NCBI GenBank assembly: GCA_963807575.1 | Contig: CAWECD010000013.1 | Coordinates: forward strand, 113,605-177,604 | Length of the DNA: 64,000 nucleotides | Direction of reading: 5' to 3' | DNA from: an uncultured Acidimicrobiaceae bacterium | GTDB lineage: Bacteria; Actinomycetota; Acidimicrobiia; Acidimicrobiales; Bog-793 | Shown: positions 1 through 64,000 of the stretch, one piece after another | Position numbering within the stretch: the first letter of the stretch is position 1 | Layout of the letters: each line of letters opens with the position of its first letter | Notes under the pieces: generated by a model | Told to the model about the DNA's origin: nothing | The model's input: only the letters and a program-made list of their open reading frames with translations | Database searches by the model: none | Program-made: the position numbers and the translations under genes

Positions 1-1408
1 GACCGCCCGCCACTATCGGCGGACCGTTCGGGCTCCCGTACGAGGGCGACCACACACGGTGGAACGCCATGGGCGAAGTCGTGACCTGGAACGCCTCGGT
101 CCCGCTCCCGCACGCCGCGTAGATGAAGACCCGGGCGCTGTGGCCGGTGGCGATGACGTCGGACGCGTCCGCACCGAAGTCACCACCCCCGGGGCACGCC
201 GGAGCGGTGTAGGCGCCCTGGCCGACACCACCGAGGTGCCCCTCGCTCATGACGTACCCGTAATCACCGCTCGGGGAGGGCTTACCGGCGACGAACAGAA
301 GTGAGGTTCCCGGCACATTGATCGGCCCGGCCGATCCGAGGTCCGAGTCCGTGCCGTTGAGCTGGACCCAATTGCTCGGTGCCCAGTAGGCGATCCGCTG
401 CAGCGCCGGCGAGAGCTCGATGACCGCGTCGCCCTCGTCGAAGTCTGCAGCCGCCTCGGAGCTCCCGTTGCCCGTGGCGACGTACAGGTCGCCTTGTGGC
501 GACACCACGGCCCCGTTCGTCTCCCAGATCGCGCCTTCGCGCTGGGTCGGGACCTGATAGCTCTCGAGCGGCCCTGCACCGGTGACCGGGAGGTCGACGA
601 GGTAACCGTGGTACTGGCCGCAGTCACCGTCGAGACCTCCGAAGCCGACGTAGAGCCGCCCGTTCGCGAGCGTGATCGCGGGGCGCTGCTGCTCGGCCGG
701 GATGAAGTAATGGCCGGGGTTGTTGGCAAACGGTGGGTCGATGTCGCGATGCCAGAGCACTTGGTGGCTCCTCAGGCTGATCGCCAGAAGCCAGTGGCGA
801 ATTCCCTGCCATCCCTTCTGGCCGGCCAGCTCCGTCTCCTCGGCGACAAAGATCTCGTCGGACGCGGCGTCGATGACGGGCGTGCCGGTGATCCCGAGCG
901 GGTCGATGTCCCCGCAACCTCCAGAGAGCGTGGGAGCCGAGTCGAACACGGACCTGGCCACCGAAGTCCCGACGTGCAAGTGCCAGAGCACCTTGCCGGT
1001 GCCGGCTGCGATCGCATAGACCGAGTCGTTCTCAGTGGCCACGTACACCGTTGCGCCGTAGACGAGCGGCTCACCGTAGACGCCACCGTCGAGGGAGTCG
1101 TCGTCCCAGACGGCCTTGGCCGACAGGTTCACGATCGGCGGGTCGACCGTGTCGTGACCCGAGCGCGTGTTCCCGTAGTCGTAGGTCCAAAGCTCGCCGA
1201 GTGGGGCGGCACCGGTCCGGTGCGCCCACGCGTGGTGGGTCTGAGCCGCGTTCAGCGGGGCTCCTCGAACCGTCCCTGGAGCACCGGCGCCGTTGGACGA
1301 CGCGGACGCCGAAGCACCCGGACCAGCCGTCATGACCAACGCGATCGCCGCCGCGACGGTACCGGCCACCAGCACGCCGCTCCTCAGGGAAAAGGACCGC
1401 CGTCCCAT
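1..1408 (-). CDS. Secreted PQQ-like beta-propeller repeat protein (C-terminus lies beyond window start)
   Basis: My own minus-strand translation from the ATG at 1408-1406 stays open to position 1. It is absent from the ORF track because no stop lies in the window. The N-terminus MGRRSFSLRSGVLVAGTVAAAIALVMTAGPGASA looks like a signal peptide. The body has blade-like motifs (YGATVYVATENDSVYAIAAGTGKVLW, ANGRLYVGFGG) typical of PQQ-like/BamB-type propellers. Confidence 0.6.
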   Translation of the reverse strand, partial: MGRRSFSLRSGVLVAGTVAAAIALVMTAGPGASASASSNGAGAPGTVRGAPLNAAQTHHAWAHRTGAAPLGELWTYDYGNTRSGHDTVDPPIVNLSAKAVWDDDSLDGGVYGEPLVYGATVYVATENDSVYAIAAGTGKVLWHLHVGTSVARSVFDSAPTLSGGCGDIDPLGITGTPVIDAASDEIFVAEETELAGQKGWQGIRHWLLAISLRSHQVLWHRDIDPPFANNPGHYFIPAEQQRPAITLANGRLYVGFGGLDGDCGQYHGYLVDLPVTGAGPLESYQVPTQREGAIWETNGAVVSPQGDLYVATGNGSSEAAADFDEGDAVIELSPALQRIAYWAPSNWVQLNGTDSDLGSAGPINVPGTSLLFVAGKPSPSGDYGYVMSEGHLGGVGQGAYTAPACPGGGDFGADASDVIATGHSARVFIYAACGSGTEAFQVTTSPMAFHRVWSPSYGSPNGPPIVAGG

Positions 1409-1498
1409 ATGATCTCCCGATCTCACATGCCAGGCTGGTTGACGGCCGAACCCGACTCTGGGTTCCTGGTTCCGCTGACGTCGCCGTTGAGCCGGCGG

Positions 1499-1981
1499 CT
1501 ACAAGCTGGCCAGCACCGATTCAGCAGAACTGACGGTCAGGCCCCCGGCTGGCTCGACCATGAGCGCTGTGACGACCCCGTCCTCGATGACAGCGGCGTA
1601 CCGCCGAGATCGCATCCCGAGGCCAAACCCGCTGCCATCGAACTCAAGACCCATCGCCCGGGTGAAGGCGCCATTGCCGTCGGCCAGCATGACGATCGCA
1701 TCGTCAACCTCCTGGTCGTCTGCCCAGGCATCCATCACGAACGCGTCGTTGACCGCCAAACAGGCAATGGTCTCCACCCCTTTGGCCCGCAGCTCGCCGG
1801 CACGGATGAGGTAACCGGGGAGGTGGTAGTCCGAGCAGGTGGGAGTGAAGGCACCGGGAACAGCGAACAGCACGACCTTGCCCCTACCGAGGACATCTCC
1901 GGTCCGGATCGGCTCCGGCGCCTCACTGCCCATCACCGAGATCTCGACATCGGGTATGCGGTCGCCAACAGAAATCGTCAT
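1499..1981 (-). CDS. Peroxiredoxin, Prx5-like (AhpC/TSA superfamily)
   Basis: The 160-aa ORF has the motif VLFAVPGAFTPTCS (peroxidatic Cys in the PGAFTPTC context) and a typical Prx5-type length. Confidence 0.9.
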   Translation of the reverse strand: MTISVGDRIPDVEISVMGSEAPEPIRTGDVLGRGKVVLFAVPGAFTPTCSDYHLPGYLIRAGELRAKGVETIACLAVNDAFVMDAWADDQEVDDAIVMLADGNGAFTRAMGLEFDGSGFGLGMRSRRYAAVIEDGVVTALMVEPAGGLTVSSAESVLASL

Positions 1982-2045
1982 GTCGCTCCTCCCACTTCAC
2001 AACTCGGCTCCCGTTCGAGCTCCGAACGGCCCGGAAGCTGCAAGT

Positions 2046-3728
2046 CTAAGCCCCGATCCACCGAAAGACATCTGGCGATCGTCTCTGGGGCGCTGAACCA
2101 GCTCAGATGAACCGGAGCTGGCGTCGAGGAGTCTGAGCGAGCCTCCGAAGCGACAGAGGGTGCGCGTCGGACCAGGCCCGATAAGGGACTGGGGAGGAGC
2201 ATCGTCTGCTGGCGCCGGGCACAGGGGGCGGGACGCCGTCGTCGCGCAGGGATCAGGCGCGTAGGCAGACGGCCGGCCGGGGAATGGAACGCAACCTTGC
2301 GAGGACCGTGTTGAACTGGTCCTCCCACGGCCATGCCCTCGGCAAATGCAGGGTCCTCCTGCCACCAGATGTGGTCATGCGCCCGGGTATGTTCAACATC
2401 CGCGTGCGTAGGGTCTTGGTGGTCATGGACGTGGCTTCAGAACCGAGGCCGATGCGACCCACCCAGCGGCCAAGGTTGTGGGCGATGACGTTGAGGGTCA
2501 TCCAGGCGGCATTGGCGCAAAAGCGTCCGGACGGCAGGTGGTTCATCCCGACGCCGTACTTCAAGTCTCTGATCACGTCCTCGACCACGGCGTGGCGGCG
2601 GTGATCGGCCTCGAGGGAGACCGTCTCGCCTGCACGGTCGGTGATGAACGGGTGGTAGTCGTAGGTTGAAAACAACGCCAGCTGACTACCCGGGGAGGGC
2701 CTCACCCGTCGCACGATGAGGCGAACCTCGGCGTGCTTTTCGGAGAAGGGCCGGTAAGTCGTCTCGGCCACATCGGCGCCGCCGTCGATCCAGTAAGGAA
2801 TCGGTGTCCAGTCCTCCTCTTTGATGGCGGCGATCGCCTTGTGCAATGCCTTGGAGGTCTTGACCGTGATGGAAAAGCTCACCCCCGCTTTTGCGCAGGC
2901 TTGGGTCACCTTGGAGCTGTAGAAGCCCGAGTCGGCTCTCAGTGTCATCGGCCCGGTTGCCCCCGCCCGGCGCACACGGTTGAACACCTGGGTGAGAAAG
3001 CCGGCCACGCCCCGGCCGGTATGGGCGTTGCCGCCCCGCAGGCGCACGCCCACGACCTCTTCGGTGCCGGCAACCGTCGCCAGGAGCGGGTGATAGCCAC
3101 GCCGACGGGTGTAACCGAAGCGGGCACCTTGCTTTTTGAGCCCGTAGGTCTCACAGATCGTCGAGTCCACGTCCAAGGTGACCGGCCCCTGCCCGGGCCC
3201 GGCACCGGCCGCCCAGGAACGGCGGAGCGACTCGTCGAACACCCGGTCCAGCTGGGCGACATGTCCCCAGGTGAACGATCTCAAGAAGATCCCGAGCGTG
3301 GACGGCGCCCGCACGCCGTGGCCAAATACCTCGGTCGTGGCGGCCACCCGCATCGCGTCCGCGTCCTCGATGCAGTCGCCACCGGCCAGAGCCGAGTAGA
3401 TCAGAGTCATCGCCTTGAGCCCGACGTTGGCGTGCCCGGGCCCAGCACCGAGGTGCACGTACTCGTCGAAGAGCTCTCGCAGCCCGAGATGATCGGCCAG
3501 CGTGGCCGGCTGGATCAGCCCGGCATTGGCGACGGCGTGGTCGTCGTCGAAGGTCACCGAAATCCGGTCTGGGCTGTGCGAAGATGAGCGCATCGAAATA
3601 GTGCCTTTCTTAAGGGGCATGGGTTGGTGTTGTGACCCCCATTTTCCCTTACAGGAAGGCACTTTTCGCGGATGCTAGGCCGGTCCTGACCTCCGGAACG
3701 CCCTATTTTTCGGTGGATCAGGGCTAAG
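2046..3728 (-). mobile_element. IS1380-family insertion sequence (~1.68 kb)
   Basis: It carries a single transposase ORF flanked by imperfect terminal inverted repeats. 2046-2066 is ctaagccccgatccaccgaaa, and the reverse complement of 3708-3728 is cttagccctgatccaccgaaa (19/21 match). Size and one-ORF layout fit IS1380. I could not see a target-site duplication. Confidence 0.8.
2253..3593 (-). CDS. IS1380 family transposase
   Basis: This is the 2253..3662 ORF with the start moved to the internal ATG (MRSSSHSPDRISVTFDDDHAVANAGL...). The N-terminus and the GGDCIEDADAMR motif resemble IS1380-type DDE transposases of about 450 aa. Confidence 0.85.
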   Translation of the reverse strand: MRSSSHSPDRISVTFDDDHAVANAGLIQPATLADHLGLRELFDEYVHLGAGPGHANVGLKAMTLIYSALAGGDCIEDADAMRVAATTEVFGHGVRAPSTLGIFLRSFTWGHVAQLDRVFDESLRRSWAAGAGPGQGPVTLDVDSTICETYGLKKQGARFGYTRRRGYHPLLATVAGTEEVVGVRLRGGNAHTGRGVAGFLTQVFNRVRRAGATGPMTLRADSGFYSSKVTQACAKAGVSFSITVKTSKALHKAIAAIKEEDWTPIPYWIDGGADVAETTYRPFSEKHAEVRLIVRRVRPSPGSQLALFSTYDYHPFITDRAGETVSLEADHRRHAVVEDVIRDLKYGVGMNHLPSGRFCANAAWMTLNVIAHNLGRWVGRIGLGSEATSMTTKTLRTRMLNIPGRMTTSGGRRTLHLPRAWPWEDQFNTVLARLRSIPRPAVCLRA

Positions 3729-3782
3729 GCCGCGCGGCTGAGGGCCGCGCGGCCAAGGTCTGCTCGCCTTAAAATTGGCACG

Positions 3783-4229
3783 ATGAGCGGTCCACGAGAC
3801 CTCTACCACCGCAAGGCCGACGCCTTGGAGAAGCTGTCTTCCGAACGTGACGTCTGGGTGGCCACGACGAGCGTGGGGTGCGAGCCCTGTCTCGTGCCGC
3901 TCTCCTTCGCCTGGGTCGACCAGCGGATCATCCTCGTCACGGCTCGCAACAACCGGACAGCCCGCAACATCGCCGCCACTGGTGCCGCTCACCTCGTGCT
4001 CGGCTCGACTCGGGACGTGGTCTCGGTGAAGGGCACCGCCGTAGTCCTCGAGTCGGGAGAAATCGCCGAGGAGGACGCGGATCGCTACTGCGCACATGCA
4101 GGTTGGGATCCGCGACCTGTGGACTCGATGGTCTGGATCATCTTCTGGCCGCGTCGCGTCCAGGTCTGGCGCGAGGTCGACGAGCTCGACGGGCGCACCG
4201 TCATGGAAGACGGGCGCTGGCTCGTCTGA
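3783..4229 (+). CDS. Pyridoxamine 5'-phosphate oxidase (PPOX) family protein
   Basis: 148-aa ORF. The pattern DVWVATTS...PCLVPLSFAWVDQRIILVT...RTARNI and its size resemble split-barrel PPOX/F420-dependent family proteins. Confidence 0.6.
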   Translation: MSGPRDLYHRKADALEKLSSERDVWVATTSVGCEPCLVPLSFAWVDQRIILVTARNNRTARNIAATGAAHLVLGSTRDVVSVKGTAVVLESGEIAEEDADRYCAHAGWDPRPVDSMVWIIFWPRRVQVWREVDELDGRTVMEDGRWLV

Positions 4230-4293
4230 AGCCTGGAGCATCTCGTGGCCGGGGCGCTCGCCAACCGTGCACCCAAAGGGCCGGACAGCTCCG

Positions 4294-4944
4294 TCAGTGC
4301 CGTCCCCAGTGCTCGAGCAAAGACGGCCCGACGTTGGCATCCAGCCAGTCACTGAGAGGCCGGGAGGTCCGGAAGAACTTGACAATCCTGTCCTTGGCGC
4401 CGGGCTTGCCGAGCCACGGCCCTGGCGGCCACTGCTCCCAGCTCGTGACGCCCTTGTAGCGCAGCAGCTCAATGCGCGGGTGGTCTTTCGGATAGCCCTT
4501 GGGTGCCGTCTTCAAAGCGTCGTGCCCCCCGGCTCGGATGCCCGCAGACCGCAGGACCGACAGCAGCTCGACAAGCGACTGGCCCGTGGTCTCGGCGGAG
4601 ACGGCCTCGCGATAGCGCTCCAGCTGATCCGGAGCCATCCTCCACATGCCGCTTCCCACCGCGAGGCCTTCCGCCGACAGCTGTACGTAGCCCCCGAGCT
4701 CGAGGGTCGCCGCGATGGTCGTCTTGTAAGGCGCTTTGTCCGCGCTGAACCGCACGTCCCTGTAGGGGCGGAAGAGCTTGCTCGCCCCGAACTCCGGCTC
4801 GAGCTCGACGAGCAGCTCGTTCATCGGCCGCAAAACGAAGTTCTCGTAGACCGACTTGTTCTCGTTCCAGTAGGTCTTGGAGTTGTCAGCCTCCAAGCCC
4901 TCGTAGAACTCGATCGCCTCGGCCGCCCATCCGCGAAAGCCCAT
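4294..4944 (-). CDS. DUF2461 (TIGR02453) family protein
   Basis: 216-aa ORF with the characteristic FYEGLEADNSKTYWNENKSVYE and FRPYRDVRFSADKAPYKT motifs. Confidence 0.8.
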   Translation of the reverse strand: MGFRGWAAEAIEFYEGLEADNSKTYWNENKSVYENFVLRPMNELLVELEPEFGASKLFRPYRDVRFSADKAPYKTTIAATLELGGYVQLSAEGLAVGSGMWRMAPDQLERYREAVSAETTGQSLVELLSVLRSAGIRAGGHDALKTAPKGYPKDHPRIELLRYKGVTSWEQWPPGPWLGKPGAKDRIVKFFRTSRPLSDWLDANVGPSLLEHWGRH

Positions 4945-5068
4945 ACCGGGAGCCTATCGAGCGGGATCGAACGCGTCGTTGCTCCGCAGCGGTTGCCACT
5001 TCGCCGTAAGGGCGCGCCGACCCGACGCCGACCCGGTCCTCGCCCTGGGTCGGGCAGAATGGCTCACG

Positions 5069-5884
5069 ATGAGCGACCCGGTCCCGACACAACAGGTCTC
5101 GACACAACACGCGGGCCGGATGCCGGCGCTCTACCTCGGTCACGGGGCACCGCCACTTCTGGACGATCCCCACTGGCCGGGCCAGCTCGCATCTTGGGCG
5201 GGGTCATTGAGGCGCCCGGCAGCGATCCTCATGATCTCGGCCCATTGGGAACGGGCCCCGCTCAGCATCGCGGCGACCACCACCGTGCCGCTCGTGTACG
5301 ACTTCTGGGGCTTTCCCGAGCGCTTCTACAAGCTGAGCTATCCCTCTCCCGGCGCACCGGCGCTGGCCGGCCGGGTACGAGAGCTGCTGTCAGCCCACCA
5401 GCCAATTGCCGAGTCGCCAGGGCGAGGGCTCGACCACGGCGCGTTCATCCCGCTCATGTGCATGTGGCCCGGAGCGGACGTGCCAGTCCTCCAGATCTCG
5501 ATGCCGAACCTTGCGGCGGAGGACCTGCTCGAGACCGGGCGACAGCTAGCCCCGCTTCGGGACGAGGACGTCCTCATCATCGGGAGCGGGTTTCTCACAC
5601 ACGGGCTCCCGTTCATCGACCCGAGCCGGTCCGACGACGACCCGCCGGCCTGGTCGGCGGAGTTCGACGCCTGGGCGGCCGAATGCATCGCCCTCAGGGA
5701 TTTCGACGCGTTGATGGACTACCGGCGCCGGGCGCCGGCCGTTGAGCTCGCCCACCCGACGGTCGACCATCTGGTACCGCTCTTCGTAGCTCTCGGAGCT
5801 GTGATCGACGCGCCCTCGACGATCGACACGACCATCGCGGGCTTCTGGTTCAACCTTTCCAAGCGGTCGTTCCAGCTCAATTGA
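5069..5884 (+). CDS. Class III extradiol dioxygenase (LigB/YgiD, 4,5-DOPA dioxygenase-like)
   Basis: This is ORF 4979..5884 with the start moved to the in-frame ATG at 5069 (MSDPVPT...). Motifs are LYLGHGAPP, ISAHWE, YDFWGFP and GLDHGAF. Confidence 0.8.
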   Translation: MSDPVPTQQVSTQHAGRMPALYLGHGAPPLLDDPHWPGQLASWAGSLRRPAAILMISAHWERAPLSIAATTTVPLVYDFWGFPERFYKLSYPSPGAPALAGRVRELLSAHQPIAESPGRGLDHGAFIPLMCMWPGADVPVLQISMPNLAAEDLLETGRQLAPLRDEDVLIIGSGFLTHGLPFIDPSRSDDDPPAWSAEFDAWAAECIALRDFDALMDYRRRAPAVELAHPTVDHLVPLFVALGAVIDAPSTIDTTIAGFWFNLSKRSFQLN

Positions 5885-5933
5885 GCGACGGGCGCGGACC
5901 AAAGGGGCCTCGAGTCCTCGGAGGCGGCAGGCC

Positions 5934-6695
5934 ATGAACGACGTCACCGGAATGCCACAAACGGTCGTCGTGCTCGGCGGCGGCTCCGATCTGTCCCGGG
6001 CGATCCTGCGTGCCCTCGCGGGCCGCCGGCTCGTCTCCGTCCTCCTCACGGGCAGGACCGTCGCCGGCTTGGAGGCCGCTGCCGAGGAGCTGCGCGGTCT
6101 CTCGGTCGCAAGCGTCGAGACCGAACAGCTCGACGTGACCGACATCGGTGCTCTCGAAACCTTCGCCGACGCGGCAGTCCAACGCCTCGGCGACATCGAC
6201 CTCGTATTGGTTGCCGCCGGTGAGCTCGACATGGCAGACCTCACGACGCTCGACGCCCGGAGGGTCGCTTCGCTCACGACGACGAACTTCACAGGCCCGG
6301 CAGCGGCGATGACCGCGTTCGCACGCGTGCTGCGCGCCCAGGGGCACGGCCGGCTCGTCGTGCTCTCCTCGGTCGCGGGATATCGCGTCCGTGCCGCCAA
6401 TTTCGTCTACGGGGCGGCAAAAGCCGGCCTCGACGGCTTCGCGATGGGCCTCGGCGACGCGCTCACCGGGAGCGGGGTGAGCGTGATGGTCGTGAGGCCC
6501 GGCTTCGTGAGAACGAGGATGACCGCGGGGCGCAAGGCGACACCGTTCGCGATCGACGCTCCCGAAGTCGCGCATGCGGTTGTGCGCGGCCTCGAGAAGG
6601 GTGCCGAGGTCGTCTGGGCCCCTCCTGTGCTCCGGTACGTGTTCGGGTTCCTGAGGCTCGCTCCGCGCTCGCTCTGGCGGCGCATGCCCGGCTGA
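5934..6695 (+). CDS. Short-chain dehydrogenase/reductase, DprE2-like
   Basis: 253 aa with an N-terminal Rossmann motif VVVLGGGSDLSRA, the catalytic motif YGAAKAG, and a C-terminal tail VWAPPVLRYVFGFLRLAPRSLWRRMPG like decaprenylphosphoryl-2-keto-ribose reductases. No DprE1 partner is in the window. Confidence 0.7.
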   Translation: MNDVTGMPQTVVVLGGGSDLSRAILRALAGRRLVSVLLTGRTVAGLEAAAEELRGLSVASVETEQLDVTDIGALETFADAAVQRLGDIDLVLVAAGELDMADLTTLDARRVASLTTTNFTGPAAAMTAFARVLRAQGHGRLVVLSSVAGYRVRAANFVYGAAKAGLDGFAMGLGDALTGSGVSVMVVRPGFVRTRMTAGRKATPFAIDAPEVAHAVVRGLEKGAEVVWAPPVLRYVFGFLRLAPRSLWRRMPG

Positions 6696-6906
6696 GCGGG
6701 GACCCGCGGTGCCCCCGGGCGCCGCCGGCCGGGCGCCAGCGGCCGAGCGCCGGCGGTAACCTTGCCGCGTGCGTATTTGATCCCCGCTCCGAACTTCGCC
6801 CACCGTCCGTCTCACCTTGGGGACAAATATGCCGAACGCACGCAACGCCCGCACTGCCTCCACCGCACGAGCTGCAACCCATGGCGCAGCGACCCATGGC
6901 GCAGCG

Positions 6907-8571
6907 ATGCTGGTCGCCCGAGGCGTGACCAAGTACCACGGTGTTCGGACGATCCTCGAGACGGTGAGCCTTTCCGTCGGCGCCGGGACGAGGCTGGGCG
7001 TCCTCGGGCCCAACGGCGTCGGCAAGACCACACTGCTGCGGATCCTCGCGGGCCTCGACCAGCCCGACAAAGGTCGTGTCACGCTCCTGCCCCCGGACGC
7101 CACGATTGGCTACCTGGCACAAGAACGCGAGGCCGTGGAGGGAGAGACGCTCAGCGAGTACCTCGCGAGGCGGACAGGCGTGGCCGAAGCACAAGCCGCG
7201 CTCGACAGGACGGTAGGCGCGCTGGCCGCCGCCGAGCCGGGCGCCGACGCCCGCTACACGGCCGCTCTCGAACGGTACCTCGCGCTCGGCGGCCCGGACC
7301 TCGAAGCACGGGCCGGAAGCGTCTGCGCGGACCTCGCTCTCCCGCCGTCACTGTTGGCGCTCGGCATGTCACAGCTTTCCGGCGGACAAGCGGCAAGGGC
7401 GGCGGTCGCGGCCCTCCTGTTGTCCCGGTTCGACATCGTCCTGTTGGACGAGCCCACCAATGACCTCGACTTCGATGGCCTCGAGCGACTCGAGGACTTC
7501 TTGGACGGCCGCGGCGGCGGGCTGGTCGTCGTGTCCCACGACCGGGCGTTCCTCGAACGCATCGTGACCTCGGTCGGAGAGATTGACCCCGGTTCTCACA
7601 GGCTGACGCTTTACCAGGGCGGCTGGCAGGCTTACGTCGTCGCCCGGGCCACGGAGCAACGCCACGCCGAGGAGGCTCACCTCGCCTACAGCACCGAACG
7701 GGACCGGCTCATAGCCCGAGCCCGCAAGCAACGACAGTGGGCCATCACGGGCGTCGCAAAGGCTGCCAAGGCTCCGAAGGACAACGACAAGGCGCAGAGG
7801 GACTTCCGGCTGAATCGCACCGAGAAACAAGCCTCCAAGGTCCGCTCGACCGAACGTGCCCTCGAGCGCCTCGCAGAGGTGGAAAAGCCCTTCGAGCCCT
7901 GGTTGCTGCGTCTCGAGATGGCGGCAGCGCCTCGCAGCGGCGACGTCGTCGCGCGCCTCGAGGACGCGGTCGTCTGGCGTGGGAGCTGGCAGCTCGGCCC
8001 GATCGACCTCGATGTCCGATGGGGCGACCGGCTGGGGGTCCTGGGGCGCAACGGAGCCGGCAAGACGACACTGCTCTCGATGATCCTCGGGACGATGCCG
8101 CTCGAGCAGGGCAAGCGGTGGATCGGTCCCCGGGTCGTGTTCGGTGAGCTCGGCCAGGCCAGGCGGCGCTTCGGCACGAGTGCACCGCTACTGGCCGGCT
8201 TCCTCGCCGCGAGCAGCTTGAACACCCGTGAGGCACGCTCGCTGCTCGCCAAGTTCGGGCTCGGGTCCGGTGAAGTGGAGCGCGCGTTCGGAACGCTGTC
8301 TCCTGGCGAGCGGACACGGGCACAACTGGCGCTCTTGATGTCCAAAGGCACCAATTGCCTTGTGCTCGACGAGCCGACCAACCATCTCGACCTTCCCGCC
8401 ATCGAGCAGCTCGAGACCGCGCTCACCAGTTGGAACGGCACGTTGCTCCTTGTCACCCATGACAGGCGCCTTCTCGACGCCGTCACGCTCACAGCGACTC
8501 TCGAGCTTGGCGCCGGCCCCGGCTCCGGTCCCGCACGCGTTTGGACGCGGGGATCTACGCTCGGGGAGTGA
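6907..8571 (+). CDS. ABC-F family ATPase (two ABC domains, no TM domain)
   Basis: There are two Walker A sites (GPNGVGKTT, GRNGAGKTT), two signature motifs (LSGGQ, LSPGE) and a charged inter-domain linker. I placed the start at the ATG at 6907 (MLVARGVTKYHG). The track ORF starts at 6817. Confidence 0.85.
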   Translation: MLVARGVTKYHGVRTILETVSLSVGAGTRLGVLGPNGVGKTTLLRILAGLDQPDKGRVTLLPPDATIGYLAQEREAVEGETLSEYLARRTGVAEAQAALDRTVGALAAAEPGADARYTAALERYLALGGPDLEARAGSVCADLALPPSLLALGMSQLSGGQAARAAVAALLLSRFDIVLLDEPTNDLDFDGLERLEDFLDGRGGGLVVVSHDRAFLERIVTSVGEIDPGSHRLTLYQGGWQAYVVARATEQRHAEEAHLAYSTERDRLIARARKQRQWAITGVAKAAKAPKDNDKAQRDFRLNRTEKQASKVRSTERALERLAEVEKPFEPWLLRLEMAAAPRSGDVVARLEDAVVWRGSWQLGPIDLDVRWGDRLGVLGRNGAGKTTLLSMILGTMPLEQGKRWIGPRVVFGELGQARRRFGTSAPLLAGFLAASSLNTREARSLLAKFGLGSGEVERAFGTLSPGERTRAQLALLMSKGTNCLVLDEPTNHLDLPAIEQLETALTSWNGTLLLVTHDRRLLDAVTLTATLELGAGPGSGPARVWTRGSTLGE

Positions 8572-8585
8572 ACGACACCGGGGCC

Positions 8586-9026
8586 ATGGCCGTGGCGTTG
8601 GGGGAGGCCGCGCTCGCCCTCGAACACGACGACGTGCCCGTCGGGGCGGTCGTGCTCGTCGGAGGCCATGTCGTCGCTCAGCGCCACAACGAACGCGAGC
8701 TGCGCAAGGACCCGACCGCCCACGCCGAAATCCTCGCCCTGCAGGACGCCGCGGAGTTGCTGGGCACCTGGCACCTCGACGGCGCCACGCTCGTTGTGAC
8801 GCTCGAGCCTTGCCCGATGTGCGCGGGAGCCGCGGTGCTCGCCCGCGTTAACCGCCTCGTCTTCGGCGCGTTCGACCCGAAGACGGGCGCCTGCGGCTCA
8901 CTGTTCAATCTGTGTGCCGATCCCCGCCTCAACCACGAGATCGAAGTCACCCGCGGCGTGAGCGCCGGTCCGGCCGGTGCGCTCCTGCGGGACTTCTTCG
9001 CAAATCGTCGCGACGCCCTGGGCTAG
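8586..9026 (+). CDS. tadA: tRNA adenosine(34) deaminase
   Basis: It has the HAE...PCPMCAGA zinc-binding deaminase motifs and is about 146 aa from the ATG at 8586. The track start at 8541 is a TTG that overlaps the ABC-F gene. A tRNA-Ser directly downstream is a common actinobacterial arrangement. Confidence 0.9.
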   Translation: MAVALGEAALALEHDDVPVGAVVLVGGHVVAQRHNERELRKDPTAHAEILALQDAAELLGTWHLDGATLVVTLEPCPMCAGAAVLARVNRLVFGAFDPKTGACGSLFNLCADPRLNHEIEVTRGVSAGPAGALLRDFFANRRDALG

Positions 9027-9036
9027 TCTGCCTGCC

Positions 9037-9123
9037 GGAGGGATGCGAGAGTGGCCGAATCGGGCGGTCTCGAAAACCGTTGTGTCCGTGAGGGCACCGT
9101 GGGTTCGAATCCCACTCCCTCCG
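9037..9123 (+). tRNA. tRNA-Ser (anticodon CGA)
   Basis: I folded it by hand. The acceptor stem is GGAGGGA/TCCCTCC. The anticodon stem is GCGGT/ACCGT with loop CTCGAAA, giving anticodon CGA. It has a long class II variable arm (TGTGTCCGTGAGGGCAC), a T arm GTGGG-TTCGAAT-CCCAC and discriminator G. CCA is not encoded. Confidence 0.9.
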
Positions 9124-9414
9124 CCGTTGTCAGAATCGCAACGTTCGGGCAGTTCATCGTACCGGCACACAGGCGCGCGGCAACTGCGGGACAGTGGGAC
9201 AACGCCATTGCACACGGGGCGCTTGCCATCCACCATCTGTGAGGACGCACTGCAGAGTTGAGGCGCTGTCATGTCGTTGTTCTCCAGTGGAACGGGTGCG
9301 ATACGGACGAGCGGTCAGCGACGATGCGGTCCGCATAGGGCGGACTTGTCCTGAGGTTCGCGATTCGCAACCAGCGCCTTCGAACTCTCCGATGGCGCGA
9401 TTCGCAGGCCACAG

Positions 9415-9720
9415 CTACCCGCGTCTGAGCGAGAGTGCCAAGCTCGGAAAGACAAACGACGCGAGAAAGATCGGCAGAAACCTCTTTCCGGTGCATCGGA
9501 AGGTTACGGTCTCACCCTCGGCGGCATCGAAGGTGTAAGTCCGGCTGGAGTTTCGGCCATTGCGAACTTGTAGAGCGTGACGTCCAGGTTCGACTGGTAC
9601 CTCGATCGTCTCGTTCATTTCGAGCGATCCGGCAGGTTGTCCGTCAACCATGATCTCGTACGTGCCACGTCGCACCTCGACTCCGATGGCTTTATGCGTC
9701 AGCTTCAGCGTTGCGGCCAT
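9415..9720 (-). CDS. Hypothetical small protein with C-terminal hydrophobic segment
   Basis: This is ORF 9415..9777 with the start moved to the ATG at 9720 (MAATLKLTHKAIGVEV...). The C-terminus FLPIFLASFVFPSLALSL looks like a TM helix. I recognise no family. Confidence 0.4.
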   Translation of the reverse strand: MAATLKLTHKAIGVEVRRGTYEIMVDGQPAGSLEMNETIEVPVEPGRHALQVRNGRNSSRTYTFDAAEGETVTFRCTGKRFLPIFLASFVFPSLALSLRRG

Positions 9721-10159
9721 TGTTGATCTCCTTGTGTTCTGGAAGGTGTTGTCCCTGGGTGCTCGGCGACAACGCACTGTGGGGTGTCAATACCCGGGCG
9801 CATGACCTAACGTCCGGGGGGCAGGCGTCTTCTACCGCCCGTCCCCGAATATCGGCGGCCGAGGTCGGTCGGGTGCCCTCAACCGCCGGGTTGATGACAC
9901 ACATAATGACCTAACTCGCCACACGAATGCGGGCGCGCGAATCGGCGTCACGCGCTTCGACAAGGTGAGCCGATGTTCGATCCACACGAGCAAGGGCGCC
10001 CGCTGGGGCAGGTCCGCGTCGTCCGGCTGCTAAACCTGTTCGTGTTCGGCGAGGTCGGCGATAGCCGATCTGTTCCCGTCGCCGCTTCCCGGCGCGGTCT
10101 CGTCACAGCCGGTGATCCCTGCCGTAGCCGAATACTCGCTGGATCTGAAAGGAATTGGC

Positions 10160-11266
10160 GTGAAGGTAGCTCCCTTTCGCATCGAGAAGTACTACGAGCG
10201 CCATGAATTCACGACCGGCTACATGCTGTCCAGCAGCGACTGCGAGTCACGCACGATCCGCGAGCTACTGAGCTTCGAGCCCGACGCCAGTGACAGGCTT
10301 CTCGAACTGCGTTGCGGCTACACCGAGTCGCCCGGCTCTTTGGAGCTGCGAGAGGCGATCGCCGCCATCTACGACACGATCCAAGCCGACGAGGTGGTCG
10401 TCACGACCTGCGCCGAAGAGGCGATCTTCCTCCTGTACCACGTCCTGCTCGGTCCGGGCGACCAGGCTGTGGTCGAGACGCCCTGTTACGAGTCCGCCCT
10501 GCAGCTCGCCCGGAGCACCGGAGCCGAAGTGCGCGAGTGGCGCCGGTCCTACGAGGATCGCTGGACACACGACCTCGGCTCGCTGGGTTGCCTGGTAGAA
10601 CCGGGCACGCGCGGCCTGTACGTCAACCAGCCGCACAACCCGACGGGAACCTTGATGGACCGGGCCACCTACGATGCCGTGGTCGAGCTCGCACAGGACC
10701 GGGGGGTCACGCTATTTAGCGACGAGGTCTACCGTGAGCTCGAACACGACCCGAACGATCGCCTGCCCGCCGCGTGTGACCGCGATGAGCGCGCGGTCTC
10801 GCTCGGCAGCGTGTCGAAGAGCTACGGGCTACCGGGCCTCCGCACCGGCTGGATCGCCACTCATGACGACAAGTTGCGGCGAGCGGTGATCGATCTGAAG
10901 CACTACACGACGATCTGCGCCAGCGCCCCGAGCGAGCAGCTGTCGGCGCTCGCCCTGCGGCATCGGGGCGAGCTACTCGCCCGCAACAGCGCGATCGTCA
11001 GGCGAAATTTGGGATTGCTGGATGGTTTCTTCAGCCGTCATGCCGAGGCGTTCGAGTGGGTACGGCCGGTCGCGAGCCCGATCGGGTTTCCTCGCGTGCA
11101 CGGGCTCGGTGACGTCGACCGGCTTTGTGAGCGCCTCGCCGAGGCTGGCGTCCTGCTCCTTCCGGGCTCGGTCTATGACGAGCCCGATCACGTCAGATTC
11201 GGGTTCGGGAGGGCGAACCTACCGGAGGCGCTAGCCGTCCTCGAAAAGGCGTTGCTTATCCGTTAG
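10160..11266 (+). CDS. Pyridoxal-phosphate-dependent aminotransferase (class I/II)
   Basis: Motifs are NQPHNPTG, the SVSKSYGLPGLRTGW PLP-lysine region and a C-terminal RFGFGR. I chose the GTG at 10160, which lies 6 nt after GAAAGGA. The track ORF starts at 10112. Confidence 0.85.
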   Translation: MKVAPFRIEKYYERHEFTTGYMLSSSDCESRTIRELLSFEPDASDRLLELRCGYTESPGSLELREAIAAIYDTIQADEVVVTTCAEEAIFLLYHVLLGPGDQAVVETPCYESALQLARSTGAEVREWRRSYEDRWTHDLGSLGCLVEPGTRGLYVNQPHNPTGTLMDRATYDAVVELAQDRGVTLFSDEVYRELEHDPNDRLPAACDRDERAVSLGSVSKSYGLPGLRTGWIATHDDKLRRAVIDLKHYTTICASAPSEQLSALALRHRGELLARNSAIVRRNLGLLDGFFSRHAEAFEWVRPVASPIGFPRVHGLGDVDRLCERLAEAGVLLLPGSVYDEPDHVRFGFGRANLPEALAVLEKALLIR

Positions 11267-11590
11267 CAGTTCGTTTGGCGGCCGTCACATGCGACATCGC
11301 GTCATGTTTGCCGGAAAGCACTTTCCCCGCCCACACATAGTGAGGTGTTCCGCGACATGTCATAGATCCTAAACGATGAGGCATCGCGCGGGTGAATAGT
11401 CAGGCAGGCGGACCAAGAGCTCGCGGCAAAGTGCTTCCAACGCTGGGCCACGTGCCCAAGCGCAGCAGTGGCACAGCTGACTAACACCAGGTGTCAACGG
11501 CGTCGCTCTGGTAGTCCTTATCGGGTGCTTGTCCATGAGCCTGGCTCTGCCTACGCCCGCGTATGCCAATTCGCATGAAGAGAAGCCCCG

Positions 11591-12100
11591 CCTGTACCCA
11601 AGGTCTGGTACACCGGCGACGGCATCTCTATCCCGGGAGGTGGCACCGTCGTGCTGCTCACCCATCCCGACAAGCACGGGGTGTTCCGGCTGACCGGCCC
11701 GGCCCCGCTGCAGTTCAAGCAACAGGTGGCCTGTGGCGACTTGGGCTGTGTCTACAACCACTTGGACTGGAGCCTGTCTTCCGGTGCGGCGATCTCGGGC
11801 TGCGGGACCAACGAGTCCACCTGTGACGTGCGGGTCGGAACTGGGTACGGTTGGTCCGGCGTCATGGTCCGCCAAAGTAACAACCCGCCCCTCATCTACC
11901 TGCTCTGGAACTCGGGCAAACCGGGCGGCACGATAAGCGGATACGTGACAGACCTGGACCACGTCGGCGTCCCCGGGGCATCGGTGACAGCCAGTGGCCC
12001 GGGGGGTGGCACCAGCCCGGTGCAAGGCGGCTCTGGCTTCTATTCGATCAAGCTCACGCTTGGCACCGTCCCCGGTCCGTTCGAGCTCTCGGCCTGGGCG
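11591..12100 (+). pseudogene. Possible decayed gene for a secreted protein (5' frame break, 3' end lost near 12100)
   Basis: The frame from 11591 reads PVPKVWYTGDGISIPGGG...GTISGYVTDLDHVGVPGASVTASGPGGG...GFYSIKL, with a CarboxypepD_reg-like feel. A signal-peptide-like stretch (GVNGVALVVLIGCLSMSLALPTPAYA, about 11490-11567) lies upstream in another frame, behind a stop. Past about 12100 the track ORF 11651..12676 is just antisense of the doc/RHH genes. Confidence 0.25.
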
Positions 12101-12289
12101 GGGCGCATAGCACCGCCGCCTGATCGACAAAGTCGGGATAGAACTCGACACCGCCGAAACAAGCCTGGGGAGCGGCCAGCGCGGACTCTGCGAGCTCGAT
12201 CCTCGATGTCCGCGCCAGGAGTTCAGCGCGCACTCCCGTCACAGCTCAGCGATGAGCAAGAAATCCGTGAGATCAAGGAACTGCGTCAC
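12054..12289 (-). pseudogene. doc: Doc/Fic-family toxin remnant (frameshifted, truncated before the Fic motif)
   Basis: The GTG at 12289 overlaps the antitoxin stop (GTGA). It reads VTQFLDLTDFLLIAEL and then hits a stop. One frame over it continues VTGVRAELLARTSRIELAESALAAPQACFGGVEFYPDFVDQAAVLCA, a good match to Doc N-terminal halves. After about 12101 it turns into Arg/Pro junk, and no HxFx(D/E)GNxR motif follows. Confidence 0.6.
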
Positions 12290-12501
12290 TTGGCCAAGCG
12301 CTCAAGGATCTCTCGGTCCTCGGCAATCAGTTCGGCTATACGACGTTTGAACGATTCGTCCTTGCGTCGCTCTGTGATGCGCGCAGCGAGAGCCTCGCGC
12401 ACGAACTCGTTTACTGACACACCCTCGGCGCGCGCGGCCACTTCGGCCTCTCGAGCCTCCAAGGGATCCATTCGCAGAGTAAGAACTTTTCGCTCCTTCA
12501 T
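12286..12501 (-). CDS. Ribbon-helix-helix (CopG/Phd-like) antitoxin
   Basis: 71 aa: MKERKVLTLRMDPLEAREAEVAARAEGVSVNEFVREAL... This is the beta-strand plus two-helix RHH pattern, and its stop overlaps the doc remnant start. Confidence 0.75.
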   Translation of the reverse strand: MKERKVLTLRMDPLEAREAEVAARAEGVSVNEFVREALAARITERRKDESFKRRIAELIAEDREILERLAK

Positions 12502-12676
12502 GCCATCAAGATATCAAACAGCCAAGATGGCACACTACTCTCGCCAGTGCCGCGAACGGCCCTGGAGAGCCAAATCGCAGATCCGCGACGTCGCCTCTCC
12601 GTCCTCACCGACCTCCTGGAAAGATCCGACCGCAGATTCCCTGCCGCGTCGCTTGGTGTGGTGTGATCATTGGTGA

Positions 12677-13354
12677 GTGGAAGACACCGCCTATTACAAG
12701 GACCACCTGGCTGCCGAGCGGCTTCAGCAGTGCTATCAGCTCGCGCCGGCACGTGTGGAGCAGTACCTTCGCGCCGAGGTCGAGTTCGTAGTGGCGCGGT
12801 TGCGTGCTCATGACGTCGTGCTGGACCTCGGATGCGGCTACGGACGCACCATGCCGGCCTTCGCTGGGTCGTCGCGTCTGACCGTCGGCACCGACAACTC
12901 ACTTGACAGCCTTCGGCTGGCCCAACAGCGACTTGGTCCAGCGACAAACTGCGGCCTCCTGTGCGCCGACGCGAAGCAGCTCGGGTTCGCGGCCGCGTCC
13001 TTCGACCGGGTCGTCTGCATCCAGAACGGGATCTCCGCCTTTCACGTCGACCGGCGGATGCTGGTTCGAGAGGTAGTCCGCGTGCTGCGTCCCCACGGTA
13101 TGGCGCTGTTCTCCACCTACTCGGACCGGTTCTGGGAAGACCGCCTGGACTGGTTCGAGCGTCAGTCCGCTGCCGGCCTCATCGGAGATATCGATCGGAT
13201 CGCCACTGGCGACGGGGTCATCGTGTGCAAGGACGGCTTCACCGCGGGGACCGTGCACGCCGAGGAGTTCCGCACACTCGTCGCCGACCTCGATGTGAAG
13301 CTCGAGTCCTTTGAAGTCGATGACTCCAGCGTCTTCTACCTGGTGAACGTCTGA
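12677..13354 (+). CDS. Class I SAM-dependent methyltransferase
   Basis: 225 aa with a GTG start, the SAM-binding motif VLDLGCGYGR and the post-I/II motifs DRVVCIQNG and LRPHGMALF. Confidence 0.85.
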   Translation: MEDTAYYKDHLAAERLQQCYQLAPARVEQYLRAEVEFVVARLRAHDVVLDLGCGYGRTMPAFAGSSRLTVGTDNSLDSLRLAQQRLGPATNCGLLCADAKQLGFAAASFDRVVCIQNGISAFHVDRRMLVREVVRVLRPHGMALFSTYSDRFWEDRLDWFERQSAAGLIGDIDRIATGDGVIVCKDGFTAGTVHAEEFRTLVADLDVKLESFEVDDSSVFYLVNV

Positions 13355-13436
13355 CGCTCCCCACGGCGAAGCCAGCCGGTATCCGGCGCTATCGGCCCGG
13401 CGTCCGTTGTACTTCCTCAGATATGGCGGGCACTTA

Positions 13437-13874
13437 TCACCTTGGGGCGGACTCCCCGACCTGGCTCGGCCACGGGTCGTCGAGAACTCCGAGCTGGATG
13501 AACAGGCCCAGCTTGTCGGCACCAATCCATTCACTGACGACCCGGTCACCCTCGAAGTGCATGATGTCAACCACCCACTCCTCTACCGCTCGCCCGGTCG
13601 GAGGTCGTCCCAGGTAACCTCCAGTGTCGGTCCCCCGAAACGTGAGCCTGATCACGACCGTGTCGCCGGCCACGATCAGCTCTTCGACATCGAGGTGCAA
13701 GTCCGGGAACGCGGCGTGGTAGTGCCGGATGGGCTCGACTCTCCCGGAAGGACCTGTCCCGAAGGGATTGACGTAGCTCTCGCCGTAGAGGTCGGCGGCA
13801 GCTTCGTAGTTTCGGCCATTCCAGACTTCCCTGACGAAATTCCGCACCTGCGTGTCGCGTTCGGCCGCGTCCAT
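13437..13874 (-). CDS. SnoaL-like ester cyclase family protein
   Basis: This is ORF 13437..13997 with the start moved to the ATG at 13874 (MDAAERDTQVRNFVREVWNGRNYEAAADLY...). Motifs HYHAAFPDLHLDVEELIVAGDTVV and W..DIMHFEGDRV are typical of predicted ester cyclases. Confidence 0.7.
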   Translation of the reverse strand: MDAAERDTQVRNFVREVWNGRNYEAAADLYGESYVNPFGTGPSGRVEPIRHYHAAFPDLHLDVEELIVAGDTVVIRLTFRGTDTGGYLGRPPTGRAVEEWVVDIMHFEGDRVVSEWIGADKLGLFIQLGVLDDPWPSQVGESAPR

Positions 13875-14412
13875 CGTGTACCCCGATCCGCTCCCCGGTG
13901 GGGAGGCCACACGAACCCTACGGCCGGATGAGTTGATAGGGGGTCGGAACGTGGCGACGGGGTCGTGGTGCTGGCGTCGCGCCGGACGTGGAACCACTGC
14001 GCAACTCGTCGGCTACACCGGCGACGTTGGTCTCGACGCTTGGAATCGGCAGGCGCTTCGACAAAGTGCCGAGCTCAACCAGGTAGCTCACCACGGGGGC
14101 GGTGCCGAAATGGGCTGAGCCTATGAACAACGCCTGGCGACCCGCCGGCTATGGCGTCAGTCGTATACCGATCACCGCGCGTTGTCCCGGCTCACAGCCT
14201 TGCGCGAATACCACGCTGCTCCTTCCGCTATTGCCGAACTTGCAGCAGGATCCTTGCTTTCGCTCCGCATCCGGCGTCCGCGCGGCTGCACACCGGACGT
14301 TCGAATGGGCATGAGCTCACGAATTCCGGTGGCACATTCAACAGGAACACAAGAGCGGTCGGCTGCTGATGTCGGTATAGGCGCCTCGGATTCCGCCAGC
14401 CCGGGGCGCGTG

Positions 14413-14817
14413 TCAGCTGGTCTTGCGTCGCGGCTCGTCCGAAATGAGCAGCTGATGGACGCGCTGATGCGAGATGCCGAGGATCGCGGCCGCGTCTCGC
14501 ATGCTGATCCCGCGGCTGGCGAGCGCTACCGCTGCTCTCTTGGTCGTCTCGATGGCCAGGCGGTCGGCGCTGCGGGCTTGCACTCGGGCTTGCCGGGCCT
14601 GCTCGACGGTCCGCCCGGCCGCCTTGGGTAGCACCGGACTGGGGATCAGGTCGATAGAGGCTTCGTCGGTCTGGAACCACAAGGCGGCCGCCTCGCGCAT
14701 GCGTGCGAGGGCCTGGTCGACGGTCTTGCCCCAGGTGTGCACCCGCGGTTCCTCCTCGAGCTCAACCGACCAGCGTCCGTCTTTCTCCTGTTCGAGGCGG
14801 GCAGTGTAAGTCCTCAC
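14413..14817 (-). CDS. hicB: HicB-family antitoxin with C-terminal HTH
   Basis: The GTG at 14817 lies 4 nt after GGAGGA. The N-terminus VRTYTARLEQEKDGRWSVELEEEPRVHTWGKTVDQALARMREAAALWF is HicB/UPF0150-like. The C-terminal ISMRDAAAILGISHQRVHQLL is an HTH. Confidence 0.75.
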   Translation of the reverse strand: MRTYTARLEQEKDGRWSVELEEEPRVHTWGKTVDQALARMREAAALWFQTDEASIDLIPSPVLPKAAGRTVEQARQARVQARSADRLAIETTKRAAVALASRGISMRDAAAILGISHQRVHQLLISDEPRRKTS

Positions 14818-14852
14818 GTTGTCCTCCGTCTTGTTCGTCTTGGTGCCCGCGG

Positions 14853-15053
14853 TCACTGGGTGACCCACTTGGGGCCGAGGCACGGCTCAAGGTCCCGCTC
14901 GATGGATCTGAGCGTTCCTGGAGTGAGGTCGCCCACGTGCAAGGGGATCACGGTCTGGCAGTTGCCTCACCGCCAGATCTGGTGGGATCCCCGCTGGCGC
15001 ACGGACCGGCAGCTCAGCTCTCGGAGCTTGCGGATGAGCGCCCGTGAGGTCAC
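14853..15053 (-). pseudogene. hicA: HicA-family mRNA interferase toxin gene with in-frame TGA at codon 29
   Basis: My own translation from the GTG at 15053 gives VTSRALIRKLRELSCRSVRQRGSHQIWR*GNCQTVIPLHVGDLTPGTLRSIERDLEPCLGPKWVTQ*. Both halves are in one frame and together match the HicA layout (GSH...PxH...GTLRSI). The TGA is at 14969-14967. The track misses it because each half is under 60 aa. Confidence 0.65.
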
Positions 15054-15086
15054 GGCGTGAGTCTATGTGTCTAGACGTGAATTCGT

Positions 15087-15501
15087 CTAATCACCTAGAC
15101 GACGGGGCGTGGCCGAAGGTTCCGGGCTGATCCGCGGTGTGCACGTATCGGTCGGCGCCGCCGACGGGCCAGTACGCGCCGCGGTGTAGTTGCTGATGAA
15201 CACGTATGGGTTGACAGTGCTCGGCCAGCGCCGAGAGCGTTCGTCGAGCCCGGTGGCGAGGTGGCCAGCGGTCGGAGCGACGAGCGCGGCCAGGCAGGCA
15301 CAGGCTGGTCCGGTTTTGTTGATTGGCCCACGCAGCGTCGCGATGCCCATGGGCGCCGGCTAGCGGAACGTCAGTGATGTCCTGCCTCGTGATCTCGTGC
15401 AACTCGTCGGCTATCGGCCTGGCGAGCCGGGCGATCTGCGCGACGAACCACGTTTCGACTGCAGGGTCCCGGTCGTCGTCCAGACTTCCGCACGCCGCCA
15501 T
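15087..15501 (-). pseudogene. Possible recombinase/integrase-associated gene remnant (multiple frame breaks)
   Basis: Three overlapping minus-strand ORF fragments sit in different frames. One reads RRWPSTVNPYVFISNYTAARTGP, which resembles a motif I associate with actinobacterial integrase-linked proteins. This is weak and from memory only. Confidence 0.2.
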
Positions 15502-15654
15502 GACCTCAACGACATCGTCTAAACCTTGCCGGGAGCCGGCAGTTCTCCGGCGAGGCGCGACGCCTGTGTTCGCGGCGTCGGCCTGTTCGATGCACGGCCT
15601 GTCTACGATGAAGCTAGGAGTCAGGACCTGGCTGCCGTACGATCGGCACCGTCG

Positions 15655-15930
15655 TTGCTGTTGTTACGTGCGCACCGCGACGAGATCCTTCGTGCCGCTA
15701 CCAATCGCGGTGTATCGAACATCAGGGTCTTCGGGTCAGTGGTCCGTGGCGATGCGACTCCGACCAGTGACATCGATCTTCTTGTCGACTTCGAGCGAGG
15801 ACATCGAGGTCTCGACCTGTTCGCGTTCGCTCGCGAGGTGGAAGAGCTCCTTGGTTATCCCGTCGAGGTCGGGACTGGGATCGACGAAGTGGTTCGCTCG
15901 CGCATCGAGTCGCAGCTCGTTCAGTTGTGA
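15655..15930 (+). CDS. MNT-type nucleotidyltransferase antitoxin
   Basis: It has FGSVVRGDATPTSDIDLLVDF (GSxxRG...DxD). I chose the in-frame TTG at 15655, giving about 91 aa, which suits the family. The track ORF starts at 15526. Confidence 0.8.
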   Translation: MLLLRAHRDEILRAATNRGVSNIRVFGSVVRGDATPTSDIDLLVDFERGHRGLDLFAFAREVEELLGYPVEVGTGIDEVVRSRIESQLVQL

Positions 15931-16313
15931 CCGAACACGACGACGCGCTTCACCTACCGCACATCGACGCCGCAGCCGCTCAAATTGAGCAAACAGCGCT
16001 ATTGCGCGGCAGGGCTGCTCTGGACAGTGACTTCGAACTTCGCGACGCGACCCTGTACCGCCTTCAGACCTTGGCTGAGTCGTCGCAACGCCTCTCGTCC
16101 TTCAAGCAAGCCCACCCGGAGATCCCATGGAACGACATAGCTGGGTTTCGTAATCGAGTCGTGCACGGCCACCTGACAATCGATCTCGACATCGTGTGGG
16201 ATATCGTCGAGCGCGAGGTCCATCCCCTTGGCCAGTGCGCGCGACTCGAGCTCGGTCGCCGGCGAGAGCCGGAAGGCCCGAAACGTCGCACGGGCTTGGA
16301 CCTCGGCCTGTGA
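15927..16313 (+). CDS. HEPN-domain (DUF86/HepT-like) toxin
   Basis: The GTG start overlaps the MNT stop (GTGA). It has the RX4H motif in GFRNRVVHGH and is 128 aa. Confidence 0.8.
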   Translation: MTEHDDALHLPHIDAAAAQIEQTALLRGRAALDSDFELRDATLYRLQTLAESSQRLSSFKQAHPEIPWNDIAGFRNRVVHGHLTIDLDIVWDIVEREVHPLGQCARLELGRRREPEGPKRRTGLDLGL

Positions 16314-16395
16314 CGTCCGTCGGTTTGGCGGACCGACGCGCTATAGCCGAGCACCAGGTTCCCGTGAAAGTTGTTCGACTTGTTCTAGAAGTCTT

Positions 16396-16424
16396 TTGCT
16401 AGTGTTCTAAGACTAGAGTATGAT
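16396..16424 (+). promoter_or_regulatory. Putative sigma-70-type promoter TTGCTA-N17-TATGAT with embedded CTAGT-N8-ACTAG inverted repeat
   Basis: The -35 is 16396-16401 and the -10 is 16419-16424. The inverted-repeat arms are 16399-16403 and 16412-16416. The layout is the same as at 19447-19475. Confidence 0.45.
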
Positions 16425-16541
16425 GGCTGAATCGTCGCCGACCGCATGTGGCCTCGAGCTGCTGCAACAAGACGGAGGCCCAAGAAATGGGCCGCGCTGG
16501 AACGTTCTTCAGCACCGTCTCGATCATGAAGGAACGGCGAA

Positions 16542-19052
16542 ATGTTCAAGCCATCCAGTGCACGGTCGCGAGACGACAAGGCGGACAGGCGCATCACGAT
16601 CCGGTTGGGGACGGCCCTGATCGTCGTTGCCGGCATGCTCCTCGGTCCAATCGCAATAACGGCGTCGGCCGCAGCCACGCCCCATGCCACCACACCGATC
16701 ATGGGCTCCTACGTCTCAGTGACGCCATTTCGCATCACCGACACCAGGCCGAACTCCGGCCAGCCGAACGCGGGCAAGCCCCTTGCCGCCAACTCCACGC
16801 TGAATGTGCAGGTCACGAAGGTGGGCACCGCGCCCATACCCGCCGGAATGGCGGCCGCGGTGCTCAACGTGACCGCGGTCGACCCGACCGCCTCGGGGTT
16901 CCTGACCGTCTTCCCCGAGGGGATCACGATGCCGGTGGTCTCCAACCTCAACTTCCCACCCGGCCTCACAGTGGCGAACCTCGTGACAGTGCCGCTGAGC
17001 TCTTCGGGCATGGTGTCGATCTACAACCACGCCGGCAGCACGAACGTCGTGGTCGACGTGGAGGGCTATTACACGAGCGCTCCTTTGGCCAACGGCAGCG
17101 GGCTGTACAACTCCCTCTCCCCCGTGCGTGTACTTGGCACCCTGGCCTCTGGTACCGAGATCGGGCCGAACACCAACATGCCCGTCACGGTGACAGGGAC
17201 GGCCACCGGAGTCCCCGCCACCGCCACCGCTGTCGTGGTCAACACGACCGCTGCCCACGGGACCAAGTCGAGCTTTCTCACCGTCTACCCGACAGGTGTG
17301 ACCATGCCGACCGCGTCGAACGTCGACTTCCTGGCTGACCACGTGGTCGGCAACCGCGTGACGGTCGGAGTCGGAACCGGGGGCCGGATCGAGATCTACA
17401 ACCACACCGGTACGGTGAACGTGGACGTCGACGTGGACGGCTACTACACCGGCAATGGCGGCACCGGCTCGGCCTTCGTGCCGATCACACCGGTCCGCAT
17501 CACAGACACTCGTGTGTCCAACAACGGCACGCCGATCACTGCGAACACGTCGGAGGATTTCAACCTCTCCACTTCTGCCAGCGGGATCCCCACGGCCGCC
17601 TTGGCCGTCGCCGGGAACTTCGCGGTGATTGCAGGCGACGCCCCTGGCTACCTCACCGTCTATCCGAAGTCCGACACGACCGTGCCAGTCGCGTCCGACG
17701 TGAACTGGGCCGCCAACCAGTCCCCGGCCGTCGCGAACTTCACGGTCGCGGACACGGCCGGTACCGGCAGCGTGGAGCTCTACAACAGCCACGGTGCGAC
17801 GATCAACGTCGTGATCGACGCCTTCGGGTACTTCGCGCGACAGCTCCCCACAAGTCTCACGGTCTCGGAGTCACCGACCAGCGTCACCTACGGCCACGAA
17901 ACGGCGTCGGTCTTCTACGTGACCGTCACGGCCCAATATGGCCAGGTGGTGCCCAACGGCGAGACGGTACCGGTACAGGTCGGCTCTGTCACCTGCACGG
18001 TGACCCTCAAGGGCGGCAAAGGCAATTGCACGATCGCCAACACCGCCCTGGCCCCCGGCTCGTACCCGGTGTCGGCCACCTATGGCGGTGACGCCAGCCT
18101 GAATGGCTCGAGCGGCTCGAGCGGCTCGAAGCTGACCGTGTACAACGAGGCCACGGGCACCTCCGTCTGGAAGTCACCGTCCAGCGTCACCTACGGCGAC
18201 GAATCGGCGTCGGTCTTCCACGTGACCGTCACGACCCACTATGGCCAGGCAGTGCCTTACGGCGAGACGGCGACGGTGGCCGTCGGCTCTACCACCTGCA
18301 AAGCGGTGCTCAGTAGCGGGAAGGGGACTTGCACGACCGCCAGCACCGCGCTCGCCGTCGGCTCCTACGACGTGTCGGCCACCTTTGGTGGTGACGCCAA
18401 CTTGATTGCCTCGAGCGGCTCGAGCGGCTCGAAGCTGACCGTGAACAAGGAAACCACGAGCACGTCCGTCTCGGAGTCACCGACCAGCGTCACCTACGGC
18501 GACGAATCGGCATCGGTCTTCTCCGCCAGCGTCACGACTCACTATGGCGAGGCCGTGCCCAACGGCAAGACCGTGACGGTGCTCGTCGGCTCTGTCAACT
18601 GCACAGCGGTGCTGACGAGTGGCAAGGGGACCTGCACCATCGCCGACACCGCGCTGGCCGTCGGCTTGTACCCGGTGTCGGCCACCTTTGGCGGTGGCGT
18701 CAACCTGATCGGCTCCGGCGGTACGAGCGGCTCCAAGCTGACCGTCAACAAGGACGCCACGGTCACCACGGTCTCGGAACTGCCGACCAGCGTCACCTAC
18801 GGCGACGAATCGGCTTCGGTCTTCTCCGCGGATGTCACGACCCACTATGGAGAGGCAGTGCCCGACAGCGAGACAGTGACGGTGCAGGTCGGCTCCACCA
18901 CCTGCACAGCAACGCTCAAGGGCGGAAAAGGGACTTGCACGATCGCCAACACCGCGCTGGCCGTCGGCTCCTACGACGTGTCGGCCACCTATGGCGGTGA
19001 CGCCAACCTGATCGACTCCAGCGGCACGAGCGGCTCGAAGCTGACCGTGTGA
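16542..19052 (+). CDS. Large secreted repeat protein, paralogue 1 (4 N-terminal ~105-aa repeats + 4 Ig-like repeats)
   Basis: 836 aa with signal peptide RRITIRLGTALIVVAGMLLGPIAITASAAA. It has four repeats of the pattern RITDTR...NVTAV...GFLTVFP...SNLNF...VANLVTV...IYNH.G..NVVVDVEGYYT. These are followed by four ~101-aa repeats (SPTSVTYGDESASVF.V.VTTHYG..VP.GETV.V.VGS..C...L..GKGTCT...TALAVGSY.VSATYGGD) resembling bacterial Ig-like group 3 domains. Confidence 0.85.
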   Translation: MFKPSSARSRDDKADRRITIRLGTALIVVAGMLLGPIAITASAAATPHATTPIMGSYVSVTPFRITDTRPNSGQPNAGKPLAANSTLNVQVTKVGTAPIPAGMAAAVLNVTAVDPTASGFLTVFPEGITMPVVSNLNFPPGLTVANLVTVPLSSSGMVSIYNHAGSTNVVVDVEGYYTSAPLANGSGLYNSLSPVRVLGTLASGTEIGPNTNMPVTVTGTATGVPATATAVVVNTTAAHGTKSSFLTVYPTGVTMPTASNVDFLADHVVGNRVTVGVGTGGRIEIYNHTGTVNVDVDVDGYYTGNGGTGSAFVPITPVRITDTRVSNNGTPITANTSEDFNLSTSASGIPTAALAVAGNFAVIAGDAPGYLTVYPKSDTTVPVASDVNWAANQSPAVANFTVADTAGTGSVELYNSHGATINVVIDAFGYFARQLPTSLTVSESPTSVTYGHETASVFYVTVTAQYGQVVPNGETVPVQVGSVTCTVTLKGGKGNCTIANTALAPGSYPVSATYGGDASLNGSSGSSGSKLTVYNEATGTSVWKSPSSVTYGDESASVFHVTVTTHYGQAVPYGETATVAVGSTTCKAVLSSGKGTCTTASTALAVGSYDVSATFGGDANLIASSGSSGSKLTVNKETTSTSVSESPTSVTYGDESASVFSASVTTHYGEAVPNGKTVTVLVGSVNCTAVLTSGKGTCTIADTALAVGLYPVSATFGGGVNLIGSGGTSGSKLTVNKDATVTTVSELPTSVTYGDESASVFSADVTTHYGEAVPDSETVTVQVGSTTCTATLKGGKGTCTIANTALAVGSYDVSATYGGDANLIDSSGTSGSKLTV
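17866..19049 (+). repeat. Four tandem ~300-303-bp coding repeats (Ig-like domains of paralogue 1)
   Basis: The string cc(g/a)(a/t)ccagcgtcacctacggc recurs near 17875, 18178, 18480 and 18783. The repeats are in frame within the CDS. Confidence 0.8.
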
Positions 19053-19099
19053 ACAGGTCATCTCACCGACGCCGCCTCTTCGCAAGACGGACGACTGGA

Positions 19100-19417
19100 T
19101 CAGACAGCGGTCTCGAGGCCTCGTTGAAGTTCAGGACGAGCTTTGGTGTCGACGAGCACTGAGAGCAGCTCACCGATCGTCTGGTCCCGGACGACGCCCT
19201 TTCGCAAAGGTACGTGAGCCTGGATCCGGTATCGGTTGCGACGGCCCTCTTTCTCCTTTGAGACGTAGCCGGCGGAGGTCAAGTCGGTGACGATGCCGAA
19301 GACACTGCGCTCGGTGATGCCCAAGATCGCAGCGATGTCGCGCAGACGCACTCCGGGATCGTGTGCGATGCAGACGAGGACCCGGGCGTGATTGGTGAGA
19401 AAGCTCCATTCTCCCAT
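19100..19417 (-). CDS. Winged-helix HTH transcriptional regulator (MarR/ArsR-like)
   Basis: 105 aa. FLTNHARVLVCIAHDPGVRLRDIAAILGITERSVFGIVTDLTSAGYVSKEKEGRRNRY is a classic wHTH pattern. It is divergent from the 19537 gene. Confidence 0.75.
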   Translation of the reverse strand: MGEWSFLTNHARVLVCIAHDPGVRLRDIAAILGITERSVFGIVTDLTSAGYVSKEKEGRRNRYRIQAHVPLRKGVVRDQTIGELLSVLVDTKARPELQRGLETAV

Positions 19418-19446
19418 GGAGGCAGTTTAGCATATCCTGAAATAAA

Positions 19447-19475
19447 TTGCTAGTCACAGATAACTAGAGTACAAT
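19447..19475 (+). promoter_or_regulatory. Putative promoter TTGCTA-N17-TACAAT with CTAGT-N8-ACTAG inverted repeat (candidate operator)
   Basis: The -35 is 19447-19452 and the -10 is 19470-19475. It lies in the divergent intergenic region between the HTH regulator and the small membrane protein gene. Confidence 0.5.
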
Positions 19476-19536
19476 GACAATGTCGTCGCCGGCCGAATCT
19501 GGCTGAGAGCTACGGCACAAGAGGGAGGCACAAGCA

Positions 19537-19809
19537 ATGGGAATGGGTCGGACGGGAATGTTCTTCAGCGTCCTCGCAGTCGCGGCGGGCGCTGTCATGT
19601 ACTGGGGGGTGACTTCCCAAGGTCACGGGTTCCGGCTTTCCACGGTGGGGGTAATCCTCATGGTCCTCGGGGCCGTCGGCCTTGTCGCCTCGGGGATTGT
19701 CTTTGCGACGTCACGTCGTCCGGTGGGCAGCGGTACGCGCACCTTCGACCGCGAAGCAGTCGACGCGCAGGGTCACTCGACACAAGTGCACGAAGAGGTG
19801 CACAGCTAA
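19537..19809 (+). CDS. Small two-TM membrane protein (DUF6458-like by recall)
   Basis: 90 aa with RBS GAGGGAGG upstream and two hydrophobic helices (MFFSVLAVAAGAVMYWGV, VGVILMVLGAVGLVASGIVFA). Confidence 0.6.
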   Translation: MGMGRTGMFFSVLAVAAGAVMYWGVTSQGHGFRLSTVGVILMVLGAVGLVASGIVFATSRRPVGSGTRTFDREAVDAQGHSTQVHEEVHS

Positions 19810-19886
19810 CCCGGCCGGAGCTCGGCAGCGGGCGACAATCCGGCCTGACCACGTGACACTCGACGCTTCAACAAAGGAGGCTCCAA

Positions 19887-19964
19887 ATGATTCACCGATT
19901 GACTGGCCTGGCTGTGCTCTGCCTGGTCGTTGTCTGCATACTCGTACTGCTGAAGGTCGTGTGA
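19887..19964 (+). CDS. Candidate 25-aa hydrophobic micropeptide
   Basis: The ATG at 19887 is preceded by AAAGGAGG at 6-nt spacing. The product is MIHRLTGLAVLCLVVVCILVLLKVV, one TM-length helix. It is too short for the ORF track. Confidence 0.35.
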   Translation: MIHRLTGLAVLCLVVVCILVLLKVV

Positions 19965-19983
19965 TCACCTGAGCCGTCAGGGC

Positions 19984-22566
19984 CTACCCGATGACGAACC
20001 ACGCAATCTGAACGGGGACGGTCACGGGCCCGGTCAGATAGATCGTGAAGGCGTCGGCTGTCGCGTCCGGCACGACGGCTGCGACCCCGATGCTGAAGGC
20101 GTCCCCGGTACCGGGGGGAACGTAGACCTGCGGAGTGGCAAAGATCAGGCTCGATGCGCTGAGAGAGACCCCGGCAACGGTCACCCCCGACTCGGGATTG
20201 GCAACGCTTCCCGCGACCAGAGCGCTCCCGCTTCGTGAGAAAGTGGCAATTCCCTGGACTTGGAGGGCCGGGCCGGAGGTGCTCTCAGCCAACACGCCGA
20301 CCCCGGTCCCACTCGAGCCCTGCACGCCGATGCCGGCGGCCGGGGAGCTGCCGGAGACGCCAATGCCGCCTTCTGCACTCGTGTTGACGCCTTCGACGCC
20401 GCTCTTGTTGGCCACCGAGGCTTGGCCGTACACCGCGGTGCCGTTCTGCGAGGTTCCCTGGACGCCGTAGCCACCGGCCGTGCTTGTGTCGACGCCTTCG
20501 ACGCCGCTCTTGCCGGCCGCCGTGGTCAGGCCGTAGGCACCGGTCCCGTTGGTCGAGCTCCCGTAGGTCCCGTATCCACCGTCCTTGCTCGTGTCGACGC
20601 CTTCGACTCCGCTCTGACCATCAGTCGCGGTGGTGCCGTAGACGCCGGTGCCGTTGGTCGAGCTCCCCTGGACGCCGTAGCCACCGCCCGGGCTCGTGTT
20701 GACGCCTTCGACGCCGCTCTTTCCGGCCGCGGAGGTCTGGCCGTAGACACCGGTACCTTCGTTAGAGGCTCCGTAGGCGCCGGTACCGTTGATCGAGCTC
20801 CCGTAGGTGCCGTAACCACCGGCTGAACTGTTGTCGACGCCTTGGACCCCACTCTTGCCGGCCGCCGAAGTCTGGCCGTGAGCGCCGGTGCCGTTCTCTG
20901 AGGTTCCCTGGACGCCGTAGCCACCGCCCGAGCTCGTGTCGACGCCTTTCACGCCGCTCTTGCCGGTCGCCAAGGTCTGGCCGTAGGCGCCAAAGCCGTT
21001 GGTCGAGTCCCCGAAGATGCCATAGCCGCCCAACTTGCTCGCGTCGACGCCTTCGACGGCGCTCTTGTTCGCCGCCAGGGTCTGGCCGTACACGGCGATG
21101 CCGTTCTCTGAACTTCCCTGGACGCCGTAGCCGCCCAACTTGCTCGTGTCGACGCCTTCGACGCCGCTCTTGCCGGACGCCGAGGTCTGGCCGTGAGTGC
21201 CGGTGCCGTTCTCCGAGGTCCCTTGTACGCCGTAGCCACCGCCTGGGCTCGTGTCCACGCCCTTGACACCACTCTTGCCGGTCGCCGCGGTCTGGCCGTG
21301 CGCGCCGGTGCCATTGGTCGAGCTCCCGAAGGTACCGTTGCCTCCTTCCTTGCTCGTGTCGACGCCTTCGACCCCGCTCTTGCCATTGGCCGTGGTGGTG
21401 CCGTAGACACCGGTACCGTTCTCCGAGACTCCCTGGACGCCGTAGCCGCCGTCGGGGCTCGAGTTGACGCCTCTGACGCCGCTCTTACCGGCCGCCGAGG
21501 TGCGGCCGTAGACACCGGTACCTCCGCCGGAGCCACCGTAGACGCCGGTACCTCCGCCGGAGGAACCGTAGACGCCGGTACCGTTCGTCGAGTCGCCGAA
21601 GGTGCCGTAGCCGCCCGTCTTGCTCGTGTCGACGCCTTTGACGCCGCTCTTGCCGTCTGTCAGGGTCTGGCCGTAGACGCCGGTGCCGTTCTCCGAGGTT
21701 CCCTGGACGCCGTAGCCGCCCTTCTTGCTCGCGTCGACGCCTGCGACACCGCTCTTGCCATCCGCCGAGGTCTCGCCGTAGGCACCGGTCCCGTTCTCCG
21801 AGGTTCCCTGGACGCCGTAGCCACCGAGCCTGCTCGTGTCGGAGCCTTCGACGCCGCTCTTGCCATTCCCCGAGGTTTCTCCGTAGGCACCCGTACCGTT
21901 GATCGAGCTCCCGTAGGTGCCGAAGCCGCCCGCCTTGCTCGCGTCGACGCCTTCGACGCCGTTTAGGCCGGCCGCCGAGGTCTCGCCGTAGGCACCGGTC
22001 CCGTTGGTCGAGTTCCCGTAGGTGCCGTAACCACCTCCTTTGCTCGTGTCGATGCCTGCGACGCCACTACGGTTTGCCGCCGAGGTCTCGCCCTGGACGC
22101 CGGTGCCGTTCTCCGAGGTTCCTTGCACGCCATAGCCACCGCTCGCGCTCTTGTCGACGCCTTCGACGCCGCTCTTGTCATCCGCCGAGGTCAGGCCGTA
22201 AGCGCCGATCCCGTGCGCCGAGAGCCCGGAGGTACCATGGCCGCCGCCCGAACTGGTGTCGACGCCTTCGACGCCGCTGCCGTTCGTCTCCGAGGTCATG
22301 CCCTCGAGGCCAGAGCCGCTGGTGGTCGTGACTACGGTTGTGGCGGTAGCCGAGTTCCTCGTGCCGAGAACGACGGCATCGTTCGAGGCCCCGCTCGAGG
22401 CTCCGCTAGGGTCCACGCCGGCGACGAGGCCGGCGGTGATCCCTACCCCGGTCGCCGCCGCCCCGAGCATGAGCGCGCGCCGACCGTAACGTGCCGCGCC
22501 ATTCGCAGATGCCTCACGGTCCTTTTCGGGTACAGCCCCAAGATCGTCAGGGGGTCGCTCGTTCAC
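19984..22566 (-). CDS. TAT-signal secreted Gly/Thr/Ser-rich tandem-repeat protein
   Basis: 860 aa. The N-terminus has a twin-arginine context (YGRRALMLGAAATGVGITAG). About 19 tandem copies of a 35-aa unit follow (GVEGVDTSK.GGYGVQGTSENGTGVYGQTSAAGKS), then a non-repetitive ~110-aa C-terminal domain. Confidence 0.8.
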   Translation of the reverse strand: MNERPPDDLGAVPEKDREASANGAARYGRRALMLGAAATGVGITAGLVAGVDPSGASSGASNDAVVLGTRNSATATTVVTTTSGSGLEGMTSETNGSGVEGVDTSSGGGHGTSGLSAHGIGAYGLTSADDKSGVEGVDKSASGGYGVQGTSENGTGVQGETSAANRSGVAGIDTSKGGGYGTYGNSTNGTGAYGETSAAGLNGVEGVDASKAGGFGTYGSSINGTGAYGETSGNGKSGVEGSDTSRLGGYGVQGTSENGTGAYGETSADGKSGVAGVDASKKGGYGVQGTSENGTGVYGQTLTDGKSGVKGVDTSKTGGYGTFGDSTNGTGVYGSSGGGTGVYGGSGGGTGVYGRTSAAGKSGVRGVNSSPDGGYGVQGVSENGTGVYGTTTANGKSGVEGVDTSKEGGNGTFGSSTNGTGAHGQTAATGKSGVKGVDTSPGGGYGVQGTSENGTGTHGQTSASGKSGVEGVDTSKLGGYGVQGSSENGIAVYGQTLAANKSAVEGVDASKLGGYGIFGDSTNGFGAYGQTLATGKSGVKGVDTSSGGGYGVQGTSENGTGAHGQTSAAGKSGVQGVDNSSAGGYGTYGSSINGTGAYGASNEGTGVYGQTSAAGKSGVEGVNTSPGGGYGVQGSSTNGTGVYGTTATDGQSGVEGVDTSKDGGYGTYGSSTNGTGAYGLTTAAGKSGVEGVDTSTAGGYGVQGTSQNGTAVYGQASVANKSGVEGVNTSAEGGIGVSGSSPAAGIGVQGSSGTGVGVLAESTSGPALQVQGIATFSRSGSALVAGSVANPESGVTVAGVSLSASSLIFATPQVYVPPGTGDAFSIGVAAVVPDATADAFTIYLTGPVTVPVQIAWFVIG
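20330..22280 (-). repeat. ~105-bp in-frame tandem coding repeat array
   Basis: The DNA is visibly periodic (gtcgacgccttcgacgccgctcttgcc... recurs about every 105 bp). It corresponds to the 35-aa protein repeat. Confidence 0.8.
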
Positions 22567-22638
22567 TTGAATGTCCTTTCGCTCCTTGGGTCATTGGGTG
22601 GTACCAGTCGATGTCGTTGCCCACCAGGTGGGCGTGGT

Positions 22639-23280
22639 TCAGCCTGCAGCAGAAACGCCCGCGGCGGTGTCAGCGACGGACGTCGCAGTCACGGTCCCGT
22701 TCTTCGCCGTCGTGCCCTGCACGATCACGGTGTCGCCCGGCTGCATCGCGGATGCCGTGCTCTTGGCCTCGCGGGTATAGGTCGTGGACTTCCCGAGTGT
22801 GACCTTGACCAGGCCACCAGTCGCCGTCGTGACATAGAGGGTGTTGCCCTCGATGGTCGTCACGATGCCGGCGGCGGCACTCGTGGTCGCCACCCCAGGA
22901 AAGCTGCCCCGGGTGACGCCGGAGAAGCCCGACGAGCCGAACAGCCTTGCGAAGCTCGACGCGCCACTTGAAGCGCCTGTCGTCCCATGGGCGCGCTGCA
23001 AAGCAGCCCCGCCCCAGAGCCCACCGGCACCGATGAGAAGGGCGACCAGCACCGCCGTCGGGTACTTGAGGCGTAGGCCCGATCGAGGGCTCCGGATCGG
23101 CCATTCGTCGTCGGCAAGATCGCCTTCGTCGTCGCCGAGCTGTCCCGCTGACGGCGGTGGAACAGTTGGCTCCCAAGGGACCGTGACGACTTCGACCGGC
23201 TCGGTGACCACCGCGACCGGCTCGGTGGCGGCACCGCTGACCGGGGAAACCTGCTCGTCGGAAGTCGGGTCGTCTGGCAT
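22639..23280 (-). CDS. Membrane-anchored protein with DUF5666-like C-terminal domain
   Basis: I chose the ATG at 23280, 6 nt after GGGGAG. The track start is 23340. It has an acidic/Pro N-terminus, one TM helix (YPTAVLVALLIGAGGLWGGAAL) and a C-terminal GIVTTIEGNTLYVTTATGGLVKVTLGKSTTYT...GDTVIVQGT...GTVTATSV pattern. Confidence 0.55.
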   Translation of the reverse strand: MPDDPTSDEQVSPVSGAATEPVAVVTEPVEVVTVPWEPTVPPPSAGQLGDDEGDLADDEWPIRSPRSGLRLKYPTAVLVALLIGAGGLWGGAALQRAHGTTGASSGASSFARLFGSSGFSGVTRGSFPGVATTSAAAGIVTTIEGNTLYVTTATGGLVKVTLGKSTTYTREAKSTASAMQPGDTVIVQGTTAKNGTVTATSVADTAAGVSAAG

Positions 23281-23296
23281 GGATGCTCCCCTGTCC

Positions 23297-24511
23297 TCAC
23301 TCATAGCGGAGGGCGTCGATAGGTCGCAGTGACGCGGCACGGTTGGCGGGGTAGAAGCCGAAGAACACTCCCACGGCGATCGACACGCAAAAAGCGAGCA
23401 CGATCGAATATGGGGCTATGACGGGCTGAACGCCGGCTATCTTGAACCGGCTGCCCACCACGCCGATGACGACGCCGATGGTTCCCCCGATCAAGGAAAG
23501 TAAGACCGCTTCAAACAGGAACTGGGCGAGGATCGCCGACTTCGGAGCACCGATCGCCTTGCGGATCCCGATCTCGTGGGTGCGCTCGGTAACGGTCACG
23601 AGCATGATGTTCATGACCCCGATACCCCCGACAAGCAACGAGATGGCGGCTACGGCGGCGAGCAGCACGGTGAACGTGCTCGAGGTCGACTCCACCGTGG
23701 AGAGCAGGGTCGCCTGGTTCAGCACCTGGAACGGCAGGTCTGCAACTGTCGTGTCGTTCTGCGCCGCGAGGACGTTCTCGACTTCGGCCTCGGCGAGGTT
23801 CAGCGTCGAGGCGGACCTACCCTGAACGATGAGCTCGCTGAACGACTGGGAATAGCCCGTCAAGTGGTCCTCGACGGCGGTGTAGGGCGCAATGACCACG
23901 GCGTCCTGGTTCGTCAGCCCACTCGTGCCCTTCGATGCCAGCACGCCGACGATCTCGAAGTTGGTCGAGCCGATCATGATCGTCGCACCGAGAGGGTTCT
24001 CGCCGGTCGTGAACAGGTTGCTTGCGACATCAGCGCCGATGTCGACGACCTGGGCGTGCGAGGTGACGTCCTGGCTCGAGATCGCGCTACCGGCCTGGAC
24101 GGTGTAGTCCTCTGCAGTCAGGTAAGAGGGAGTCGACCCCTCAACGGTCGTGGTGTACGTGGCCGTTCCATAGGTAGCCGTCTCGCTGGTGGACACGACC
24201 GGGGAGACCGACTTCACATCCGGGGCGTTGTTCGGGTTCTCCAACGCGTTGACGTCCGCGATCGTCAACGACGCCACCTGGCTCTGGGTGCCGCTTGACC
24301 TTCCGAAGCGACCGGTGTTGAAGACCGTCAGGGTGTTCGTCCCGAGCTGGTTGATCCGGCTCTCGACGGCCTGAGACGATCCCGTCCCGACCGCCACCAG
24401 AATGATGACGGCCGAGACACCGATCAGCACGCCGAGGGTCGTGAGCGCCGAGCGGAGCTTGTTCGAGCTGATCCCGCCGATGGCGACCCGGAGGTTGTCG
24501 AAGATGTTCAA
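23297..24511 (-). CDS. MacB/FtsX-type ABC transporter permease
   Basis: 404 aa. The N-terminus NLRVAIGGISSNKLRSALTTLGVLIGVSAVI is followed by a large extracytoplasmic domain and a C-terminal FtsX 3-TM bundle (RTHEIGIRKAIGA motif). Confidence 0.9.
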   Translation of the reverse strand: MNIFDNLRVAIGGISSNKLRSALTTLGVLIGVSAVIILVAVGTGSSQAVESRINQLGTNTLTVFNTGRFGRSSGTQSQVASLTIADVNALENPNNAPDVKSVSPVVSTSETATYGTATYTTTVEGSTPSYLTAEDYTVQAGSAISSQDVTSHAQVVDIGADVASNLFTTGENPLGATIMIGSTNFEIVGVLASKGTSGLTNQDAVVIAPYTAVEDHLTGYSQSFSELIVQGRSASTLNLAEAEVENVLAAQNDTTVADLPFQVLNQATLLSTVESTSSTFTVLLAAVAAISLLVGGIGVMNIMLVTVTERTHEIGIRKAIGAPKSAILAQFLFEAVLLSLIGGTIGVVIGVVGSRFKIAGVQPVIAPYSIVLAFCVSIAVGVFFGFYPANRAASLRPIDALRYE

Positions 24512-25392
24512 CTCGCTCCTCCACTCCGGCTGCCTGACGCGGGCATGGCTTCGGCCGGCGCTTCGCGCTGGTCCATCCTCGTGTCCGAGGAGTGCACCGG
24601 GACAAGGCGACTGTCCTCGTAGATCTGGCCGTCGCGCAGCCGGACGATCCGACGCGCAAAAGAGGCGATGTCCTGTTCATGGGTGATGATCACGACTGTT
24701 CGGCCTTCGCGGTTCAGTCGACTGAAGATGGCCATGACCTCGTTGCTCGAGGCGGTGTCGAGGTTCCCGGTCGGCTCGTCGGCGAGGATGAGAGCAGGAG
24801 CCGTCACCAGGGCGCGGGCAATGGCGACGCGCTGCTGCTGACCACCGGACATCTCGCTCGGGAGATGATGGCTACGGTCCTCGAGGCCGACCTCGCGCAG
24901 CGCGGCCATGGCCCGCGCGTGCCGTTCCTTCGGCTTCACACCTCCGTAAGCCAGTGCGAGCTCCACGTTCGCCAGGGCGGTTGTGCGCGGGACCAGGTTG
25001 TAGTTCTGAAAAACGAAGCCGATCTTGCGGTTGCGGATGCGCGAGAGATCCGAGTCCTCGAGCTGGCGTACGTCCACGCCCTCCAACCAGTAGTAACCCC
25101 TCGTCGGCACGTCGAGGCACCCGATGATGTTCATCATCGTCGACTTCCCGGAGCCTGAGGCCCCCATGATGGCGACGAAATCGCCGGCCTCGACGCTCAG
25201 GGAGACCCGTCGCAGCGCATGAACTTCGACCTCCCCCGCCTTGTAGGTCTTCGTCACCGCCCGCAGCACGACGACTGGTCGTCTCCCTCCTGTGGGGAGC
25301 GGGCCCGCCGGGGCCGCAGTGACTCGAGATGGCAGGGCACGGAGGCCGTCAAGCGATTTGTCACGGTGGCCGAAGAACTGTCGAGGGCTCAT
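24508..25392 (-). CDS. ABC transporter ATP-binding protein (MacB/LolD-type)
   Basis: It has Walker A GASGSGKST, signature SGGQQQRVAIARAL and Walker B LILADEPTGNLD. Start and stop overlap the neighbouring genes. Confidence 0.9.
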   Translation of the reverse strand: MSPRQFFGHRDKSLDGLRALPSRVTAAPAGPLPTGGRRPVVVLRAVTKTYKAGEVEVHALRRVSLSVEAGDFVAIMGASGSGKSTMMNIIGCLDVPTRGYYWLEGVDVRQLEDSDLSRIRNRKIGFVFQNYNLVPRTTALANVELALAYGGVKPKERHARAMAALREVGLEDRSHHLPSEMSGGQQQRVAIARALVTAPALILADEPTGNLDTASSNEVMAIFSRLNREGRTVVIITHEQDIASFARRIVRLRDGQIYEDSRLVPVHSSDTRMDQREAPAEAMPASGSRSGGAS

Positions 25393-27593
25393 GGGACAGC
25401 GCCGCCGAAGCCGCCGCCGCCGGTGAAGCCGCCACCGCCGCCACCGAAGGTGCGTGTCGCTGTCGTCGTTCCTGTCGTACCTGCTGAGATCGTCGCGGTC
25501 GGCTCCACGAGCTTCTCGCCTGCCGTGACGCCGGTCAGGATCTGCGTCGTCGAGCTTCCCACCAGACCGACGGTCACACGCGTGGTGACCTGTTTTCCAT
25601 CCTTCAAGACAGTGACAGTCGAGGACAGGCCAGTGGTGGTCACCGCAGCGCTCGGGACTTCGAGCACGTTCGCCGCTGTGGCGACAACGACGCTCACGTC
25701 CGCGGTCATCCCATCCAAGACTGTCGCCGGCGGGTCCTTGAGCGTGATCGTCTCGTCATAGGTGACGACGTTGCTCGTGACCACCGACGTCGGCGAGATC
25801 GCCGTGACGACACCCGCGACCTCGGTGGAAGGAAGGGCTGCCAACGTCACGGTTGCCGGTTGACCGACGGCGATCTTCGTGGCGTCAGCTTCGGCGAAGC
25901 CGGCGACGACCTCGAGGTTCTTCAGGTCGTCGATTGTGACGAACCCGCTCGAAGACGACGAGCCCGACGACGATGAGGCGCTCGAACCGCTGGCGCCGCT
26001 GCCGGCCGCAGAAGCGGAGCTGCCTGCGCTCACCGTCTCATCGACCGTGCCATTGACCGCGGTCACCGTGCCGCTGATGGAGGCGGTGAGGACGGTCGCG
26101 TTGAGTGCGTCCTGGTCGGATGTGACGGTCTGCTGGTCCTGGGTGACGGCCTGCTCGTCCTGAACGATGGTGGCCGGGTTGACGGCCTGGCCTGCCACGG
26201 TGGCTGCCAAGCTGGCTTGTTGGAGCTGAATCGTCTGCTTCGCGTTCTGCACCGTCTGCTCGTCGGTGGCAATCGTGTTCCTGTCCGTCGTGCACGACCT
26301 GGTACCGGTGGTGAAGTACTCAGGCAAGCTGTAGGACGTTCCCTTGCTGTTGGATGCCACGAGGCGGAAGACATAGGAGCTTGCCGCGTGAAGACCGCGT
26401 ACCGCAACCGAGACTGTCACGCTCGTCGTACCGGCATCGAGGGTGGTCGGTGCGGTCTGCGACCCGTACAACGTGGTGGTGCCGTACTGGAAGAAGTAGG
26501 TCGTCTCAGCGCCGTTGGGGTCCACAGATCCCTCGAGACCGGCCGTCGTTGTCGTGACCGACGACGCAGACGAAGCAACGACCGAGGGAGCCGTCGCCTG
26601 GACGCTTCCCGAGTCAGAAATGCTGACGGCGTGGCTGGAGCTGGGGGGGGCGGTGGTGCCGGTGGAGCCGGTGATCGTGGTTGTCGTCGGCGCCTCGGTG
26701 GTGGTCGTGGTCGGTGCCGGCCTCGTTGTCGTGGTCGTGGTCGGCGCCTCGGTGGTGGTCGTGGTCGGTGCCGGCCTCGTTGTCGTGGTTGTGGTCGGCG
26801 CCTCGGTGGTGGTCGTGGAGCTGGCGCCGGTCGAGCCCGTGGTGCCGGTGGTGCTGCTACCGGTGGAGCTGCTACCGGTGGAGCTGCTACCTGTGCTGCT
26901 GGAACCAGTGCTGCTAGAGCCGCTGCCGGACGAGCTGCTGCCCGTGCCGGACGAACTGGCGCCCGACGAGCTGGCACCGGTGCCCGACGACGAAGAAGAG
27001 ACGGACGGGCAACCGAGCCTCTGGTCCGTAGCAAGCTGAGTCTTTGCGGTTGAAAGTGCCGACTGGTCCGAGCTGAGCTGTTCCTTGTCAGAGCTCAACT
27101 GGGCCTGCGCTGATGCGAGCTGTGACTTGTCCTGTGCGAGCTGCGACGCCGCGCCACCCTGCCGAGCCTGTTGCAAGGCTGTCTCGGCGCTTTGGAGATT
27201 CTCGACGGCGGTCTCGAGGTTTGCCCGCGCCGTAGTGGGGTCAAGCGTGCCGAGCACCTCTCCAGCCTTGACATGGTCCCCGACTGCGACGTCGACGGCG
27301 GTGACCGTTCCGCTGGTGCTGAAGTCCTCGTTGACGGCGGTGGCAGGGCTGATGTTGCCGGAGGCTGTGACACTTTCCTGGACGATGCCGCGCTGCACCG
27401 TGACGGTCCGGGCGATGCCGGCCGACGCGGAGCTGGTCTGGTAGATCGATCTCAGGCCGAATCCGGCGACCGCAGCCACCGCCAGAACGAGGACCCCGTA
27501 GAACACAACCTTGCGCCTTCGTCGCCCGGGAGGTACGCCAGGTGCCCCTTCCGCCGTCATGTCCGGACGCGACTTGCGAAAAATGGACCTCAC
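25389..27593 (-). CDS. HlyD/MacA/YknX-type membrane fusion (periplasmic adaptor) protein with large insertion
   Basis: 734 aa with an N-terminal TM anchor, a barrel-sandwich motif (GTVTAVDVAVGDHVKAGEVLGTLD), coiled-coil arms, a beta-barrel/MP domain and a Gly-rich tail. Residues ~195-434 are an extra Ser/Gly plus Pro/Thr linker and an FN3-like domain (see findings). Confidence 0.8.
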   Translation of the reverse strand: MRSIFRKSRPDMTAEGAPGVPPGRRRRKVVFYGVLVLAVAAVAGFGLRSIYQTSSASAGIARTVTVQRGIVQESVTASGNISPATAVNEDFSTSGTVTAVDVAVGDHVKAGEVLGTLDPTTARANLETAVENLQSAETALQQARQGGAASQLAQDKSQLASAQAQLSSDKEQLSSDQSALSTAKTQLATDQRLGCPSVSSSSSGTGASSSGASSSGTGSSSSGSGSSSTGSSSTGSSSTGSSSTGSSTTGTTGSTGASSTTTTEAPTTTTTTRPAPTTTTTEAPTTTTTTRPAPTTTTTEAPTTTTITGSTGTTAPPSSSHAVSISDSGSVQATAPSVVASSASSVTTTTAGLEGSVDPNGAETTYFFQYGTTTLYGSQTAPTTLDAGTTSVTVSVAVRGLHAASSYVFRLVASNSKGTSYSLPEYFTTGTRSCTTDRNTIATDEQTVQNAKQTIQLQQASLAATVAGQAVNPATIVQDEQAVTQDQQTVTSDQDALNATVLTASISGTVTAVNGTVDETVSAGSSASAAGSGASGSSASSSSGSSSSSGFVTIDDLKNLEVVAGFAEADATKIAVGQPATVTLAALPSTEVAGVVTAISPTSVVTSNVVTYDETITLKDPPATVLDGMTADVSVVVATAANVLEVPSAAVTTTGLSSTVTVLKDGKQVTTRVTVGLVGSSTTQILTGVTAGEKLVEPTATISAGTTGTTTATRTFGGGGGGFTGGGGFGGAVP
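26687..26818 (-). repeat. 54-bp tandem repeat, ~2.4 copies (encodes TTTTEAPTTTTTTRPAP linker units)
   Basis: Units at 26687-26740 and 26741-26794 are nearly identical, with a partial third copy to 26818. They are in frame inside the MFP gene. Confidence 0.85.
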
Positions 27594-27662
27594 TGCCGAT
27601 CCTGTCCTTTACTTACTCGTCGGGAGAGACAGGCGAACTGGGGCGACCAAGCACAAGGACCA

Positions 27663-28469
27663 TCAGCTTGTCGTCGATGTCGAGCTTGTTCCGGCCGGTG
27701 GGGTGAACTTCGGCACGAGACCGGCACAGGCGGCGAGCGCCTTCTGGACCGCAGTGCTCTTGGTTCCGACCGTGGTTGACGTGGTCGAACTGACCGCGCC
27801 GGAAGACCCGCTGGGCAAGGTCACGCCGTGGAGCTTCAGGCAGTTGCGGTAGGCGGCAAAGGCTGCGCTCGAAAGGCCGCCCGTCCCCGTGCCGTATCCC
27901 TTCGGCCGCAGGCTCGCACACGCGGCAAGCGCCTTTTGGACGGACGCGCTCTTCGTGTTGAGCGTCGTCGACGTGGTCGAGCTGGCAGTGCCGGAAGACG
28001 CAGCGGGCAACGTCACGCCGTGGAGCTTCAGGCAGTTGCGGTACGCGGCAGAGGCCGCGCCCGAGAAGCCGCCCGGCCTCGTGCCGAATCCCTTCGGGCG
28101 CAGGCTCGCGCACGCGGCGGACGCCTTTTGGAACGCGGAAGAGTTGAAGCTCCCACCCGACGGCAAGCTGCCGCCTGTGGGAAAGCTCCCACCCGTCCCG
28201 CCAAGTCCGAACCCACTGAACTTCACACCGTGCTTCTGCATGCAGGCGGCGTATGCGGTAGTCGACGCCTTCGAACTGTTGCTGGCACTTGTCGCGGCAC
28301 TCGTTGAAGAGGTCGTTGAGGAGCTCGCACTCGATGATCCGCCCCCGCACGCGCTGAGCGCGACTGAGCTGACGAGCGCTATGGCCAGCAAAGGAAACGA
28401 GACCCTCCGCACCGACCGGGACCGGGGCGCGGGTGATGACGGACTATTTCGGCGAACGGTTCCGCGCAT
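27663..28469 (-). CDS. Putative lipoprotein with three internal Cys-pair repeats
   Basis: The signal peptide has a lipobox-like LSAC (FPLLAIALVSSVALSACGG). AAGGGAG lies 8 nt before the ATG at 28469. The motif A.Y..C...HGV.L...(20-30 aa)...QKA..ACA.L.PK occurs three times, and the protein is Ser/Thr-rich. Confidence 0.6.
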   Translation of the reverse strand: MRGTVRRNSPSSPAPRSRSVRRVSFPLLAIALVSSVALSACGGGSSSASSSTTSSTSAATSASNSSKASTTAYAACMQKHGVKFSGFGLGGTGGSFPTGGSLPSGGSFNSSAFQKASAACASLRPKGFGTRPGGFSGAASAAYRNCLKLHGVTLPAASSGTASSTTSTTLNTKSASVQKALAACASLRPKGYGTGTGGLSSAAFAAYRNCLKLHGVTLPSGSSGAVSSTTSTTVGTKSTAVQKALAACAGLVPKFTPPAGTSSTSTTS

Positions 28470-28502
28470 ATTGGGAGCTCCCTTGAAAAATCAGGTTCCT
28501 CC

Positions 28503-28721
28503 TCATCCGACGTCGACGTTCGGATTGACAAGGAGCACAGAGCATAACGTCAGCTTCGGTGTCGGGGATGGGCGTGCAATGCAGCAACATGATTCTGGGT
28601 CTCGATTCTGAGAGCAAGCTGTGAACCAGTGGAGGATTGCCTGTGGCCGGCCCCCCCGCTCTGCCTCTCCCCGCTCACGTTGAGCAGGGGCAGTCGGCCT
28701 CCACAGCTTGGCGATGCTCAT
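28503..28721 (-). CDS. Questionable small Cys-rich ORF at head of the exporter operon
   Basis: 72 codons. GGAGGTGA lies 5 nt before the ATG at 28721, and the stop is 33 nt before the lipoprotein gene. The product contains ...DPESCCCIARPSP...LCSV. Codon third-position GC looks low for this genome, so it may be non-coding leader. Confidence 0.2.
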   Translation of the reverse strand: MSIAKLWRPTAPAQRERGEAERGGRPQAILHWFTACSQNRDPESCCCIARPSPTPKLTLCSVLLVNPNVDVG

Positions 28722-28809
28722 CGCCTCACCTCCAGGAGAACCTTTGGGTCCGATTCACGGTGCACGGACCGAGGTCCCGGCGTAAGAAGACAGCCCACGG
28801 CGTAGGACC

Positions 28810-28856
28810 GCGCAGAAAAGAAAGGAACCCCGGTCCCTTCACAGGACCGGGGTTCC
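28810..28856 (-). terminator. Intrinsic terminator after paralogue 2
   Basis: A perfect 13-bp stem (28824-28836 and 28844-28856, ggaaccccggtcc/ggaccggggttcc) has a 7-nt loop. On the minus strand it is followed by TTTCTTTTCT. Confidence 0.7.
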
Positions 28857-28894
28857 CATCACAGCTTGTTGCTAGGCGTCAGTCCCTCAGTTGG

Positions 28895-31543
28895 CTACAG
28901 CGGGAAGAGCGTCTGGGTTGCCGCAAAGTCCGTCAGGCTGCCGGTGGCGTACACCGCGTTTGCAGTGGAGCTCGTCGCAGGAGCGGTGTAGATGATGCTC
29001 GCACTTGCCGTACTAGCCGCGAAGGCTCCAGTCAGGGTCAGCACGGCGCCCACCGTTGAGCAGCCGGTGGCCACACCACCGCTGCTCACACCCTGGTAGT
29101 AGTACACGAAGTCGGCGTCAGCACCTGTTACCGGGCAGGTCACGGCCTCGCTGTAGGTGATGGCTATTGACGGCGCGGTTACGACCGCTGACACCATGGC
29201 CGGCACCGGCGCTGCCCCTAGCGCAAATGTCTGCGTTGCCGGGAACTGCGGGAAGACGTTGGTCGCGTGCACCTCGGTCGCAACGGCGGGCGCCGCAGGA
29301 GAGGTGTACACGAGCGTGTCTGTAGCGCCTGGCAGGACCAGAGTCGCTGCTATGGCGCCCGTAGTCGTGGTCATGAACGACGAAAGCGTCAGCGTGTTGT
29401 TGGCGTGCGCCGTGCACACAGACGGGTAGGCGGGGCTACCACCATTGCTGTACACAAACTCCGACTGAAGCGCGGTACCGCAAACCATGGTGTCGCCCGT
29501 GGTGTAAGTAACAAGGATCGAGCCGCTGGCACCAGGTGTCACGACCGCCGCCGTAATGGCCGGCGTCGACCACGCGCTCAGTGTCTGCGATGCGGCATAG
29601 AGCGCCGGTACCGAGCCGGTCGCGGATACCGATGCCGTTGAGCTGTTCGTCGCAGGAGCGGTGTAGACGATGTTCGCACCAGTCCCTGGCGGTTCGACGC
29701 CTGCCGCATCGGTCAGGGTCAGCACGTCAGCCGCACACGCGGCGGTGACGGTCGGCGCCCCTTCAAATCCGGACGCCACACCTGTGTAGTCGTACGCGAA
29801 GGCGGCAGGAACCGTACCCGCTGGGTCGCAGGTCACGCCTTCGTTGTACGTGATCACGAGCGTTGTCGCGGTCGTGTACGCCGACACCATGGCCGGCAGC
29901 GCCGCTGCCGTCACCGCGAGCGTCTGCGTTGCCGCAAACTCCGTCGCGTTGCTCGTGGCATACGCCGCGTTCGAACTGCTGCTCGCCGCAGGAGCGGTGT
30001 ACACGATGCTGCCACCAGTACTCCCTGGCAGGGTGAAGCCGGCTCCAGTCAGGGTCAGCACGTCACCGGACGTTGTACAGCTGTTGGCAGTGATCGTGCC
30101 ACCGGACGCTGAACCAGTCCAGTAGTACGCGAAGTCGCTGGAAGCAGCTGTCGGGCAGGACACGCCCTCGTTGTAGGTGATCGCGATTGATGTGGCGGTC
30201 ACGGCCGCGGACACCATGATCGGCCCAGCGGTCGAAGCCGTGAAGTACCCGAAGACGTCGATCGCGAGGTTGATCGTCGCACCGTGGCTGTTGTAGACAT
30301 CCACGTTGCCAGTACCGGCCGTGTCAGCGATCGTGAAGTTCGGGACGATCTCGTTGGCAACCCAGTTGAGGTCAGAGGCGACAGGGTTCGTCGCGGCGGA
30401 CGTCGGGTAAACCGTGAGGTAGCCAGCGGAATTGCCAGCAACCACCGTGAAGTTGGCCGCCACGGCAGCCGCGTTGGCGGGGATCCCGCTGGCGGCAGTC
30501 GCTAGGTTGAAGCTCGCCGATGCGTTCGCCGCGATCGGCGTCCCGGTACCTACCAAGCTGGCCGTGCGGGTATCGGCCACGCGGACCGGTGTGATCGGCA
30601 CGAAGTATGAGCCGGTGCCACCGCTGCCGGTGTAGTAGCCGTCGACGTCAACGTCAACGTTCACCGTGCCGGTGTGGTTGTAGACCTCGATCTGGCCGCT
30701 GGTGCCGACTCCGACCGTCACGCGGTTCGCGACGGCCTGTCCGGCCACGAAGTTGACGTTCGACGCGGTCGGCACAGGGGTCACGCCGGCCGGGTAGACG
30801 GTGAGGTAGCTCGCCGCCGTCCCGTGAGCGGCAGTCACGTTGACCACAACGGCGGTCGCGGTCGCAGGAACGGTCTCAGTTGCAGACAGAGCCCCTGTCA
30901 CTGTGACGGGCACGCTCGTGTTCGCCGCGATCGGTGCGCCCAACTGGAGGTTGCCAAGAGCACGCACAGGCGACATCGAGTTGTACAGCCCGCTGCCATT
31001 GGTCGACGGAGTGCTCGTGTAATAGCCATCCACGTCAACCACGACGTTCGTGCTGCCGGCATGGTTGAAGATCGACACCATGCCTGTAGAACTGAGCGGC
31101 ACAGTCACGAGGTTCGCCACGACCACGCCAGGCGTGAAGTTGAGGTTGGAGACAGTCGGCATAGTGATACCCGCGGGGAACACGGTAAGGAACCCGGAGG
31201 CCGTCGGGCTAACCGCTGTCACGTTGAGCACAGCTGCCGACGCTCCGGCAGGTACGGTGCCTAACCCGGTGACCTGCACATTCAGCATGGCGCCGGCGGC
31301 AAGGGTCCCGCCCGCGTTCGGCTGCCCGGAGTTCGCCCGAGTATCGGTGATGCGGAAGGGTGTCACTGGGACATAGGTGCCCATGACGGGCGCCGTCGCG
31401 TGTGGCGTAGTCGTAGCCGAAGCGGCTAGCGCGAGCGGGCCGAGGAGCATACCGAGAGCGGCAACGAGCGCCGTCGCCAGCCGGATCGGCATACGCCTAC
31501 CCGCCTTCTCGCCCATCGAGCCGTCACGAGATGATCTGAACAT
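28895..31543 (-). CDS. Large secreted repeat protein, paralogue 2 (4 N-terminal repeats + 4 SbsA-type Ig-like domains)
   Basis: 882 aa from the ATG at 31543, with RBS GGAGAGAAG. The track start is 31609. It has a signal peptide (MPIRLATALVAALGMLLGPLALAASA) and the same N-terminal module as paralogue 1. Four ~105-aa domains follow (I.YNEGV.CP...F.Y...G......C.....LTLTG....P......IVYTAPA), each with two Cys. Confidence 0.85.
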   Translation of the reverse strand: MFRSSRDGSMGEKAGRRMPIRLATALVAALGMLLGPLALAASATTTPHATAPVMGTYVPVTPFRITDTRANSGQPNAGGTLAAGAMLNVQVTGLGTVPAGASAAVLNVTAVSPTASGFLTVFPAGITMPTVSNLNFTPGVVVANLVTVPLSSTGMVSIFNHAGSTNVVVDVDGYYTSTPSTNGSGLYNSMSPVRALGNLQLGAPIAANTSVPVTVTGALSATETVPATATAVVVNVTAAHGTAASYLTVYPAGVTPVPTASNVNFVAGQAVANRVTVGVGTSGQIEVYNHTGTVNVDVDVDGYYTGSGGTGSYFVPITPVRVADTRTASLVGTGTPIAANASASFNLATAASGIPANAAAVAANFTVVAGNSAGYLTVYPTSAATNPVASDLNWVANEIVPNFTIADTAGTGNVDVYNSHGATINLAIDVFGYFTASTAGPIMVSAAVTATSIAITYNEGVSCPTAASSDFAYYWTGSASGGTITANSCTTSGDVLTLTGAGFTLPGSTGGSIVYTAPAASSSSNAAYATSNATEFAATQTLAVTAAALPAMVSAYTTATTLVITYNEGVTCDPAGTVPAAFAYDYTGVASGFEGAPTVTAACAADVLTLTDAAGVEPPGTGANIVYTAPATNSSTASVSATGSVPALYAASQTLSAWSTPAITAAVVTPGASGSILVTYTTGDTMVCGTALQSEFVYSNGGSPAYPSVCTAHANNTLTLSSFMTTTTGAIAATLVLPGATDTLVYTSPAAPAVATEVHATNVFPQFPATQTFALGAAPVPAMVSAVVTAPSIAITYSEAVTCPVTGADADFVYYYQGVSSGGVATGCSTVGAVLTLTGAFAASTASASIIYTAPATSSTANAVYATGSLTDFAATQTLFPL

Positions 31544-32105
31544 TCGCTTCTCTCCATTTCCAGGATTACTGCGTCTGTCTGAGCTGTCGCATGGCCCCTG
31601 TCTGACCACAACCGACCGCGCAAGCGACCAGCATCTAACCTAACCGCTCAATACAAATGGCCGGCACCTCTGCGCTCAGCCAGGTGACACGCTCCCCCCG
31701 GTTCTCGCCTCGTTCTGCACTGTTACAAGGAAGGATGGAACTCTCACAAGCTCTGGTCGGAAGCTCATGACGCGGTGAGCCACAGGTCAACTTCAGGCCG
31801 CTGACCCCCATTGTCGACGTTGGTGAAAGCCTTCATGAGTCACACCCAGTCTGAGCAGTCGTCCACCTGAACTCCGAGCGACTCATCGAGGTTGCACTCG
31901 GCTCGTGCATCACCACGGTCTGAGCACCGAGGCGTTCCTCGCGACGGCCGGAGTCCTGCTCTCTTGGGCGCACGGTCTCCCGGTTCCAGTGGATAACTTG
32001 CTCGCCGCCTATGGCACCAACGTGGTCCCCGCATTGACAGAGGTCGGCACGACCCTCGAACTGCTCAGCCGACTGGACCCACCCCGTCGCTAGGACCGGA
32101 GCGTC

Positions 32106-32690
32106 TCAGTGTGCGACTCGGTACCTGCTCAGCAGGGAGTCGACGTACCGACGGGTCACCCGGTCCAACTCCTTTGCTTCACGAAGTTCGTCTTCGCTGG
32201 GGGGCATGTCCCCGCCACCGGTCTCTCGGTCCCTGTCCACAGAGAACTGGGCGAAGGCGACCGTGTCGTCGCCGAATCCTTCCTCAATGTCGTCGCCCGC
32301 GTAGCACACGATGTAAGCCTTGAGCCAGTCCATCGCCTGCGAGAGCGCCTCGCGGTCAAGGGGTCCGAGTGGCATGGCCGGCTCGCGCTCTTCTGGGGTG
32401 AGTGGGTCCGCGATCGCCATCAGCTCATAGAGGGAGTCGAGGCCGTAGCCTTCGGCGAACCCCTTGAGCACACTCTCACACTCGTCCCAGGCGTCGTAGG
32501 CCTGCTCGACGCTCCAGCGCCCGTCGTAGAGCGCCGCGCAGGTGTCGTGCAGCCTGACCGCGATGCCGGGGTCGAGATGACCTGACGCCTCAAGGTAGTC
32601 ACTCGGGAAGTCCTCGCCTCGGCAGTCGAAGACCTCGGCGACCAGCCGCCCTCGTGGCGTCATGTCTGCCAGCTGCATCTCGTCACCCAT
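32106..32690 (-). CDS. Hypothetical acidic protein
   Basis: 194 aa from the ATG at 32690. The track start at 32708 is a TTG. It has no signal peptide or TM segment, is very acidic, and has good third-position GC. I recognise no family. Confidence 0.5.
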   Translation of the reverse strand: MGDEMQLADMTPRGRLVAEVFDCRGEDFPSDYLEASGHLDPGIAVRLHDTCAALYDGRWSVEQAYDAWDECESVLKGFAEGYGLDSLYELMAIADPLTPEEREPAMPLGPLDREALSQAMDWLKAYIVCYAGDDIEEGFGDDTVAFAQFSVDRDRETGGGDMPPSEDELREAKELDRVTRRYVDSLLSRYRVAH

Positions 32691-32747
32691 GGTCTCGCTG
32701 CCCTTCAACTCACGGTGCAGGCGTCGACCTCACGCTGTAGGGAACCG

Positions 32748-32796
32748 CCCCCGAAAAAACCGGAAGCCCCGGTCCCTTGTGAGGACCGGGGCTTCC
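32748..32796 (-). terminator. Intrinsic terminator after paralogue 3
   Basis: A perfect 14-bp stem (32762-32775 and 32783-32796, ggaagccccggtcc/ggaccggggcttcc) has a 7-nt loop. A TTTTTT run follows on the minus strand. It is homologous to the terminator at 28824-28856. Confidence 0.7.
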
Positions 32797-32824
32797 AACA
32801 CACCTTCCTAGAAGACGTTAGTTA

Positions 32825-35800
32825 TTAGTCACTCACCTTCAGGCTGAAGCTGGTCAGCACCACCCCGTCCGTCACTGACAGCGTGTCAGGCGTAGTGCCA
32901 GCAGCCGTAGTGGTGTAGGTGAACGCTGCGTAACCGGCCACAAGTGCCAACGTGCCCGCACCCGCAGACAAACTGGAGGTGCTCCCGGTCCCTTCAGCGA
33001 CCGCCACGTCCACGGTGGGCGTTCCGGCCAGCACAAAGTTGCCGTATTCATCGACGAGCTGAACAGCCAGGTAGAACGTGTGCAAGCCCTCAGTGGTTGG
33101 GTCCGTGAAGACCTGCGCCGTTGTCCACGGTCCACCAGCGGAGACGAAGGGCACACTTCCAACGGTGCCGGCGTCGAGGTACGTCCCGGCGGAAATGTCA
33201 GAGTTGATGATCTCGCCGTAGGCAGCAGTTGCTGCTGTCGGGAAGACCGTCTCCGTGTTCGACGCATAGCCATTGACCGTGAACACAAGGCCCTGAGACG
33301 CGGCGTCGAAAAGCGTGACCGACACAGGTGCCACCCCACCAGTGAACGTCACCGTTGTGGGTACGACAGCCGGGGTGCCGTTCGGTGACGCAAACTGCCC
33401 GGTCACCGTGACGGCGAACCTCGCGGCGAGCGTAGGCACGCCGCCATGGTTGGTGTCGATGATGCAGGTGCCGCACGGCGACGCAAACTGCCCGGTCACC
33501 GTGACGGCGAACGTCCCGGCGAGCGTCGGCGCGCCGTTCATGGTCAACGTCCCGGTGTCGGCAGCTCCAGCAACAGGAGCAAGGCCAACAGCAGCCGTCA
33601 AGTTCAACCCAGCCGCAAACTCCAACGGGCCGAGCGTCTGCGTTGCCGCAAAGACCGTCGTGCTACCGGTCGGGGTCACCGCGTTCGACGCCGTCGGCGC
33701 CGCAGGCTCGGTGTAGACGATGGTGGCACTTGGCTGTGCGCCAGTAAAGGCCCCGGCCAGGGTCAGAATCTCACCGGACGTTGTACAGCCGGTGGCCGTA
33801 CCGCCCAGAGAGGCACCCTGGTAGTCGTACACGAAGTCGGCGTCAGCACCCGTTGCCGGGCAGGTCACGGGCGCGTTGTAGATGATCGCGATTGATGTCG
33901 CGCTCACGGTCGCCGAAACCATCTCCGGAGCCGTCGCCGCGCCAATCACGAAGGTCTGCGCTGCCGCGAACTGCGGGTAGTTGATAGTTGCGGTCACCGC
34001 GTACACAGCACTGTTTGTCGCAGGAACGGTGTACACAATCGTGTCCGTAGCGAGCGGCAGGGACAGAGTCGCTGCCGTGGAACCCGTCGCCGAGGTCATG
34101 AAGCCACCCAGCGTCAGTATGTCTCCAGCCGCGCTGCACGTTGTCGGGTAGGCAGGGCTACCAACGTTGCTGTACACGAGGTCCGCCTGAACGCTGCCCT
34201 GGGTAGTCGGGCAGGCCACGGGCTCGCCGTAGGTGACAGCGATCGTCCCCGCCGCCGCGCTGACGGTCGCCGCCGTAATGGTCGGCGTCGTCCAAACGGT
34301 GAGCGTCTGACTTATCGCGTACACGTAACCGGTCCCGGTCGCGTACACCGATGTTCCAGGCGCAGGGTCAGGAGTACCGCTCACCGAAGGCTCGGTGTAG
34401 ACGATGCTGGCAGGAAGCGACGGTGGATCGGCAGCGGCCAGACTCAGAGTCAGCGTGTCAGTGCCAAGCCCACCCGGCGCGCACCCTGTGACCGCGTCGG
34501 TCGCTGCGCCAGTCCAGTAGTAGGTGAAAGTGCCAAAAGCCGGGCAGATCACGTCCTCGTTGTAGGTGACCACGACCGTTGGCCCCGCTGTGCTGTACAC
34601 CGCCGACACCATGGTCGGCACTGCTGCTGCCGCCAACGCGAGTGTCTGCGTTGGCGAGAACAACGATGTGTTGCTGGTGGCGTAGACCGAAATCAACGTG
34701 CTGTCCGCGACCGCGGGGGTCCGGCCAGCACCTGCGGTGTAGGTGAGGGTGCCACCAGTGCTGCCTGGCAGGATGAAGGTTCCGGACAGGACCAGCTCAT
34801 CAGCGTTCGTTGCGGACGTTATGCAACCGGTGACCGCGCCACCCGACGCTGAACCAGTCCAGTCGTAGGCAAAGGCGCCATCAGCACCAACTGCCGGGCA
34901 GGACGCGCCCTGGTTGTAGGTGATCGTGATCGAGTTGGCTGCCACAACCGCCGACACCATGATCGGCCCACTGCTGAAGGGCATGAAGTACCCGAAGACG
35001 TCGACCACGAGGTTGATCGTCCCGTAGCTGTTGTAGACCTCGACGGCTCCCGTGCCGTTCGTGTCCGCGATGGTGAAGTTCGGGACAATGTCGCCGGCAA
35101 CCCAGTTCTCGCTAGAAGCGACGGGGTGCGTCGTGGTGGCTGCCGGGTAGACCGACAGGTAGCCGGAAGTCGCGCCTGCAACCACCGTGAAGTTGGCCGC
35201 AACCGAAGTGGCAGTCGCGGGGATACCGCTGGCGGTGGTGGCGAGGGTGAAGCTCTCCGAGGCGTTCGCCGCGAGCGGCGTCCCGGTGCCTACAAGGCTG
35301 GCCGTACGGGTGTCGGCCACGCGGACCGGCGTGATCGGCACGTAGTACGAACCGGTGCCACCGGCGGCGGTGTAGTAGCCGTCCACGTCGACATCGACGT
35401 CAACGGTTCCGGCGTGGTTGTAGACCTCGATCACTCCGCCGGTGCCGACTGCGACCGTCACGCGGTTGCAAACAACCGCACCAGCCGCGAAGTTGACGTT
35501 CGAGAACGTCGGCGCCGTCGTTAGCGCCGGTGCCGGGTAGACGCTGAGGAAGCTCGACGCATTCCCGTGGGCCGCAGTCACGTTGACCACGACAGCGATC
35601 GCGCTGGCGGGAACGCCGGTAACAGTCCCCGTCACTGTGACGGGCACGCTGGTGTTCGCCGCAACCGGTGCGCCGACGGCGAGGGTGCCGAGAGCACGCA
35701 CGGGGCTAATCGAGTTGTACAGGCCGTAGCCGGTGGTCGAAGGAGTGCTCGTGTAGTAGCCCTCCACGTCAACCACGACGTCGACGTCAGTGCCCGAGCT

Positions 35801-36292
35801 GTAGATCGACACCCCGCCTGTGGCGCTCAGCGCCGTTGTCACGAGGTTGGCCACGTTCTGACCAGCGACGTAGTTGAGGTTGGAGACCAGCGGCAGCGTG
35901 GTTCCCTCGGGGTAGACGGTCAGGAAGCCGGAAGACTGCGGGCCAACGGCGGTGACGTTGAGCACCACTGCCGACGCTGTGGCCGGTACGGGCGCGGTGC
36001 CCACCCCGGTGACTTGCACATTCAGCGTGGGGGCGGCGGTGGTAAGGGTCGTCCCTGCGTTCGGAAGGCCGGAGCCAGTCCGCGTGTCGGTGATACGGAA
36101 GGGTGTTACTGGGACATAGGTGCCCATCACGGCTGTCGTCGCGTGCGGCAGGGCTGCGGCCGAAGCCGAGGTGGCTAATGCGAGTGGTCCGAGGAGCAGA
36201 CCAGTAGCGGCAATTAAGGCCGTCCCGAGCCGGATCGGCATGCGCCTACCCGTCTTCTCCTCCGTCGGGCCTTCACGGGATGACCTAAGCAT
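32825..36292 (-). CDS. Large secreted repeat protein, paralogue 3 (paralogue-2 architecture + ~300-aa extra C-terminal Ig-like region)
   Basis: 1155 aa from the ATG at 36292, with RBS GGAGATGGAGGAAG. The track start is 36415. It is collinear with paralogue 2 through the signal peptide, four N-terminal repeats and four Cys-pair domains. Additional domains follow (FAVTVTGQFASP duplicated, then VQLVDEYGNFV, invasin/Big_1-like). Confidence 0.85.
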   Translation of the reverse strand: MLRSSREGPTEEKTGRRMPIRLGTALIAATGLLLGPLALATSASAAALPHATTAVMGTYVPVTPFRITDTRTGSGLPNAGTTLTTAAPTLNVQVTGVGTAPVPATASAVVLNVTAVGPQSSGFLTVYPEGTTLPLVSNLNYVAGQNVANLVTTALSATGGVSIYSSGTDVDVVVDVEGYYTSTPSTTGYGLYNSISPVRALGTLAVGAPVAANTSVPVTVTGTVTGVPASAIAVVVNVTAAHGNASSFLSVYPAPALTTAPTFSNVNFAAGAVVCNRVTVAVGTGGVIEVYNHAGTVDVDVDVDGYYTAAGGTGSYYVPITPVRVADTRTASLVGTGTPLAANASESFTLATTASGIPATATSVAANFTVVAGATSGYLSVYPAATTTHPVASSENWVAGDIVPNFTIADTNGTGAVEVYNSYGTINLVVDVFGYFMPFSSGPIMVSAVVAANSITITYNQGASCPAVGADGAFAYDWTGSASGGAVTGCITSATNADELVLSGTFILPGSTGGTLTYTAGAGRTPAVADSTLISVYATSNTSLFSPTQTLALAAAAVPTMVSAVYSTAGPTVVVTYNEDVICPAFGTFTYYWTGAATDAVTGCAPGGLGTDTLTLSLAAADPPSLPASIVYTEPSVSGTPDPAPGTSVYATGTGYVYAISQTLTVWTTPTITAATVSAAAGTIAVTYGEPVACPTTQGSVQADLVYSNVGSPAYPTTCSAAGDILTLGGFMTSATGSTAATLSLPLATDTIVYTVPATNSAVYAVTATINYPQFAAAQTFVIGAATAPEMVSATVSATSIAIIYNAPVTCPATGADADFVYDYQGASLGGTATGCTTSGEILTLAGAFTGAQPSATIVYTEPAAPTASNAVTPTGSTTVFAATQTLGPLEFAAGLNLTAAVGLAPVAGAADTGTLTMNGAPTLAGTFAVTVTGQFASPCGTCIIDTNHGGVPTLAARFAVTVTGQFASPNGTPAVVPTTVTFTGGVAPVSVTLFDAASQGLVFTVNGYASNTETVFPTAATAAYGEIINSDISAGTYLDAGTVGSVPFVSAGGPWTTAQVFTDPTTEGLHTFYLAVQLVDEYGNFVLAGTPTVDVAVAEGTGSTSSLSAGAGTLALVAGYAAFTYTTTAAGTTPDTLSVTDGVVLTSFSLKVSD

Positions 36293-36778
36293 ACTTTCTT
36301 CCTCCATCTCCAGGGTTCCTGCGTATTTCTGTACCGTCGTGTGGCACTTGTCGGACCACAGCCAACGGAACAAACCTATCACAGCCCAGCCGATACCACT
36401 CGATACATGGAACAAGTTGAAGCTAGTTGCTCACGTGGCAGGAGTCAAGCTTACTGACATATCCCTCATGACCGCCACCTGCTGTGAAGCCTCCCGCCGG
36501 GGTTGGTGGTCTCTGTCACTCCCATACTAGTCTGCGCCGCTGCACAAGCAACGGCAGAGTCCAAGGTACCGACCGGTTCCGCGCGTATTCGCGCATCCCC
36601 GGTCGCGACGCGTCGGTGCGCATCAGGCTCCTTGACACGGCGCGGCTGCGGCCCGTCGCGCCTATCGTGTGAGGCGGGACCGGGGCGCGGCCCTGGTTGG
36701 GACTGGTCACGACCCGACGTCGTCTCGTCGAGTTCCGGGAAGCCACTGCGGCGATGCTTCACCGCAGGGCGAGCGGGC

Positions 36779-38764
36779 TCAGGAGCCCGCACCTCGCCGG
36801 TCGCCCCGGACCAGGGTCACAAGGGCGCGTAGTGGAGCGGTCAGCCGCCAGAACTCCGAGGCGAGCAGCTCGTCGCGGACCTGCTCTGCCTCTTGTGCGC
36901 GATGTTCGAGCTGGGCGACCCGGAGGGCAAGCTCTCCGGTCCGGTCGCTCTCGGCGTGCAGGCGCTCCACCTCGAGGTGCAGGGTCTCCTGAGCCGCGGC
37001 GAGCGCAGCTCTCACCTCGTCGAGTGCGCGGTCAACCTCTACTCGATGTGCCTCGTGCGCCCGCTTCAGGCCGTCATTGCCCACGAGCAGGGCGACCTCT
37101 GTGGCGCTGCCCGGCGGGAGGAGCAGCGGCGCGCTGTCAAGGCCGGCGAGCATTCGCAGGTGTTCGCCCTCCCGCGCCCTGGGCGGGGTGGCCGTGCTCG
37201 TCGTGCCGGCGTCGTCCCAGCGCAGCTGGATCGAGGTCACGTGCCCGGTGTCTTCGACGCCGACGACCAACGCCGCCCGCACCACGAAGTCCCAAGCGGT
37301 ACAAGACGGGAGCTGCTCGTCAAACCGGAGGTGCATCTCGGACACGAGCGACCGGGACACCGCGATACTCGAGATCGGGGTCGCGTCCGTCGCCAGGTTG
37401 GAGATCACGCCAAAACGTTCCCCGAACTCCTTGAGCGGTTTTGTCAGCGTCACCGCCGATGCTCCCATCGCCCCCTCCTCGGGGGCGCGTCGGCGGACGT
37501 GGCGCGCAAAGCAGACCGAGCGGACGAGCTTGCCCGGGGCCCGGCCCGCGCCCTCGGCAAAGCGCTCCGCCCAGTCCGCGGTGACAAGGTCGTCGTCGTC
37601 CAAGAACGCGACATAGCGCCCCCGGGCAAGCGCCAGTCCCGCGTTGAGGGCTTCGGCCTCGTTCCCGGCGCCGACCTGCCCACCGCTGACCTTCTCGACG
37701 CGGACTCGGGAGGCGAAACCCTCCTCGAAGCTGTTCACGACCGCGCCCGAGGACTCGAGGGCCCCGGGATCTCCGCCGTGCACGAGGACGATGACCTCGA
37801 GGTCCTCGAAGCTCTGAGCGGCAAGGCACGTCAGCGCCTCTGCGAGCATCGACGGGCGCGTCCCGTCGGTTCTGATAAGCACCGAGAGGAACGGGCAACC
37901 GATCGCCACAGCCTCGGCCTGGGCACCTTCCGGCGCCGGCTGCGGTGAAAGCCGATCGGGCGCCGACGGATGCTCGATGAGACGGTAGGCCCGCACGAAC
38001 TGATTGACGGTCATGTAGGGGTCGGCCGCGGATCGCAGCGACCGGAGGTGATCGTGAACCGGCCCTCCCTCGACCAGGAAGGGGTGCTCGAGGGGGAACC
38101 ACTGGTCCGAGTGCTCCATGGTGAAGTCGTCGCGGCCGCACTCGCTCCAGCCGAACCGCCCGAGCTCGGCACCCACCCGCTGCTCTGTGAACATCTGCAG
38201 GTGGGTCCGGTCCAACAGACCGCTCGGGGTCACGTCCCACCGGCCGCCGACGAGCTTGGCGCCGAGGTCGAAATGCGCCACGTTCGGGATGCTCGTCACC
38301 AGGAGCGGGGCGTCGCTCCCGTCCGACGCGAGTGCCCAAAACAGCTCGGCAAGCTCGCTGAGCACGGCCGGCGGGTCGGGCAGGTGCTCGATGATGTCGA
38401 GCATCATCACCGCACCGACCGGACGCCCTGCGAGGACATCTGTGAGCTTGGCGACAAGACCCTCACCCATCGCGAGGTCGACCACATGGCTCTCGAGCCC
38501 CCGCGAGACGACATCGGCGACAGCGTCCGGGTCCCGGTCGGCGCCCACGTAGTCCCACCCCGCGTCACGGAGCACCTCGCCGACCGCTGCATAACCGCAG
38601 CCGAGATCGAGGACGACGCCGCGTCGGGCGTGGCGCTCGACGAGACGCACCGCGCTGCCGTACGGGCCCTCCCACGAAAAGGAGAAACGGTACGTCGCAA
38701 CGTGCTGCGGCCCCGCGCTCTCCCGGGCCGCACCCTCCCCGGGCTCAGAAGCGGTGCTCGGCAT
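36779..38764 (-). CDS. Fusion protein: class I SAM methyltransferase + family 2 glycosyltransferase + C-terminal coiled coil
   Basis: 661 aa from the ATG at 38764, overlapping the upstream stop by 20 nt. The track start is 38938. The MT motif is VVLDLGCGYAAVG. The GT2 motifs are FLSVLIRTDG...LTCLAAQSFEDLEVIV and YVAFLDDDDL. The ~110-aa coiled coil ends in SEFWRLTAPLR. Confidence 0.8.
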   Translation of the reverse strand: MPSTASEPGEGAARESAGPQHVATYRFSFSWEGPYGSAVRLVERHARRGVVLDLGCGYAAVGEVLRDAGWDYVGADRDPDAVADVVSRGLESHVVDLAMGEGLVAKLTDVLAGRPVGAVMMLDIIEHLPDPPAVLSELAELFWALASDGSDAPLLVTSIPNVAHFDLGAKLVGGRWDVTPSGLLDRTHLQMFTEQRVGAELGRFGWSECGRDDFTMEHSDQWFPLEHPFLVEGGPVHDHLRSLRSAADPYMTVNQFVRAYRLIEHPSAPDRLSPQPAPEGAQAEAVAIGCPFLSVLIRTDGTRPSMLAEALTCLAAQSFEDLEVIVLVHGGDPGALESSGAVVNSFEEGFASRVRVEKVSGGQVGAGNEAEALNAGLALARGRYVAFLDDDDLVTADWAERFAEGAGRAPGKLVRSVCFARHVRRRAPEEGAMGASAVTLTKPLKEFGERFGVISNLATDATPISSIAVSRSLVSEMHLRFDEQLPSCTAWDFVVRAALVVGVEDTGHVTSIQLRWDDAGTTSTATPPRAREGEHLRMLAGLDSAPLLLPPGSATEVALLVGNDGLKRAHEAHRVEVDRALDEVRAALAAAQETLHLEVERLHAESDRTGELALRVAQLEHRAQEAEQVRDELLASEFWRLTAPLRALVTLVRGDRRGAGS

Positions 38765-39695
38765 ACTCCCCCTCGCGGAAGAAGACGACTGAGGCGACTG
38801 CCTCCGGGGAGAGGCCGAGCGCTTCGCGGTAAGTGGCGGGGAGCACCCCTTCGGACTGCCTGCGCAGGAATTCCGCCGCCGCTTCGCGATGCAGCTCGCT
38901 GCCGTGGACCTCCGCCCACTGCAACCACTCCTCCACAAAGTCGGGCCTCTCCGCCCGGTGCCCGAGCAGCAGGCGAGCCAGCACGGCGTGATATTCCTCC
39001 TCCTCGCTCGGTGCGGGAAAGCCCGTCAACTTGAGCTCTTTGTCGTGGAAGACAGTCGCCTCCGGCACGTGGCGCACACGTAGGCCGCTCAGGCGGACTC
39101 GCCAGGAAAGGTCCACGTCGTCACCGTGAAGGAAGAACGCCGGCTCGAACCCGCCCAGAGCTTCGAAGACCGATGCCCTCATTGCCATGAGGCAGCCGCT
39201 CGCCCATGGAGTGTCACCCGTCACCGGGTCGAACGCCTTCGGGTGCTCGAGTGGGATCTGGCGCGCCTCGGCAATGCCGACGGTGTCGTCGTCGAGCACG
39301 CCGAGCAGTGTTGCCAAGCAGTTCGGCGACAGGTACGTGTCAGGGTTGAGCAGTACCAGGACGTCGCGCTCGCCGCCGGTGCCGGGCGCCCCCGCCGCCC
39401 GCTTCGCGAGAAGGTTCTGACCGGCACCATGGCCCGTGTTGGTCATGAAGGCGACGTAATCGAGCGAGATGCCGGCCCTGTCGAGGATCTCGCGGGCCTC
39501 GCCAAGAACCTCCTGGGCGACCAGGGCATCGGGCCCCTCGGGACCACCGCAGTCACCGATCGCCACCGTCGACACCACGTCGCCAGTCGCCTCGCCCAAG
39601 TGGCGGGATGCGGCCGTCACCGATCTCAGCATCCGCAACAGGCCACCCGGCTCCCCCCCGTAGCGGACCGTCTGGACCCGCAACGCCGTCACCAT
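38745..39695 (-). CDS. Family 2 glycosyltransferase (WbbL/RfbF-like)
   Basis: 316 aa from the ATG at 39695. Motifs are LVLLNPDTYL and FFLHGDDVDLSWRVRLSG. The first ~314 aa of track ORF 38745..40637 are an Arg-rich alternate-frame reading of the upstream repeat array and are rejected. Confidence 0.8.
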   Translation of the reverse strand: MVTALRVQTVRYGGEPGGLLRMLRSVTAASRHLGEATGDVVSTVAIGDCGGPEGPDALVAQEVLGEAREILDRAGISLDYVAFMTNTGHGAGQNLLAKRAAGAPGTGGERDVLVLLNPDTYLSPNCLATLLGVLDDDTVGIAEARQIPLEHPKAFDPVTGDTPWASGCLMAMRASVFEALGGFEPAFFLHGDDVDLSWRVRLSGLRVRHVPEATVFHDKELKLTGFPAPSEEEEYHAVLARLLLGHRAERPDFVEEWLQWAEVHGSELHREAAAEFLRRQSEGVLPATYREALGLSPEAVASVVFFREGEYAEHRF

Positions 39696-39703
39696 CGCGT
39701 TCG

Positions 39704-42055
39704 TCAACTGGAGCGTTGGCGGTACGAGTCGACAAGCCGCATCGCGACGCGAAGCGGGACCGTCGCCTTCCAGCTCTTGGAGGACTCGAACTCGGAACGG
39801 ACACTGGCTTCCGCTTGTCTGACGGCCTCCTCCAGGCGTGCGAGCGCGGCGTCGCGTTCGGCAGCGGCGGCCTGGGCGCGCGCCTCCGCCTCGCGCCACT
39901 CGACGATCTTCGCCTCGGCAACGGCGGTGACCTCCGCGGCACGTTGCTCGGCGAGGACGACACGCTGCTCGGCAAACGCCACACGCTCTTGGGCAAGAGC
40001 CACGCTCTGTTCGGAGACAACCGCGCTCTGCTCGGCGACGGCCGCGTGCTGTTCTGCGGCGGCGACGCGCTCCTCGGCAAACGCGACGCGCTCTTCGGCG
40101 GCGGCCACGCGCTGCTCGGCAAACACGACGCGCTCTTCCGCGAGAGCCGCGCTCTGCTGGGCGACAACTGCGCTCTGTTCGGCGACGGCCGCCCTCTGCT
40201 CGGCAACATCCACGCCCTGTACGGCAACTGCCGTGCCCTGCACGGCTACTGCCGCACCCTGCTCGGCGACGGCCACGCGCTGCTCGGCGACGGCCACGTG
40301 CTGCTCGGCGACGGCCGCTTGGCGCTCGGCAACCTTCACCTGCCGCTCGGCGACGGCCGTCTGCCGCTTGGCGACGGCCGCGCGCTGCTCGGCAACAGCG
40401 AGCAGCTTCTCCGCCGCCTCCACCCGCGCCAACAGCTGGCCTTTCTCGACCCACAGGTCCGCGACCTCCGTGGTCGCGCTCGCAAGGGAGTCCTTCGCCA
40501 GGTCCAGGTCCTTCTCCAGCTGCGCGACCTTGTTCGCCGTGATCTCCATCTGCGTGAGCCTGCTCACCGTCCCGGGTGGGACGAGGAGAGGCCTGGAGTC
40601 GAACCGGCCCCGTATGGACCACGTCGTGATCTCCCACTGCTCCTCAGGATGCTCGAGGTGGGAGGCGTAGCCACGCTTCCATCTCCGGTAGAGCGAGGTC
40701 ACCTCCGGCGTGCTGGCGACACCGCACAGCAGGGCGGCATTCAGCAGCATGTCCCAGTCCTCGAGCACGGCCAGCTCGTCGTCGAAGGACATGCCGAGGT
40801 CCGTGAAGCAGCTGCGCGGGATGGCCACCGAGCAGTTCGGGGTTCTGTTGCCGACCAGGTGAGCGACGAGGTCGAACTCGAGAGGGTACGGGGTCGTGGT
40901 CGAGCCGATCTGGCTATAGCCGGTACCGCACTCCCACGACTCCTCGTCGATCGTGTGCGTGGCACAGCCGGCGCGCACCACAGCGCCGGGATGGAGCTTG
41001 ACGAGCTTCGCGAACTCCTCGACCCAGTGGCACAGAGCAAGATCGTCGTCATCGAGGAAGGCCACGTAGCGACCCGACGCCTTCTCCACACCGACCTGCA
41101 GCGGGCGGGCCCTGCCTCCCCCATCCACGCGGATCGCCCGGGTCTTGTCCACGAGCCAGCGAGGCAGGCGCTCCATCACCTCGACCACCGCCGCGTAGTC
41201 GCTGTCAGCAGTGTCGTGACAGCAGATGATGACCTCGATGTCCCGGTCTGTCTGGGCGGCGAGCGAGGTGAGGTTGTCCTCCAGGGTGATGAGGCGCCGC
41301 CCCTGAGTCCGCACGACCACGCTCAAGAAGGGCGCAGGGGCGAGCGCGGGGGGAGCCGATGAGCCCGGGAGTCGGGCGGCGGTCAGCTGGGGCCGGGCCG
41401 CGGGCAGGTAGGCCCGCACGAAATGGTTGACGAGGGCGCCTGGTGCGCTCTGCTCTCGCACCTCCAACAAGAAGTCGTGCAGAGGTGTGCCCACAGAAAG
41501 TGCTGTCAGGGTGTCAGGGAAGTGCTGGTCGCTCCGGTCGGCGACGAAGTCGTCCGCCTTGATCTCCTTCCAGCCGGCGCGGGAGAGCTCGGCCTCGAGC
41601 CGGCCGGGTGCGAACAAGGAGAGGTGGTGCTCGTCGAGGAGGCCGGCCGGGCTCACGTCCCAGCGCCCAGAGAGCAGCTTGGCGGCGAGGTCGAAGTGCG
41701 AGACATTGGCGACGCTGATGACCAGCGGCGCACCCGCGTGCCTGTTGGCCATGTCGGCCAGTGCGGTGAGGAGCTCACCCGGGCGGGCCAGACGCTCGAT
41801 CACCCCGAGGGCTGTTATGGCAGCGAGCTGGCGACCGGCGAGGACCTCCTCGAGGCGCTCGGCGTCGACTCCACCCGGCTCAACGTCGACTCCGAGGTAC
41901 TCGAGGCCGAGCTCCGCGCATGAAGCGGCGTCAGTGCCAAAGCCGCGTCCGAGGTCGAGGAGCACTCCCTCGTGCAGGGCGTGGGCGGCGAGAAGCCGGA
42001 CGACGTGGTCGTGAACGGTCCCGTCCACGTGGTCGCGTTTGCTGGGCTTGCTCAT
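39704..42055 (-). CDS. Fusion protein: methyltransferase-like domain + family 2 glycosyltransferase + long heptad-repeat coiled coil
   Basis: 783 aa and collinear with the 661-aa paralogue. The N-terminal domain has a degenerate SAM motif (LLDLGRGFG). The GT2 motifs are FLSVVVRTQG...LAAQTDRDIEVII and YVAFLDDDDL. The ~230-aa coiled coil includes 22 tandem heptads, and the C-terminus is SKSWKATVPLR. Confidence 0.8.
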   Translation of the reverse strand: MSKPSKRDHVDGTVHDHVVRLLAAHALHEGVLLDLGRGFGTDAASCAELGLEYLGVDVEPGGVDAERLEEVLAGRQLAAITALGVIERLARPGELLTALADMANRHAGAPLVISVANVSHFDLAAKLLSGRWDVSPAGLLDEHHLSLFAPGRLEAELSRAGWKEIKADDFVADRSDQHFPDTLTALSVGTPLHDFLLEVREQSAPGALVNHFVRAYLPAARPQLTAARLPGSSAPPALAPAPFLSVVVRTQGRRLITLEDNLTSLAAQTDRDIEVIICCHDTADSDYAAVVEVMERLPRWLVDKTRAIRVDGGGRARPLQVGVEKASGRYVAFLDDDDLALCHWVEEFAKLVKLHPGAVVRAGCATHTIDEESWECGTGYSQIGSTTTPYPLEFDLVAHLVGNRTPNCSVAIPRSCFTDLGMSFDDELAVLEDWDMLLNAALLCGVASTPEVTSLYRRWKRGYASHLEHPEEQWEITTWSIRGRFDSRPLLVPPGTVSRLTQMEITANKVAQLEKDLDLAKDSLASATTEVADLWVEKGQLLARVEAAEKLLAVAEQRAAVAKRQTAVAERQVKVAERQAAVAEQHVAVAEQRVAVAEQGAAVAVQGTAVAVQGVDVAEQRAAVAEQSAVVAQQSAALAEERVVFAEQRVAAAEERVAFAEERVAAAEQHAAVAEQSAVVSEQSVALAQERVAFAEQRVVLAEQRAAEVTAVAEAKIVEWREAEARAQAAAAERDAALARLEEAVRQAEASVRSEFESSKSWKATVPLRVAMRLVDSYRQRSS
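39938..40402 (-). repeat. 21-bp tandem repeat array, ~22 units (encodes AVAEQRA-type heptads)
   Basis: Units of the type gctcggcgacggccgcgtgct are visibly periodic. The array is in frame and translates as AVAEQRA AVAKRQT AVAERQV KVAERQA AVAEQHV AVAEQRV ... Confidence 0.85.
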
Positions 42056-42133
42056 GGACGTACCGGTTCGGGTCCTGCGCGGCGACCTTCCGGGGCCGTT
42101 GCGAACGCTCGGGTCGTGCTCATGGGCGAGGCC

Positions 42134-43051
42134 TCACTCGAAGCGGTCGACTGCGTAGGAAGCATCGAGAAAGAAGGCCACCTTCTCCGCGCCGGCGACC
42201 GGCGAGGGCAGGCGGCCCTCCGTTTGGCGTTCCCGGAAGGCCTCGGCAGCCTGGCGTTGCGGCTCGCTCCCGTGCTTGCCGTACCAGGCGAGCCTGTCCT
42301 TGACGCGACCGGGGCCACCGTACTTCCGGCTGAGCAACAGGTCCGCCTCCGCGGCGTAGCGCTCCTGTGCCGGCGAGACGAGCAACGCACCCGAGCTGTC
42401 GAGGCGCTGGTCATGAACTACCCGAGCCGAAGGCCTGTAGGTGCATTGGTAACCGGACAGCCGTAGCCGCCAGGAGTAATCGACGTCGTCACCATCGAGG
42501 AAGAACGACTCGGCGTCGAGGCCACCCAGTTTGGAGAAGAGCTCCGCACGGGTCAGCGCGAACGCCAGTGAGCACCATCCGGTCTCACCTGTCACCGGGT
42601 CGTACGCCTTCGGGTTCTCGAAGGGGAGTTGATGAGCCTCGACGAGCCCGACCTCCGGGCGGCCGACGAGGCCCCGGATCAGCTCTGTCACGGCCATCGG
42701 GCCGGTGACGACATCATCGTTGCAGAGCAGCAGGAGCTCGGAGCCGTTCTGGCTGAAGAGGCGGTTGTGCCCTTCGGCATGACCGAGGTTCTGCCCGAAC
42801 CGCTCGTAGGTGAAGCTCGCGTCACCGTGGGCCAGGGCGGCGCGGAGCGCATCCAGGGTCTTCTTGCTGAGACCGGCCTTCTCCGAGCAGTCGCCGATGG
42901 CGACGACCGTGTCGCCCAAGAGCCCTTCAGCCCGTGCGTTGTGAAGCGACTGGGCGAGAGCCTCGGCATACCTGAGCAGCATGGTCGGAGTGAACGCGTG
43001 CGCGACGGTCTGCACGCGCAGACTGGACCGAGACACCTCGGCTTGCGGCAC
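42134..43051 (-). CDS. Family 2 glycosyltransferase (WbbL/RfbF-like), paralogue of 38745..39695
   Basis: 305 aa. Motifs are LLLCNDDVV and FFLDGDDVDYSWRLRLSG. It aligns along its whole length with the 316-aa GT2. Confidence 0.8.
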   Translation of the reverse strand: MPQAEVSRSSLRVQTVAHAFTPTMLLRYAEALAQSLHNARAEGLLGDTVVAIGDCSEKAGLSKKTLDALRAALAHGDASFTYERFGQNLGHAEGHNRLFSQNGSELLLLCNDDVVTGPMAVTELIRGLVGRPEVGLVEAHQLPFENPKAYDPVTGETGWCSLAFALTRAELFSKLGGLDAESFFLDGDDVDYSWRLRLSGYQCTYRPSARVVHDQRLDSSGALLVSPAQERYAAEADLLLSRKYGGPGRVKDRLAWYGKHGSEPQRQAAEAFRERQTEGRLPSPVAGAEKVAFFLDASYAVDRFE

Positions 43052-43395
43052 GGCACTCCGATCTCCAGAGAACCCCCGGTCCTGTGACGGGGCTCAGCTG
43101 TCGACACTATCTCCGATGCAGCCCCCCGGGTGGCCCAGATCTCCGGCGCAGCCTCCCGGGCGGTCCAGTCGGATCCACGGTCCTCGGAGGCAGTGCCACC
43201 GGCCTGTGCTTCGCTCAGGTCCGCGCCTTTCGGCTACATTGCCTCGGCCTGCTCTGCGGCGCCGAGGGCCGCCATCGAGGGCCGGCACCGGGGGGCCGGT
43301 ATCGACCGCGACGTCCGCCAGGACGCTGCTCCCCGTTGCTATTATTTAGTGCTAAGCTCGACTCCGCCGGGTCACTCTCATCTCAAAGGACGGAC

Positions 43396-44238
43396 ATGCC
43401 GAAGAAGCTGCTGACTCTGCCCCAGGTCGCAGACAGGCTCGGCGTTCACTACATGACCGCCTACCGCTACGTCCGTACCGGCCGGCTCCCCGCCAGGCGT
43501 GTCAAGGGCGCGTGGCAGGTCGACCCGGCGGACCTCGCCTTTGTGGAGCGCTCCAGGCAAGGGACCCGGTCTTCCGGGGCGACAGTCAAAGCCCCGTCCT
43601 GGAAGCGCCTCGAGGCGCGGCTGGTGGCCAGTGACGAAGCCGGGGCGTGGGACGTCCTCGAAGAGGCACTGGCGGCCGGCATGGGGCCGGAAGACGTGCT
43701 CTTGGAGCTCATCGCCCCGGCCTTGCACTCCATTGGGACGCTGTGGGAGGAGGGCGGGCTCACTGTCGCGGATGAACACCGGGCCAGCGCCGTCGCCGCG
43801 CGGCTCATCAGCAGGCTGGGTGCCCGTTTTGCCCGCCGGGGCCACAGGCGGGGAACTGTCGTCCTCGCCGCGCCGCCCGGGGAGCTGCACGGGCTGCCGG
43901 TCTCCATCGCCGCCAACTTGCTGCGGTGGCGGGGATTCGAGGTGGTCGAGCTCGGGGCGGACACACCCCCGGACGCGTTCGCCGAGACCGCGGCAGGCGA
44001 GCCCGGCCTCCTGGCCGTGGGGATCGCATGCACCACGAGCAGCTCCGCCCGGGCGGTGCGCCGAAGCATCGCTGCCCTGCGCCGGGTCGTCCCGCACGTG
44101 CCAGTCCTGCTCGGCGGGGCCGCCATCACCGACGCCGCTCACGCCCGACACCTGGGCGCCGACGTGTTCACCGGCGCGCGTGCCTCCGAGGTCGTGTCCT
44201 CTGTCGAGGCCATCGCCGCCCTCAAGTCCTCGACCTGA
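43396..44238 (+). CDS. HTH (excisionase/MerR-superfamily) + cobalamin B12-binding domain regulator
   Basis: 280 aa from the ATG at 43396, with RBS AAAGGA. The track start is 43084. The N-terminus LTLPQVADRLGVHYMTAYRYVRTGRLPA is HTH_17-like. The middle, LIAPALHSIGTLWEEGGLTVADEHRAS, is B12-binding_2-like. Then comes a Rossmann-like B12-binding fold with PPGELHGLP (His present in a DxHxxG-like position). Confidence 0.75.
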   Translation: MPKKLLTLPQVADRLGVHYMTAYRYVRTGRLPARRVKGAWQVDPADLAFVERSRQGTRSSGATVKAPSWKRLEARLVASDEAGAWDVLEEALAAGMGPEDVLLELIAPALHSIGTLWEEGGLTVADEHRASAVAARLISRLGARFARRGHRRGTVVLAAPPGELHGLPVSIAANLLRWRGFEVVELGADTPPDAFAETAAGEPGLLAVGIACTTSSSARAVRRSIAALRRVVPHVPVLLGGAAITDAAHARHLGADVFTGARASEVVSSVEAIAALKSST

Positions 44239-44340
44239 CGCAACTGCACGCGGCCGCAACGGCGGGCTCAAACTGACGCCTCCGGCGGACAGGGGCGGCA
44301 GACGGCGGCGGCCCGGCGGCGACCCAGCCCTCAATTCTGC

Positions 44341-44796
44341 TTATTCGCGGCACTCCGGGCACAGGCCGAGCAGGTCGAGCTGGTGCTCGGTGACCTGGTA
44401 GCCCTGTTCTTCCGCCACGGCCCGGGCCGCCTCGCCCAGCGCCCGTTCCAACCTCGGAGAAGGGTGGACGTCCTCCACCTTCCCGCACGTCGCACAGACG
44501 AAGTGGTGGTGGTGGCTCGAGAGCTCCTCGGCCAGCTCGAACCGGCCGTGGTCGTCGGCTCCGGCGACCCTGCGCACGACCCCGACATCGATGAGAGCGG
44601 TCATGTTCCTGTAGGCGCTGCTCTGGGGGAGCTCAGGGGCTGACGCGACGATCTCGGGAATGGTGAGCGGCCGCCCGGCCGCCGCCAATGTCTCGACGAG
44701 AACCCTCCGCAGGTGCGTGTACCGCTGGTCCGCACCGGCCAGCCTGAGGCTGACGGCTTCATGGACAGAGCGTGCGATCACCACGGCCGCAGACAT
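44341..44796 (-). CDS. zur: Fur family transcriptional regulator, probably zinc-responsive
   Basis: 151 aa. It has a wHTH (RPLTIPEIVASAPELPQSSAYRNMTALIDVGVV) and the metal-site motifs HHHHFVCATCG and CPEC. It is the last gene of the metal ABC importer operon, and the Zur assignment rests on that context. Confidence 0.75.
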   Translation of the reverse strand: MSAAVVIARSVHEAVSLRLAGADQRYTHLRRVLVETLAAAGRPLTIPEIVASAPELPQSSAYRNMTALIDVGVVRRVAGADDHGRFELAEELSSHHHHFVCATCGKVEDVHPSPRLERALGEAARAVAEEQGYQVTEHQLDLLGLCPECRE

Positions 44797-45674
44797 TAGG
44801 TCGCCTCGCCTCTCATCCCAACGGCCGTCGCAAGCTGCACGGGTCCCGTCGCGAACTGCCTGTCACCGTCCTCGCGTCCGGCACGGGAGCGATGCCAAGC
44901 GGCCCAGCCGCGCCCGGCAACGAAGAACACGGCGCCGAGGACGCCGACGAAGAACCCGACGGGCCAATCGGTCTCGTACGACGCCGCGATGGCTATCCAC
45001 ACGATGGCCACCGAGATTCCGACCGAGAGACCCAACGCGCCCATCGGTCTGTCGGTGAACGACCGGGCCGCGCCCGGGGCGCCGATCATCAGGCTGAACA
45101 TCAACAGGGCTCCGACGACTGGGACCGACATGGTGGTGACAAGCGCCACGACCACCAGGAAGCACATCTCCATCCGGCGGGTGCGCACTCCGCGTGCCTC
45201 TGCCACCTCCGGCATCACCGATGCCAAAAGGAGCGGGCGGTACAAGACCACGACGGCGGCGATGCACACCGCTCCGAGCACGGCCGTTGCCAGCACTTGG
45301 TTGTTGCTTACCCCGAGCACCTCGCCGAACAGGAGCGCATAGATGTCAGACGCGTACTGCTCGCTCCAGCTCAGGAACAGTGCCCCGAGCCCGAGCATGA
45401 ACACGAGCGTGAGCGCCGTCATCGCGTCGTGACGGCCACGTTTGCCCAACAATCCAATCGAGAGGGCGCTGATGACGGCGAAGGTCCCCAGTCCCAAGAA
45501 GATGCTGACCCCGATCAGGGAGGCACCAGCGGCTCCGGCGAAGCCGGCCTGGGGGACCGCGTGGGCCACGAAGGCCGAGCCCCGCAGGACCGTGAAGAAC
45601 CCGACGACGCCCGCGACAACGGCGACCATCGTGGCAACGATCCAGGCATTGGCCATGAACCCGGTGAACATCAC
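44796..45674 (-). CDS. Metal ABC transporter permease (ABC-3/ZnuB-MntB family)
   Basis: 292 aa and polytopic, with a typical ABC-3 N-terminus FMANAWIVATMVAVVAGVVGFFTVLRG. Start and stop codons overlap the neighbouring genes. Confidence 0.85.
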   Translation of the reverse strand: MMFTGFMANAWIVATMVAVVAGVVGFFTVLRGSAFVAHAVPQAGFAGAAGASLIGVSIFLGLGTFAVISALSIGLLGKRGRHDAMTALTLVFMLGLGALFLSWSEQYASDIYALLFGEVLGVSNNQVLATAVLGAVCIAAVVVLYRPLLLASVMPEVAEARGVRTRRMEMCFLVVVALVTTMSVPVVGALLMFSLMIGAPGAARSFTDRPMGALGLSVGISVAIVWIAIAASYETDWPVGFFVGVLGAVFFVAGRGWAAWHRSRAGREDGDRQFATGPVQLATAVGMRGEAT

Positions 45675-46648
45675 TCGCCTCCCAGCACAGGCGGCAAGGA
45701 CGGCAGTGTGCGACCGGCCACGCCGGCCGGGACCTTGCGGCTCGTGGCCGCGCCCGTGACGGCTCGCCTCGTCCGTCCCCGGCTGGCGAGATCGGCCCCG
45801 AGGTACACGACGAGGATCAAGCCCACGACGAAGAAGCTCACCGGCCAGCCCCGTCCTTTTGGCGGCCAGTAGTAGCTGTCATAAGCGAGCAGGATGCCGA
45901 GCCAGGTCACCACGAGCCCGATGACAGCCGCCCAGGCGATCGCCAGGCCGGGCCGCTTGGTCAGCCGCAGCGCCGCCGCGGCGGGCCCGATCAGGACTGC
46001 GGTGCTGAGGATCGCCCCGATGGTCACACAGGAAAGCGACACCGCGACCGCCATTGCAAACAGGTACAGGATGGCGACAGCGCGCACCGGCACGCCCCGT
46101 GCCGAGGCGATGTCCTGGCTCACCGCGCTCAACAGCAGTGGGCGATATAGCAAGACGACGACGGCGAGGGCCACAACGCTCAGCGCGGCGAAGACGGGGA
46201 TCATCGACGCACGGATCACGAACATGGAGCCGAACAGGATGGTGATGGTGGCGCCGCTCGTATTGCTCTCGGTCGTGCCCAGGTAAAGGAACAGGGCTGC
46301 GATCCCGAGGCCGGCGCCGAGCACGATGCCCGTGGCCATGTCCCTCGCCCGCGGCCGCCGGGCCCCGAAGAGCTCCATGGCGCCGGCTCCGATGACCGCG
46401 AAGGTCACAAAGCCCCAGAGCGGGTTGGCGCCGACCAGGAAAGCCCCCGAGCCACCCGTGGTGCCCAGGTCGCCCAGGGAATGGCCGGCGAAGGACTGGC
46501 CGCGGATGACCGTGAACACGCCCACCACCGCGGAGACGAACGAGACGGCACCGCCCACGACGACCGCGACGCGAACCGGCGCGCTCGCGAAGAAACCAGG
46601 TTCGAAGATGCCGTTGAGGATCGTGCTCACCCGATCACCCGAGCCCAC
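45671..46648 (-). CDS. Metal ABC transporter permease (second ABC-3 subunit)
   Basis: Paralogous polytopic protein (VGVFTVIRGQSFAGHSLGD). The start is uncertain, either the GTG at 46648 or the GTG at 46630. Confidence 0.8.
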   Translation of the reverse strand: MGSGDRVSTILNGIFEPGFFASAPVRVAVVVGGAVSFVSAVVGVFTVIRGQSFAGHSLGDLGTTGGSGAFLVGANPLWGFVTFAVIGAGAMELFGARRPRARDMATGIVLGAGLGIAALFLYLGTTESNTSGATITILFGSMFVIRASMIPVFAALSVVALAVVVLLYRPLLLSAVSQDIASARGVPVRAVAILYLFAMAVAVSLSCVTIGAILSTAVLIGPAAAALRLTKRPGLAIAWAAVIGLVVTWLGILLAYDSYYWPPKGRGWPVSFFVVGLILVVYLGADLASRGRTRRAVTGAATSRKVPAGVAGRTLPSLPPVLGGE

Positions 46649-47486
46649 GGGGCACGACGCTGTGCCCGCTCTCGAGCTCGGTGTGGTGGGTCTCGTCCTC
46701 GCCCGCGACCACCAGGATGCGATCGCGAACGTGCAGCACGTCGACGTGATGGCCGTACAGAGCGCTCAGGACGTCTTCGCGGACCACCTCTTCGGTCGAT
46801 CCGCTTGCGGCGCGACCCGACGCGACGTACACGACGCGGTCCATCACCGGCAGCAGCGGGTTCATCTCGTGGGCGGAGATGAGCACCGCTATGGCTTGTT
46901 CCTTCGCGATCCTTGCCAGGAGGCCGACGACCTCCTGCTCGCTGCGGATGTCGAGGTTGGCGAGCGGCTCGTCTAAGAGCAGGAGCCGCGGGTGGCTGAT
47001 CAGTGCGTGCGCGATCAGGGTCCGCTGGAGCTCGCCTCCCGAGAGCTGGCCGACGCGGGCCTCGCCAAAGCCTCGGGCATCAACGGCCTCCAGCATCTCG
47101 TCGACCAATTGGCGGCGGCTTCGCGAAGGAAGCGGGATGCCGAACCTGTCGCCGTCGAGCCCGAGAGCCACCAGGTCCCGTGCCCGCAAGGGCACGTCCG
47201 GGTCGAGCCCGATGCTCTGGGGGACATAGCCGATGGACCGGTTGCGACGCGGGCGCGGATGACCGGCAAAGAGCACCTTGCCTGCCGAAGGTGTCTCCAG
47301 CCCGAGAATCACCTTGAATATGGTCGTCTTGCCGGCGCCGTTGGACCCGATGAGGCCGGTGACCTCGCCGGCATGGAGACTGAACCCGACATCGTGGAGG
47401 ATCTCCCGGCCGGAGAGCCAGAGCGACACACCTTCGAGCGAGCAGATCTCCTCACGACTTGCGCCGGGTGCGAAGGCGTCGGTCAC
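46635..47486 (-). CDS. Metal ABC transporter ATP-binding protein (ZnuC/MntA-like)
   Basis: The start is the GTG at 47486, overlapping the SBP stop (GTGA). It has Walker A GSNGAGKTT, signature LSGGELQR and Walker B LLLLDEP. The 5' part of track ORF 46635..48014 is an out-of-frame extension. Confidence 0.85.
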   Translation of the reverse strand: MTDAFAPGASREEICSLEGVSLWLSGREILHDVGFSLHAGEVTGLIGSNGAGKTTIFKVILGLETPSAGKVLFAGHPRPRRNRSIGYVPQSIGLDPDVPLRARDLVALGLDGDRFGIPLPSRSRRQLVDEMLEAVDARGFGEARVGQLSGGELQRTLIAHALISHPRLLLLDEPLANLDIRSEQEVVGLLARIAKEQAIAVLISAHEMNPLLPVMDRVVYVASGRAASGSTEEVVREDVLSALYGHHVDVLHVRDRILVVAGEDETHHTELESGHSVVPRGLG

Positions 47487-48487
47487 AAGTGCTCCGTCGA
47501 GACCTTGTCGACCACGGCCCTCTGAAGGGCGCGGACCTCGGCCACCATCCAGGTCTGGTAGTCGTAGCCGGGCGTCGGCATCGTCTCGTACACGCCCACG
47601 ACAGGTATCCCGCTCTTCTTGGCAAGCTCCAGGAACGACTGGGTGATCGAGTCGGTCACCTGCTCGTTGTACAGGAAGACCTTGACCTTGTGGACGGTGA
47701 ACAGGCTGTCTTGAAAGGTGATGTCCTCCGGCGCCGGGTCCACCCCGTTCATGATGTCCGCCTGCAGCGCCCAGGGAGTCTCGTTGTCGGTCCCGGCGGC
47801 CTCGAGCATGTAGTCGGCGACCGGCTCGGTGGTGGCCACCGGAGTGCCCGGATGGCCGGCCTTGAACTCCGCGATGGCCGCAAGCCAAGGCGTGAGGGAA
47901 CGGTCGAATTTCGCCAGGTTTGCCCTGAAATAGCCGGCGTGGGGGGGATCGAGAGCCGACAGGTCGCCGGCGATCGCCTTCGCCACCGCCGGCATCGTCT
48001 CCGGCTTGTACCAAAGGTGCGGGTTCGGCGAGCTGTTCGCAAGCCCGAGCGTCTCTTGGACGTCTATGACCTTTCGTTTCGGGTTCGAGGACGCGGCCTC
48101 GATGGTGTTCATGAACGTGTCGTAACCGGCACCGTTCTGGACGACGAGTTGAGCGGCGCTGACCTCGGCGGCCACGGACGGGCTCGCTTCGAACGAATGG
48201 GGATCGGTGCTGGGATTGCTCACGATCGCAGACACCTCGACGTACCTGCCGCCGATCTGCGCGATGACATTCGCATACTGGTTCTCTGCGCCCACGGCCG
48301 CGACGACTCCACCGCCCCGAATGCCCGTCGTGCTCGAGCAGGCGGACCCGAGCAGCGCCACGGCAAGGCAGACGGCAACGACCTTCGCCCAGCTACCACC
48401 TCGCAGGAGCGGAAGAGACTCTTTCGTGTCACACCTCGCGAGCCGAGGCGGCCGCCTAGTTGCCACCGCGAGCGGAATGATAATCAC
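47483..48487 (-). CDS. Metal ABC transporter substrate-binding protein (TroA/ZnuA cluster 9 type)
   Basis: It has a lipoprotein-like signal (VAVCLAVALLGSACS) and the motifs DPHSFE and NPHLWY. The true start is probably downstream of the track start at 48487. Confidence 0.8.
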   Translation of the reverse strand: MIIIPLAVATRRPPRLARCDTKESLPLLRGGSWAKVVAVCLAVALLGSACSSTTGIRGGGVVAAVGAENQYANVIAQIGGRYVEVSAIVSNPSTDPHSFEASPSVAAEVSAAQLVVQNGAGYDTFMNTIEAASSNPKRKVIDVQETLGLANSSPNPHLWYKPETMPAVAKAIAGDLSALDPPHAGYFRANLAKFDRSLTPWLAAIAEFKAGHPGTPVATTEPVADYMLEAAGTDNETPWALQADIMNGVDPAPEDITFQDSLFTVHKVKVFLYNEQVTDSITQSFLELAKKSGIPVVGVYETMPTPGYDYQTWMVAEVRALQRAVVDKVSTEHL

Positions 48488-48495
48488 TCCTATTA
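48476..48495 (-). promoter_or_regulatory. Candidate Zur/Fur-type operator upstream of the metal importer operon
   Basis: AATGATAATCACTCCTATTA is an AT-rich island in GC-rich DNA. The core TGATAATCA is nearly palindromic and resembles actinobacterial Zur boxes (TGAnAAnnATTnTCA type). Confidence 0.3.
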
Positions 48496-48754
48496 CGGTG
48501 GGTCAACCGCGAGTCCCTCCTCAGGCCGCCACCTGGCGCCGGAAACCTCGATGGACGAGGACGGCGTTGGGCTCGGTCGCAACGAGACCGACATCTTGAT
48601 ATGGGACCTTCGGCACTATGGCGCGACCGGTGGGCGTCATAGCGTGAGCGATGGTCCTAGGCGTGCCAGGTGCCGGGGGACACTCCCTCACCGGTGTCGC
48701 TGAGACGCCTGGTGCGCCGGGACCGTTCTCTTTGCCCCCTCACTGGTTACCCGC

Positions 48755-49930
48755 TCATCTCGCGATACAGCCGCCGGTACCAACGACCGTCGAAGCCGGC
48801 AATGACTCGGCCCTCCGGACGCGCGCGAGGACTCCCGGAGATGCGAGCGCGTAGCCGATGTCGTTGCTGGTGGGCGAGCGCGAGAAGACCACGCCGATGA
48901 CGACACCGTCCGGCTCGACGAGCGGGCCGCCGGAGTTCCCCGGCCGGACGAGGGCCTGGATCACGTAGACCGCGCGCACCGTCGGGTTCTCACCGTAGAT
49001 GTCGAGCCCGGTCGCGAGGATCTCCGAGCGCACTCCCGCGCGGTCGACCGCAAGGGGACCCCCCTCCGGATAGCCGAGCACCACGGCTTTTGTGGCCCGG
49101 GCCACCGTGCCCGGATCGATGGTCAGCGCCCGTTCCGCCAGTCCTTGCACGCGCAGGACGGCAAGGTCGAACTCGGGGTCGAACAGCTCGACCACCGCAG
49201 CGTGGTAGCCGACCGAGTCCTCGACCCTGATCGACTGCGTGCCGGCGACCACGTGGGCGTTCGTGACAACCAGGCCTGGCGCCACCACGAAGCCCGAGCC
49301 CTCCTGGACCTCGCCACATCCGACCGCGATCACCTTCACCGTGGAAGGGGCGGCCCTGCCGGCACCAGCCCGTACCTCGGCAGCGGAGGGATAGGGCACC
49401 GGCCCGGCGAGCTGGATGAAACCGTCAGCCACGAGCTGCAGGCCCTCGTCACTCAGGAAACGCTCCACGGGCGCGAGTGCCGTCGGTATCGGGGGCATGA
49501 CCTTGGTGACGAACTGGACGATGCCAGAACCGTTGATCTGGTTGGCCACGAGAGAGAACTGGCTGTTCACCAGGATCGAGGCAAGCACCCAGACCACGAC
49601 GAAGGCCCCGCCGGTCGCGATGATCGCACCACCTGCTGCGTCGACGGCACCGAAACGGGCCTTGCGCAGCCGGCGCCACAGTCCCGCTCCCACCTGGCGC
49701 CCTGCGGTGGCGAGCACCGCCGCGGGCACGAGCAGCAGCAGCAGGGCAAGAAGAGTCTTCGCGTGCTGCCCGTTCACATGAGGGCAGACGAGGAGGACCA
49801 GCACCACGCCGAGAGCCAGGCCGCCGAGGGCCCCGCCGTAGGACAGGATCTGGACGGCGGCGCCCCGCCGGAACCCACGGAAGGCCGATGCCAGGATGAC
49901 GACTATGAGGATCACATCGAGAACATTCAT
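48755..49930 (-). CDS. marP: CvpA-domain + trypsin-like serine protease (MarP-like)
   Basis: 391 aa. It has four N-terminal TM helices (CvpA-like) and a C-terminal chymotrypsin fold with TNAHVV, D and GNSGGP. The architecture matches mycobacterial MarP (Rv3671c). Confidence 0.75.
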   Translation of the reverse strand: MNVLDVILIVVILASAFRGFRRGAAVQILSYGGALGGLALGVVLVLLVCPHVNGQHAKTLLALLLLLVPAAVLATAGRQVGAGLWRRLRKARFGAVDAAGGAIIATGGAFVVVWVLASILVNSQFSLVANQINGSGIVQFVTKVMPPIPTALAPVERFLSDEGLQLVADGFIQLAGPVPYPSAAEVRAGAGRAAPSTVKVIAVGCGEVQEGSGFVVAPGLVVTNAHVVAGTQSIRVEDSVGYHAAVVELFDPEFDLAVLRVQGLAERALTIDPGTVARATKAVVLGYPEGGPLAVDRAGVRSEILATGLDIYGENPTVRAVYVIQALVRPGNSGGPLVEPDGVVIGVVFSRSPTSNDIGYALASPGVLARVRRAESLPASTVVGTGGCIAR

Positions 49931-50310
49931 GTCCGAGCCCGGTCAGGTCCGGCTGCCGGTCACCGGAATTGGGCGCAGACGCCGCGCTCGTCGCGGAAAG
50001 CTCGAGAACCGCTCAGGTCGCGGGCTCGAGGCATCGGTCGGTCCATGGGCTTGGGCCGAGTGTAGGCGCGTGCCCGCCGGAGGCGGACGCGTCCCTGCGG
50101 GCAATTCCGCCATTGTGCGCCGCGTTCGCGGGCTTGGAGCGACAACTTGGGACCTGCCGGGGCGCCGGCAGTGGCACCGGCTTCACATCGGGCGCTCACC
50201 TGCTCCAAACTGGAGTCGTGCCTCCATCGGCCGACCCTCCCCTCGTGCCCCCGCGGGCTTCCGCCAAGAGTCGCTCGCTGACTCCCGGCGTCCCGGGATG
50301 GCTGGCCGCG

Positions 50311-51054
50311 ATGCTGAAGGCTCGCACTAGGCCTCGGAGCTTCTCCGAGCCGCCAACCCAAGAGCACCACCACCGCGACATCAGGGGAGGCAGCGCGCGG
50401 GCCGCCGTGTTCGGCATCAGTGACGGCCTTGTGACCAATGTTTCTCTGATCCTCGGGCTCTCGGGGGCGAGCCCGCCCGCCGGGGTCGTGCGACTTGCCG
50501 GTCTGGCAGGGCTCCTCGGCGGTGCGTTCTCGATGGCTGCCGGTGAGTACATCTCGATGCGCGCTCAGACCGAGCTGTTCCAGCGCGAGATCGAACGTGA
50601 GCGCCAAGAGATCCACCGTCGCCCCGAGGGAGAGCTCCAGGAGCTGGTGAGAATCTATGAGAGCCGCGGCATCTCCACTGAGCTCGCCACCGAAGTCGCC
50701 AAGCAGATGATGGCCGATCCGCAGCTTGCACTCGAGACCCACGCCCGCGAGGAGCTCGGCATCCATCCCGACTCACTCGGCAGGCCTGTGCAGGCGGCCT
50801 TCGCGTCGTTCGGGACCTTCAGCGTGGGTGCCTTGTTGCCGCTGATCCCGTTTCTCGTCGGAGGTGGAAACGGTGCCGTGCTCGCGTCGATCGTGATCGC
50901 GGCCATCGCTGCGGTGATCGTGGGCTCGGCGCTCTCGCTGTTCACGGGGCGTTCATGGTGGTGGTCGGCATTCCGCCAGCTTGCGATCTGTGCCGCGGCC
51001 GGTGCCGTCACCTACGGTGTCGGCGCAGCAGTCGGCCTGAGCACTGTCCACTGA
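50311..51054 (+). CDS. VIT1/CCC1 family iron/manganese transporter
   Basis: 247 aa from the in-frame ATG at 50311. The track start is 49969. Motifs are FGISDGLVTN and AAGEYISM, followed by a central helical acidic domain and C-terminal TM helices. Confidence 0.8.
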   Translation: MLKARTRPRSFSEPPTQEHHHRDIRGGSARAAVFGISDGLVTNVSLILGLSGASPPAGVVRLAGLAGLLGGAFSMAAGEYISMRAQTELFQREIERERQEIHRRPEGELQELVRIYESRGISTELATEVAKQMMADPQLALETHAREELGIHPDSLGRPVQAAFASFGTFSVGALLPLIPFLVGGGNGAVLASIVIAAIAAVIVGSALSLFTGRSWWWSAFRQLAICAAAGAVTYGVGAAVGLSTVH

Positions 51055-51662
51055 TGGGCAACATCATGTCCGGCTCCAAGACTCCGGGCTCCAAGACGCC
51101 GGGACACTCTGGGCCTCCGGCAAGAGAAGAGCCACGTGCGATAGTCGCGGCATATGTCGTGCGCCACGCTCACGCTGTGCCACGCGAGGGCTGGACCGGT
51201 CGGGACGAGGATCGTCCCCTGACTGATCGCGGTCTGAAGGAAGCTCAGGCTCTCGCCCATCACTTCGACACTGGAGCACCGGGCGCGCGACCGCACAAGT
51301 CCTCTGCTGCTCCGCTCGAGCCCAGGCCCACGCTGCTGCTGTCCAGCAGCGCCGAACGCTGCCTGGCGACTCTCGGACCCCTCGCGGCCGCGTGCGGGTT
51401 GCCCATTGCCGCCGCGGAGTTCCTCTCAGAGGGATCCGACGCGTCGAGCGCCCTCCTACAGGCAAGAGAGCTGGCAGCCGATGGCGGTGTGCCGGTGCTG
51501 TGCACCCACGGGGACGTGATTTGGGGAATGGTCGAACTGCTCGAGAAGGCCGGGGCCTACCTCCCCGGGCCGGTGGACGTGAAGAAGGGGTCCATATGGG
51601 TGTTGGAGGCTGAATCGGGCTCCATCGCATCCGCGAGGTACATCCCCCCGGCCAAGGTGTAG
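51054..51662 (+). CDS. Histidine phosphatase family protein (SixA/PGAM-like)
   Basis: The ATG at 51054 overlaps the VIT1 stop (TGATG). It has the RHAHA catalytic motif (VVRHAHAVPR) and a later THGDV. Confidence 0.7.
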   Translation: MGNIMSGSKTPGSKTPGHSGPPAREEPRAIVAAYVVRHAHAVPREGWTGRDEDRPLTDRGLKEAQALAHHFDTGAPGARPHKSSAAPLEPRPTLLLSSSAERCLATLGPLAAACGLPIAAAEFLSEGSDASSALLQARELAADGGVPVLCTHGDVIWGMVELLEKAGAYLPGPVDVKKGSIWVLEAESGSIASARYIPPAKV

Positions 51663-51673
51663 GTTCCCGCCCC

Positions 51674-52363
51674 GTGAGCGATCAGCAGCACCTGGCACCG
51701 GCGGCCGGCGTCCTCGCCCTCGTCGGCGGCGGCGAGTGGCAAGCAGGCACCGAGTACGACGCCGAGCTGTTGGAGCGCTCCGGTGCCGACGAGGTGCTGA
51801 TTCTTCCCACCGCCGCGGCTTACCAGCATCCCGACCGAGCAGTCGCCACAGCTGAGACGTGGTTCTCGTCGCTGGGCTCCCGAGCCCGCGGGCTGATGGT
51901 GCTGCGGCATGGGGACGCGAACAAGGAGGTCAACGCAACCGCGGTGCGAGAGGCACGCTTCATCTACCTCTCCGGTGGCTCGCCCCTCCACCTGCTGTCG
52001 GTGCTCAAGGGCTCGCTCGTATTCGACGCGCTCGCGAACGCCTTGCGCCACGGCGCGGTCGTCGCCGGATCCTCGGCCGGTGCGATGGTGCTGGTCGATC
52101 CCATGGTCGACCCGCGAGGGGGGGCGTTCACGGTGGGGCTCGGCCTCGTCGAACAGATGGCCGTCGTGCCGCATCATGACTCCGGCGCTTCACACCACTT
52201 CTGGCGGACGCTCGAGCTCGCCCCAGCGGGGATCCCAATTGCCGGCATCCCTGAGCGCACGGCGCTCATCAGGGACTCGGACGGCTCGTGGCGATCAGCG
52301 GGCGAAGGACAGGCCACCGTCTACGTCGACGGAGTGGAGGCCGGGCTCGACGCTCTGCCTTGA
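51674..52363 (+). CDS. Peptidase S51 / type 1 glutamine amidotransferase-like protein
   Basis: 229 aa with IYLSGGSPLHLL and the GSSAGAMV nucleophile elbow, as in cyanophycinase/dipeptidase E relatives. Confidence 0.65.
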   Translation: MSDQQHLAPAAGVLALVGGGEWQAGTEYDAELLERSGADEVLILPTAAAYQHPDRAVATAETWFSSLGSRARGLMVLRHGDANKEVNATAVREARFIYLSGGSPLHLLSVLKGSLVFDALANALRHGAVVAGSSAGAMVLVDPMVDPRGGAFTVGLGLVEQMAVVPHHDSGASHHFWRTLELAPAGIPIAGIPERTALIRDSDGSWRSAGEGQATVYVDGVEAGLDALP

Positions 52364-52433
52364 CAGAGCTCCCTGCCGAAAGAGCTGCCGGCCCGAACAG
52401 CTGCAGACCGCTAGGTCGGTTCAGGCCAGCTCG

Positions 52434-52988
52434 TCAGTCCAGCTCGGCGATCGTGACCGACTCGATCAGGACCTTCTCCTTGGGGGCGCCCGACTTGGTT
52501 CCCACCGAGTCGATCGCCGCGACGACGTCCCTGCCGGATACAAGCTGGCCGAACAGCGAGTAGAGCGGCGGCAATCGCATCCCGTCGGGTCCCGAGATCA
52601 CGAAGAACTGGCTCCCGTTCGTGTCCCGCCCGGCATTGGCCATGGCCAGCGAGCCGAGCTCGTAGCGACCGGGCTGGGGCAGCTCATCCTCGAACCGGTA
52701 GCCCGGCCCACCGGCGCCGGTCCCGTCCGGATCACCGCCCTGTAACACGAACCCGGGGATGACCCGGTGGAACGCGATCCCGTCGAAATAGTGGTAGCGC
52801 GCCAGAAAGACAAAATTGTTCACTGTTCTCGGAGCGCGCACAGCGTCGAGTGCGAACATCATCGTGCCCTTGGACGTGACCATTTCCGCCGTGTAGCGCT
52901 TGGAGAGGTCGATGCACATCGGCGGCGGACCATCGAAGCGTCGGGTCTTCGGCGCGGAGCCGTCGGCTGGGGGGCATTCGCTCGGCAT
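52434..52988 (-). CDS. ppiA: Cyclophilin-type peptidyl-prolyl cis-trans isomerase
   Basis: Motifs are TVNNFVFLARYHYFDGIAFHRVIPGFVLQGGDP, LAMANAG.DTNGSQFF and FGQLVSG. Confidence 0.85.
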   Translation of the reverse strand: MPSECPPADGSAPKTRRFDGPPPMCIDLSKRYTAEMVTSKGTMMFALDAVRAPRTVNNFVFLARYHYFDGIAFHRVIPGFVLQGGDPDGTGAGGPGYRFEDELPQPGRYELGSLAMANAGRDTNGSQFFVISGPDGMRLPPLYSLFGQLVSGRDVVAAIDSVGTKSGAPKEKVLIESVTIAELD

Positions 52989-53047
52989 CGAGGGCTCCGT
53001 TTCGTCTCTTCGGTTTGGTGGCCGGGTCTTCGGGTTGGTGGCCGGCC

Positions 53048-53974
53048 TCAGCCGGAAATCTGCTTGACGGTGACGCTCAGGAGGTAGACCGTGACCGTCG
53101 GAGCGCCAGTGCTGGTCGCAGTATTGGCGGCACCGTACGACCCGATCTTGTCGAGGACGCTCATACCCGACACCAGGTGACCGAAGAGCGTGTAGGAGGG
53201 CGACAGCTCCGTCTGGCCGCCAGGCAGGATGAAGAAGAACTCGCTCTCGTTGCTGGACGGCGCCCCTGAATTCGCCATCGCAAGGTCACCGGGTGTGTAG
53301 CAGCCGGGACCTGTCGGCTTGGTCGAGCAGCTCGCGGGCGGAGTGTTGCCGGTGAATTGATAGCCGGGATACCCGTATTCCATCTTGCCCGGTTTGCCTG
53401 TGGCTCCATTTGCATCCGCGTCGGTCACCGAACCGCCCTGCACGACGAAACCCTTGAGCACTCGAAAGAAGTCGGTGTCGTCGAAGTACTTGTAGCGAGC
53501 CAGGAACACGAAGTTGTTCACGGCTGCGAACGACGAGGCAGCCGACATCTTCTCGACGATGTCGCCAAGGCTCGTCTTGAACGTGGCGTCCCAGACCGAG
53601 GTCGCGGAGATGCATGTCGGCGGTGCCTTCGTGAACAACACGACCCGCGTGGCCGATCCCGTAGTGGGCGGGCACGTCGGGGCCACCGCCGTCGTCGTCA
53701 ACGGCTGGGTTGTCGGCGTCGGGAACGTAGTGGGCGGAACAGTGCTCGACGTCGTGCTGGAGGCCGGCACCGTCGTGCTCGACGTCGTCGTCGTTGTCTT
53801 GGCCGACTTCGTGCTCGAACTGTTCACGAGCAGCACGATGCCGACGATGACGAGGGCCACGATCAAGCCCCCAATGCCACGCCGCGTGTTTCGGCGTCGC
53901 TTCCTGCCCTTTTCGATGACGGCTTGCTTTTGTTCACGAGCGGCTCGCTGCCGCGCTCTCTTCTCGGTAGGCAC
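53048..53974 (-). CDS. ppiB: Membrane-anchored cyclophilin-type PPIase (PpiB-like)
   Basis: 308 aa. It has a basic N-terminus, a TM helix (IGGLIVALVIVGIVLLV), a Thr/Ser/Pro linker, then a cyclophilin domain (AVNNFVFLARYKYFDDTDFFRVLKGFVVQGG, LAMANSG, FGHLVSG). The layout matches mycobacterial PpiB. Confidence 0.8.
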   Translation of the reverse strand: MPTEKRARQRAAREQKQAVIEKGRKRRRNTRRGIGGLIVALVIVGIVLLVNSSSTKSAKTTTTTSSTTVPASSTTSSTVPPTTFPTPTTQPLTTTAVAPTCPPTTGSATRVVLFTKAPPTCISATSVWDATFKTSLGDIVEKMSAASSFAAVNNFVFLARYKYFDDTDFFRVLKGFVVQGGSVTDADANGATGKPGKMEYGYPGYQFTGNTPPASCSTKPTGPGCYTPGDLAMANSGAPSSNESEFFFILPGGQTELSPSYTLFGHLVSGMSVLDKIGSYGAANTATSTGAPTVTVYLLSVTVKQISG

Positions 53975-54165
53975 GGATCGACACGCTACTTAGCAGCCGG
54001 CCATAACGCATATGCGGGTCGGTCGCTCGGCCCTTCGCTCGGCCGAAACACGCCCGGAACACGGCCGGAACCGCACCTGTGCGTCGCTACGCGCCCATAG
54101 TCGACATGGCAACGCACAGGTCCCGTGATCGCCCAAGGTCCCGGCCCGGCGGTAGCTTGGCCGGC

Positions 54166-55380
54166 GTGAACCTAGTTGTCCAGAAGTTCGGAGGAACCTC
54201 GGTTGGCGACGCGGACCGCATCCGCGCCGTGGCGGACCACATCGCTCGCACACGCCGCAGCGGAACGAACGTCGTCGTCGTGGTCAGTGCCATGGGCAAG
54301 ACCACCGACGGACTGATCCGGCTCGCCGAGGACGTGAGCCGGGTCCGCCCGGGCCGGGAGCTCGACATGCTGCTCACTGCAGGCGAGCGAATCTCGATGT
54401 CGCTGCTGTGCATGGCACTTGCGGAGCTCGGTGTGCCAGCCGCCTCGTTCACGGGCAGCCAGGCAGGCATCATCACCGATACCACGCACACCAAGGCACG
54501 GATCCTCGAGGTGAAGGGCGATCGTCTTCGTGAGTCGCTGGCTGAGGGCATCGTCCCGGTCGTGGCCGGCTTCCAGGGAGTCTCGAGCGCACGGGACGTG
54601 ACCACCCTTGGCCGCGGAGGCTCCGATACCACAGCAGTGGCACTCGCCGCTGCCCTCGGAGCCGAGCTCTGCGAGATCTACACGGACGTCCCGGGAGTGT
54701 TCACCGCTGATCCCCGCGTGGTTCCGACCGCCCACCGGATACCGAGGATCTCCTTCGAGGAGATGCTCGAGATCGCTGCAACGGGCGGAAAGGTCCTTGC
54801 GCTCCGCTCGGTCGAGTTCGCCCGGAACCACCACGTACCGCTCCACGTGAGATCAAGCTTCACCTGGGAGCCCGGCACCCAGGTCAGCGAGGAGGATCCT
54901 TTGATGGAACAGCCCATCGTCTCGGCGGTGACAAGCGATTCGACCGAGGCCAAGATCACGATTGCCGGAGTCCCGGACCAACCGGGCATCGCTGCCTCAG
55001 TCTTCAGGGGGCTTGCCGACCGGGCGATCAACGTCGACGTGATCGTTCAGAACACCTCACACCACGGGATGACAGACATCTCCTTCACCATCCCGCGCGC
55101 CGACCTGGAGGGCAGCCTCGAAGTGGCAGAGCAGCTCGTCCCGCAACTGGGCGCGGTGTCGGTGATCGCCGACGACGACGTTGCCACGGTCACCCTCGTT
55201 GGTGCGGGCATGAGGACCCATCCGGGAGTCACCGCGACAATGTTCGAGACCCTCGCAGCGGCCGGGATCAACATCGAGATGATCTCGACGTCTCCCATCC
55301 GCATATCGTGCTTGGTCCGTGCGGAGCACGCGGAGCGGGCGGTTCAGGCCCTTCACACCGCCTTCGAGCTGGGCGGCTGA
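54166..55380 (+). CDS. ask: Aspartate kinase
   Basis: The GTG at 54166 gives [26 protein letters not shown] is present, with two ACT domains at the C-terminus. The track ORF starts at 54079. An internal in-frame ATG at 54904, preceded by GAGGAGGA, is a candidate beta-subunit start. Confidence 0.9.
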
Positions 55381-55472
55381 CGACACGGGGGCCGCTCGAG
55401 GCCGGTCCCGAAGAACCACAAACCACAGAGGCGGTTCGTGCCGGCTCCGGCCCTCACGGGGGGCGCCAGTAG

Positions 55473-56504
<1,032 letters not shown>

Positions 56505-56545
56505 CGACCGCGAGCTGTGGCGGGCGGCTGCGCGGCCGGCCATCG

Positions 56546-57124
56546 TCACATCAGCTTCGCGAGATAGGGGCTCAGAAGCTTCTCGATCTGCTTGGCAGCA
56601 ATGTCAACCTCGATGTTCACCTTGTCGCCCGGTATGCGCCGGCCGAGTGTCGTCACCTCCGAGGTGTGGGGGATCACGGCAACGGCGAAGCTGTCCTGGC
56701 CGACGTCGAAAATCGTGAGGCTCACCCCGTCGACGGCGATAGAGCCCTTTTCCACGCAATAGCGGATCAGCTCCCGCGGTATCCGGACCTTGAGATCCGG
56801 TGCCGCAGCTGTCACTTCCCCGATGCCGTCGACATGACCCTGCACGACGTGCCCGCCAAGGCGGTCGCTCAGCCGGACCGGCCGCTCGAGGTTCACCGCG
56901 TCGCCGGGCTTCAGAAGACCAAAGGTCGTCCGACCGAGGGTCTCGGGTGTTAGCTGCGTCTCCCAGGTCTCGGCGTCGCAGGCGACGACTGTCGTGCAGC
57001 ACCCGTTCACCGAGATGGAATCGCCGACCTTGGTGTCCTGCAGCACGAGCGACGCCCTGATCCGGTACCGGTCCCCGTCGTGGTCAAGGTAGGTGCCCAT
57101 CTCTTCAATCAGGCCGGTGAACAC
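56546..57124 (-). CDS. ribE: Riboflavin synthase alpha chain
   Basis: It has MFTGLIEE, duplicated lumazine-binding halves (SISVNGCCTTV / SIAVDGVSLTI) and GGHVVQGHVDG. Confidence 0.9.
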   Translation of the reverse strand: MFTGLIEEMGTYLDHDGDRYRIRASLVLQDTKVGDSISVNGCCTTVVACDAETWETQLTPETLGRTTFGLLKPGDAVNLERPVRLSDRLGGHVVQGHVDGIGEVTAAAPDLKVRIPRELIRYCVEKGSIAVDGVSLTIFDVGQDSFAVAVIPHTSEVTTLGRRIPGDKVNIEVDIAAKQIEKLLSPYLAKLM

Positions 57125-57173
57125 GCTCGGGAGCGTACCAACCCGCCTACGCCGGTGTCATTGACGGCCGGTG

Positions 57174-57932
57174 TCATTGACGCGCGAGGAGGATGCAGCC
57201 GACCGTGATGCCGAAGCCGAGAACGAGGACACGGAGCAGGATCGGGCTCAGCCGACGGGCAAAGCCGCCGCCCAGGCGACCGCCGAGAAGGCTGGCCGCA
57301 GCCATGATGGCGACCGCAGCCCACGCGACGGAACCGAAGACACCGTAGGCGACGACGGCCACTGAGTTGATGACGACCGAAAGGACCTGCTTGAGGCCGT
57401 TCAGCTTCTGCAGGCTGGCGGGGATCGCCAACCCGAGCATCGCCAGGAGCACGATGCCGAGCCCCGCGCCGAAGTAGGCGCCGTAGATCGCTGCAAGCAG
57501 GACCGCGACGTGGAGAGCGGGCGAGCAGTGCTCCTTGGACTGGGCCTGTCCTCTTGCGAGCGCGCGGCTGGCCAGCGGCTGAAGGGCGAAGAGGGCGCAC
57601 GCTAGGAGGATCAGCCAGGGCACGGCCCGCTTGAAGACCGTCGCAGGCGTCGTGAGCAACAACACCGATCCGGCGGCGCCACCGACGATGCAGGTCGCGG
57701 CCAGCGCCATCGCCCGGGATCGCTGGCCCTCCAGCTCCCGGCGATAAGCGACCGAGCTGCCCACGTAGCCGGGCCAGAGGGCGACTGTATTAGTCATGTT
57801 CGCCGTGACACCGGGGTAGCCCACGGCAAGCAGAGCGGGGAACGAGATGAGCGAGCCGCCCCCGGCGACGCTGTTCACCGTGCCCCCGAGGAAGCCGGCA
57901 ACGCCGAGGACGATCCCCTGCTCGGGCGTCAA
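57174..57932 (-). CDS. TauE/SafE family sulfite/anion exporter
   Basis: 252 aa from the TTG at 57932, overlapping the aroC stop (ATTGA). It is polytopic with GFLGGTVNSVAGGGSLISFPALL. The 5' part of track ORF 57174..58691 is out of frame over aroC. Confidence 0.8.
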   Translation of the reverse strand: MTPEQGIVLGVAGFLGGTVNSVAGGGSLISFPALLAVGYPGVTANMTNTVALWPGYVGSSVAYRRELEGQRSRAMALAATCIVGGAAGSVLLLTTPATVFKRAVPWLILLACALFALQPLASRALARGQAQSKEHCSPALHVAVLLAAIYGAYFGAGLGIVLLAMLGLAIPASLQKLNGLKQVLSVVINSVAVVAYGVFGSVAWAAVAIMAAASLLGGRLGGGFARRLSPILLRVLVLGFGITVGCILLARQ

Positions 57933-59113
57933 TCGGTTACCGCGCTCGGCCAATGCTCGTCGCGGACCTCGGCGAGGTACGAAGCGTGGTTGCGCGTGAG
58001 CTCGGAGACGCTGTCTCCCCCGAACTTGCGAAGCGCCTCGGACGCCAGCACGAGGGCCAACATCGTTTCTGCTACCACGCCCATCGCGGGCACCGCGGTG
58101 ACGTCGGTGCGCTCCTTGAACGAGACGGTCTCCTCCTTGGTCAACACGTCGACGGTCTTGAGCACAGGACGGTTCAGCGTGGCGAGCGGCTTCATAGACG
58201 CGCCTACGAAAAGAAGGCCTCCCGTGGACATGCCGCCCTCGATGCCGCCGGCCAGCGACGTCTCTCTCTTGTACTCGCGTGAAGCGGTGTCGAAGAAGAT
58301 GGAGTCGTGACCGGCAGATCCCCGGCGGCGTGCGACGTCGAAGCCTTCTCCGATCCACACGGCCTTCACCGCCTGAATGCTCATCAGCGCCTGGGCAATG
58401 AGGCCGTCGAGCTTGCGGTCCCAGTGAACGTGGCTTCCCAGGCCGACCGGTACCCCGTAAGCCACGACCTCGGCGGTGCCACCGAGGGAGTCCCCGTCCT
58501 TGGCTGCGGTCTTTATCTCGGCGACCATGGCGGTCTCCGCCGACGGGTCGAAGCACCGCACCGGAGACGCATCGACCGTCGCGAGGTCGTGCGGCAGCGG
58601 GCGCAGCCCCGCTGGCGCGTCCGTACCGCCGATCTGTACGACATGGCTCACGATCGCGACGCCGATCTGGGCCAGGAGGGCCTTGGCGCACGCGCCTGCC
58701 GCCACTCTCGCGGCCGTCTCACGAGCCGAAGCGCGTTCGAGCACGTCACGGGCGTCATCAAAGCCGTACTTCTGCATGCCGGCGAGATCCGCGTGACCCG
58801 GCCGGGGCTGTGTGAGTCGACGCGAGGGATGGCCGGGCTCAGGGGACATCTCCTCACGCCACTTGGGCCACTCGGCATTTGCGATCTCGATCGCGACCGG
58901 CGACCCCAGAGTGCGCCCGTGCCGAACGCCACCGAGGATGCTGATCTGGTCGGTCTCGAAACGTTGACGTGGACCTCGCCCGAAGCCGAGCCTGCGGCGG
59001 GCAAGCTCGCCGGAGATCTCGTCGGCAGTGATCGGCAGTCCGGCAGGAAGCCCTTCTATGACGGCAACGAGCGCACGCCCGTGGGACTCGCCCGCGGTCA
59101 GAAGGCGCAACAC
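57929..59113 (-). CDS. aroC: Chorismate synthase
   Basis: Motifs are MLRLLTAGESHG, GRSSARETA-like SARETAARV and RSDVTAVPA-like RTDVTAVPAMGVV. 394 aa. Confidence 0.9.
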   Translation of the reverse strand: MLRLLTAGESHGRALVAVIEGLPAGLPITADEISGELARRRLGFGRGPRQRFETDQISILGGVRHGRTLGSPVAIEIANAEWPKWREEMSPEPGHPSRRLTQPRPGHADLAGMQKYGFDDARDVLERASARETAARVAAGACAKALLAQIGVAIVSHVVQIGGTDAPAGLRPLPHDLATVDASPVRCFDPSAETAMVAEIKTAAKDGDSLGGTAEVVAYGVPVGLGSHVHWDRKLDGLIAQALMSIQAVKAVWIGEGFDVARRRGSAGHDSIFFDTASREYKRETSLAGGIEGGMSTGGLLFVGASMKPLATLNRPVLKTVDVLTKEETVSFKERTDVTAVPAMGVVAETMLALVLASEALRKFGGDSVSELTRNHASYLAEVRDEHWPSAVTD

Positions 59114-59275
59114 GGGCCTAGCCTACGCCGGGGCGGGTCCTGAGGAACCGTCCGTAAGGAACCATCCAGAGTTGCCTGACGGTGCTGAAGACCTTCTGGT
59201 CGTGCGAGAACTCGACGGACCTGTCTATGTTGCTGCACGGCAATGCCACGTGGGTCCCTCGAGGCTCGGTCAGCA

Positions 59276-59959
59276 TCATTGCTCGGTACCTCGTCGGTGG
59301 CGGCTCGGTCGGGCCGAGAGAGTTGGCCGGCGCCCGCTCGCCGGGACCTCGCCAAGGTGCAGAGCCCTCCATCTACTGGTTGGGGTCGACACGAGTTGCG
59401 TCCAAGACCCGGTTGGGAGGTCAACGGTGGCCAGGTTCAAATCAGGCAGGAACCGGCCGAGAAGCGCCCGGATCACGGCATCGTGAGTGACGAGCGCCAC
59501 GCCGAGCTCGCTGGTGCCGCTTGCCTCCTGGGCGGCTCCCGCATCACCGACGGCGACCGCATCGAGGGCGGCGACCGCATCGAGCAAGGCTTCTGCGGCC
59601 CTAGCCTCGAGAAGTCGTCGTACTTCGACAAAGGGCGCGGCATCGACCGATCCGAACCGTTCCTCAACCTGCTCGACCGAGTGCCCAGCCCACTTGCCGT
59701 AGTAACGGTCACTCAGCCGGTCGTCGATCTCGACCGGTGCCCCCGAGCTCGAGGCGATCGGGCGCGCAGTATCGGTCGCTCGCCTGAGTGGGCTCGACAC
59801 GACCGCGCTCAGCGGCACTTCACGAAACAGCTCGCCGAGCGCCAGGGCCTCGGCCTCACCGGTCTCGTCGAGCGGAACGTCGAGTTGTCCGCGGAGAACG
59901 CCGGCGGCATTGAGCGCCGTCTCGCCGTGCCGGACCAGGAAGACATGGACCTCTGTCAC
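59276..59959 (-). CDS. Histidine phosphatase family protein (phosphoglycerate mutase-like)
   Basis: The GTG at 59959 gives VTEVHVFLVRHGETALN (RHGE motif). SSPLRRATDTA and LVTHDAVIRAL are also present. The track start is 60208. Confidence 0.75.
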   Translation of the reverse strand: MTEVHVFLVRHGETALNAAGVLRGQLDVPLDETGEAEALALGELFREVPLSAVVSSPLRRATDTARPIASSSGAPVEIDDRLSDRYYGKWAGHSVEQVEERFGSVDAAPFVEVRRLLEARAAEALLDAVAALDAVAVGDAGAAQEASGTSELGVALVTHDAVIRALLGRFLPDLNLATVDLPTGSWTQLVSTPTSRWRALHLGEVPASGRRPTLSARPSRHRRGTEQ

Positions 59960-60031
59960 GTTCAGACAGGGTAGGCCGGCAACCACGACCTCACGGCCGC
60001 CAGAGAGCTTCGAGGGGCCGACGCCACCGGC

Positions 60032-60110
60032 GCCGGCCCGTCCGAGGTCAGCCGGCCAGCCCGTAAGGCAGCCGGCCCGTCCGAGGTCAGCCGGCCAGCC
60101 CGTAAGGCAG
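60032..60110. repeat. Perfect 39-bp tandem duplication spanning the eno stop codon
   Basis: 60033-60071 and 60072-60110 are both ccggcccgtccgaggtcagccggccagcccgtaaggcag. Each copy encodes ...RLPYGLAG-stop on the minus strand. Confidence 0.9.
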
Positions 60111-61349
60111 CCGCTCGGCCGCTTCGATCTCGATGAGGCGGTTGTACTTCGCCACCCGCTCTCCACGCGCCGGCGCACCGGTCTTGAGCTGGCCACACCC
60201 GGAACCAACCACCATGTCGGCGATAAAGGTGTCCTCCGTCTCGCCCGAGCGGTGCGACACCATCTGCGTCCAGCCGGCTTGCCTGCACACTGCCATCGCG
60301 GCCAGGGTCTCGGTCACACTGCCGATCTGGTTGACCTTGATCAACGCAGAGTTTGCCGCGCGCCGCCTGATCGCCTCGGCGATGATCACCGGGTTGGTCA
60401 CGAGCAGGTCGTCGCCCACGATCTGGATGCGCTCACCCAACCGCTCGGTCAGGCGGATCCAGCCGTCCCAGTCGCCTTCTGCGAGGCCGTCCTCCAGGCT
60501 CCACACCGGGAAGTCGCCGATGATCGCTTCGTAACGGTCGATCATGTCCTCGCTCGAGAGGGTCCGCCCAGCCACGTGGTAGCTGCCGTCGCGGAAGAAT
60601 TCGCTTGCAGCCGGGTCGAGAGCGATCGCCACGCCGTCGCGGCCGGGGCGGTAGCCGGTCTGGTTTATCGCCTGGACGATCAAGCCCAGGACCTCTTCAG
60701 GCTCATCGATCTCCGGAGCGAAGCCCCCCTCGTCGCCGAGCCCCGTCGCGAACCCCTTGCCCACGAGCAGCTTGCGCAAGGCCGTGTAGACCTCGGCACC
60801 GGCCCGCACGGCTTCTGCCATGCTCGGAGCGCCCAGCGGGGCCACCATGAACTCCTGGAAGTCCAGCTTGTTCGGCGCGTGAACCCCGCCGTTGAGGACA
60901 TTGAAATGGGGGACCGGGAGCCGGGGCGTCACCCCTGAAGGGTTGAGTGAGCGCCACAGCGGCACTCCGGCGGAGGCGGCGATCGCCCGAGCTGCAGCCA
61001 TGGACACCCCGACGATGGCGTTTGCGCCCAACCGGCCCTTGTTCTGGGTGCCGTCGAGCCTGATCAGGGTGCCGTCCAGCTCCGCGAGATCAGCAAAGGT
61101 CCGTCCACTGATCGCGTCGGCGATCTCAGCGTTGACGGCTCCAACGGCTCCGAGAACACCCTTGCCCCCGTAGCGGGCCGGGTCGCCGTCCCGGAGCTCT
61201 ACTGCCTCGCGCGAGCCCGTCGACGCACCGGACGGTACGCCTGCGCGCGAAATGGTGCCGTCGCCGAGCGTCACCGTCACCGCCAGGGTCGGGTTGCCCC
61301 GGGAGTCGAGAATCTCCACGGCCTTGACGCCTGAAACAGTTACGCCCAT
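60087..61349 (-). CDS. eno: Enolase (phosphopyruvate hydratase)
   Basis: Motifs are EILDSRGNPT, VPSGASTGSREAVELRDG, IKVNQIGSVTET and SHRSGETEDTFIAD. 420 aa. Confidence 0.9.
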   Translation of the reverse strand: MGVTVSGVKAVEILDSRGNPTLAVTVTLGDGTISRAGVPSGASTGSREAVELRDGDPARYGGKGVLGAVGAVNAEIADAISGRTFADLAELDGTLIRLDGTQNKGRLGANAIVGVSMAAARAIAASAGVPLWRSLNPSGVTPRLPVPHFNVLNGGVHAPNKLDFQEFMVAPLGAPSMAEAVRAGAEVYTALRKLLVGKGFATGLGDEGGFAPEIDEPEEVLGLIVQAINQTGYRPGRDGVAIALDPAASEFFRDGSYHVAGRTLSSEDMIDRYEAIIGDFPVWSLEDGLAEGDWDGWIRLTERLGERIQIVGDDLLVTNPVIIAEAIRRRAANSALIKVNQIGSVTETLAAMAVCRQAGWTQMVSHRSGETEDTFIADMVVGSGCGQLKTGAPARGERVAKYNRLIEIEAAERLPYGLAG

Positions 61350-61408
61350 CTTCGGTCTCCTTCGATTCGAGCCGGTCGCTCAGCACGCGACTACCTCGCG
61401 AGTGTCGC

Positions 61409-62596
61409 CTACGAGGGAACGTATGAGCAAGCTGGGTCGTCCGCGAGCGGGTCGCCGGTGGCCGCGTAGGCCCGTGCCCTCGAACCTCCGCACTCATCGG
61501 CGTACTCGCACCGCCCGCAGCGCCCTGGGAACTCCGCGTTGCGGATCGCGTTCAACACCGGGTCGTCGCGGTAGATCTCGAGCACGCCCTTGTCGCGCAC
61601 CGATCCAAGCGAAAGAGGCATGAAGCCGGCCGGGTACACCCGGCCGTCATGGGCCACGAACACGATGCCCTTGCCGTCACGAGTCGCAGCCGTCGGTGCC
61701 AGCACCGGGGAGGTCGGCTCGCCCATCTGCTCGCGAAGGCGCGCACGCAGCTCCCGGTAGAGCGGACCCAGCCGGAACTCGACTGCCGGGTCGAGGTTCG
61801 GGTCGGTCAGCTTGGACCGCCAGTCGCGCACCCTGCGGAAGAAAGGCGCCTCCACTGTCCGCACCGTCATGCCGTACTGGGCGGCGTCCACAAGGAAGTG
61901 ACAGACGTCCTCGTACTCGTCGTTCTCGATCTCGGCGACCGCGTTCCCACGTCCCACACCGATGAGGAAGAACACTTCCCAGGTCCTCACCCCCTGGCGG
62001 ACCAGCAGTGCCGCCAAGTCGGCGAGCTCCCGGACGTTCTGCGCCATGACAGCCGAATTGACCTGCACTGCAAATCCGTGCGCCTTGAGCAGGCCGATCG
62101 CGCGAATCGTCTCGTCGAAGTGACCGGGGATCTGGCGAACCTGTTCATGGGTGTCGGCGAGCGCACCGTCCAGGCTGAGCGACGCCGTCCGCACCCCGTT
62201 GGCGTACAGCATCGCAAGCGTGGCGGCATTCAAGTTGGGAGAGACCGAGGGCGAGATGGCGACCGGCACGCCCAGGCTCTGCGCGTACGCGGTCAGTGCG
62301 TCGAGGTCTTGCCGCTGCAGACAGTCACCGCCGGTCAGGATCAGGACGGGGACCGGCTGGCCGGCGCCCGCGAGCTCGTCGATGATGGATTTGCCCTCTT
62401 CGGTGCTGAGCTCGTCCGGTCCCGGATCGCGCTGCGCGACCGCCCGGCAGTGCACGCAAGCGAGCGGGCAGGCTTTGGTCGTCTCCCAGAAGACCAAGCG
62501 AGGAACCCGATCGAAGGACATGACCCGGCGCGCGCGCTGTTCAGCCACGACGTCCGGTCTAGCCGCTGGGTCTGACATCGACTGCCAGTCTGGCAT
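61409..62596 (-). CDS. Radical SAM/SPASM-type domain protein (NirJ/AhbD/TIGR04053-like)
   Basis: It has the CPLACVHC radical SAM cluster motif, the GGD glycine-rich SAM motif and a C-terminal auxiliary cluster region CGRCEYADECGGSRARAY...DPACSY. Confidence 0.8.
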   Translation of the reverse strand: MPDWQSMSDPAARPDVVAEQRARRVMSFDRVPRLVFWETTKACPLACVHCRAVAQRDPGPDELSTEEGKSIIDELAGAGQPVPVLILTGGDCLQRQDLDALTAYAQSLGVPVAISPSVSPNLNAATLAMLYANGVRTASLSLDGALADTHEQVRQIPGHFDETIRAIGLLKAHGFAVQVNSAVMAQNVRELADLAALLVRQGVRTWEVFFLIGVGRGNAVAEIENDEYEDVCHFLVDAAQYGMTVRTVEAPFFRRVRDWRSKLTDPNLDPAVEFRLGPLYRELRARLREQMGEPTSPVLAPTAATRDGKGIVFVAHDGRVYPAGFMPLSLGSVRDKGVLEIYRDDPVLNAIRNAEFPGRCGRCEYADECGGSRARAYAATGDPLADDPACSYVPS

Positions 62597-62614
62597 CGGC
62601 TGGCCCCTTGTCGG

Positions 62615-63907
62615 TCACCGCCGTCTCGTCAACAGACAACACTGCTTGTACTTGCGGCCGCTCCCGCACGGGCATGGATCGTTGCGCCCGGTCAACCGCC
62701 ATCGCTCCCGGTCCTCGTGCTCGGCGGCCTCGAGCTCTACGGTGATCTCGAAGATCGGCCGACCCTGACGGGCCAGGGCCGCCATACGCATGAGGTAGGG
62801 CAGGACATGGCTGTACAGGCGCCGGTAACCGGCACAGAGGTGGTTGAGGCCACCCTCGCCGTCGGGCGTGGTGGCAAAGCGGTCCTTCGGACAGCCCCCG
62901 TGACACAGGAAGCCCACCGGGCACTCCCGGCAGTAGGCCGGCAAGGCGTCGTGCTTGGCCTCGCCGAAGGCAAGCTGGGTGGGTGACCCTATGAGGGTCG
63001 CAAGCCCGTCGCTCGTCACGTTGCCAAGGCGATGGCCGGCATCGACGTAGTGGTCGCAGGAGTAGACGCTCCCGTCATGCTCCATGGCGAGGACACGTCC
63101 GCACGTCCGAGACATCACGCAGAGGTTGGCCGGCTTGCCGGAGACGACAAGGAAGCACTCGAGGAAATTCTGCACGCCGATGCGCGCGACATCGTGGCGG
63201 ACCCACTCGTCAAAGACCGTGCAGAGGAACTCCCCCATCGCCTCGGGCGTGACCGAGCGTTCCGACACACCACCGTCGGGCACTTTCTCCACAACGGGGA
63301 GGAACTGCACCCACTGCACGTTCTGGTCGACGAAGAACCGGTAGACCTCCCTGGGGTGAGCGGCCGTCAACGCGTTCAAGGTGCACAGCACGTCAGGCTC
63401 GATGCCTGCGGCGCGGAGCAGACCGAGCCCGCGCAGAGCCCTCTCGTGCGTGGGCCGGCCGTGTCGGTCCGGGCGGGAAGCGTCGTGCAGGACTGCCGGG
63501 CCATCGATGCTGAGCCCCACTGAGAAATGATGCTCGGCCAGGAACGTGCACCACCGCTCGTTGAGCAGCGTCCCGTTTGTCTGCATGTTGTTGAGACAGC
63601 GCCAGCCTGCCGGCAGGTACCGGTGCTGGATCTCCAGGACCTGGCGGTAGAACTCCACGCCGGCCAGGGTCGGCTCGCCGCCGTGCCAACCGAAATGCAC
63701 GACCGGCCCAGGGCTGGCGGCGATGAAGGAAGAGACGTACGACTCGAGCACCTCCGGGCTCATCCGGAAGTGCTCTCCCGGGGGAAAGAGCCCGGTCTTG
63801 CCCAGGTAGTAGCAGTAGCCGCAGTCGAGGTTGCAGATCGGCCCCACGGGCTTGGCCATGACGACGAACGGCTCGGACTCACTCACCGGGCCACCGTCCA
63901 TCTGCAA
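62615..63907 (-). CDS. Anaerobic sulfatase-maturating enzyme-like radical SAM/SPASM protein with C-terminal SEC-C motif
   Basis: It has CNLDCGYCYY, GGEPTL, and SPASM cysteines (C..YSCDHY...YCRECP..FLCHGGCPKDR...LCAGY) typical of anSME. The last ~30 aa contain NDPCPCGSGRKYKQCC, a SEC-C zinc motif. Confidence 0.8.
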   Translation of the reverse strand: MQMDGGPVSESEPFVVMAKPVGPICNLDCGYCYYLGKTGLFPPGEHFRMSPEVLESYVSSFIAASPGPVVHFGWHGGEPTLAGVEFYRQVLEIQHRYLPAGWRCLNNMQTNGTLLNERWCTFLAEHHFSVGLSIDGPAVLHDASRPDRHGRPTHERALRGLGLLRAAGIEPDVLCTLNALTAAHPREVYRFFVDQNVQWVQFLPVVEKVPDGGVSERSVTPEAMGEFLCTVFDEWVRHDVARIGVQNFLECFLVVSGKPANLCVMSRTCGRVLAMEHDGSVYSCDHYVDAGHRLGNVTSDGLATLIGSPTQLAFGEAKHDALPAYCRECPVGFLCHGGCPKDRFATTPDGEGGLNHLCAGYRRLYSHVLPYLMRMAALARQGRPIFEITVELEAAEHEDRERWRLTGRNDPCPCGSGRKYKQCCLLTRRR

Positions 63908-64000
63908 TCGAGCGTGAAGTCTGCCGCGCTCTCCTGCCCGTGCCTTGGAGCCGCGATCGATGCTGCCGGCATATAGTAATATCGGTACATTAGCTAGGAA

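Follow-up and report, generated by a model that had tools for sequence, protein, structure and literature searches.

The 734-amino acid (aa) protein encoded in the window, the 64-kb stretch of DNA analyzed here, is a membrane fusion protein (MFP), or periplasmic adaptor, of the MacA/YknX type, and an insertion of 238 residues bracketed by two cysteines occupies the tip of its α-hairpin in the AF2 model. The insertion combines a long, disordered linker with one FN3-like domain. The host is an uncultured soil Acidimicrobiaceae-type actinobacterium in which an outer membrane is presumed absent. In diderm adaptors, the hairpin tip docks TolC; no TolC-like gene was found among the scanned open reading frames (ORFs) of the 64-kb window. 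The adaptor is one member of a large family that carries from zero to eight FN3 copies at this position and is encoded within a conserved five-gene cassette, neither of which had been part of the first reading of this DNA.

Assignment to the MacA/YknX type, proposed in an earlier note made from the DNA letters, holds at the levels of sequence, structure and gene context. The TIGR01730 model (RND_mfp) scores 109.1 bits, above its cut-off of 94.9, with the match split into two segments that flank the insert, and together with the MacA models it covers aa 64-191 and 551-696 on either side of it. Sequence and structure comparisons with the PDB both rank MacA first, the best Foldseek matches being MacA 9qgy_G (E=6e-19) and 5nik_D, and Foldseek assigns a probability of 1.0 to the matches with MacA, AcrA, MexA, EmrA and Spr0693. 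The gene adjoins those of a MacB-type ATPase and a MacB-type permease, an arrangement kept in about 80 loci. The MacA equivalog NF008606 gives 71.2 bits, far under its cut-off of 342, so the protein is MacA-like without being a MacA orthologue.

The AF2 model, which is of a monomer, presents the order of elements expected of the MFP fold: a split lipoyl domain with an inserted α-hairpin, followed by the β-barrel and the membrane-proximal domain. Helix 1 spans aa 120-192 and is followed by disorder from 197 to 331, FN3 strands from 337 to 428, and helix 2 from 433 to 498, with the folded parts at pLDDT >90. Each arm of the hairpin has about 70 residues, corresponding to roughly 10 nm. This order of helix 1, disorder, FN3 and helix 2 confirms, at the level of a predicted structure, that the extra sequence is inserted at the hairpin tip, where the earlier note had put some 240 aa, and is not a terminal extension. 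A phmmer comparison with MacA had left the insertion point unfixed, the coiled-coil arms being aligned by composition only, and it was the AF2 model that settled the placement. A simple N- or C-terminal extension is excluded by this model together with the two-sided TIGR01730 and MacA matches. The model also contains a second low-complexity loop, a Ser/Gly stretch at aa 524-547 between the lipoyl and β-barrel domains, which coincides in position with the gating-ring loop of MacA. The MacA alignment picks up again at MacA residue 211, equivalent to MFP residue 548, and the innermost gating-ring residue is Gln209 according to the MacA comparison in PMC5768738. The coordinates of these elements and of the neighboring genes are collected in Table 1.

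Table 1. Features of the adaptor gene and its cassette (window positions; aa numbering is that of the adaptor, except for the DUF5666 protein)
Feature	Position	Strand	Basis or remark
268-aa predicted lipoprotein, L-S-A-C lipobox, three ~64-aa two-Cys repeats	27663..28469	-	directly upstream of the MFP gene
MFP gene, 734 aa, bears the tip insertion	25389..27593	-	TIGR01730 and Foldseek MacA matches
N-terminal membrane anchor helix, aa 29-50	27444..27509	-	AF2 helix; VVFYGVLVLAVAAVAGFGL hydrophobic
Outgoing hairpin helix, aa 120-192, break at 145-148	27018..27236	-	AF2 helices 120-144 and 149-192, pLDDT >90
Cys195, first bracket, ...L-G-C-P motif	27009..27011	-	invariant in alignment A3
Ser/Gly-rich disordered linker, aa 196-258	26820..27008	-	AF2 pLDDT <50
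Pro/Thr tract (TTTTTEAPTTTTTTRPAP) x 2.7, aa ~259-305	26675..26819	-	54-bp tandem repeat
Ser-rich spacer ahead of FN3, aa ~306-336	26586..26674	-	sequence; AF2 disorder to aa 331
FN3-fold domain, tip-proximal 'anchor' type, aa 337-432	26298..26585	-	AF2 and Foldseek
Cys434, second bracket, T-T-x-x-S-C-x-x-D motif	26292..26294	-	invariant in alignment A3
Returning hairpin helix, aa 433-498, break at 469-472	26100..26297	-	AF2 helices 433-468 and 473-498, pLDDT >90
Second low-complexity Ser/Gly loop, aa 524-547	25953..26024	-	AF2 disorder 527-544
β-barrel and membrane-proximal domains, aa 548-700	25494..25952	-	MacA, TIGR01730 and HlyD_D23 matches
MacB-type ABC ATPase gene	24508..25392	-	ABC_tran E=4e-33; NF007826 on aa 40-266
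MacB-type permease gene	23297..24511	-	MacB_PCD E=1e-38, FtsX E=9e-19; conserved in related loci
233-aa protein, hydrophobic stretch at aa ~95-115, C-terminal DUF5666	22639..23340	-	fifth cassette gene

Between C195 and C434, the 238 residues comprise a Ser/Gly tract, Pro/Thr repeats, a Ser-rich spacer and the FN3-like domain, in agreement with the linker composition first described, so that the tip loop of this protein amounts to about 140 residues of linker plus one FN3. Tandem repeats of 15 bp and 21 bp (26845-26901 and 26924-26965) encode part of the Ser/Gly linker. For the Pro/Thr tract, TRF recovers the 54-bp tandem repeat already recognized by eye, at 26675-26818 with 2.7 copies and 96% matches. 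The suspicion that the length of this tract varies proved correct: it ranges from absent to about 130 aa in close relatives. Short-read unitigs are interrupted solely within the 54-bp repeat, and one contig steps back 78 bases inside it, as a longer variant would.

The folded part of the insertion is an FN3 domain by structure. Modeled alone, it reaches a pLDDT of 95.7 and a pTM of 0.86 with seven to eight strands, and Foldseek matches it to many FN3 structures at TM 0.5-0.75, the closest being the sensor domain of the anti-sigma factor RsgI4. Pfam fn3 (PF00041) gives this single domain E=4e-4 and 20.9 bits, under the 25-bit gathering threshold; multi-copy proteins of the same FN3 type reach 72-153 bits as whole-protein sums across all copies. 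The pattern was said to be widespread, and an exhaustive search does find it in a great many proteins, including giant ones in which arrays reach 38 copies. That search, made with the FN3 domain alone, was swamped by the giant repeat proteins and is unusable for counting adaptors with a tip FN3, and a word-index search with the same query returned only two proteins and was uninformative. The tip-proximal FN3 nevertheless constitutes an orthologous type of its own: 27 of 28 such domains find their best match in another last or only domain, and identity among distant members is 37-50%. Its conserved positions form the family-wide core motif, which is also present in generic repeat proteins. Neighboring FN3 copies in multi-copy relatives are up to 90% identical, and the high similarity of adjacent repeats points to recent duplication.

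The protein contains exactly two cysteines, C195 and C434, and their codons are the two ends of the segment 26292-27011 that the first reading had delimited as a cysteine-bracketed insertion. In the AF2 model, C195 lies three residues past helix 1 and C434 within the first turn of helix 2. Both are invariant across the 35 one-FN3 homologues that make up alignment A3. In a set of 175 non-identical relatives, 37 have no cysteine in the hairpin region, 135 have two, three have three and none has one, a both-or-none pattern that overstates the number of independent events given the kinship of these sequences. On a rough UPGMA tree, a crude tree used for counting changes in cysteine state and in FN3 copy number, the cysteine state switches about eight times, both residues always together. 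The minimal forms of the family have C-x7-C tip loops. In 105 of the 114 tabulated FN3 proteins with two cysteines, the second cysteine lies at a constant spacing behind the last FN3, four residues counted from the end of the HMM envelope. These sequence patterns make it most likely that C195 and C434 close the base of the loop, probably as a disulfide, and their co-conservation supports indirectly the two-cysteine staple proposed earlier. A clade with three to four FN3 copies has lost both cysteines (the first replaced by Phe, the second by Arg, Lys or Gln), which indicates that the staple is not essential.

A survey for tip insertions in Actinomycetota, suggested at the outset, yielded more than 100 homologues with the same architecture, distributed over at least two classes of the phylum and over 100 genomes, with their reading frames open. 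The 175 non-identical relatives come mainly from Acidimicrobiales metagenome-assembled genomes (MAGs), with some from Gaiellales and Solirubrobacteraceae, and their tip loops consist of linker alone (7-120 aa) or of linker plus one to eight FN3 domains. The rough tree shows no fewer than 18 changes in FN3 copy number. The shortest linker between the first cysteine and the first FN3 is 14, 65, 68, 84, 122, 157 and 199 aa for 1, 2, 3, 4, 5, 6 and 8 copies, respectively, a rise that an extended array fixed at its two ends would need. Linker length correlates with copy number (Spearman 0.52, p=4e-9), a statistic that comes from related sequences, with very few at high copy numbers, and that likewise overstates independent events. 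At the extremes, one relative (L054) has only linker between its cysteines, 120 aa of (GSTGGS)n, and another (L056) has lost the tip loop entirely. The family is common in Acidimicrobiia of peat, soil and sediment.

The reading frame of the gene at 25389..27593 (-) is unbroken over all 734 aa, as the earlier note had supposed. Near-identical DNA occurs in at least eight independent soil and sediment metagenome runs from two studies, and both flanks of the insert were recovered from these runs free of indels. Misassembly, gene fusion and a frameshift are ruled out by the independent runs together with the more than 100 homologues. Metatranscriptome contigs of relatives at 90-97% identity span the cassette, including linker and FN3, contaminating DNA being a possible source of these contigs.

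The cassette has a conserved order of lipoprotein, MFP, MacB ATPase, MacB permease and DUF5666 protein. The ATPase gene overlaps the MFP stop by four bases and is found downstream in nearly all related loci. Nearly all related loci have a homologue of the DUF5666 protein after the permease; the DUF5666 match itself has E=6e-5 and 23.7 bits, under the 27-bit cut-off. A PDB sequence search with this 233-aa protein gave no useful match, and DUF5666 received only incidental mentions in the literature searched. In most related loci, a homologue of the lipoprotein immediately precedes the MFP. In the window the lipoprotein gene holds a 192-bp tandem repeat (27724-28132), and its product had no match in Pfam or in a PDB sequence search. 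Several genomes carry two paralogous cassettes, and relatives with zero FN3 retain the same cassette.

These observations are consistent with a model, to which we give about an even chance of being correct, where the cassette encodes a MacAB-like exporter of a presumed monoderm and the adaptor hexamer bears six anchored, wall-directed masts of linker and FN3. The protein would serve as the adaptor of a MacAB-like ABC exporter, with six copies forming a tube above the transporter as in solved relatives; by analogy with MacA, YknX and Spr0693, this tube would be hexameric. The cysteine-closed tip loop would take the place of the TolC-docking turn, filled with Ser/Gly/Thr/Pro linker and zero to eight FN3 domains. 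Since hardly any sequence separates the FN3 beside C434 from the start of the returning helix, this domain would stand on the tip, and the linker would have to bridge the distance between the first cysteine and the distal end of the FN3 array. The six masts would then project from the tube mouth into the cell wall and, as a spacer or anchor of adjustable length, hold the duct exit in or through the wall, substituting for the outer-membrane partner missing in monoderms. The occurrence of the same FN3 type in arrays of up to 38 copies fits such a stalk or spacer module. For this adaptor, we infer the hexamer, its outward projection, wall contact and surface exposure, as well as substrate and function, FN3 domains being known in many roles.

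Other readings of the insert account for part of these data. The FN3 might instead bind a specific partner (a wall polymer, the lipoprotein, the DUF5666 protein or an exported substrate) in a machine for delivery or assembly and not for drug or peptide efflux, which is unlikely. The lipoprotein and DUF5666 genes are conserved flanking the MFP-ATPase-permease core, the FN3 nearest the tip belongs to a conserved type of its own, its best structural match is the RsgI4 sensor domain, and paralogous cassettes are what diversified specificity predicts. The conserved positions, however, are those of the generic core motif with no MFP-specific surface patch identified among them, and the retention of the cassette by FN3-less members indicates that FN3 is not required for cassette function. 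It is decidedly unlikely that the insert is a gate or filter, in which six linker-FN3 modules, perhaps with the lipoyl Ser/Gly loop, would control traffic at the tube mouth. The AF2 model places the insert right at the channel mouth, with the second disordered loop at the MacA gating-ring position, and linker-only members such as L054 suggest that a disordered polymer may be the primary feature; yet up to eight FN3 copies and a copy-scaled linker suit an extended rod more than a plug, and the long arrays that this FN3 type makes in giant proteins also speak against a gate.

Wide variation in length and copy number, DNA repeats with 96% identity and the disappearance of the loop from some lineages, L056 among them, would all be expected if the insert were neutral, a tolerant disulfide-closed loop gathering low-complexity sequence and mobile FN3 domains by slippage and duplication. 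Such neutrality is very improbable given that the architecture is maintained across classes of Actinomycetota in intact reading frames, and the fixed FN3-Cys junction, with a separate orthologous lineage of tip FN3 recognizable even among distant members, argues for purifying selection. The masts could also be force-transmitting parts and not passive spacers, with ATP-driven MacB mechanotransmission passing through the ~10-nm hairpin to a stapled, wall-embedded FN3 mast, a proposal we regard as highly doubtful. FtsEX, an ABC system of the MacB superfamily, relies for its action outside the membrane on a long coiled-coil partner (EnvC or PcsB) with a distal globular domain. By analogy, a force-transmitting pump may act on or open wall or surface partners, and the lipoprotein and DUF5666 protein may be partners or cargo. 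EnvC and PcsB differ in being separate proteins with hydrolase or activator domains outside the MFP family, whereas the adaptor described here has no catalytic domain. FtsEX-PcsB is mentioned in PMC5768738.

In this family, presumably without TolC, the adaptor tip has become a cysteine-bracketed loop that houses disordered linkers and FN3 domains in varying number. Its natural series, which spans zero to eight FN3 copies and includes members that have or lack the two cysteines, offers a variant set for asking whether the tip positions the pump exit in the wall, and since Acidimicrobiia have few cultured members, the adaptor may also inform on their envelope. The literature searched, which included field reviews and the Spr0693 structure paper, makes no mention of adaptors with a folded domain at the hairpin tip.

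MacA of the E. coli MacAB-TolC system (PDB 5NIK, 9QGY and 3FPP) is the best match in sequence and structure. Both adaptors share the order of membrane anchor, split lipoyl domain, α-hairpin, β-barrel and membrane-proximal domain, and both are partnered with a MacB-type ATPase and permease, which here are encoded as separate genes, unlike in the MacAB system. In MacA, a tight turn at the tip interlocks with TolC, while the tip of the present adaptor is a 238-aa cysteine-bracketed loop of linker and FN3, and the MacA gating-ring loop is replaced by the Ser/Gly tract of about 25 aa.

Spr0693 of S. pneumoniae (PDB 5XU0; chain 5xu0_B is among the Foldseek matches) and YknX of Bacillus are also MacA-like adaptors of MacB-type pumps, in bacteria without an outer membrane. 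The persistence of long-hairpin adaptors in such bacteria is recognized as a puzzle (PMC4446572). Spr0693 assembles into a hexameric tube through which substrate is proposed to reach the peptidoglycan layer. Its authors model an assembled pump that rises about 154 Å above the membrane and relate this height to how thick the inner wall space beneath the peptidoglycan is (PMC5768738). Its hairpin tip is a flexible, untraced 22-residue loop, Pro142-Gly163 (PMC5768738). The tips of Spr0693 and YknX have a short loop at most and, unlike the adaptor described here, neither a cysteine bracket nor a globular domain. The traced helical barrel of Spr0693 is also shorter, 56 Å, against arms of about 70 residues, and the fourth component of these systems is YknW, in place of which the present cassette has a lipoprotein and a DUF5666 protein.

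The proposed masts have a counterpart in Periscope proteins (PMC8201768) and the stalks of fibrillar adhesins (PMC9210967), which likewise consist of tandem Ig/FN3-like modules with highly similar adjacent repeats. In those proteins, the module copy number differs by strain or species and sets the projection from the cell (PMC8201768, PMC9210967); in the MFP family, copy-number variation is known between relatives. Despite this likeness, the two differ in topology. Periscope and fibrillar stalks are linear and anchored to the cell at one end, whereas the MFP array is a closed loop with both ends on the adaptor, and its return linker scales with the number of FN3 copies.

The membrane fusion protein (MFP) is translated from an uninterrupted open reading frame and contains exactly two cysteines, C195 and C434, whose codons form both ends of the insertion described in the earlier note. 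The 238-residue interval they enclose consists of Ser/Gly and Pro/Thr tracts, a Ser-rich spacer, and an FN3-like domain. Tandem Repeats Finder located a 54-bp repeat of 2.7 copies (96% matches), together with repeats of 15 and 21 bp within the Ser/Gly tract. The earlier description of the insert was borne out in every detail, from the reading frame and the two cysteines to the tracts and the 54-bp repeat. The features are collected in the table below.

Features of the MFP, its cassette and its neighbours
Feature	Window position	Strand	Residues	Remarks
GT2-methyltransferase genes	36779-42055
1196-aa protein gene	32825-36415	-		predicted large secreted protein, internal repeats
904-aa protein gene	28895-31609	-		predicted large secreted protein, internal repeats
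Predicted lipoprotein gene	27663-28469	-	268 aa	upstream of MFP gene; L-S-A-C lipobox
MFP gene	25389-27593	-	734 aa	uninterrupted ORF
Membrane helix			29-50	AlphaFold2
Lipoyl strands				between membrane helix and helix 1; AlphaFold2
Helix 1			120-144, 149-192	AlphaFold2
C195	27009-27011	-	195	translation
Ser/Gly tract		-	196-258	first part of insert
Disordered stretch			197-331	AlphaFold2, pLDDT below 50
54-bp tandem repeat	26675-26818			Tandem Repeats Finder
Pro/Thr tract, (TTTTTEAPTTTTTTRPAP) x 2.7		-	~259-305	after Ser/Gly tract
Ser-rich spacer		-		between Pro/Thr tract and FN3-like domain
FN3-like domain		-	~337-432	motif GSVDPNGAETTYFFQYGTT...YVFRLVASN
Beta-sandwich			337-428	AlphaFold2, pLDDT above 90
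Helix 2			433-468, 473-498	AlphaFold2
C434	26292-26294	-	434	translation
Second lipoyl half				after helix 2; AlphaFold2
Second Ser/Gly tract	25953-26024	-	524-547	disordered
Disordered loop			527-544	AlphaFold2
Beta-barrel and membrane-proximal domains				after loop 527-544; AlphaFold2
MacB-type ATPase gene	24508-25392	-		overlaps MFP gene
MacB-type permease gene	23297-24511	-		MacB_PCD + FtsX; after ATPase gene
233-aa protein gene	22639-23340	-	233 aa	after permease gene; hydrophobic stretch aa ~95-115
860-aa protein gene	19984-22566	-	860 aa	twin-arginine-like N-terminus
Big_3_5 protein gene	16542-19052		836 aa

Two studies contribute at least eight metagenome runs, from soil and freshwater sediment, that contain near-identical DNA (90-96% of sampled words); their contigs recover both flanks of the insert without indels. 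Short-read unitigs break only within the 54-bp repeat, as repeats are expected to make them do, and one contig steps back 78 bases inside it, as would a longer repeat variant. These independent runs, the indel-free flanks, and the same layout in more than 100 homologues rule out an assembly artefact as the source of the insert.

The MFP matches the NCBIfam efflux adaptor model TIGR01730 at 109.1 bits (cut-off 94.9) in two stretches flanking the insert, but reaches only 71 bits against the MacA equivalog cut-off of 342. Pfam detects lipoyl-like and barrel-sandwich domains, and the top PDB sequence matches are MacA chains, over residues 26-187 and 548-697. In an AlphaFold2 model built on 82 homologues, C195 lies three residues past the end of helix 1 and C434 within the first turn of helix 2. 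The insertion therefore sits at the hairpin tip, as the note had proposed; its position between the two hairpin helices rules out the terminal extension that the note had named as the counter-case. Foldseek matches the model to MacA (9qgy_G, E=6e-19; 5nik_D), AcrA, MexA, EmrA, and the Gram-positive Spr0693. Because defining profile, fold, and operon context agree, the MFP is a member of the adaptor family; it is MacA-like, not a MacA orthologue, and is without a TolC-docking tip. Between its lipoyl and beta-barrel domains the MFP has another disordered Ser/Gly tract, which flanking alignment places at the MacA gating-ring loop (Gln209). Ordinary adaptors of Actinoplanes and Amycolatopsis have it too, in longer form, as does the homologue P0041; a set of six would project into the lumen.

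Scanned in isolation, the tip domain falls under the 25-bit threshold of Pfam fn3 (20.9 bits, E=4e-4). Modelled alone with 24 family copies, it yields 7-8 strands at pLDDT 95.7 and pTM 0.86. Foldseek matches it first to the sensor domain of the anti-sigma factor RsgI4 (TM about 0.7, E=2e-5) and next to many classical FN3 domains, including those of NCAM, DSCAM, and titin. As modelled, the domain has the FN3 fold, though the window copy scores below the Pfam threshold. An exhaustive search with residues 337-520 against 1.84 billion representative proteins returned 21,540 matches at E<=1e-3, the best being giant proteins with up to 38 domain copies; eight of nine giant proteins scanned scored well over the Pfam threshold, as whole-protein sums over copies. 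The pattern was thus correctly called widespread. The module is of the kind used for building long stalks, and none was found in other ORFs of the window.

The architecture was recovered by homologue search and species-representative genome scan, mainly in peat, bog, palsa, and soil MAGs. Most carriers bear the label Acidimicrobiaceae or Acidimicrobiales, and a few are Gaiellales, Gaiellaceae, or Solirubrobacteraceae; nearest of all is an Acidimicrobiaceae MAG (L001, 92% identity over the best segment). Among 175 non-identical full-length proteins, 21 have a linker-only tip loop of 7-120 residues, 96 carry one FN3 copy, and 10, 9, 5, 2, 1, and 1 carry two, three, four, five, six, and eight, respectively. 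The smallest have C-x7-C tips (P0086, ...ALPTC-SGKTTTG-CTTS...), L054 has 120 residues of pure (GSTGGS)n between its cysteines, and L056 has lost the loop with both cysteines. The largest seen, at locus L046 (CAWCME010000003.1, 4569-9245), has eight copies in a 989-residue loop, adjacent ones up to 84% identical. In the window protein's nearest relatives, the insert spans 127-283 residues and the Pro/Thr tract ranges from absent to about 130, so the predicted variation of that tract holds between lineages.

A lone cysteine is never seen: the hairpin region has none in 37 proteins, two in 135, three in 3, and one in none of the 175. C1, the first, lies within ...L-G-C-P and C2 within T-T-x-x-S-C-x-x-D, and both are invariant across 35 aligned one-FN3 members. 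One clade with three or four FN3 copies (P0014, P0020-P0022, P0024, P0029, P0056) has lost both together, C1 becoming Phe and C2 Arg, Lys, or Gln; speculatively, Phe with Arg or Lys might be a cation-pi stand-in for a disulfide. A rough UPGMA tree built on the conserved core has about 8 changes of state for the pair and at least 18 changes of FN3 copy number. In 105 of the 114 two-cysteine FN3 proteins tabulated, the end of the last FN3 stands at a constant spacing from C2. As copy number goes from 1 through 2, 3, 4, 5, and 6 to 8, the shortest linker from C1 to the first FN3 lengthens from 14 through 65, 68, 84, 122, and 157 to 199 residues (Spearman 0.52, p=4e-9; the higher copy numbers are represented by 1-4 sequences each). 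Last domains best match another last or only domain in 27 of 28 cases, while all 63 internal domains best match non-last ones; the FN3 adjoining C2 is thus an orthologous type of its own. Neighbouring internal copies reach 90% identity, which indicates recent tandem duplication.

The predicted lipoprotein contains three ~64-residue repeats with two cysteines each (AY..C...HGV ... A..AC..L.PKG), arising from a 192-bp tandem repeat, and no Pfam or PDB match was found for it. It is probably part of the system, since most related loci have a homologue directly 5' of the adaptor gene. The 233-residue protein, whose C-terminus weakly matches DUF5666 (23.7 bits, cut-off 27), may serve the pump as its fourth or fifth component; nearly all related loci have a homologue following the permease gene. 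Of some 80 related loci, nearly all keep both genes, among them loci with FN3-less adaptors, which makes the unit a five-gene cassette. Two paralogous cassettes, each with a one-FN3 adaptor, are present in several MAGs (L047/L048, L073/L076, L068/L070), which suggests diversification within the genome. In wetland and peat runs, metatranscriptome contigs at 90-97% identity cover the cassette including linker and FN3; with the usual caveat of DNA in RNA libraries, this suggests expression in relatives.

The cassette lies in a wider neighbourhood of large secreted repeat proteins and of glycosyltransferase-methyltransferase genes, which only the closest relatives share. The 860-residue protein has about 40 Gly-rich ~20-residue repeats (G.GV.G......GG.G..G.S.NGTG.YG.T) and no Pfam match; its gene lies downstream of the cassette in only the four closest relatives (L001-L004). 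Neither the 904- nor the 1196-residue protein belongs to a Pfam family, and the former's gene is conserved upstream in closest relatives only. Together with the Big_3_5 and GT2-methyltransferase genes, these two proteins suggest an envelope-related neighbourhood.

On MacB-type transporters, MacA, YknX, and Spr0693 assemble into hexameric tubes, and the hairpin tips of diderm adaptors mesh with TolC. The Spr0693 tip loop is disordered, and its authors' assembled-pump model rises about 154 Å above the membrane, a height they compared with how thick the inner wall space is beneath the peptidoglycan (PMC5768738). Here, arms of about 70 residues imply a hairpin of roughly 10 nm, and a hexamer would carry six cysteine-closed loops at the tube mouth. 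FN3 domains have their termini at opposite poles, and C2 comes almost directly after the last strand; on that basis the proximal FN3 should be mounted on the helix that returns. Extra copies would stack outward from it and the linker would have to span from C1 to the distal end of the array, which would account for a linker being present in every case N-terminal to the FN3 and for its minimum length growing with the number of copies. Most likely the cysteine pair is a disulfide holding both arms together at the base of the large loop, the alternative being an interchain ring in the hexamer. Actinobacteria oxidise exported cysteines.

We wholly infer the function of the tip insert, which would be a length-adjustable, wall-directed mast: a spacer or anchor positioning the duct exit in or through the wall, replacing the outer-membrane partner. 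By analogy with YknXYZ and Spr0693-0695, the pump likely clears the membrane surface of peptides or other amphiphiles. One rival reading makes the insert a gate or filter at the tube mouth; linker scaling and a stalk-type FN3 favour an extended array over a plug. In a second, the proximal FN3 may bind a specific partner, either a wall polymer or a component of the cassette. A third is neutral accretion in a tolerant loop, against which stand the fixed FN3-cysteine junction, the proximal FN3 forming an orthologous lineage of its own, and the persistence of the architecture in more than one class.

The literature searched treats Gram-positive adaptors as an unexplained presence, and no report was found in it of a folded domain or a cysteine-closed loop at an adaptor hairpin tip. 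An FN3 there is surprising for a pump specialist, and the family with 0-8 copies provides a natural variant series for this open question. The tip arrays resemble Periscope-type stalks in the behaviour of their repeat number, but differ from them in having a closed-loop topology on a transporter adaptor.

Follow-up and report, generated by a model that had tools for sequence, protein, structure and literature searches.

The 783-aa protein described here carries, between its catalytic head and a conserved basic tail, a predicted helical stalk whose length varies among strains mostly in whole heptads, and we consider it possible, with a probability of roughly 0.45, that this stalk is a hypervariable spacer acting as an enzymatic ruler from head to tail. 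The gene (39704..42055, minus strand) lies in what we call the window, the whole 64,000-nucleotide stretch of DNA from an uncultured Acidimicrobiaceae bacterium of peat soil that we analyzed, and it was assigned from its open reading frame and translation, its Pfam matches and a GC3 of 0.85. The encoded protein is ordered as a methyltransferase-like domain, a GT2 glycosyltransferase domain, a ~262-aa predicted helix and the basic C-terminal tail, and it has 236 database homologues at E <= 1e-5, its own entry excluded. Several antisense or off-frame ORFs also cross the repeats (e.g., 39126..40670 and 39608..41362, both on the plus strand), and these were rejected as genes because the codon-position GC filter and the homologues support the minus-strand frame only. 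We also considered a secreted repeat antigen, against which the sole counterpoints are the two nucleotide-dependent enzyme domains, which are expected to be cytoplasmic.

The variable part of the stalk is encoded by a tandem array of 22 units of 21 bp (39938..40399, minus strand; aa 553-706), delimited by TRF and translation, with the consensus heptad AVAEQRA. TRF itself reports a period-21 array at 39945..40393, with 21.4 copies and 71% matches, in which longer periods of 42, 63 and 147 bp are nested. In-register DNA identity at a lag of 21 is 0.714, compared to 0.372 +/- 0.022 in codon shuffles (z = 15.5). An earlier note on this DNA had described 22 near-perfect heptads at 39938-40402. Exactly 22 heptads are indeed present in frame and the protein pattern is strong, but the units are near perfect at the protein level only, their mean pairwise DNA identity being 67%, and the end of the array had been placed one codon too far. 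Across the 22 heptads, the first position is A in 16, the second V, L or F in 20, the third A in 21 and the fourth E in 17, followed by Q in 15, R in 10 and V or A in 20 at positions 5 to 7. Where units have diverged, most of the differences fall at the third codon position (46 vs 25 and 29 at the other two).

The stalk as a whole spans aa 495-756 (39788..40573, minus strand), as judged from the AF2 model with DSSP and from hydrophobic periodicity. DSSP assigns helix to residues 495-603 and 623-756 of the model, or ~260 aa; a long C-terminal helical region had been anticipated, although its length had been put at ~230 aa. The segment before the array has a hydrophobic periodicity of 3.45 residues. 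Within the array, in a register with a at position 7 and d at position 3, E falls at e and mostly R, Q or H at g, and the bulky V, L or F of heptad position 2 occupies the nominal c position. Given this placement, and a hydrophobic periodicity dominated by period 7 rather than 3.5, the array is not a textbook coiled coil. A single alpha-helix (ER/K) domain was rejected, as the consensus has no i/i+4 Glu-Arg/Lys network and is high in Ala and Val.

The AF2 monomer is modeled with low confidence across the array, and its helix is broken at aa 604-622, with pLDDT < 50 for aa 599-628. The break coincides with a run of Gly-containing heptads (AVAEQGA, AVAVQGT, AVAVQGV and DVAEQRA, aa 595-622; 40190..40273, minus strand), which on the model's evidence are a possible hinge or stutter, and a hinge-like motif ([QE][GSA][VI][DE][VL], e.g., VQGVD or QAVEL) occurs in 33 of 37 measured arrays. 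This raises the potential that the stalk bends at the Gly heptads into an antiparallel hairpin or four-helix dimerization arm, returning the tail to the vicinity of the head, in which case stalk length would be no measure of distance from the membrane. Such a fold would suit the position of the break within the conserved VQG heptads, the second hydrophobic stripe that V, L and F at position 2 form opposite the Ala/Val stripe, and a weak sequence match to 9rgx, a designed antiparallel coiled coil. However, the segment ahead of the putative hinge (46-74 aa) and the one that follows it (94-157 aa) are unequal and show no correlation in length, the hinge motif is absent in 4 of the 37 arrays, long helices are often folded back in monomer AF2 models, and the flanks and short-coil relatives resemble ordinary parallel-type coils. 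We therefore regard a fold-back as very unlikely, and favor a reading in which the stalk would be long and alpha-helical, most likely an oligomeric, parallel coiled coil, with the array as its hypervariable portion.

At its C terminus, the stalk leads into a basic tail (SKSWKATVPLRVAMRLVDSYRQRSS; 39707..39787, minus strand) recognized by its conservation, its charge and an AF2 helix. Residues W761, P766 and R768 are invariant among 41 family members. The window tail has a net charge of +5 and a muH of 0.38, with the AF2 helix at 759-781, and the tails of all 13 members tested are positively charged, with net values between +3 and +10. This tail probably binds the membrane from its cytoplasmic side, or else a partner that is itself bound to the membrane.

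At the other end of the protein, the earlier reading of a fusion between a methyltransferase-like and a glycosyltransferase domain was borne out by Pfam, which places Methyltransf_23 at aa 17-163 and Glycos_transf_2 at aa 247-375. The GT2 domain, which has a GT-A fold, extends over aa ~242-486 (40598..41332, minus strand) on the combined evidence of PF00535, AF2 and Foldseek. It scores 38.4 bits against PF00535 (cut-off, 23.3), is modeled at a pLDDT of ~95, and finds its best Foldseek matches in the GT2 enzymes AvpGT, K4CP, RmlT, TarP and SpsA (E 1e-12 to 1e-10). Its acidic residues D334-D337, of the DxD type that binds metal and nucleotide, are invariant in 41 family sequences, and the likewise invariant E431-D432-W433 is also present. 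To judge from these sequence features, GT2 is apparently the sole domain of the protein that looks intact.

The methyltransferase-like domain (aa 17-163; 41567..42007, minus strand) is probably degenerate, and its Methyltransf_23 score of 28.6 bits lies close to the cut-off of 27. Class I SAM-methyltransferases are marked by a glycine-rich motif I (GxGxG) and a full Rossmann-like sheet, with an acidic residue after beta2 and a beta3 segment, and the 783-aa protein departs from this pattern: its motif I reads DLGRGFG, with GCG found in at least 90% of the family, and a deletion has removed ~20 aa around beta3. The E-H motif of the family has become E-R, and sister strains have a +1 frameshift near codon 47 in the gene for the long-stalk protein. 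This domain of the long-stalk protein thus looks decayed, and given the loss of conserved SAM-methyltransferase features, it is unlikely that the 783-aa protein adds a WbdD-style methyl cap. A PDB sequence search with the protein returned only generic methyltransferase and GT2 matches, plus weak coiled-coil noise. The noise consisted of tropomyosin, P22 gp26 and a designed coil. NCBIfam offered no specific family name for the 783-aa gene, the paralogue and two partner genes described below, or the large neighbor proteins.

The earlier note had proposed counting repeat units in related strains, and in public data the number does differ, mostly by whole heptads. Orthologues from uncultured Acidimicrobiaceae, in a comparison set made up mostly of metagenome assemblies, carry 16-33 heptads, almost always as whole units. 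Spacers span 227-346 aa among 40 orthologues (>=69% identity), of which 37 depart from the window's spacer length by a multiple of 7, and a further set of measurements gave 276-346 aa. Gain or loss of whole heptads, which had been predicted between strains, was found between both strains and species. In one case, a 99%-identical strain, the sole indel in 2.2 kb is one 21-bp unit (22 heptads in the window vs 23). DNA alignments with L001 and L059 place the unit that the window is missing (AVAEEHA) at 40190..40196 (minus strand), and the same unit is carried by P0003, P0004 and L008. The 22-heptad allele was seen twice, in the window and in P0039, and the 23-heptad allele in two other samples, L001 and L059. 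Even where the GT2 domains of two proteins are 100% identical, the spacers are of unequal length in 11 of 19 pairs (58%), the difference being 7, 14 or 112 aa.

Could these differences be artefacts of metagenome assembly or sequencing, the real array being fixed? Frameshifts do occur inside the array in P0029, P0030, P0038, P0040 and P0057, the extra unit in L059 is 20 nt rather than 21 nt, and near-identical blocks flank the large differences, the largest of which (e.g., 112 aa, P0036 vs P0037) could reflect assembly collapse between such blocks. Collapse of a single unit, however, is unlikely given that units are merely ~67-71% identical. Moreover, the 22- and 23-heptad alleles were each seen in two independent assemblies, and representative genomes from MFD, SPRUCE and bog MAGs all differ in whole-heptad count. 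An artefactual origin of the variation is, in our view, extremely improbable.

Repeat expansion at this site is not confined to heptads. A sister clade has 11-residue repeats (ADRRVAEITAE), also compatible with a coiled coil, at the corresponding position, with a length difference of 22 aa between two of its genomes, and this expansion arose independently.

The 661-aa paralogue (36779..38764, minus strand), which is 37% identical to the 783-aa protein, has a different kind of spacer. Pfam and alignment resolve it into a methyltransferase domain with intact motifs, a GT2 domain, a short fixed coil and the tail motif of the 783-aa protein. Its coil had been described as ~110 aa long and non-repetitive; it is non-repetitive and lies at the corresponding place, but the spacer measures 83 aa. 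That length is the same in the window and in 5 related loci, and it is 80 aa in the sister clade. In distant relatives of the family, the distance from EDWD to the tail clusters at 119 aa. Given this clustering and the constant spacer of the paralogue, we conclude that variability is specific to the long stalk.

Variability of this kind could also be neutral, with the coil serving as an oligomerization linker that tolerates any length and a mutationally unstable array drifting while the glycan is unaffected. The paralogue and the short-coil relatives manage without a long stalk, and decay of the methyltransferase-like domain, together with the frameshift in sister strains, hints at relaxed constraint. 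In addition, a 21-bp unit gives whole-heptad steps automatically, with or without selection, so that such steps alone are no proof of selection on length. Other features of the array are harder to reconcile with drift. The window and eight heptad-clade loci, down to ~69% identity, all retain it with the frame intact and no proline, and its heptad pattern has been held despite a unit identity of 67%, with most differences at third codon positions. Different helix-compatible repeats have expanded at one site in two clades, and conservation extends to the GT2 domain, the tail motif and the organization of the operon. We consider neutral expansion rather unlikely, and the ruler remains our preferred reading.

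Two small GT2-like proteins accompany the MT-GT2 proteins in the window. Partner 1 (305 aa; 42134..43051, minus strand), recognized by weak GT2 matches, lies 78 bp upstream of the 783-aa gene, and a homologue is found at almost every family locus, usually directly adjoining the MT-GT2 gene. Partner 2 (316 aa; 38745..39695, minus strand; Pfam Glyco_tranf_2_3) starts 8 bp past the stop of the 783-aa gene and is 40% identical to partner 1. A Pfam scan of 54 window ORFs found no Wzm/Wzt gene (ABC2_membrane, Wzt_C), no sugar-nucleotide gene and no initiating-transferase gene, and the close orthologue loci have no ABC2_membrane or Wzt_C match within 10 kb. Distant short-coil relatives in Rhodanobacter-type loci adjoin Wzm, Wzt with Wzt_C, and rmlBADC, and in the Wzm/Wzt-type locus L003 the family protein carries the sole methyltransferase domain among those listed. 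The presence of distant relatives in Wzm/Wzt (Wzt_C) O-polysaccharide loci supports a WbdD-like logic for the family. A link to wxoA-wxoB-wxoC of Xanthomonas oryzae, which would rely on gene order alone (PMC524487 compared to the Wzm/Wzt-type loci of distant relatives), was rejected.

The ruler principle itself is not new, as the variable heptads of Helicobacter pylori FutA/FutB and the coiled-coil rulers of WbdD and WbbB are already known. The latter two were established through engineered insertions and deletions, and FutA/FutB are, to our knowledge, the sole known natural variable-heptad ruler. In FutA/FutB, the number of heptads is correlated with how large the modified O-chains are, it varies within and between strains via slippage or recombination, and published counts range from 1 to 17 (PMC2583950). 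Like these enzymes, the 783-aa protein has a glycosyltransferase head followed by in-frame tandem heptads and then a C-terminal amphipathic helix, here a predicted one, and its heptad number is polymorphic among close strains (22 vs 23 at 99% identity). Unlike them, the protein and its orthologues have 16-33 heptads of an Ala/Val-rich AVAEQRA repeat, and it has an extra methyltransferase-like domain, a conserved small-GT partner and a monoderm Acidimicrobiaceae host. Its Pfam, NCBIfam, PDB-sequence and Foldseek matches included no fucosyltransferase, either as a family or as a structure. Since its head is a GT2 of GT-A fold, we view the protein as an analogue, and not a member, of the FutA/FutB type.

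In WbdD, the chain terminator of E. coli O9a and K. pneumoniae O3 and O5, the length of the coil sets the length of the O-antigen (PMC5082667, PMC11231755). The predicted layout of the 783-aa protein resembles that of WbdD, whose N-terminal catalytic head, with its class I methyltransferase-type domain, precedes an extended coil and then a C-terminal membrane-associating region (PMC11231755, PMC5082667). It differs in having a GT2 domain in place of the kinase domain, degenerate methyltransferase motifs, and a hypervariable tandem repeat rather than a coil of fixed length. WbdD chains were absent from the PDB sequence matches at E <= 1 and from the top 50 Foldseek matches listed. The idea of a WbdD-type terminator, put forward in the earlier note, thus survives only in part: the layout matches and distant relatives sit in Wzm/Wzt_C loci, but the window has no Wzm/Wzt among the 54 ORFs scanned, and with the methyltransferase degenerate, the analogy to a methyl terminator fails. 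In K. pneumoniae O7, ORF6 has an N-terminal methyltransferase followed by a coil (PMC11231755). WbbB, of K. pneumoniae O12 and Raoultella terrigena, is like the 783-aa protein, with its predicted coil, in that one chain unites catalytic modules for glycan assembly and a coiled-coil spacer. In both WbbB and ORF6(O7), however, the coil lies between an N-terminal terminator and C-terminal polymerase GT modules, whereas here both catalytic domains are N-terminal to the coil, beyond which there is just a 25-aa tail. A further likeness is to NeuO, a glycan-modifying enzyme in which a variable-number tandem repeat also encodes heptads. NeuO differs in that it is an acetyltransferase with N-terminal repeats, and in that its repeat unit is 7 nt long, such that copy number also switches the frame (phase variation). 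NeuO is the polysialic acid O-acetyltransferase of the Escherichia coli K1 prophage CUS-3, and the O-acetylation is described as phase-variable (PMC3046976).

If the stalk is a ruler, it would join the N-terminal head, with its intact GT2 and decayed methyltransferase-like domain, to the basic amphipathic tail. Slippage or unequal recombination, whether between single 21-bp units or between larger blocks (2, 3 or more units), would add or remove whole heptads, and each heptad would shift the distance from head to tail by ~1 nm while leaving the helical register unbroken. The GT2 head might then reach only sufficiently long lipid-linked glycan chains, which it would cap or decorate, with the fixed short-stalk paralogue and the two small GT2-like partners acting near the membrane. 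The outcome would be a glycan length or decoration pattern that differs by strain. The copy-number data, which come from sequences, fit such a strain-adjustable ruler, although they do not prove it. A bolder proposal, and one that we consider decidedly unlikely, is a "two-height" line in a monoderm actinobacterium, with the short-stalk MT-GT2 protein at the membrane and the long-stalk GT2 protein 34-51 nm away from it. Recombination in the array would continually vary the surface-glycan lengths or capping distances of strains and so act as a generator of diversity (e.g., against phages or in interactions with the peat matrix), and it would have evolved twice at one site, through heptads and through the hendecads of the sister clade.

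In public metagenomes, alleles ranging from 16 to 33 heptads occur naturally in a GT2 enzyme unrelated to FutA/FutB, and the fixed-length paralogue, which shares one operon with the long stalk, provides an internal control. Should stalk length prove to be without effect, the array would be a clean case of neutral coiled-coil repeat expansion. If stalk length instead sets glycan length, uncultured soil Actinomycetota would join the organisms known to use a ruler, evolution would have arrived more than once at repeat-driven tuning of glycan size, and these alleles would offer a ready set of natural length variants for tests of ruler models and for glyco-engineering.

The array lies at 39938..40399 on the minus strand, in the frame of the 783-aa gene (39704..42055, minus strand), and translates into exactly 22 in-frame heptads (aa 553-706), the number proposed in the earlier note, whose coordinates were right to within one codon. 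Tandem Repeats Finder places a period-21 array at 39945..40393 (21.4 copies, 71% matches), and the nested periods of 42, 63 and 147 bp that it also reports are the same array. DNA identity at a lag of 21 is 0.714 in register, compared with 0.372 ± 0.022 for codon-shuffled sequence (z = 15.5), and is 0.19 at lags of 20 and 22. Since the 21-bp units are 67% identical pairwise and share in-register exact matches of at most 19 nt, the description of the heptads as near-perfect holds for the protein pattern and not for the DNA. Position 3 is almost fixed (A in 21/22), followed by position 4 (E, 17/22), position 1 (A, 16/22) and position 5 (Q, 15/22), while position 2 is V in 14, L in 3 and F in 3, position 7 is V in 11 and A in 9, and position 6 is the most mixed (R 10, S 4, Q 3, G 3, H 2). 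The 783-aa frame is the sole array-overlapping ORF to pass the codon-position GC filter (GC3 0.85); two long antisense ORFs across the array, 39126..40670 and 39608..41362 (both plus strand), failed it and were rejected as genes, and are by-products of the GC-rich repeat.

Pfam finds a Methyltransf_23 domain at aa 17-163 (41567..42007, minus strand) and Glycos_transf_2 at aa 247-375 of the same minus-strand product, so that methyltransferase-like (MT-like) and glycosyltransferase (GT) domains do share one chain. In an AlphaFold2 model built on a 41-sequence alignment (mean pLDDT 77), the GT2 domain is very confident (pLDDT ~95) and the MT-like domain moderately so, with helices predicted at aa 495-603 and 623-756 and a final helix at aa 759-781. 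The best PDB matches in Foldseek are GT-A GT2 enzymes (AvpGT 9jma, chondroitin polymerase K4CP, RmlT, TarP and SpsA); a PDB sequence search with the protein returned generic matches.

The 783-aa gene is the second of four tightly spaced, co-directional genes on the minus strand. It stands 78 bp from a gene for a small GT2-like protein (42134..43051) and 8 bp from that for a second one (38745..39695), which overlaps by 20 bp the last of the four, the gene for the 661-aa paralogue (36779..38764). Identity is 37% between the two MT-GT2 proteins and 40% between the small GT2-like ones, and the operon goes back to an old duplication, in tandem, of a module of two genes. A homologue of the small protein occurs in nearly every one of the ~45 family loci that were collected, usually with the MT-GT2 gene as direct neighbor. 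Synteny of the four genes with an upstream, divergent B12-binding HTH_17 regulator (43084..44238, plus strand) is kept in the related contigs L001, L007 and L059. We take this regulator to resemble the LitR/CarH-type light-responsive regulators, and control of the operon by light or cobalamin is possible. The window lacks, at 44238..44341, a five-gene block that relatives carry between Fur and the B12 regulator (L001 2594..7672; L007 2685..7744), which encodes a short-chain dehydrogenase, a polyketide cyclase-like protein, an amino-oxidase/desaturase, a fourth protein (DUF1365 in L007, with no Pfam match in L001) and a cyclopropane-fatty-acid-synthase-like protein.

At E ≤ 1e-5, 237 homologous proteins were retrieved, the window's own among them; the relatives with at least 69% identity belong to MAGs of the MFD, SPRUCE and "bog" series, which carry the label uncultured Acidimicrobiaceae or Acidimicrobiales. 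As conserved anchors for measuring the spacer we took the C-terminal SW[KR]xTxPLR motif and, on the other side, either EDWD or the GT2 domain's end. The earlier note had anticipated that units would be gained and lost as whole heptads and that their number could differ between strains, and counts in public data agree with it on both points: orthologues carry 16-33 heptads (spacers of 227-346 aa), and the spacer differs from that of the window by a multiple of 7 in 37/40; of the other three, two contain an 11-residue sub-repeat and the third has a local indel. Over 2.2 kb of gene, the window and the 99%-identical L001 differ by ~12 substitutions and, in the aligned interior, by a single indel: one extra 21-bp unit (AVAEEHA) in L001 at window position ~40193, giving 23 heptads versus 22. 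This unit also occurs in a third sample (L059) and in the more distant orthologues P0003, P0004 and L008, and the window's allele therefore looks like a derived one-unit deletion. Where two proteins have 100% identity over the ~258-aa GT2 domain, their spacers are of unequal length in 11/19 pairs, the difference being 7, 14 or 112 aa; spacer lengths also differ in 65% of pairs at 98-99% GT2 identity. Heptad copy number therefore changes more quickly than point substitutions build up.

The sequences compared are metagenome assemblies, and in some of their database versions the array is frameshifted (P0029, P0030, P0038, P0040 and P0057). The frameshift of L059 is a 1-nt loss within its extra unit, most simply a sequencing error, and the 112-aa difference between P0036 and P0037 sits between duplicated ~40-aa blocks and could reflect recombination or assembly collapse. 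The 22-unit allele, for its part, recurs in an independent contig (P0039), and we consider it very improbable that the copy-number variation is an artefact.

The paralogue spacer is constant at 83 aa in the window and in each of five related loci, and is 80 aa in the sister clade. In distant family members, which span several phyla, the EDWD-to-tail distance is tightly grouped around 119 aa, and these two sets of lengths are internal controls that sharpen the variability result. In the sister clade (54-58% identity; loci L015 and L016, proteins P0044-P0051), 11-residue repeats (ADRRVAEITAE) occupy the position of the heptad array and lengths in its two genomes are 22 aa apart, while P0046, P0047 and P0050 have an extra 4-residue repeat tract (QVTARVTAQVTARVTEQV) directly before the tail motif. 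The 11-residue periodicity also suits a coiled coil, with V, I, T and A at hendecad positions a, d, e and h in our own assignment. Whole-unit steps are the mechanical product of any 21-bp repeat, and the variation could be neutral length drift in a tolerant linker, an explanation that we find somewhat unlikely.

That the stalk is a coiled coil is only predicted. Before the array (aa 500-552) the hydrophobic period is a canonical 3.45 residues; inside it, period 7 dominates because a run of apolar positions (7, 1, 2 and 3) alternates with one of three polar positions. With a placed at position 7 (V/A) and d at position 3 (A), the core consists of small residues and E falls at e and mostly R/Q/H at g, the classical inter-helix salt-bridge pattern of parallel coils; this register does not account for the bulky V/L/F at c. 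AlphaFold2 confidence drops below 50 at aa 599-628, and the model breaks the helix in the AVAVQG heptads, so that the Gly-containing heptads (AVAEQGA, AVAVQGT, AVAVQGV; 40190..40273, minus strand, aa 595-622) may form a hinge or stutter. A hinge-like motif is present in 33/37 arrays measured, and the stalk could fold back on itself there as an arm. The lengths flanking the motif, however, are unbalanced and uncorrelated (46-74 versus 94-157 aa), which argues against a balanced hairpin, and we regard a fold-back arm as improbable.

Beyond the stalk, S760, W761, P766 and R768 are invariant or nearly so in 41 sequences spanning several phyla. Net tail charge is +3 to +10 in 13/13 family members tested, and the helical hydrophobic moment is 0.33-0.62 in 12/13 (the exception, P0117, has 0.05); these properties would fit a role either as a peripheral membrane anchor or as a peptide for specific docking. 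Such a docking role would parallel the C-terminal region of WbdD, which comprises an amphipathic helix associated with the membrane as well as a site for polymerase recruitment (PMC11231755).

At the other end of the protein, we compared MT motifs of the heptad clade with those of the hendecad clade and of short-coil relatives. In all heptad-clade sequences in which the family E-H motif was located (11/15, the search pattern having missed four), it has changed to E-R or G-R (E-R in the window), and the post-beta2 Asp is G, A or S in 10/13. The window lineage has lost ~20 residues covering beta3 and has GRG or GSG for the motif I GCG (GRG in the window). In L001, a C inserted at window position ~41919 (L001 ~10050) separates the first 47 residues, with SAM motif I among them, from the rest of the gene; alignment indicates that L059, 99% identical and from another sample, shares this insertion, either as a real lineage-specific frameshift or as a shared sequencing error. 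The GT2 catalytic residues, stalk and tail are conserved in the long-stalk lineage, and the paralogue's MT motifs are intact. The MT-like domain of the 783-aa protein thus appears to be a decaying pseudo-enzyme, which makes a WbdD-style methyl cap unlikely. If the stalk positions an activity, that activity would be the GT2 head.

Our preferred reading, to which we give a probability of about 0.45, is by analogy a long-stalk ruler. The array would be the variable part of a helical stalk that holds the GT2 head ~34-51 nm (for 227-346 residues of fully extended helix at ~1.5 Å per residue) from a tail docked on the membrane or a partner. Unit-wise recombination would shift this distance in ~1-nm steps; by analogy with WbdD and, closer, FutA/FutB of H. 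pylori, only chains of sufficient length to reach the head would be acted on by it; and the short-stalk paralogue would work close to the membrane, as would the small GTs.

FutA/FutB are a closer precedent than WbdD and WbbB, with which the earlier note compared the protein, and NeuO is another glycan enzyme with variable heptads; a repeat-tuned ruler is therefore an already known principle. In FutA/FutB, tandem heptads (1-17 copies, variable within and between strains) come after a glycosyltransferase head and before C-terminal amphipathic helices, and heptad number tracks the size of Lewis-glycosylated O-chains, which is described as a "molecular/enzymatic ruler" (PMC2583950). The arrays here are much longer (16-33 versus 1-17 heptads; PMC2583950), and the catalytic head comes from the unrelated GT2 family.

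Two proteobacterial-type loci, one labelled Rhodanobacter, carry the module in the order epimerase, small GT2-like, short-coil MT-GT2, in both cases inside a classical ABC-transporter-dependent O-polysaccharide cluster with Wzm (ABC2_membrane), Wzt with a Wzt_C domain, rmlBADC, an Acyl_transf_3 acyltransferase, and flanking etf genes and a Cys_Met_Meta_PP (metB-type) gene. Wzt_C reads the terminal cap in the E. coli O9a system, and the only methyltransferase domain listed in family locus L003 is that of the MT-GT2 protein; it is therefore plausible that the family has a terminator role. By synteny alone, the gene order resembles that of Xanthomonas oryzae, where wxoA-wxoB-wxoC-wxoD-wzt-wzm lies between metB and etfA (PMC524487). 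Of the family loci, 8 independent ones have a Wzm homologue within 10 kb, while in other Acidimicrobiaceae the short-coil relative adjoins a YfhO-like GT-C protein instead. Among the 54 window ORFs scanned there are no Wzm/Wzt, sugar-nucleotide or initiating-transferase genes, and the only exporter near the operon is of another type, a MacB-type ABC system downstream (23297..27593, minus strand; FtsX/MacB_PCD permease, ATPase and 734-aa HlyD-like protein).

Directly downstream of the operon are genes for three very large proteins that are rich in Ala, Thr, Val and Gly and match nothing in Pfam or NCBIfam (32825..36415, 28895..31609 and 19984..22566, minus strand), which could be glycosylation targets. 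The 1196-aa one has an apparent N-terminal signal peptide, judged by eye; the orthologous locus L007 lacks it and has a 904-aa protein directly after the operon, and the window also has a 904-aa ORF. Elsewhere in the window, two neighboring radical SAM/SPASM proteins (61409..63907, minus strand), of which one has a SEC-C motif at its end, may work as a pair in peptide maturation and are unrelated to the array, and a DDE transposase (DDE_Tnp_1_4; 2253..3662, minus strand) lies close to the left end.

What is new relative to the known systems is an unrelated GT2 family with WbdD-like topology and a conserved two-gene module, arrays much longer than those known alongside a paralogue of fixed length encoded in the same operon, a parallel expansion of hendecads in the sister clade, and occurrence in uncultured peat and soil Actinomycetota.
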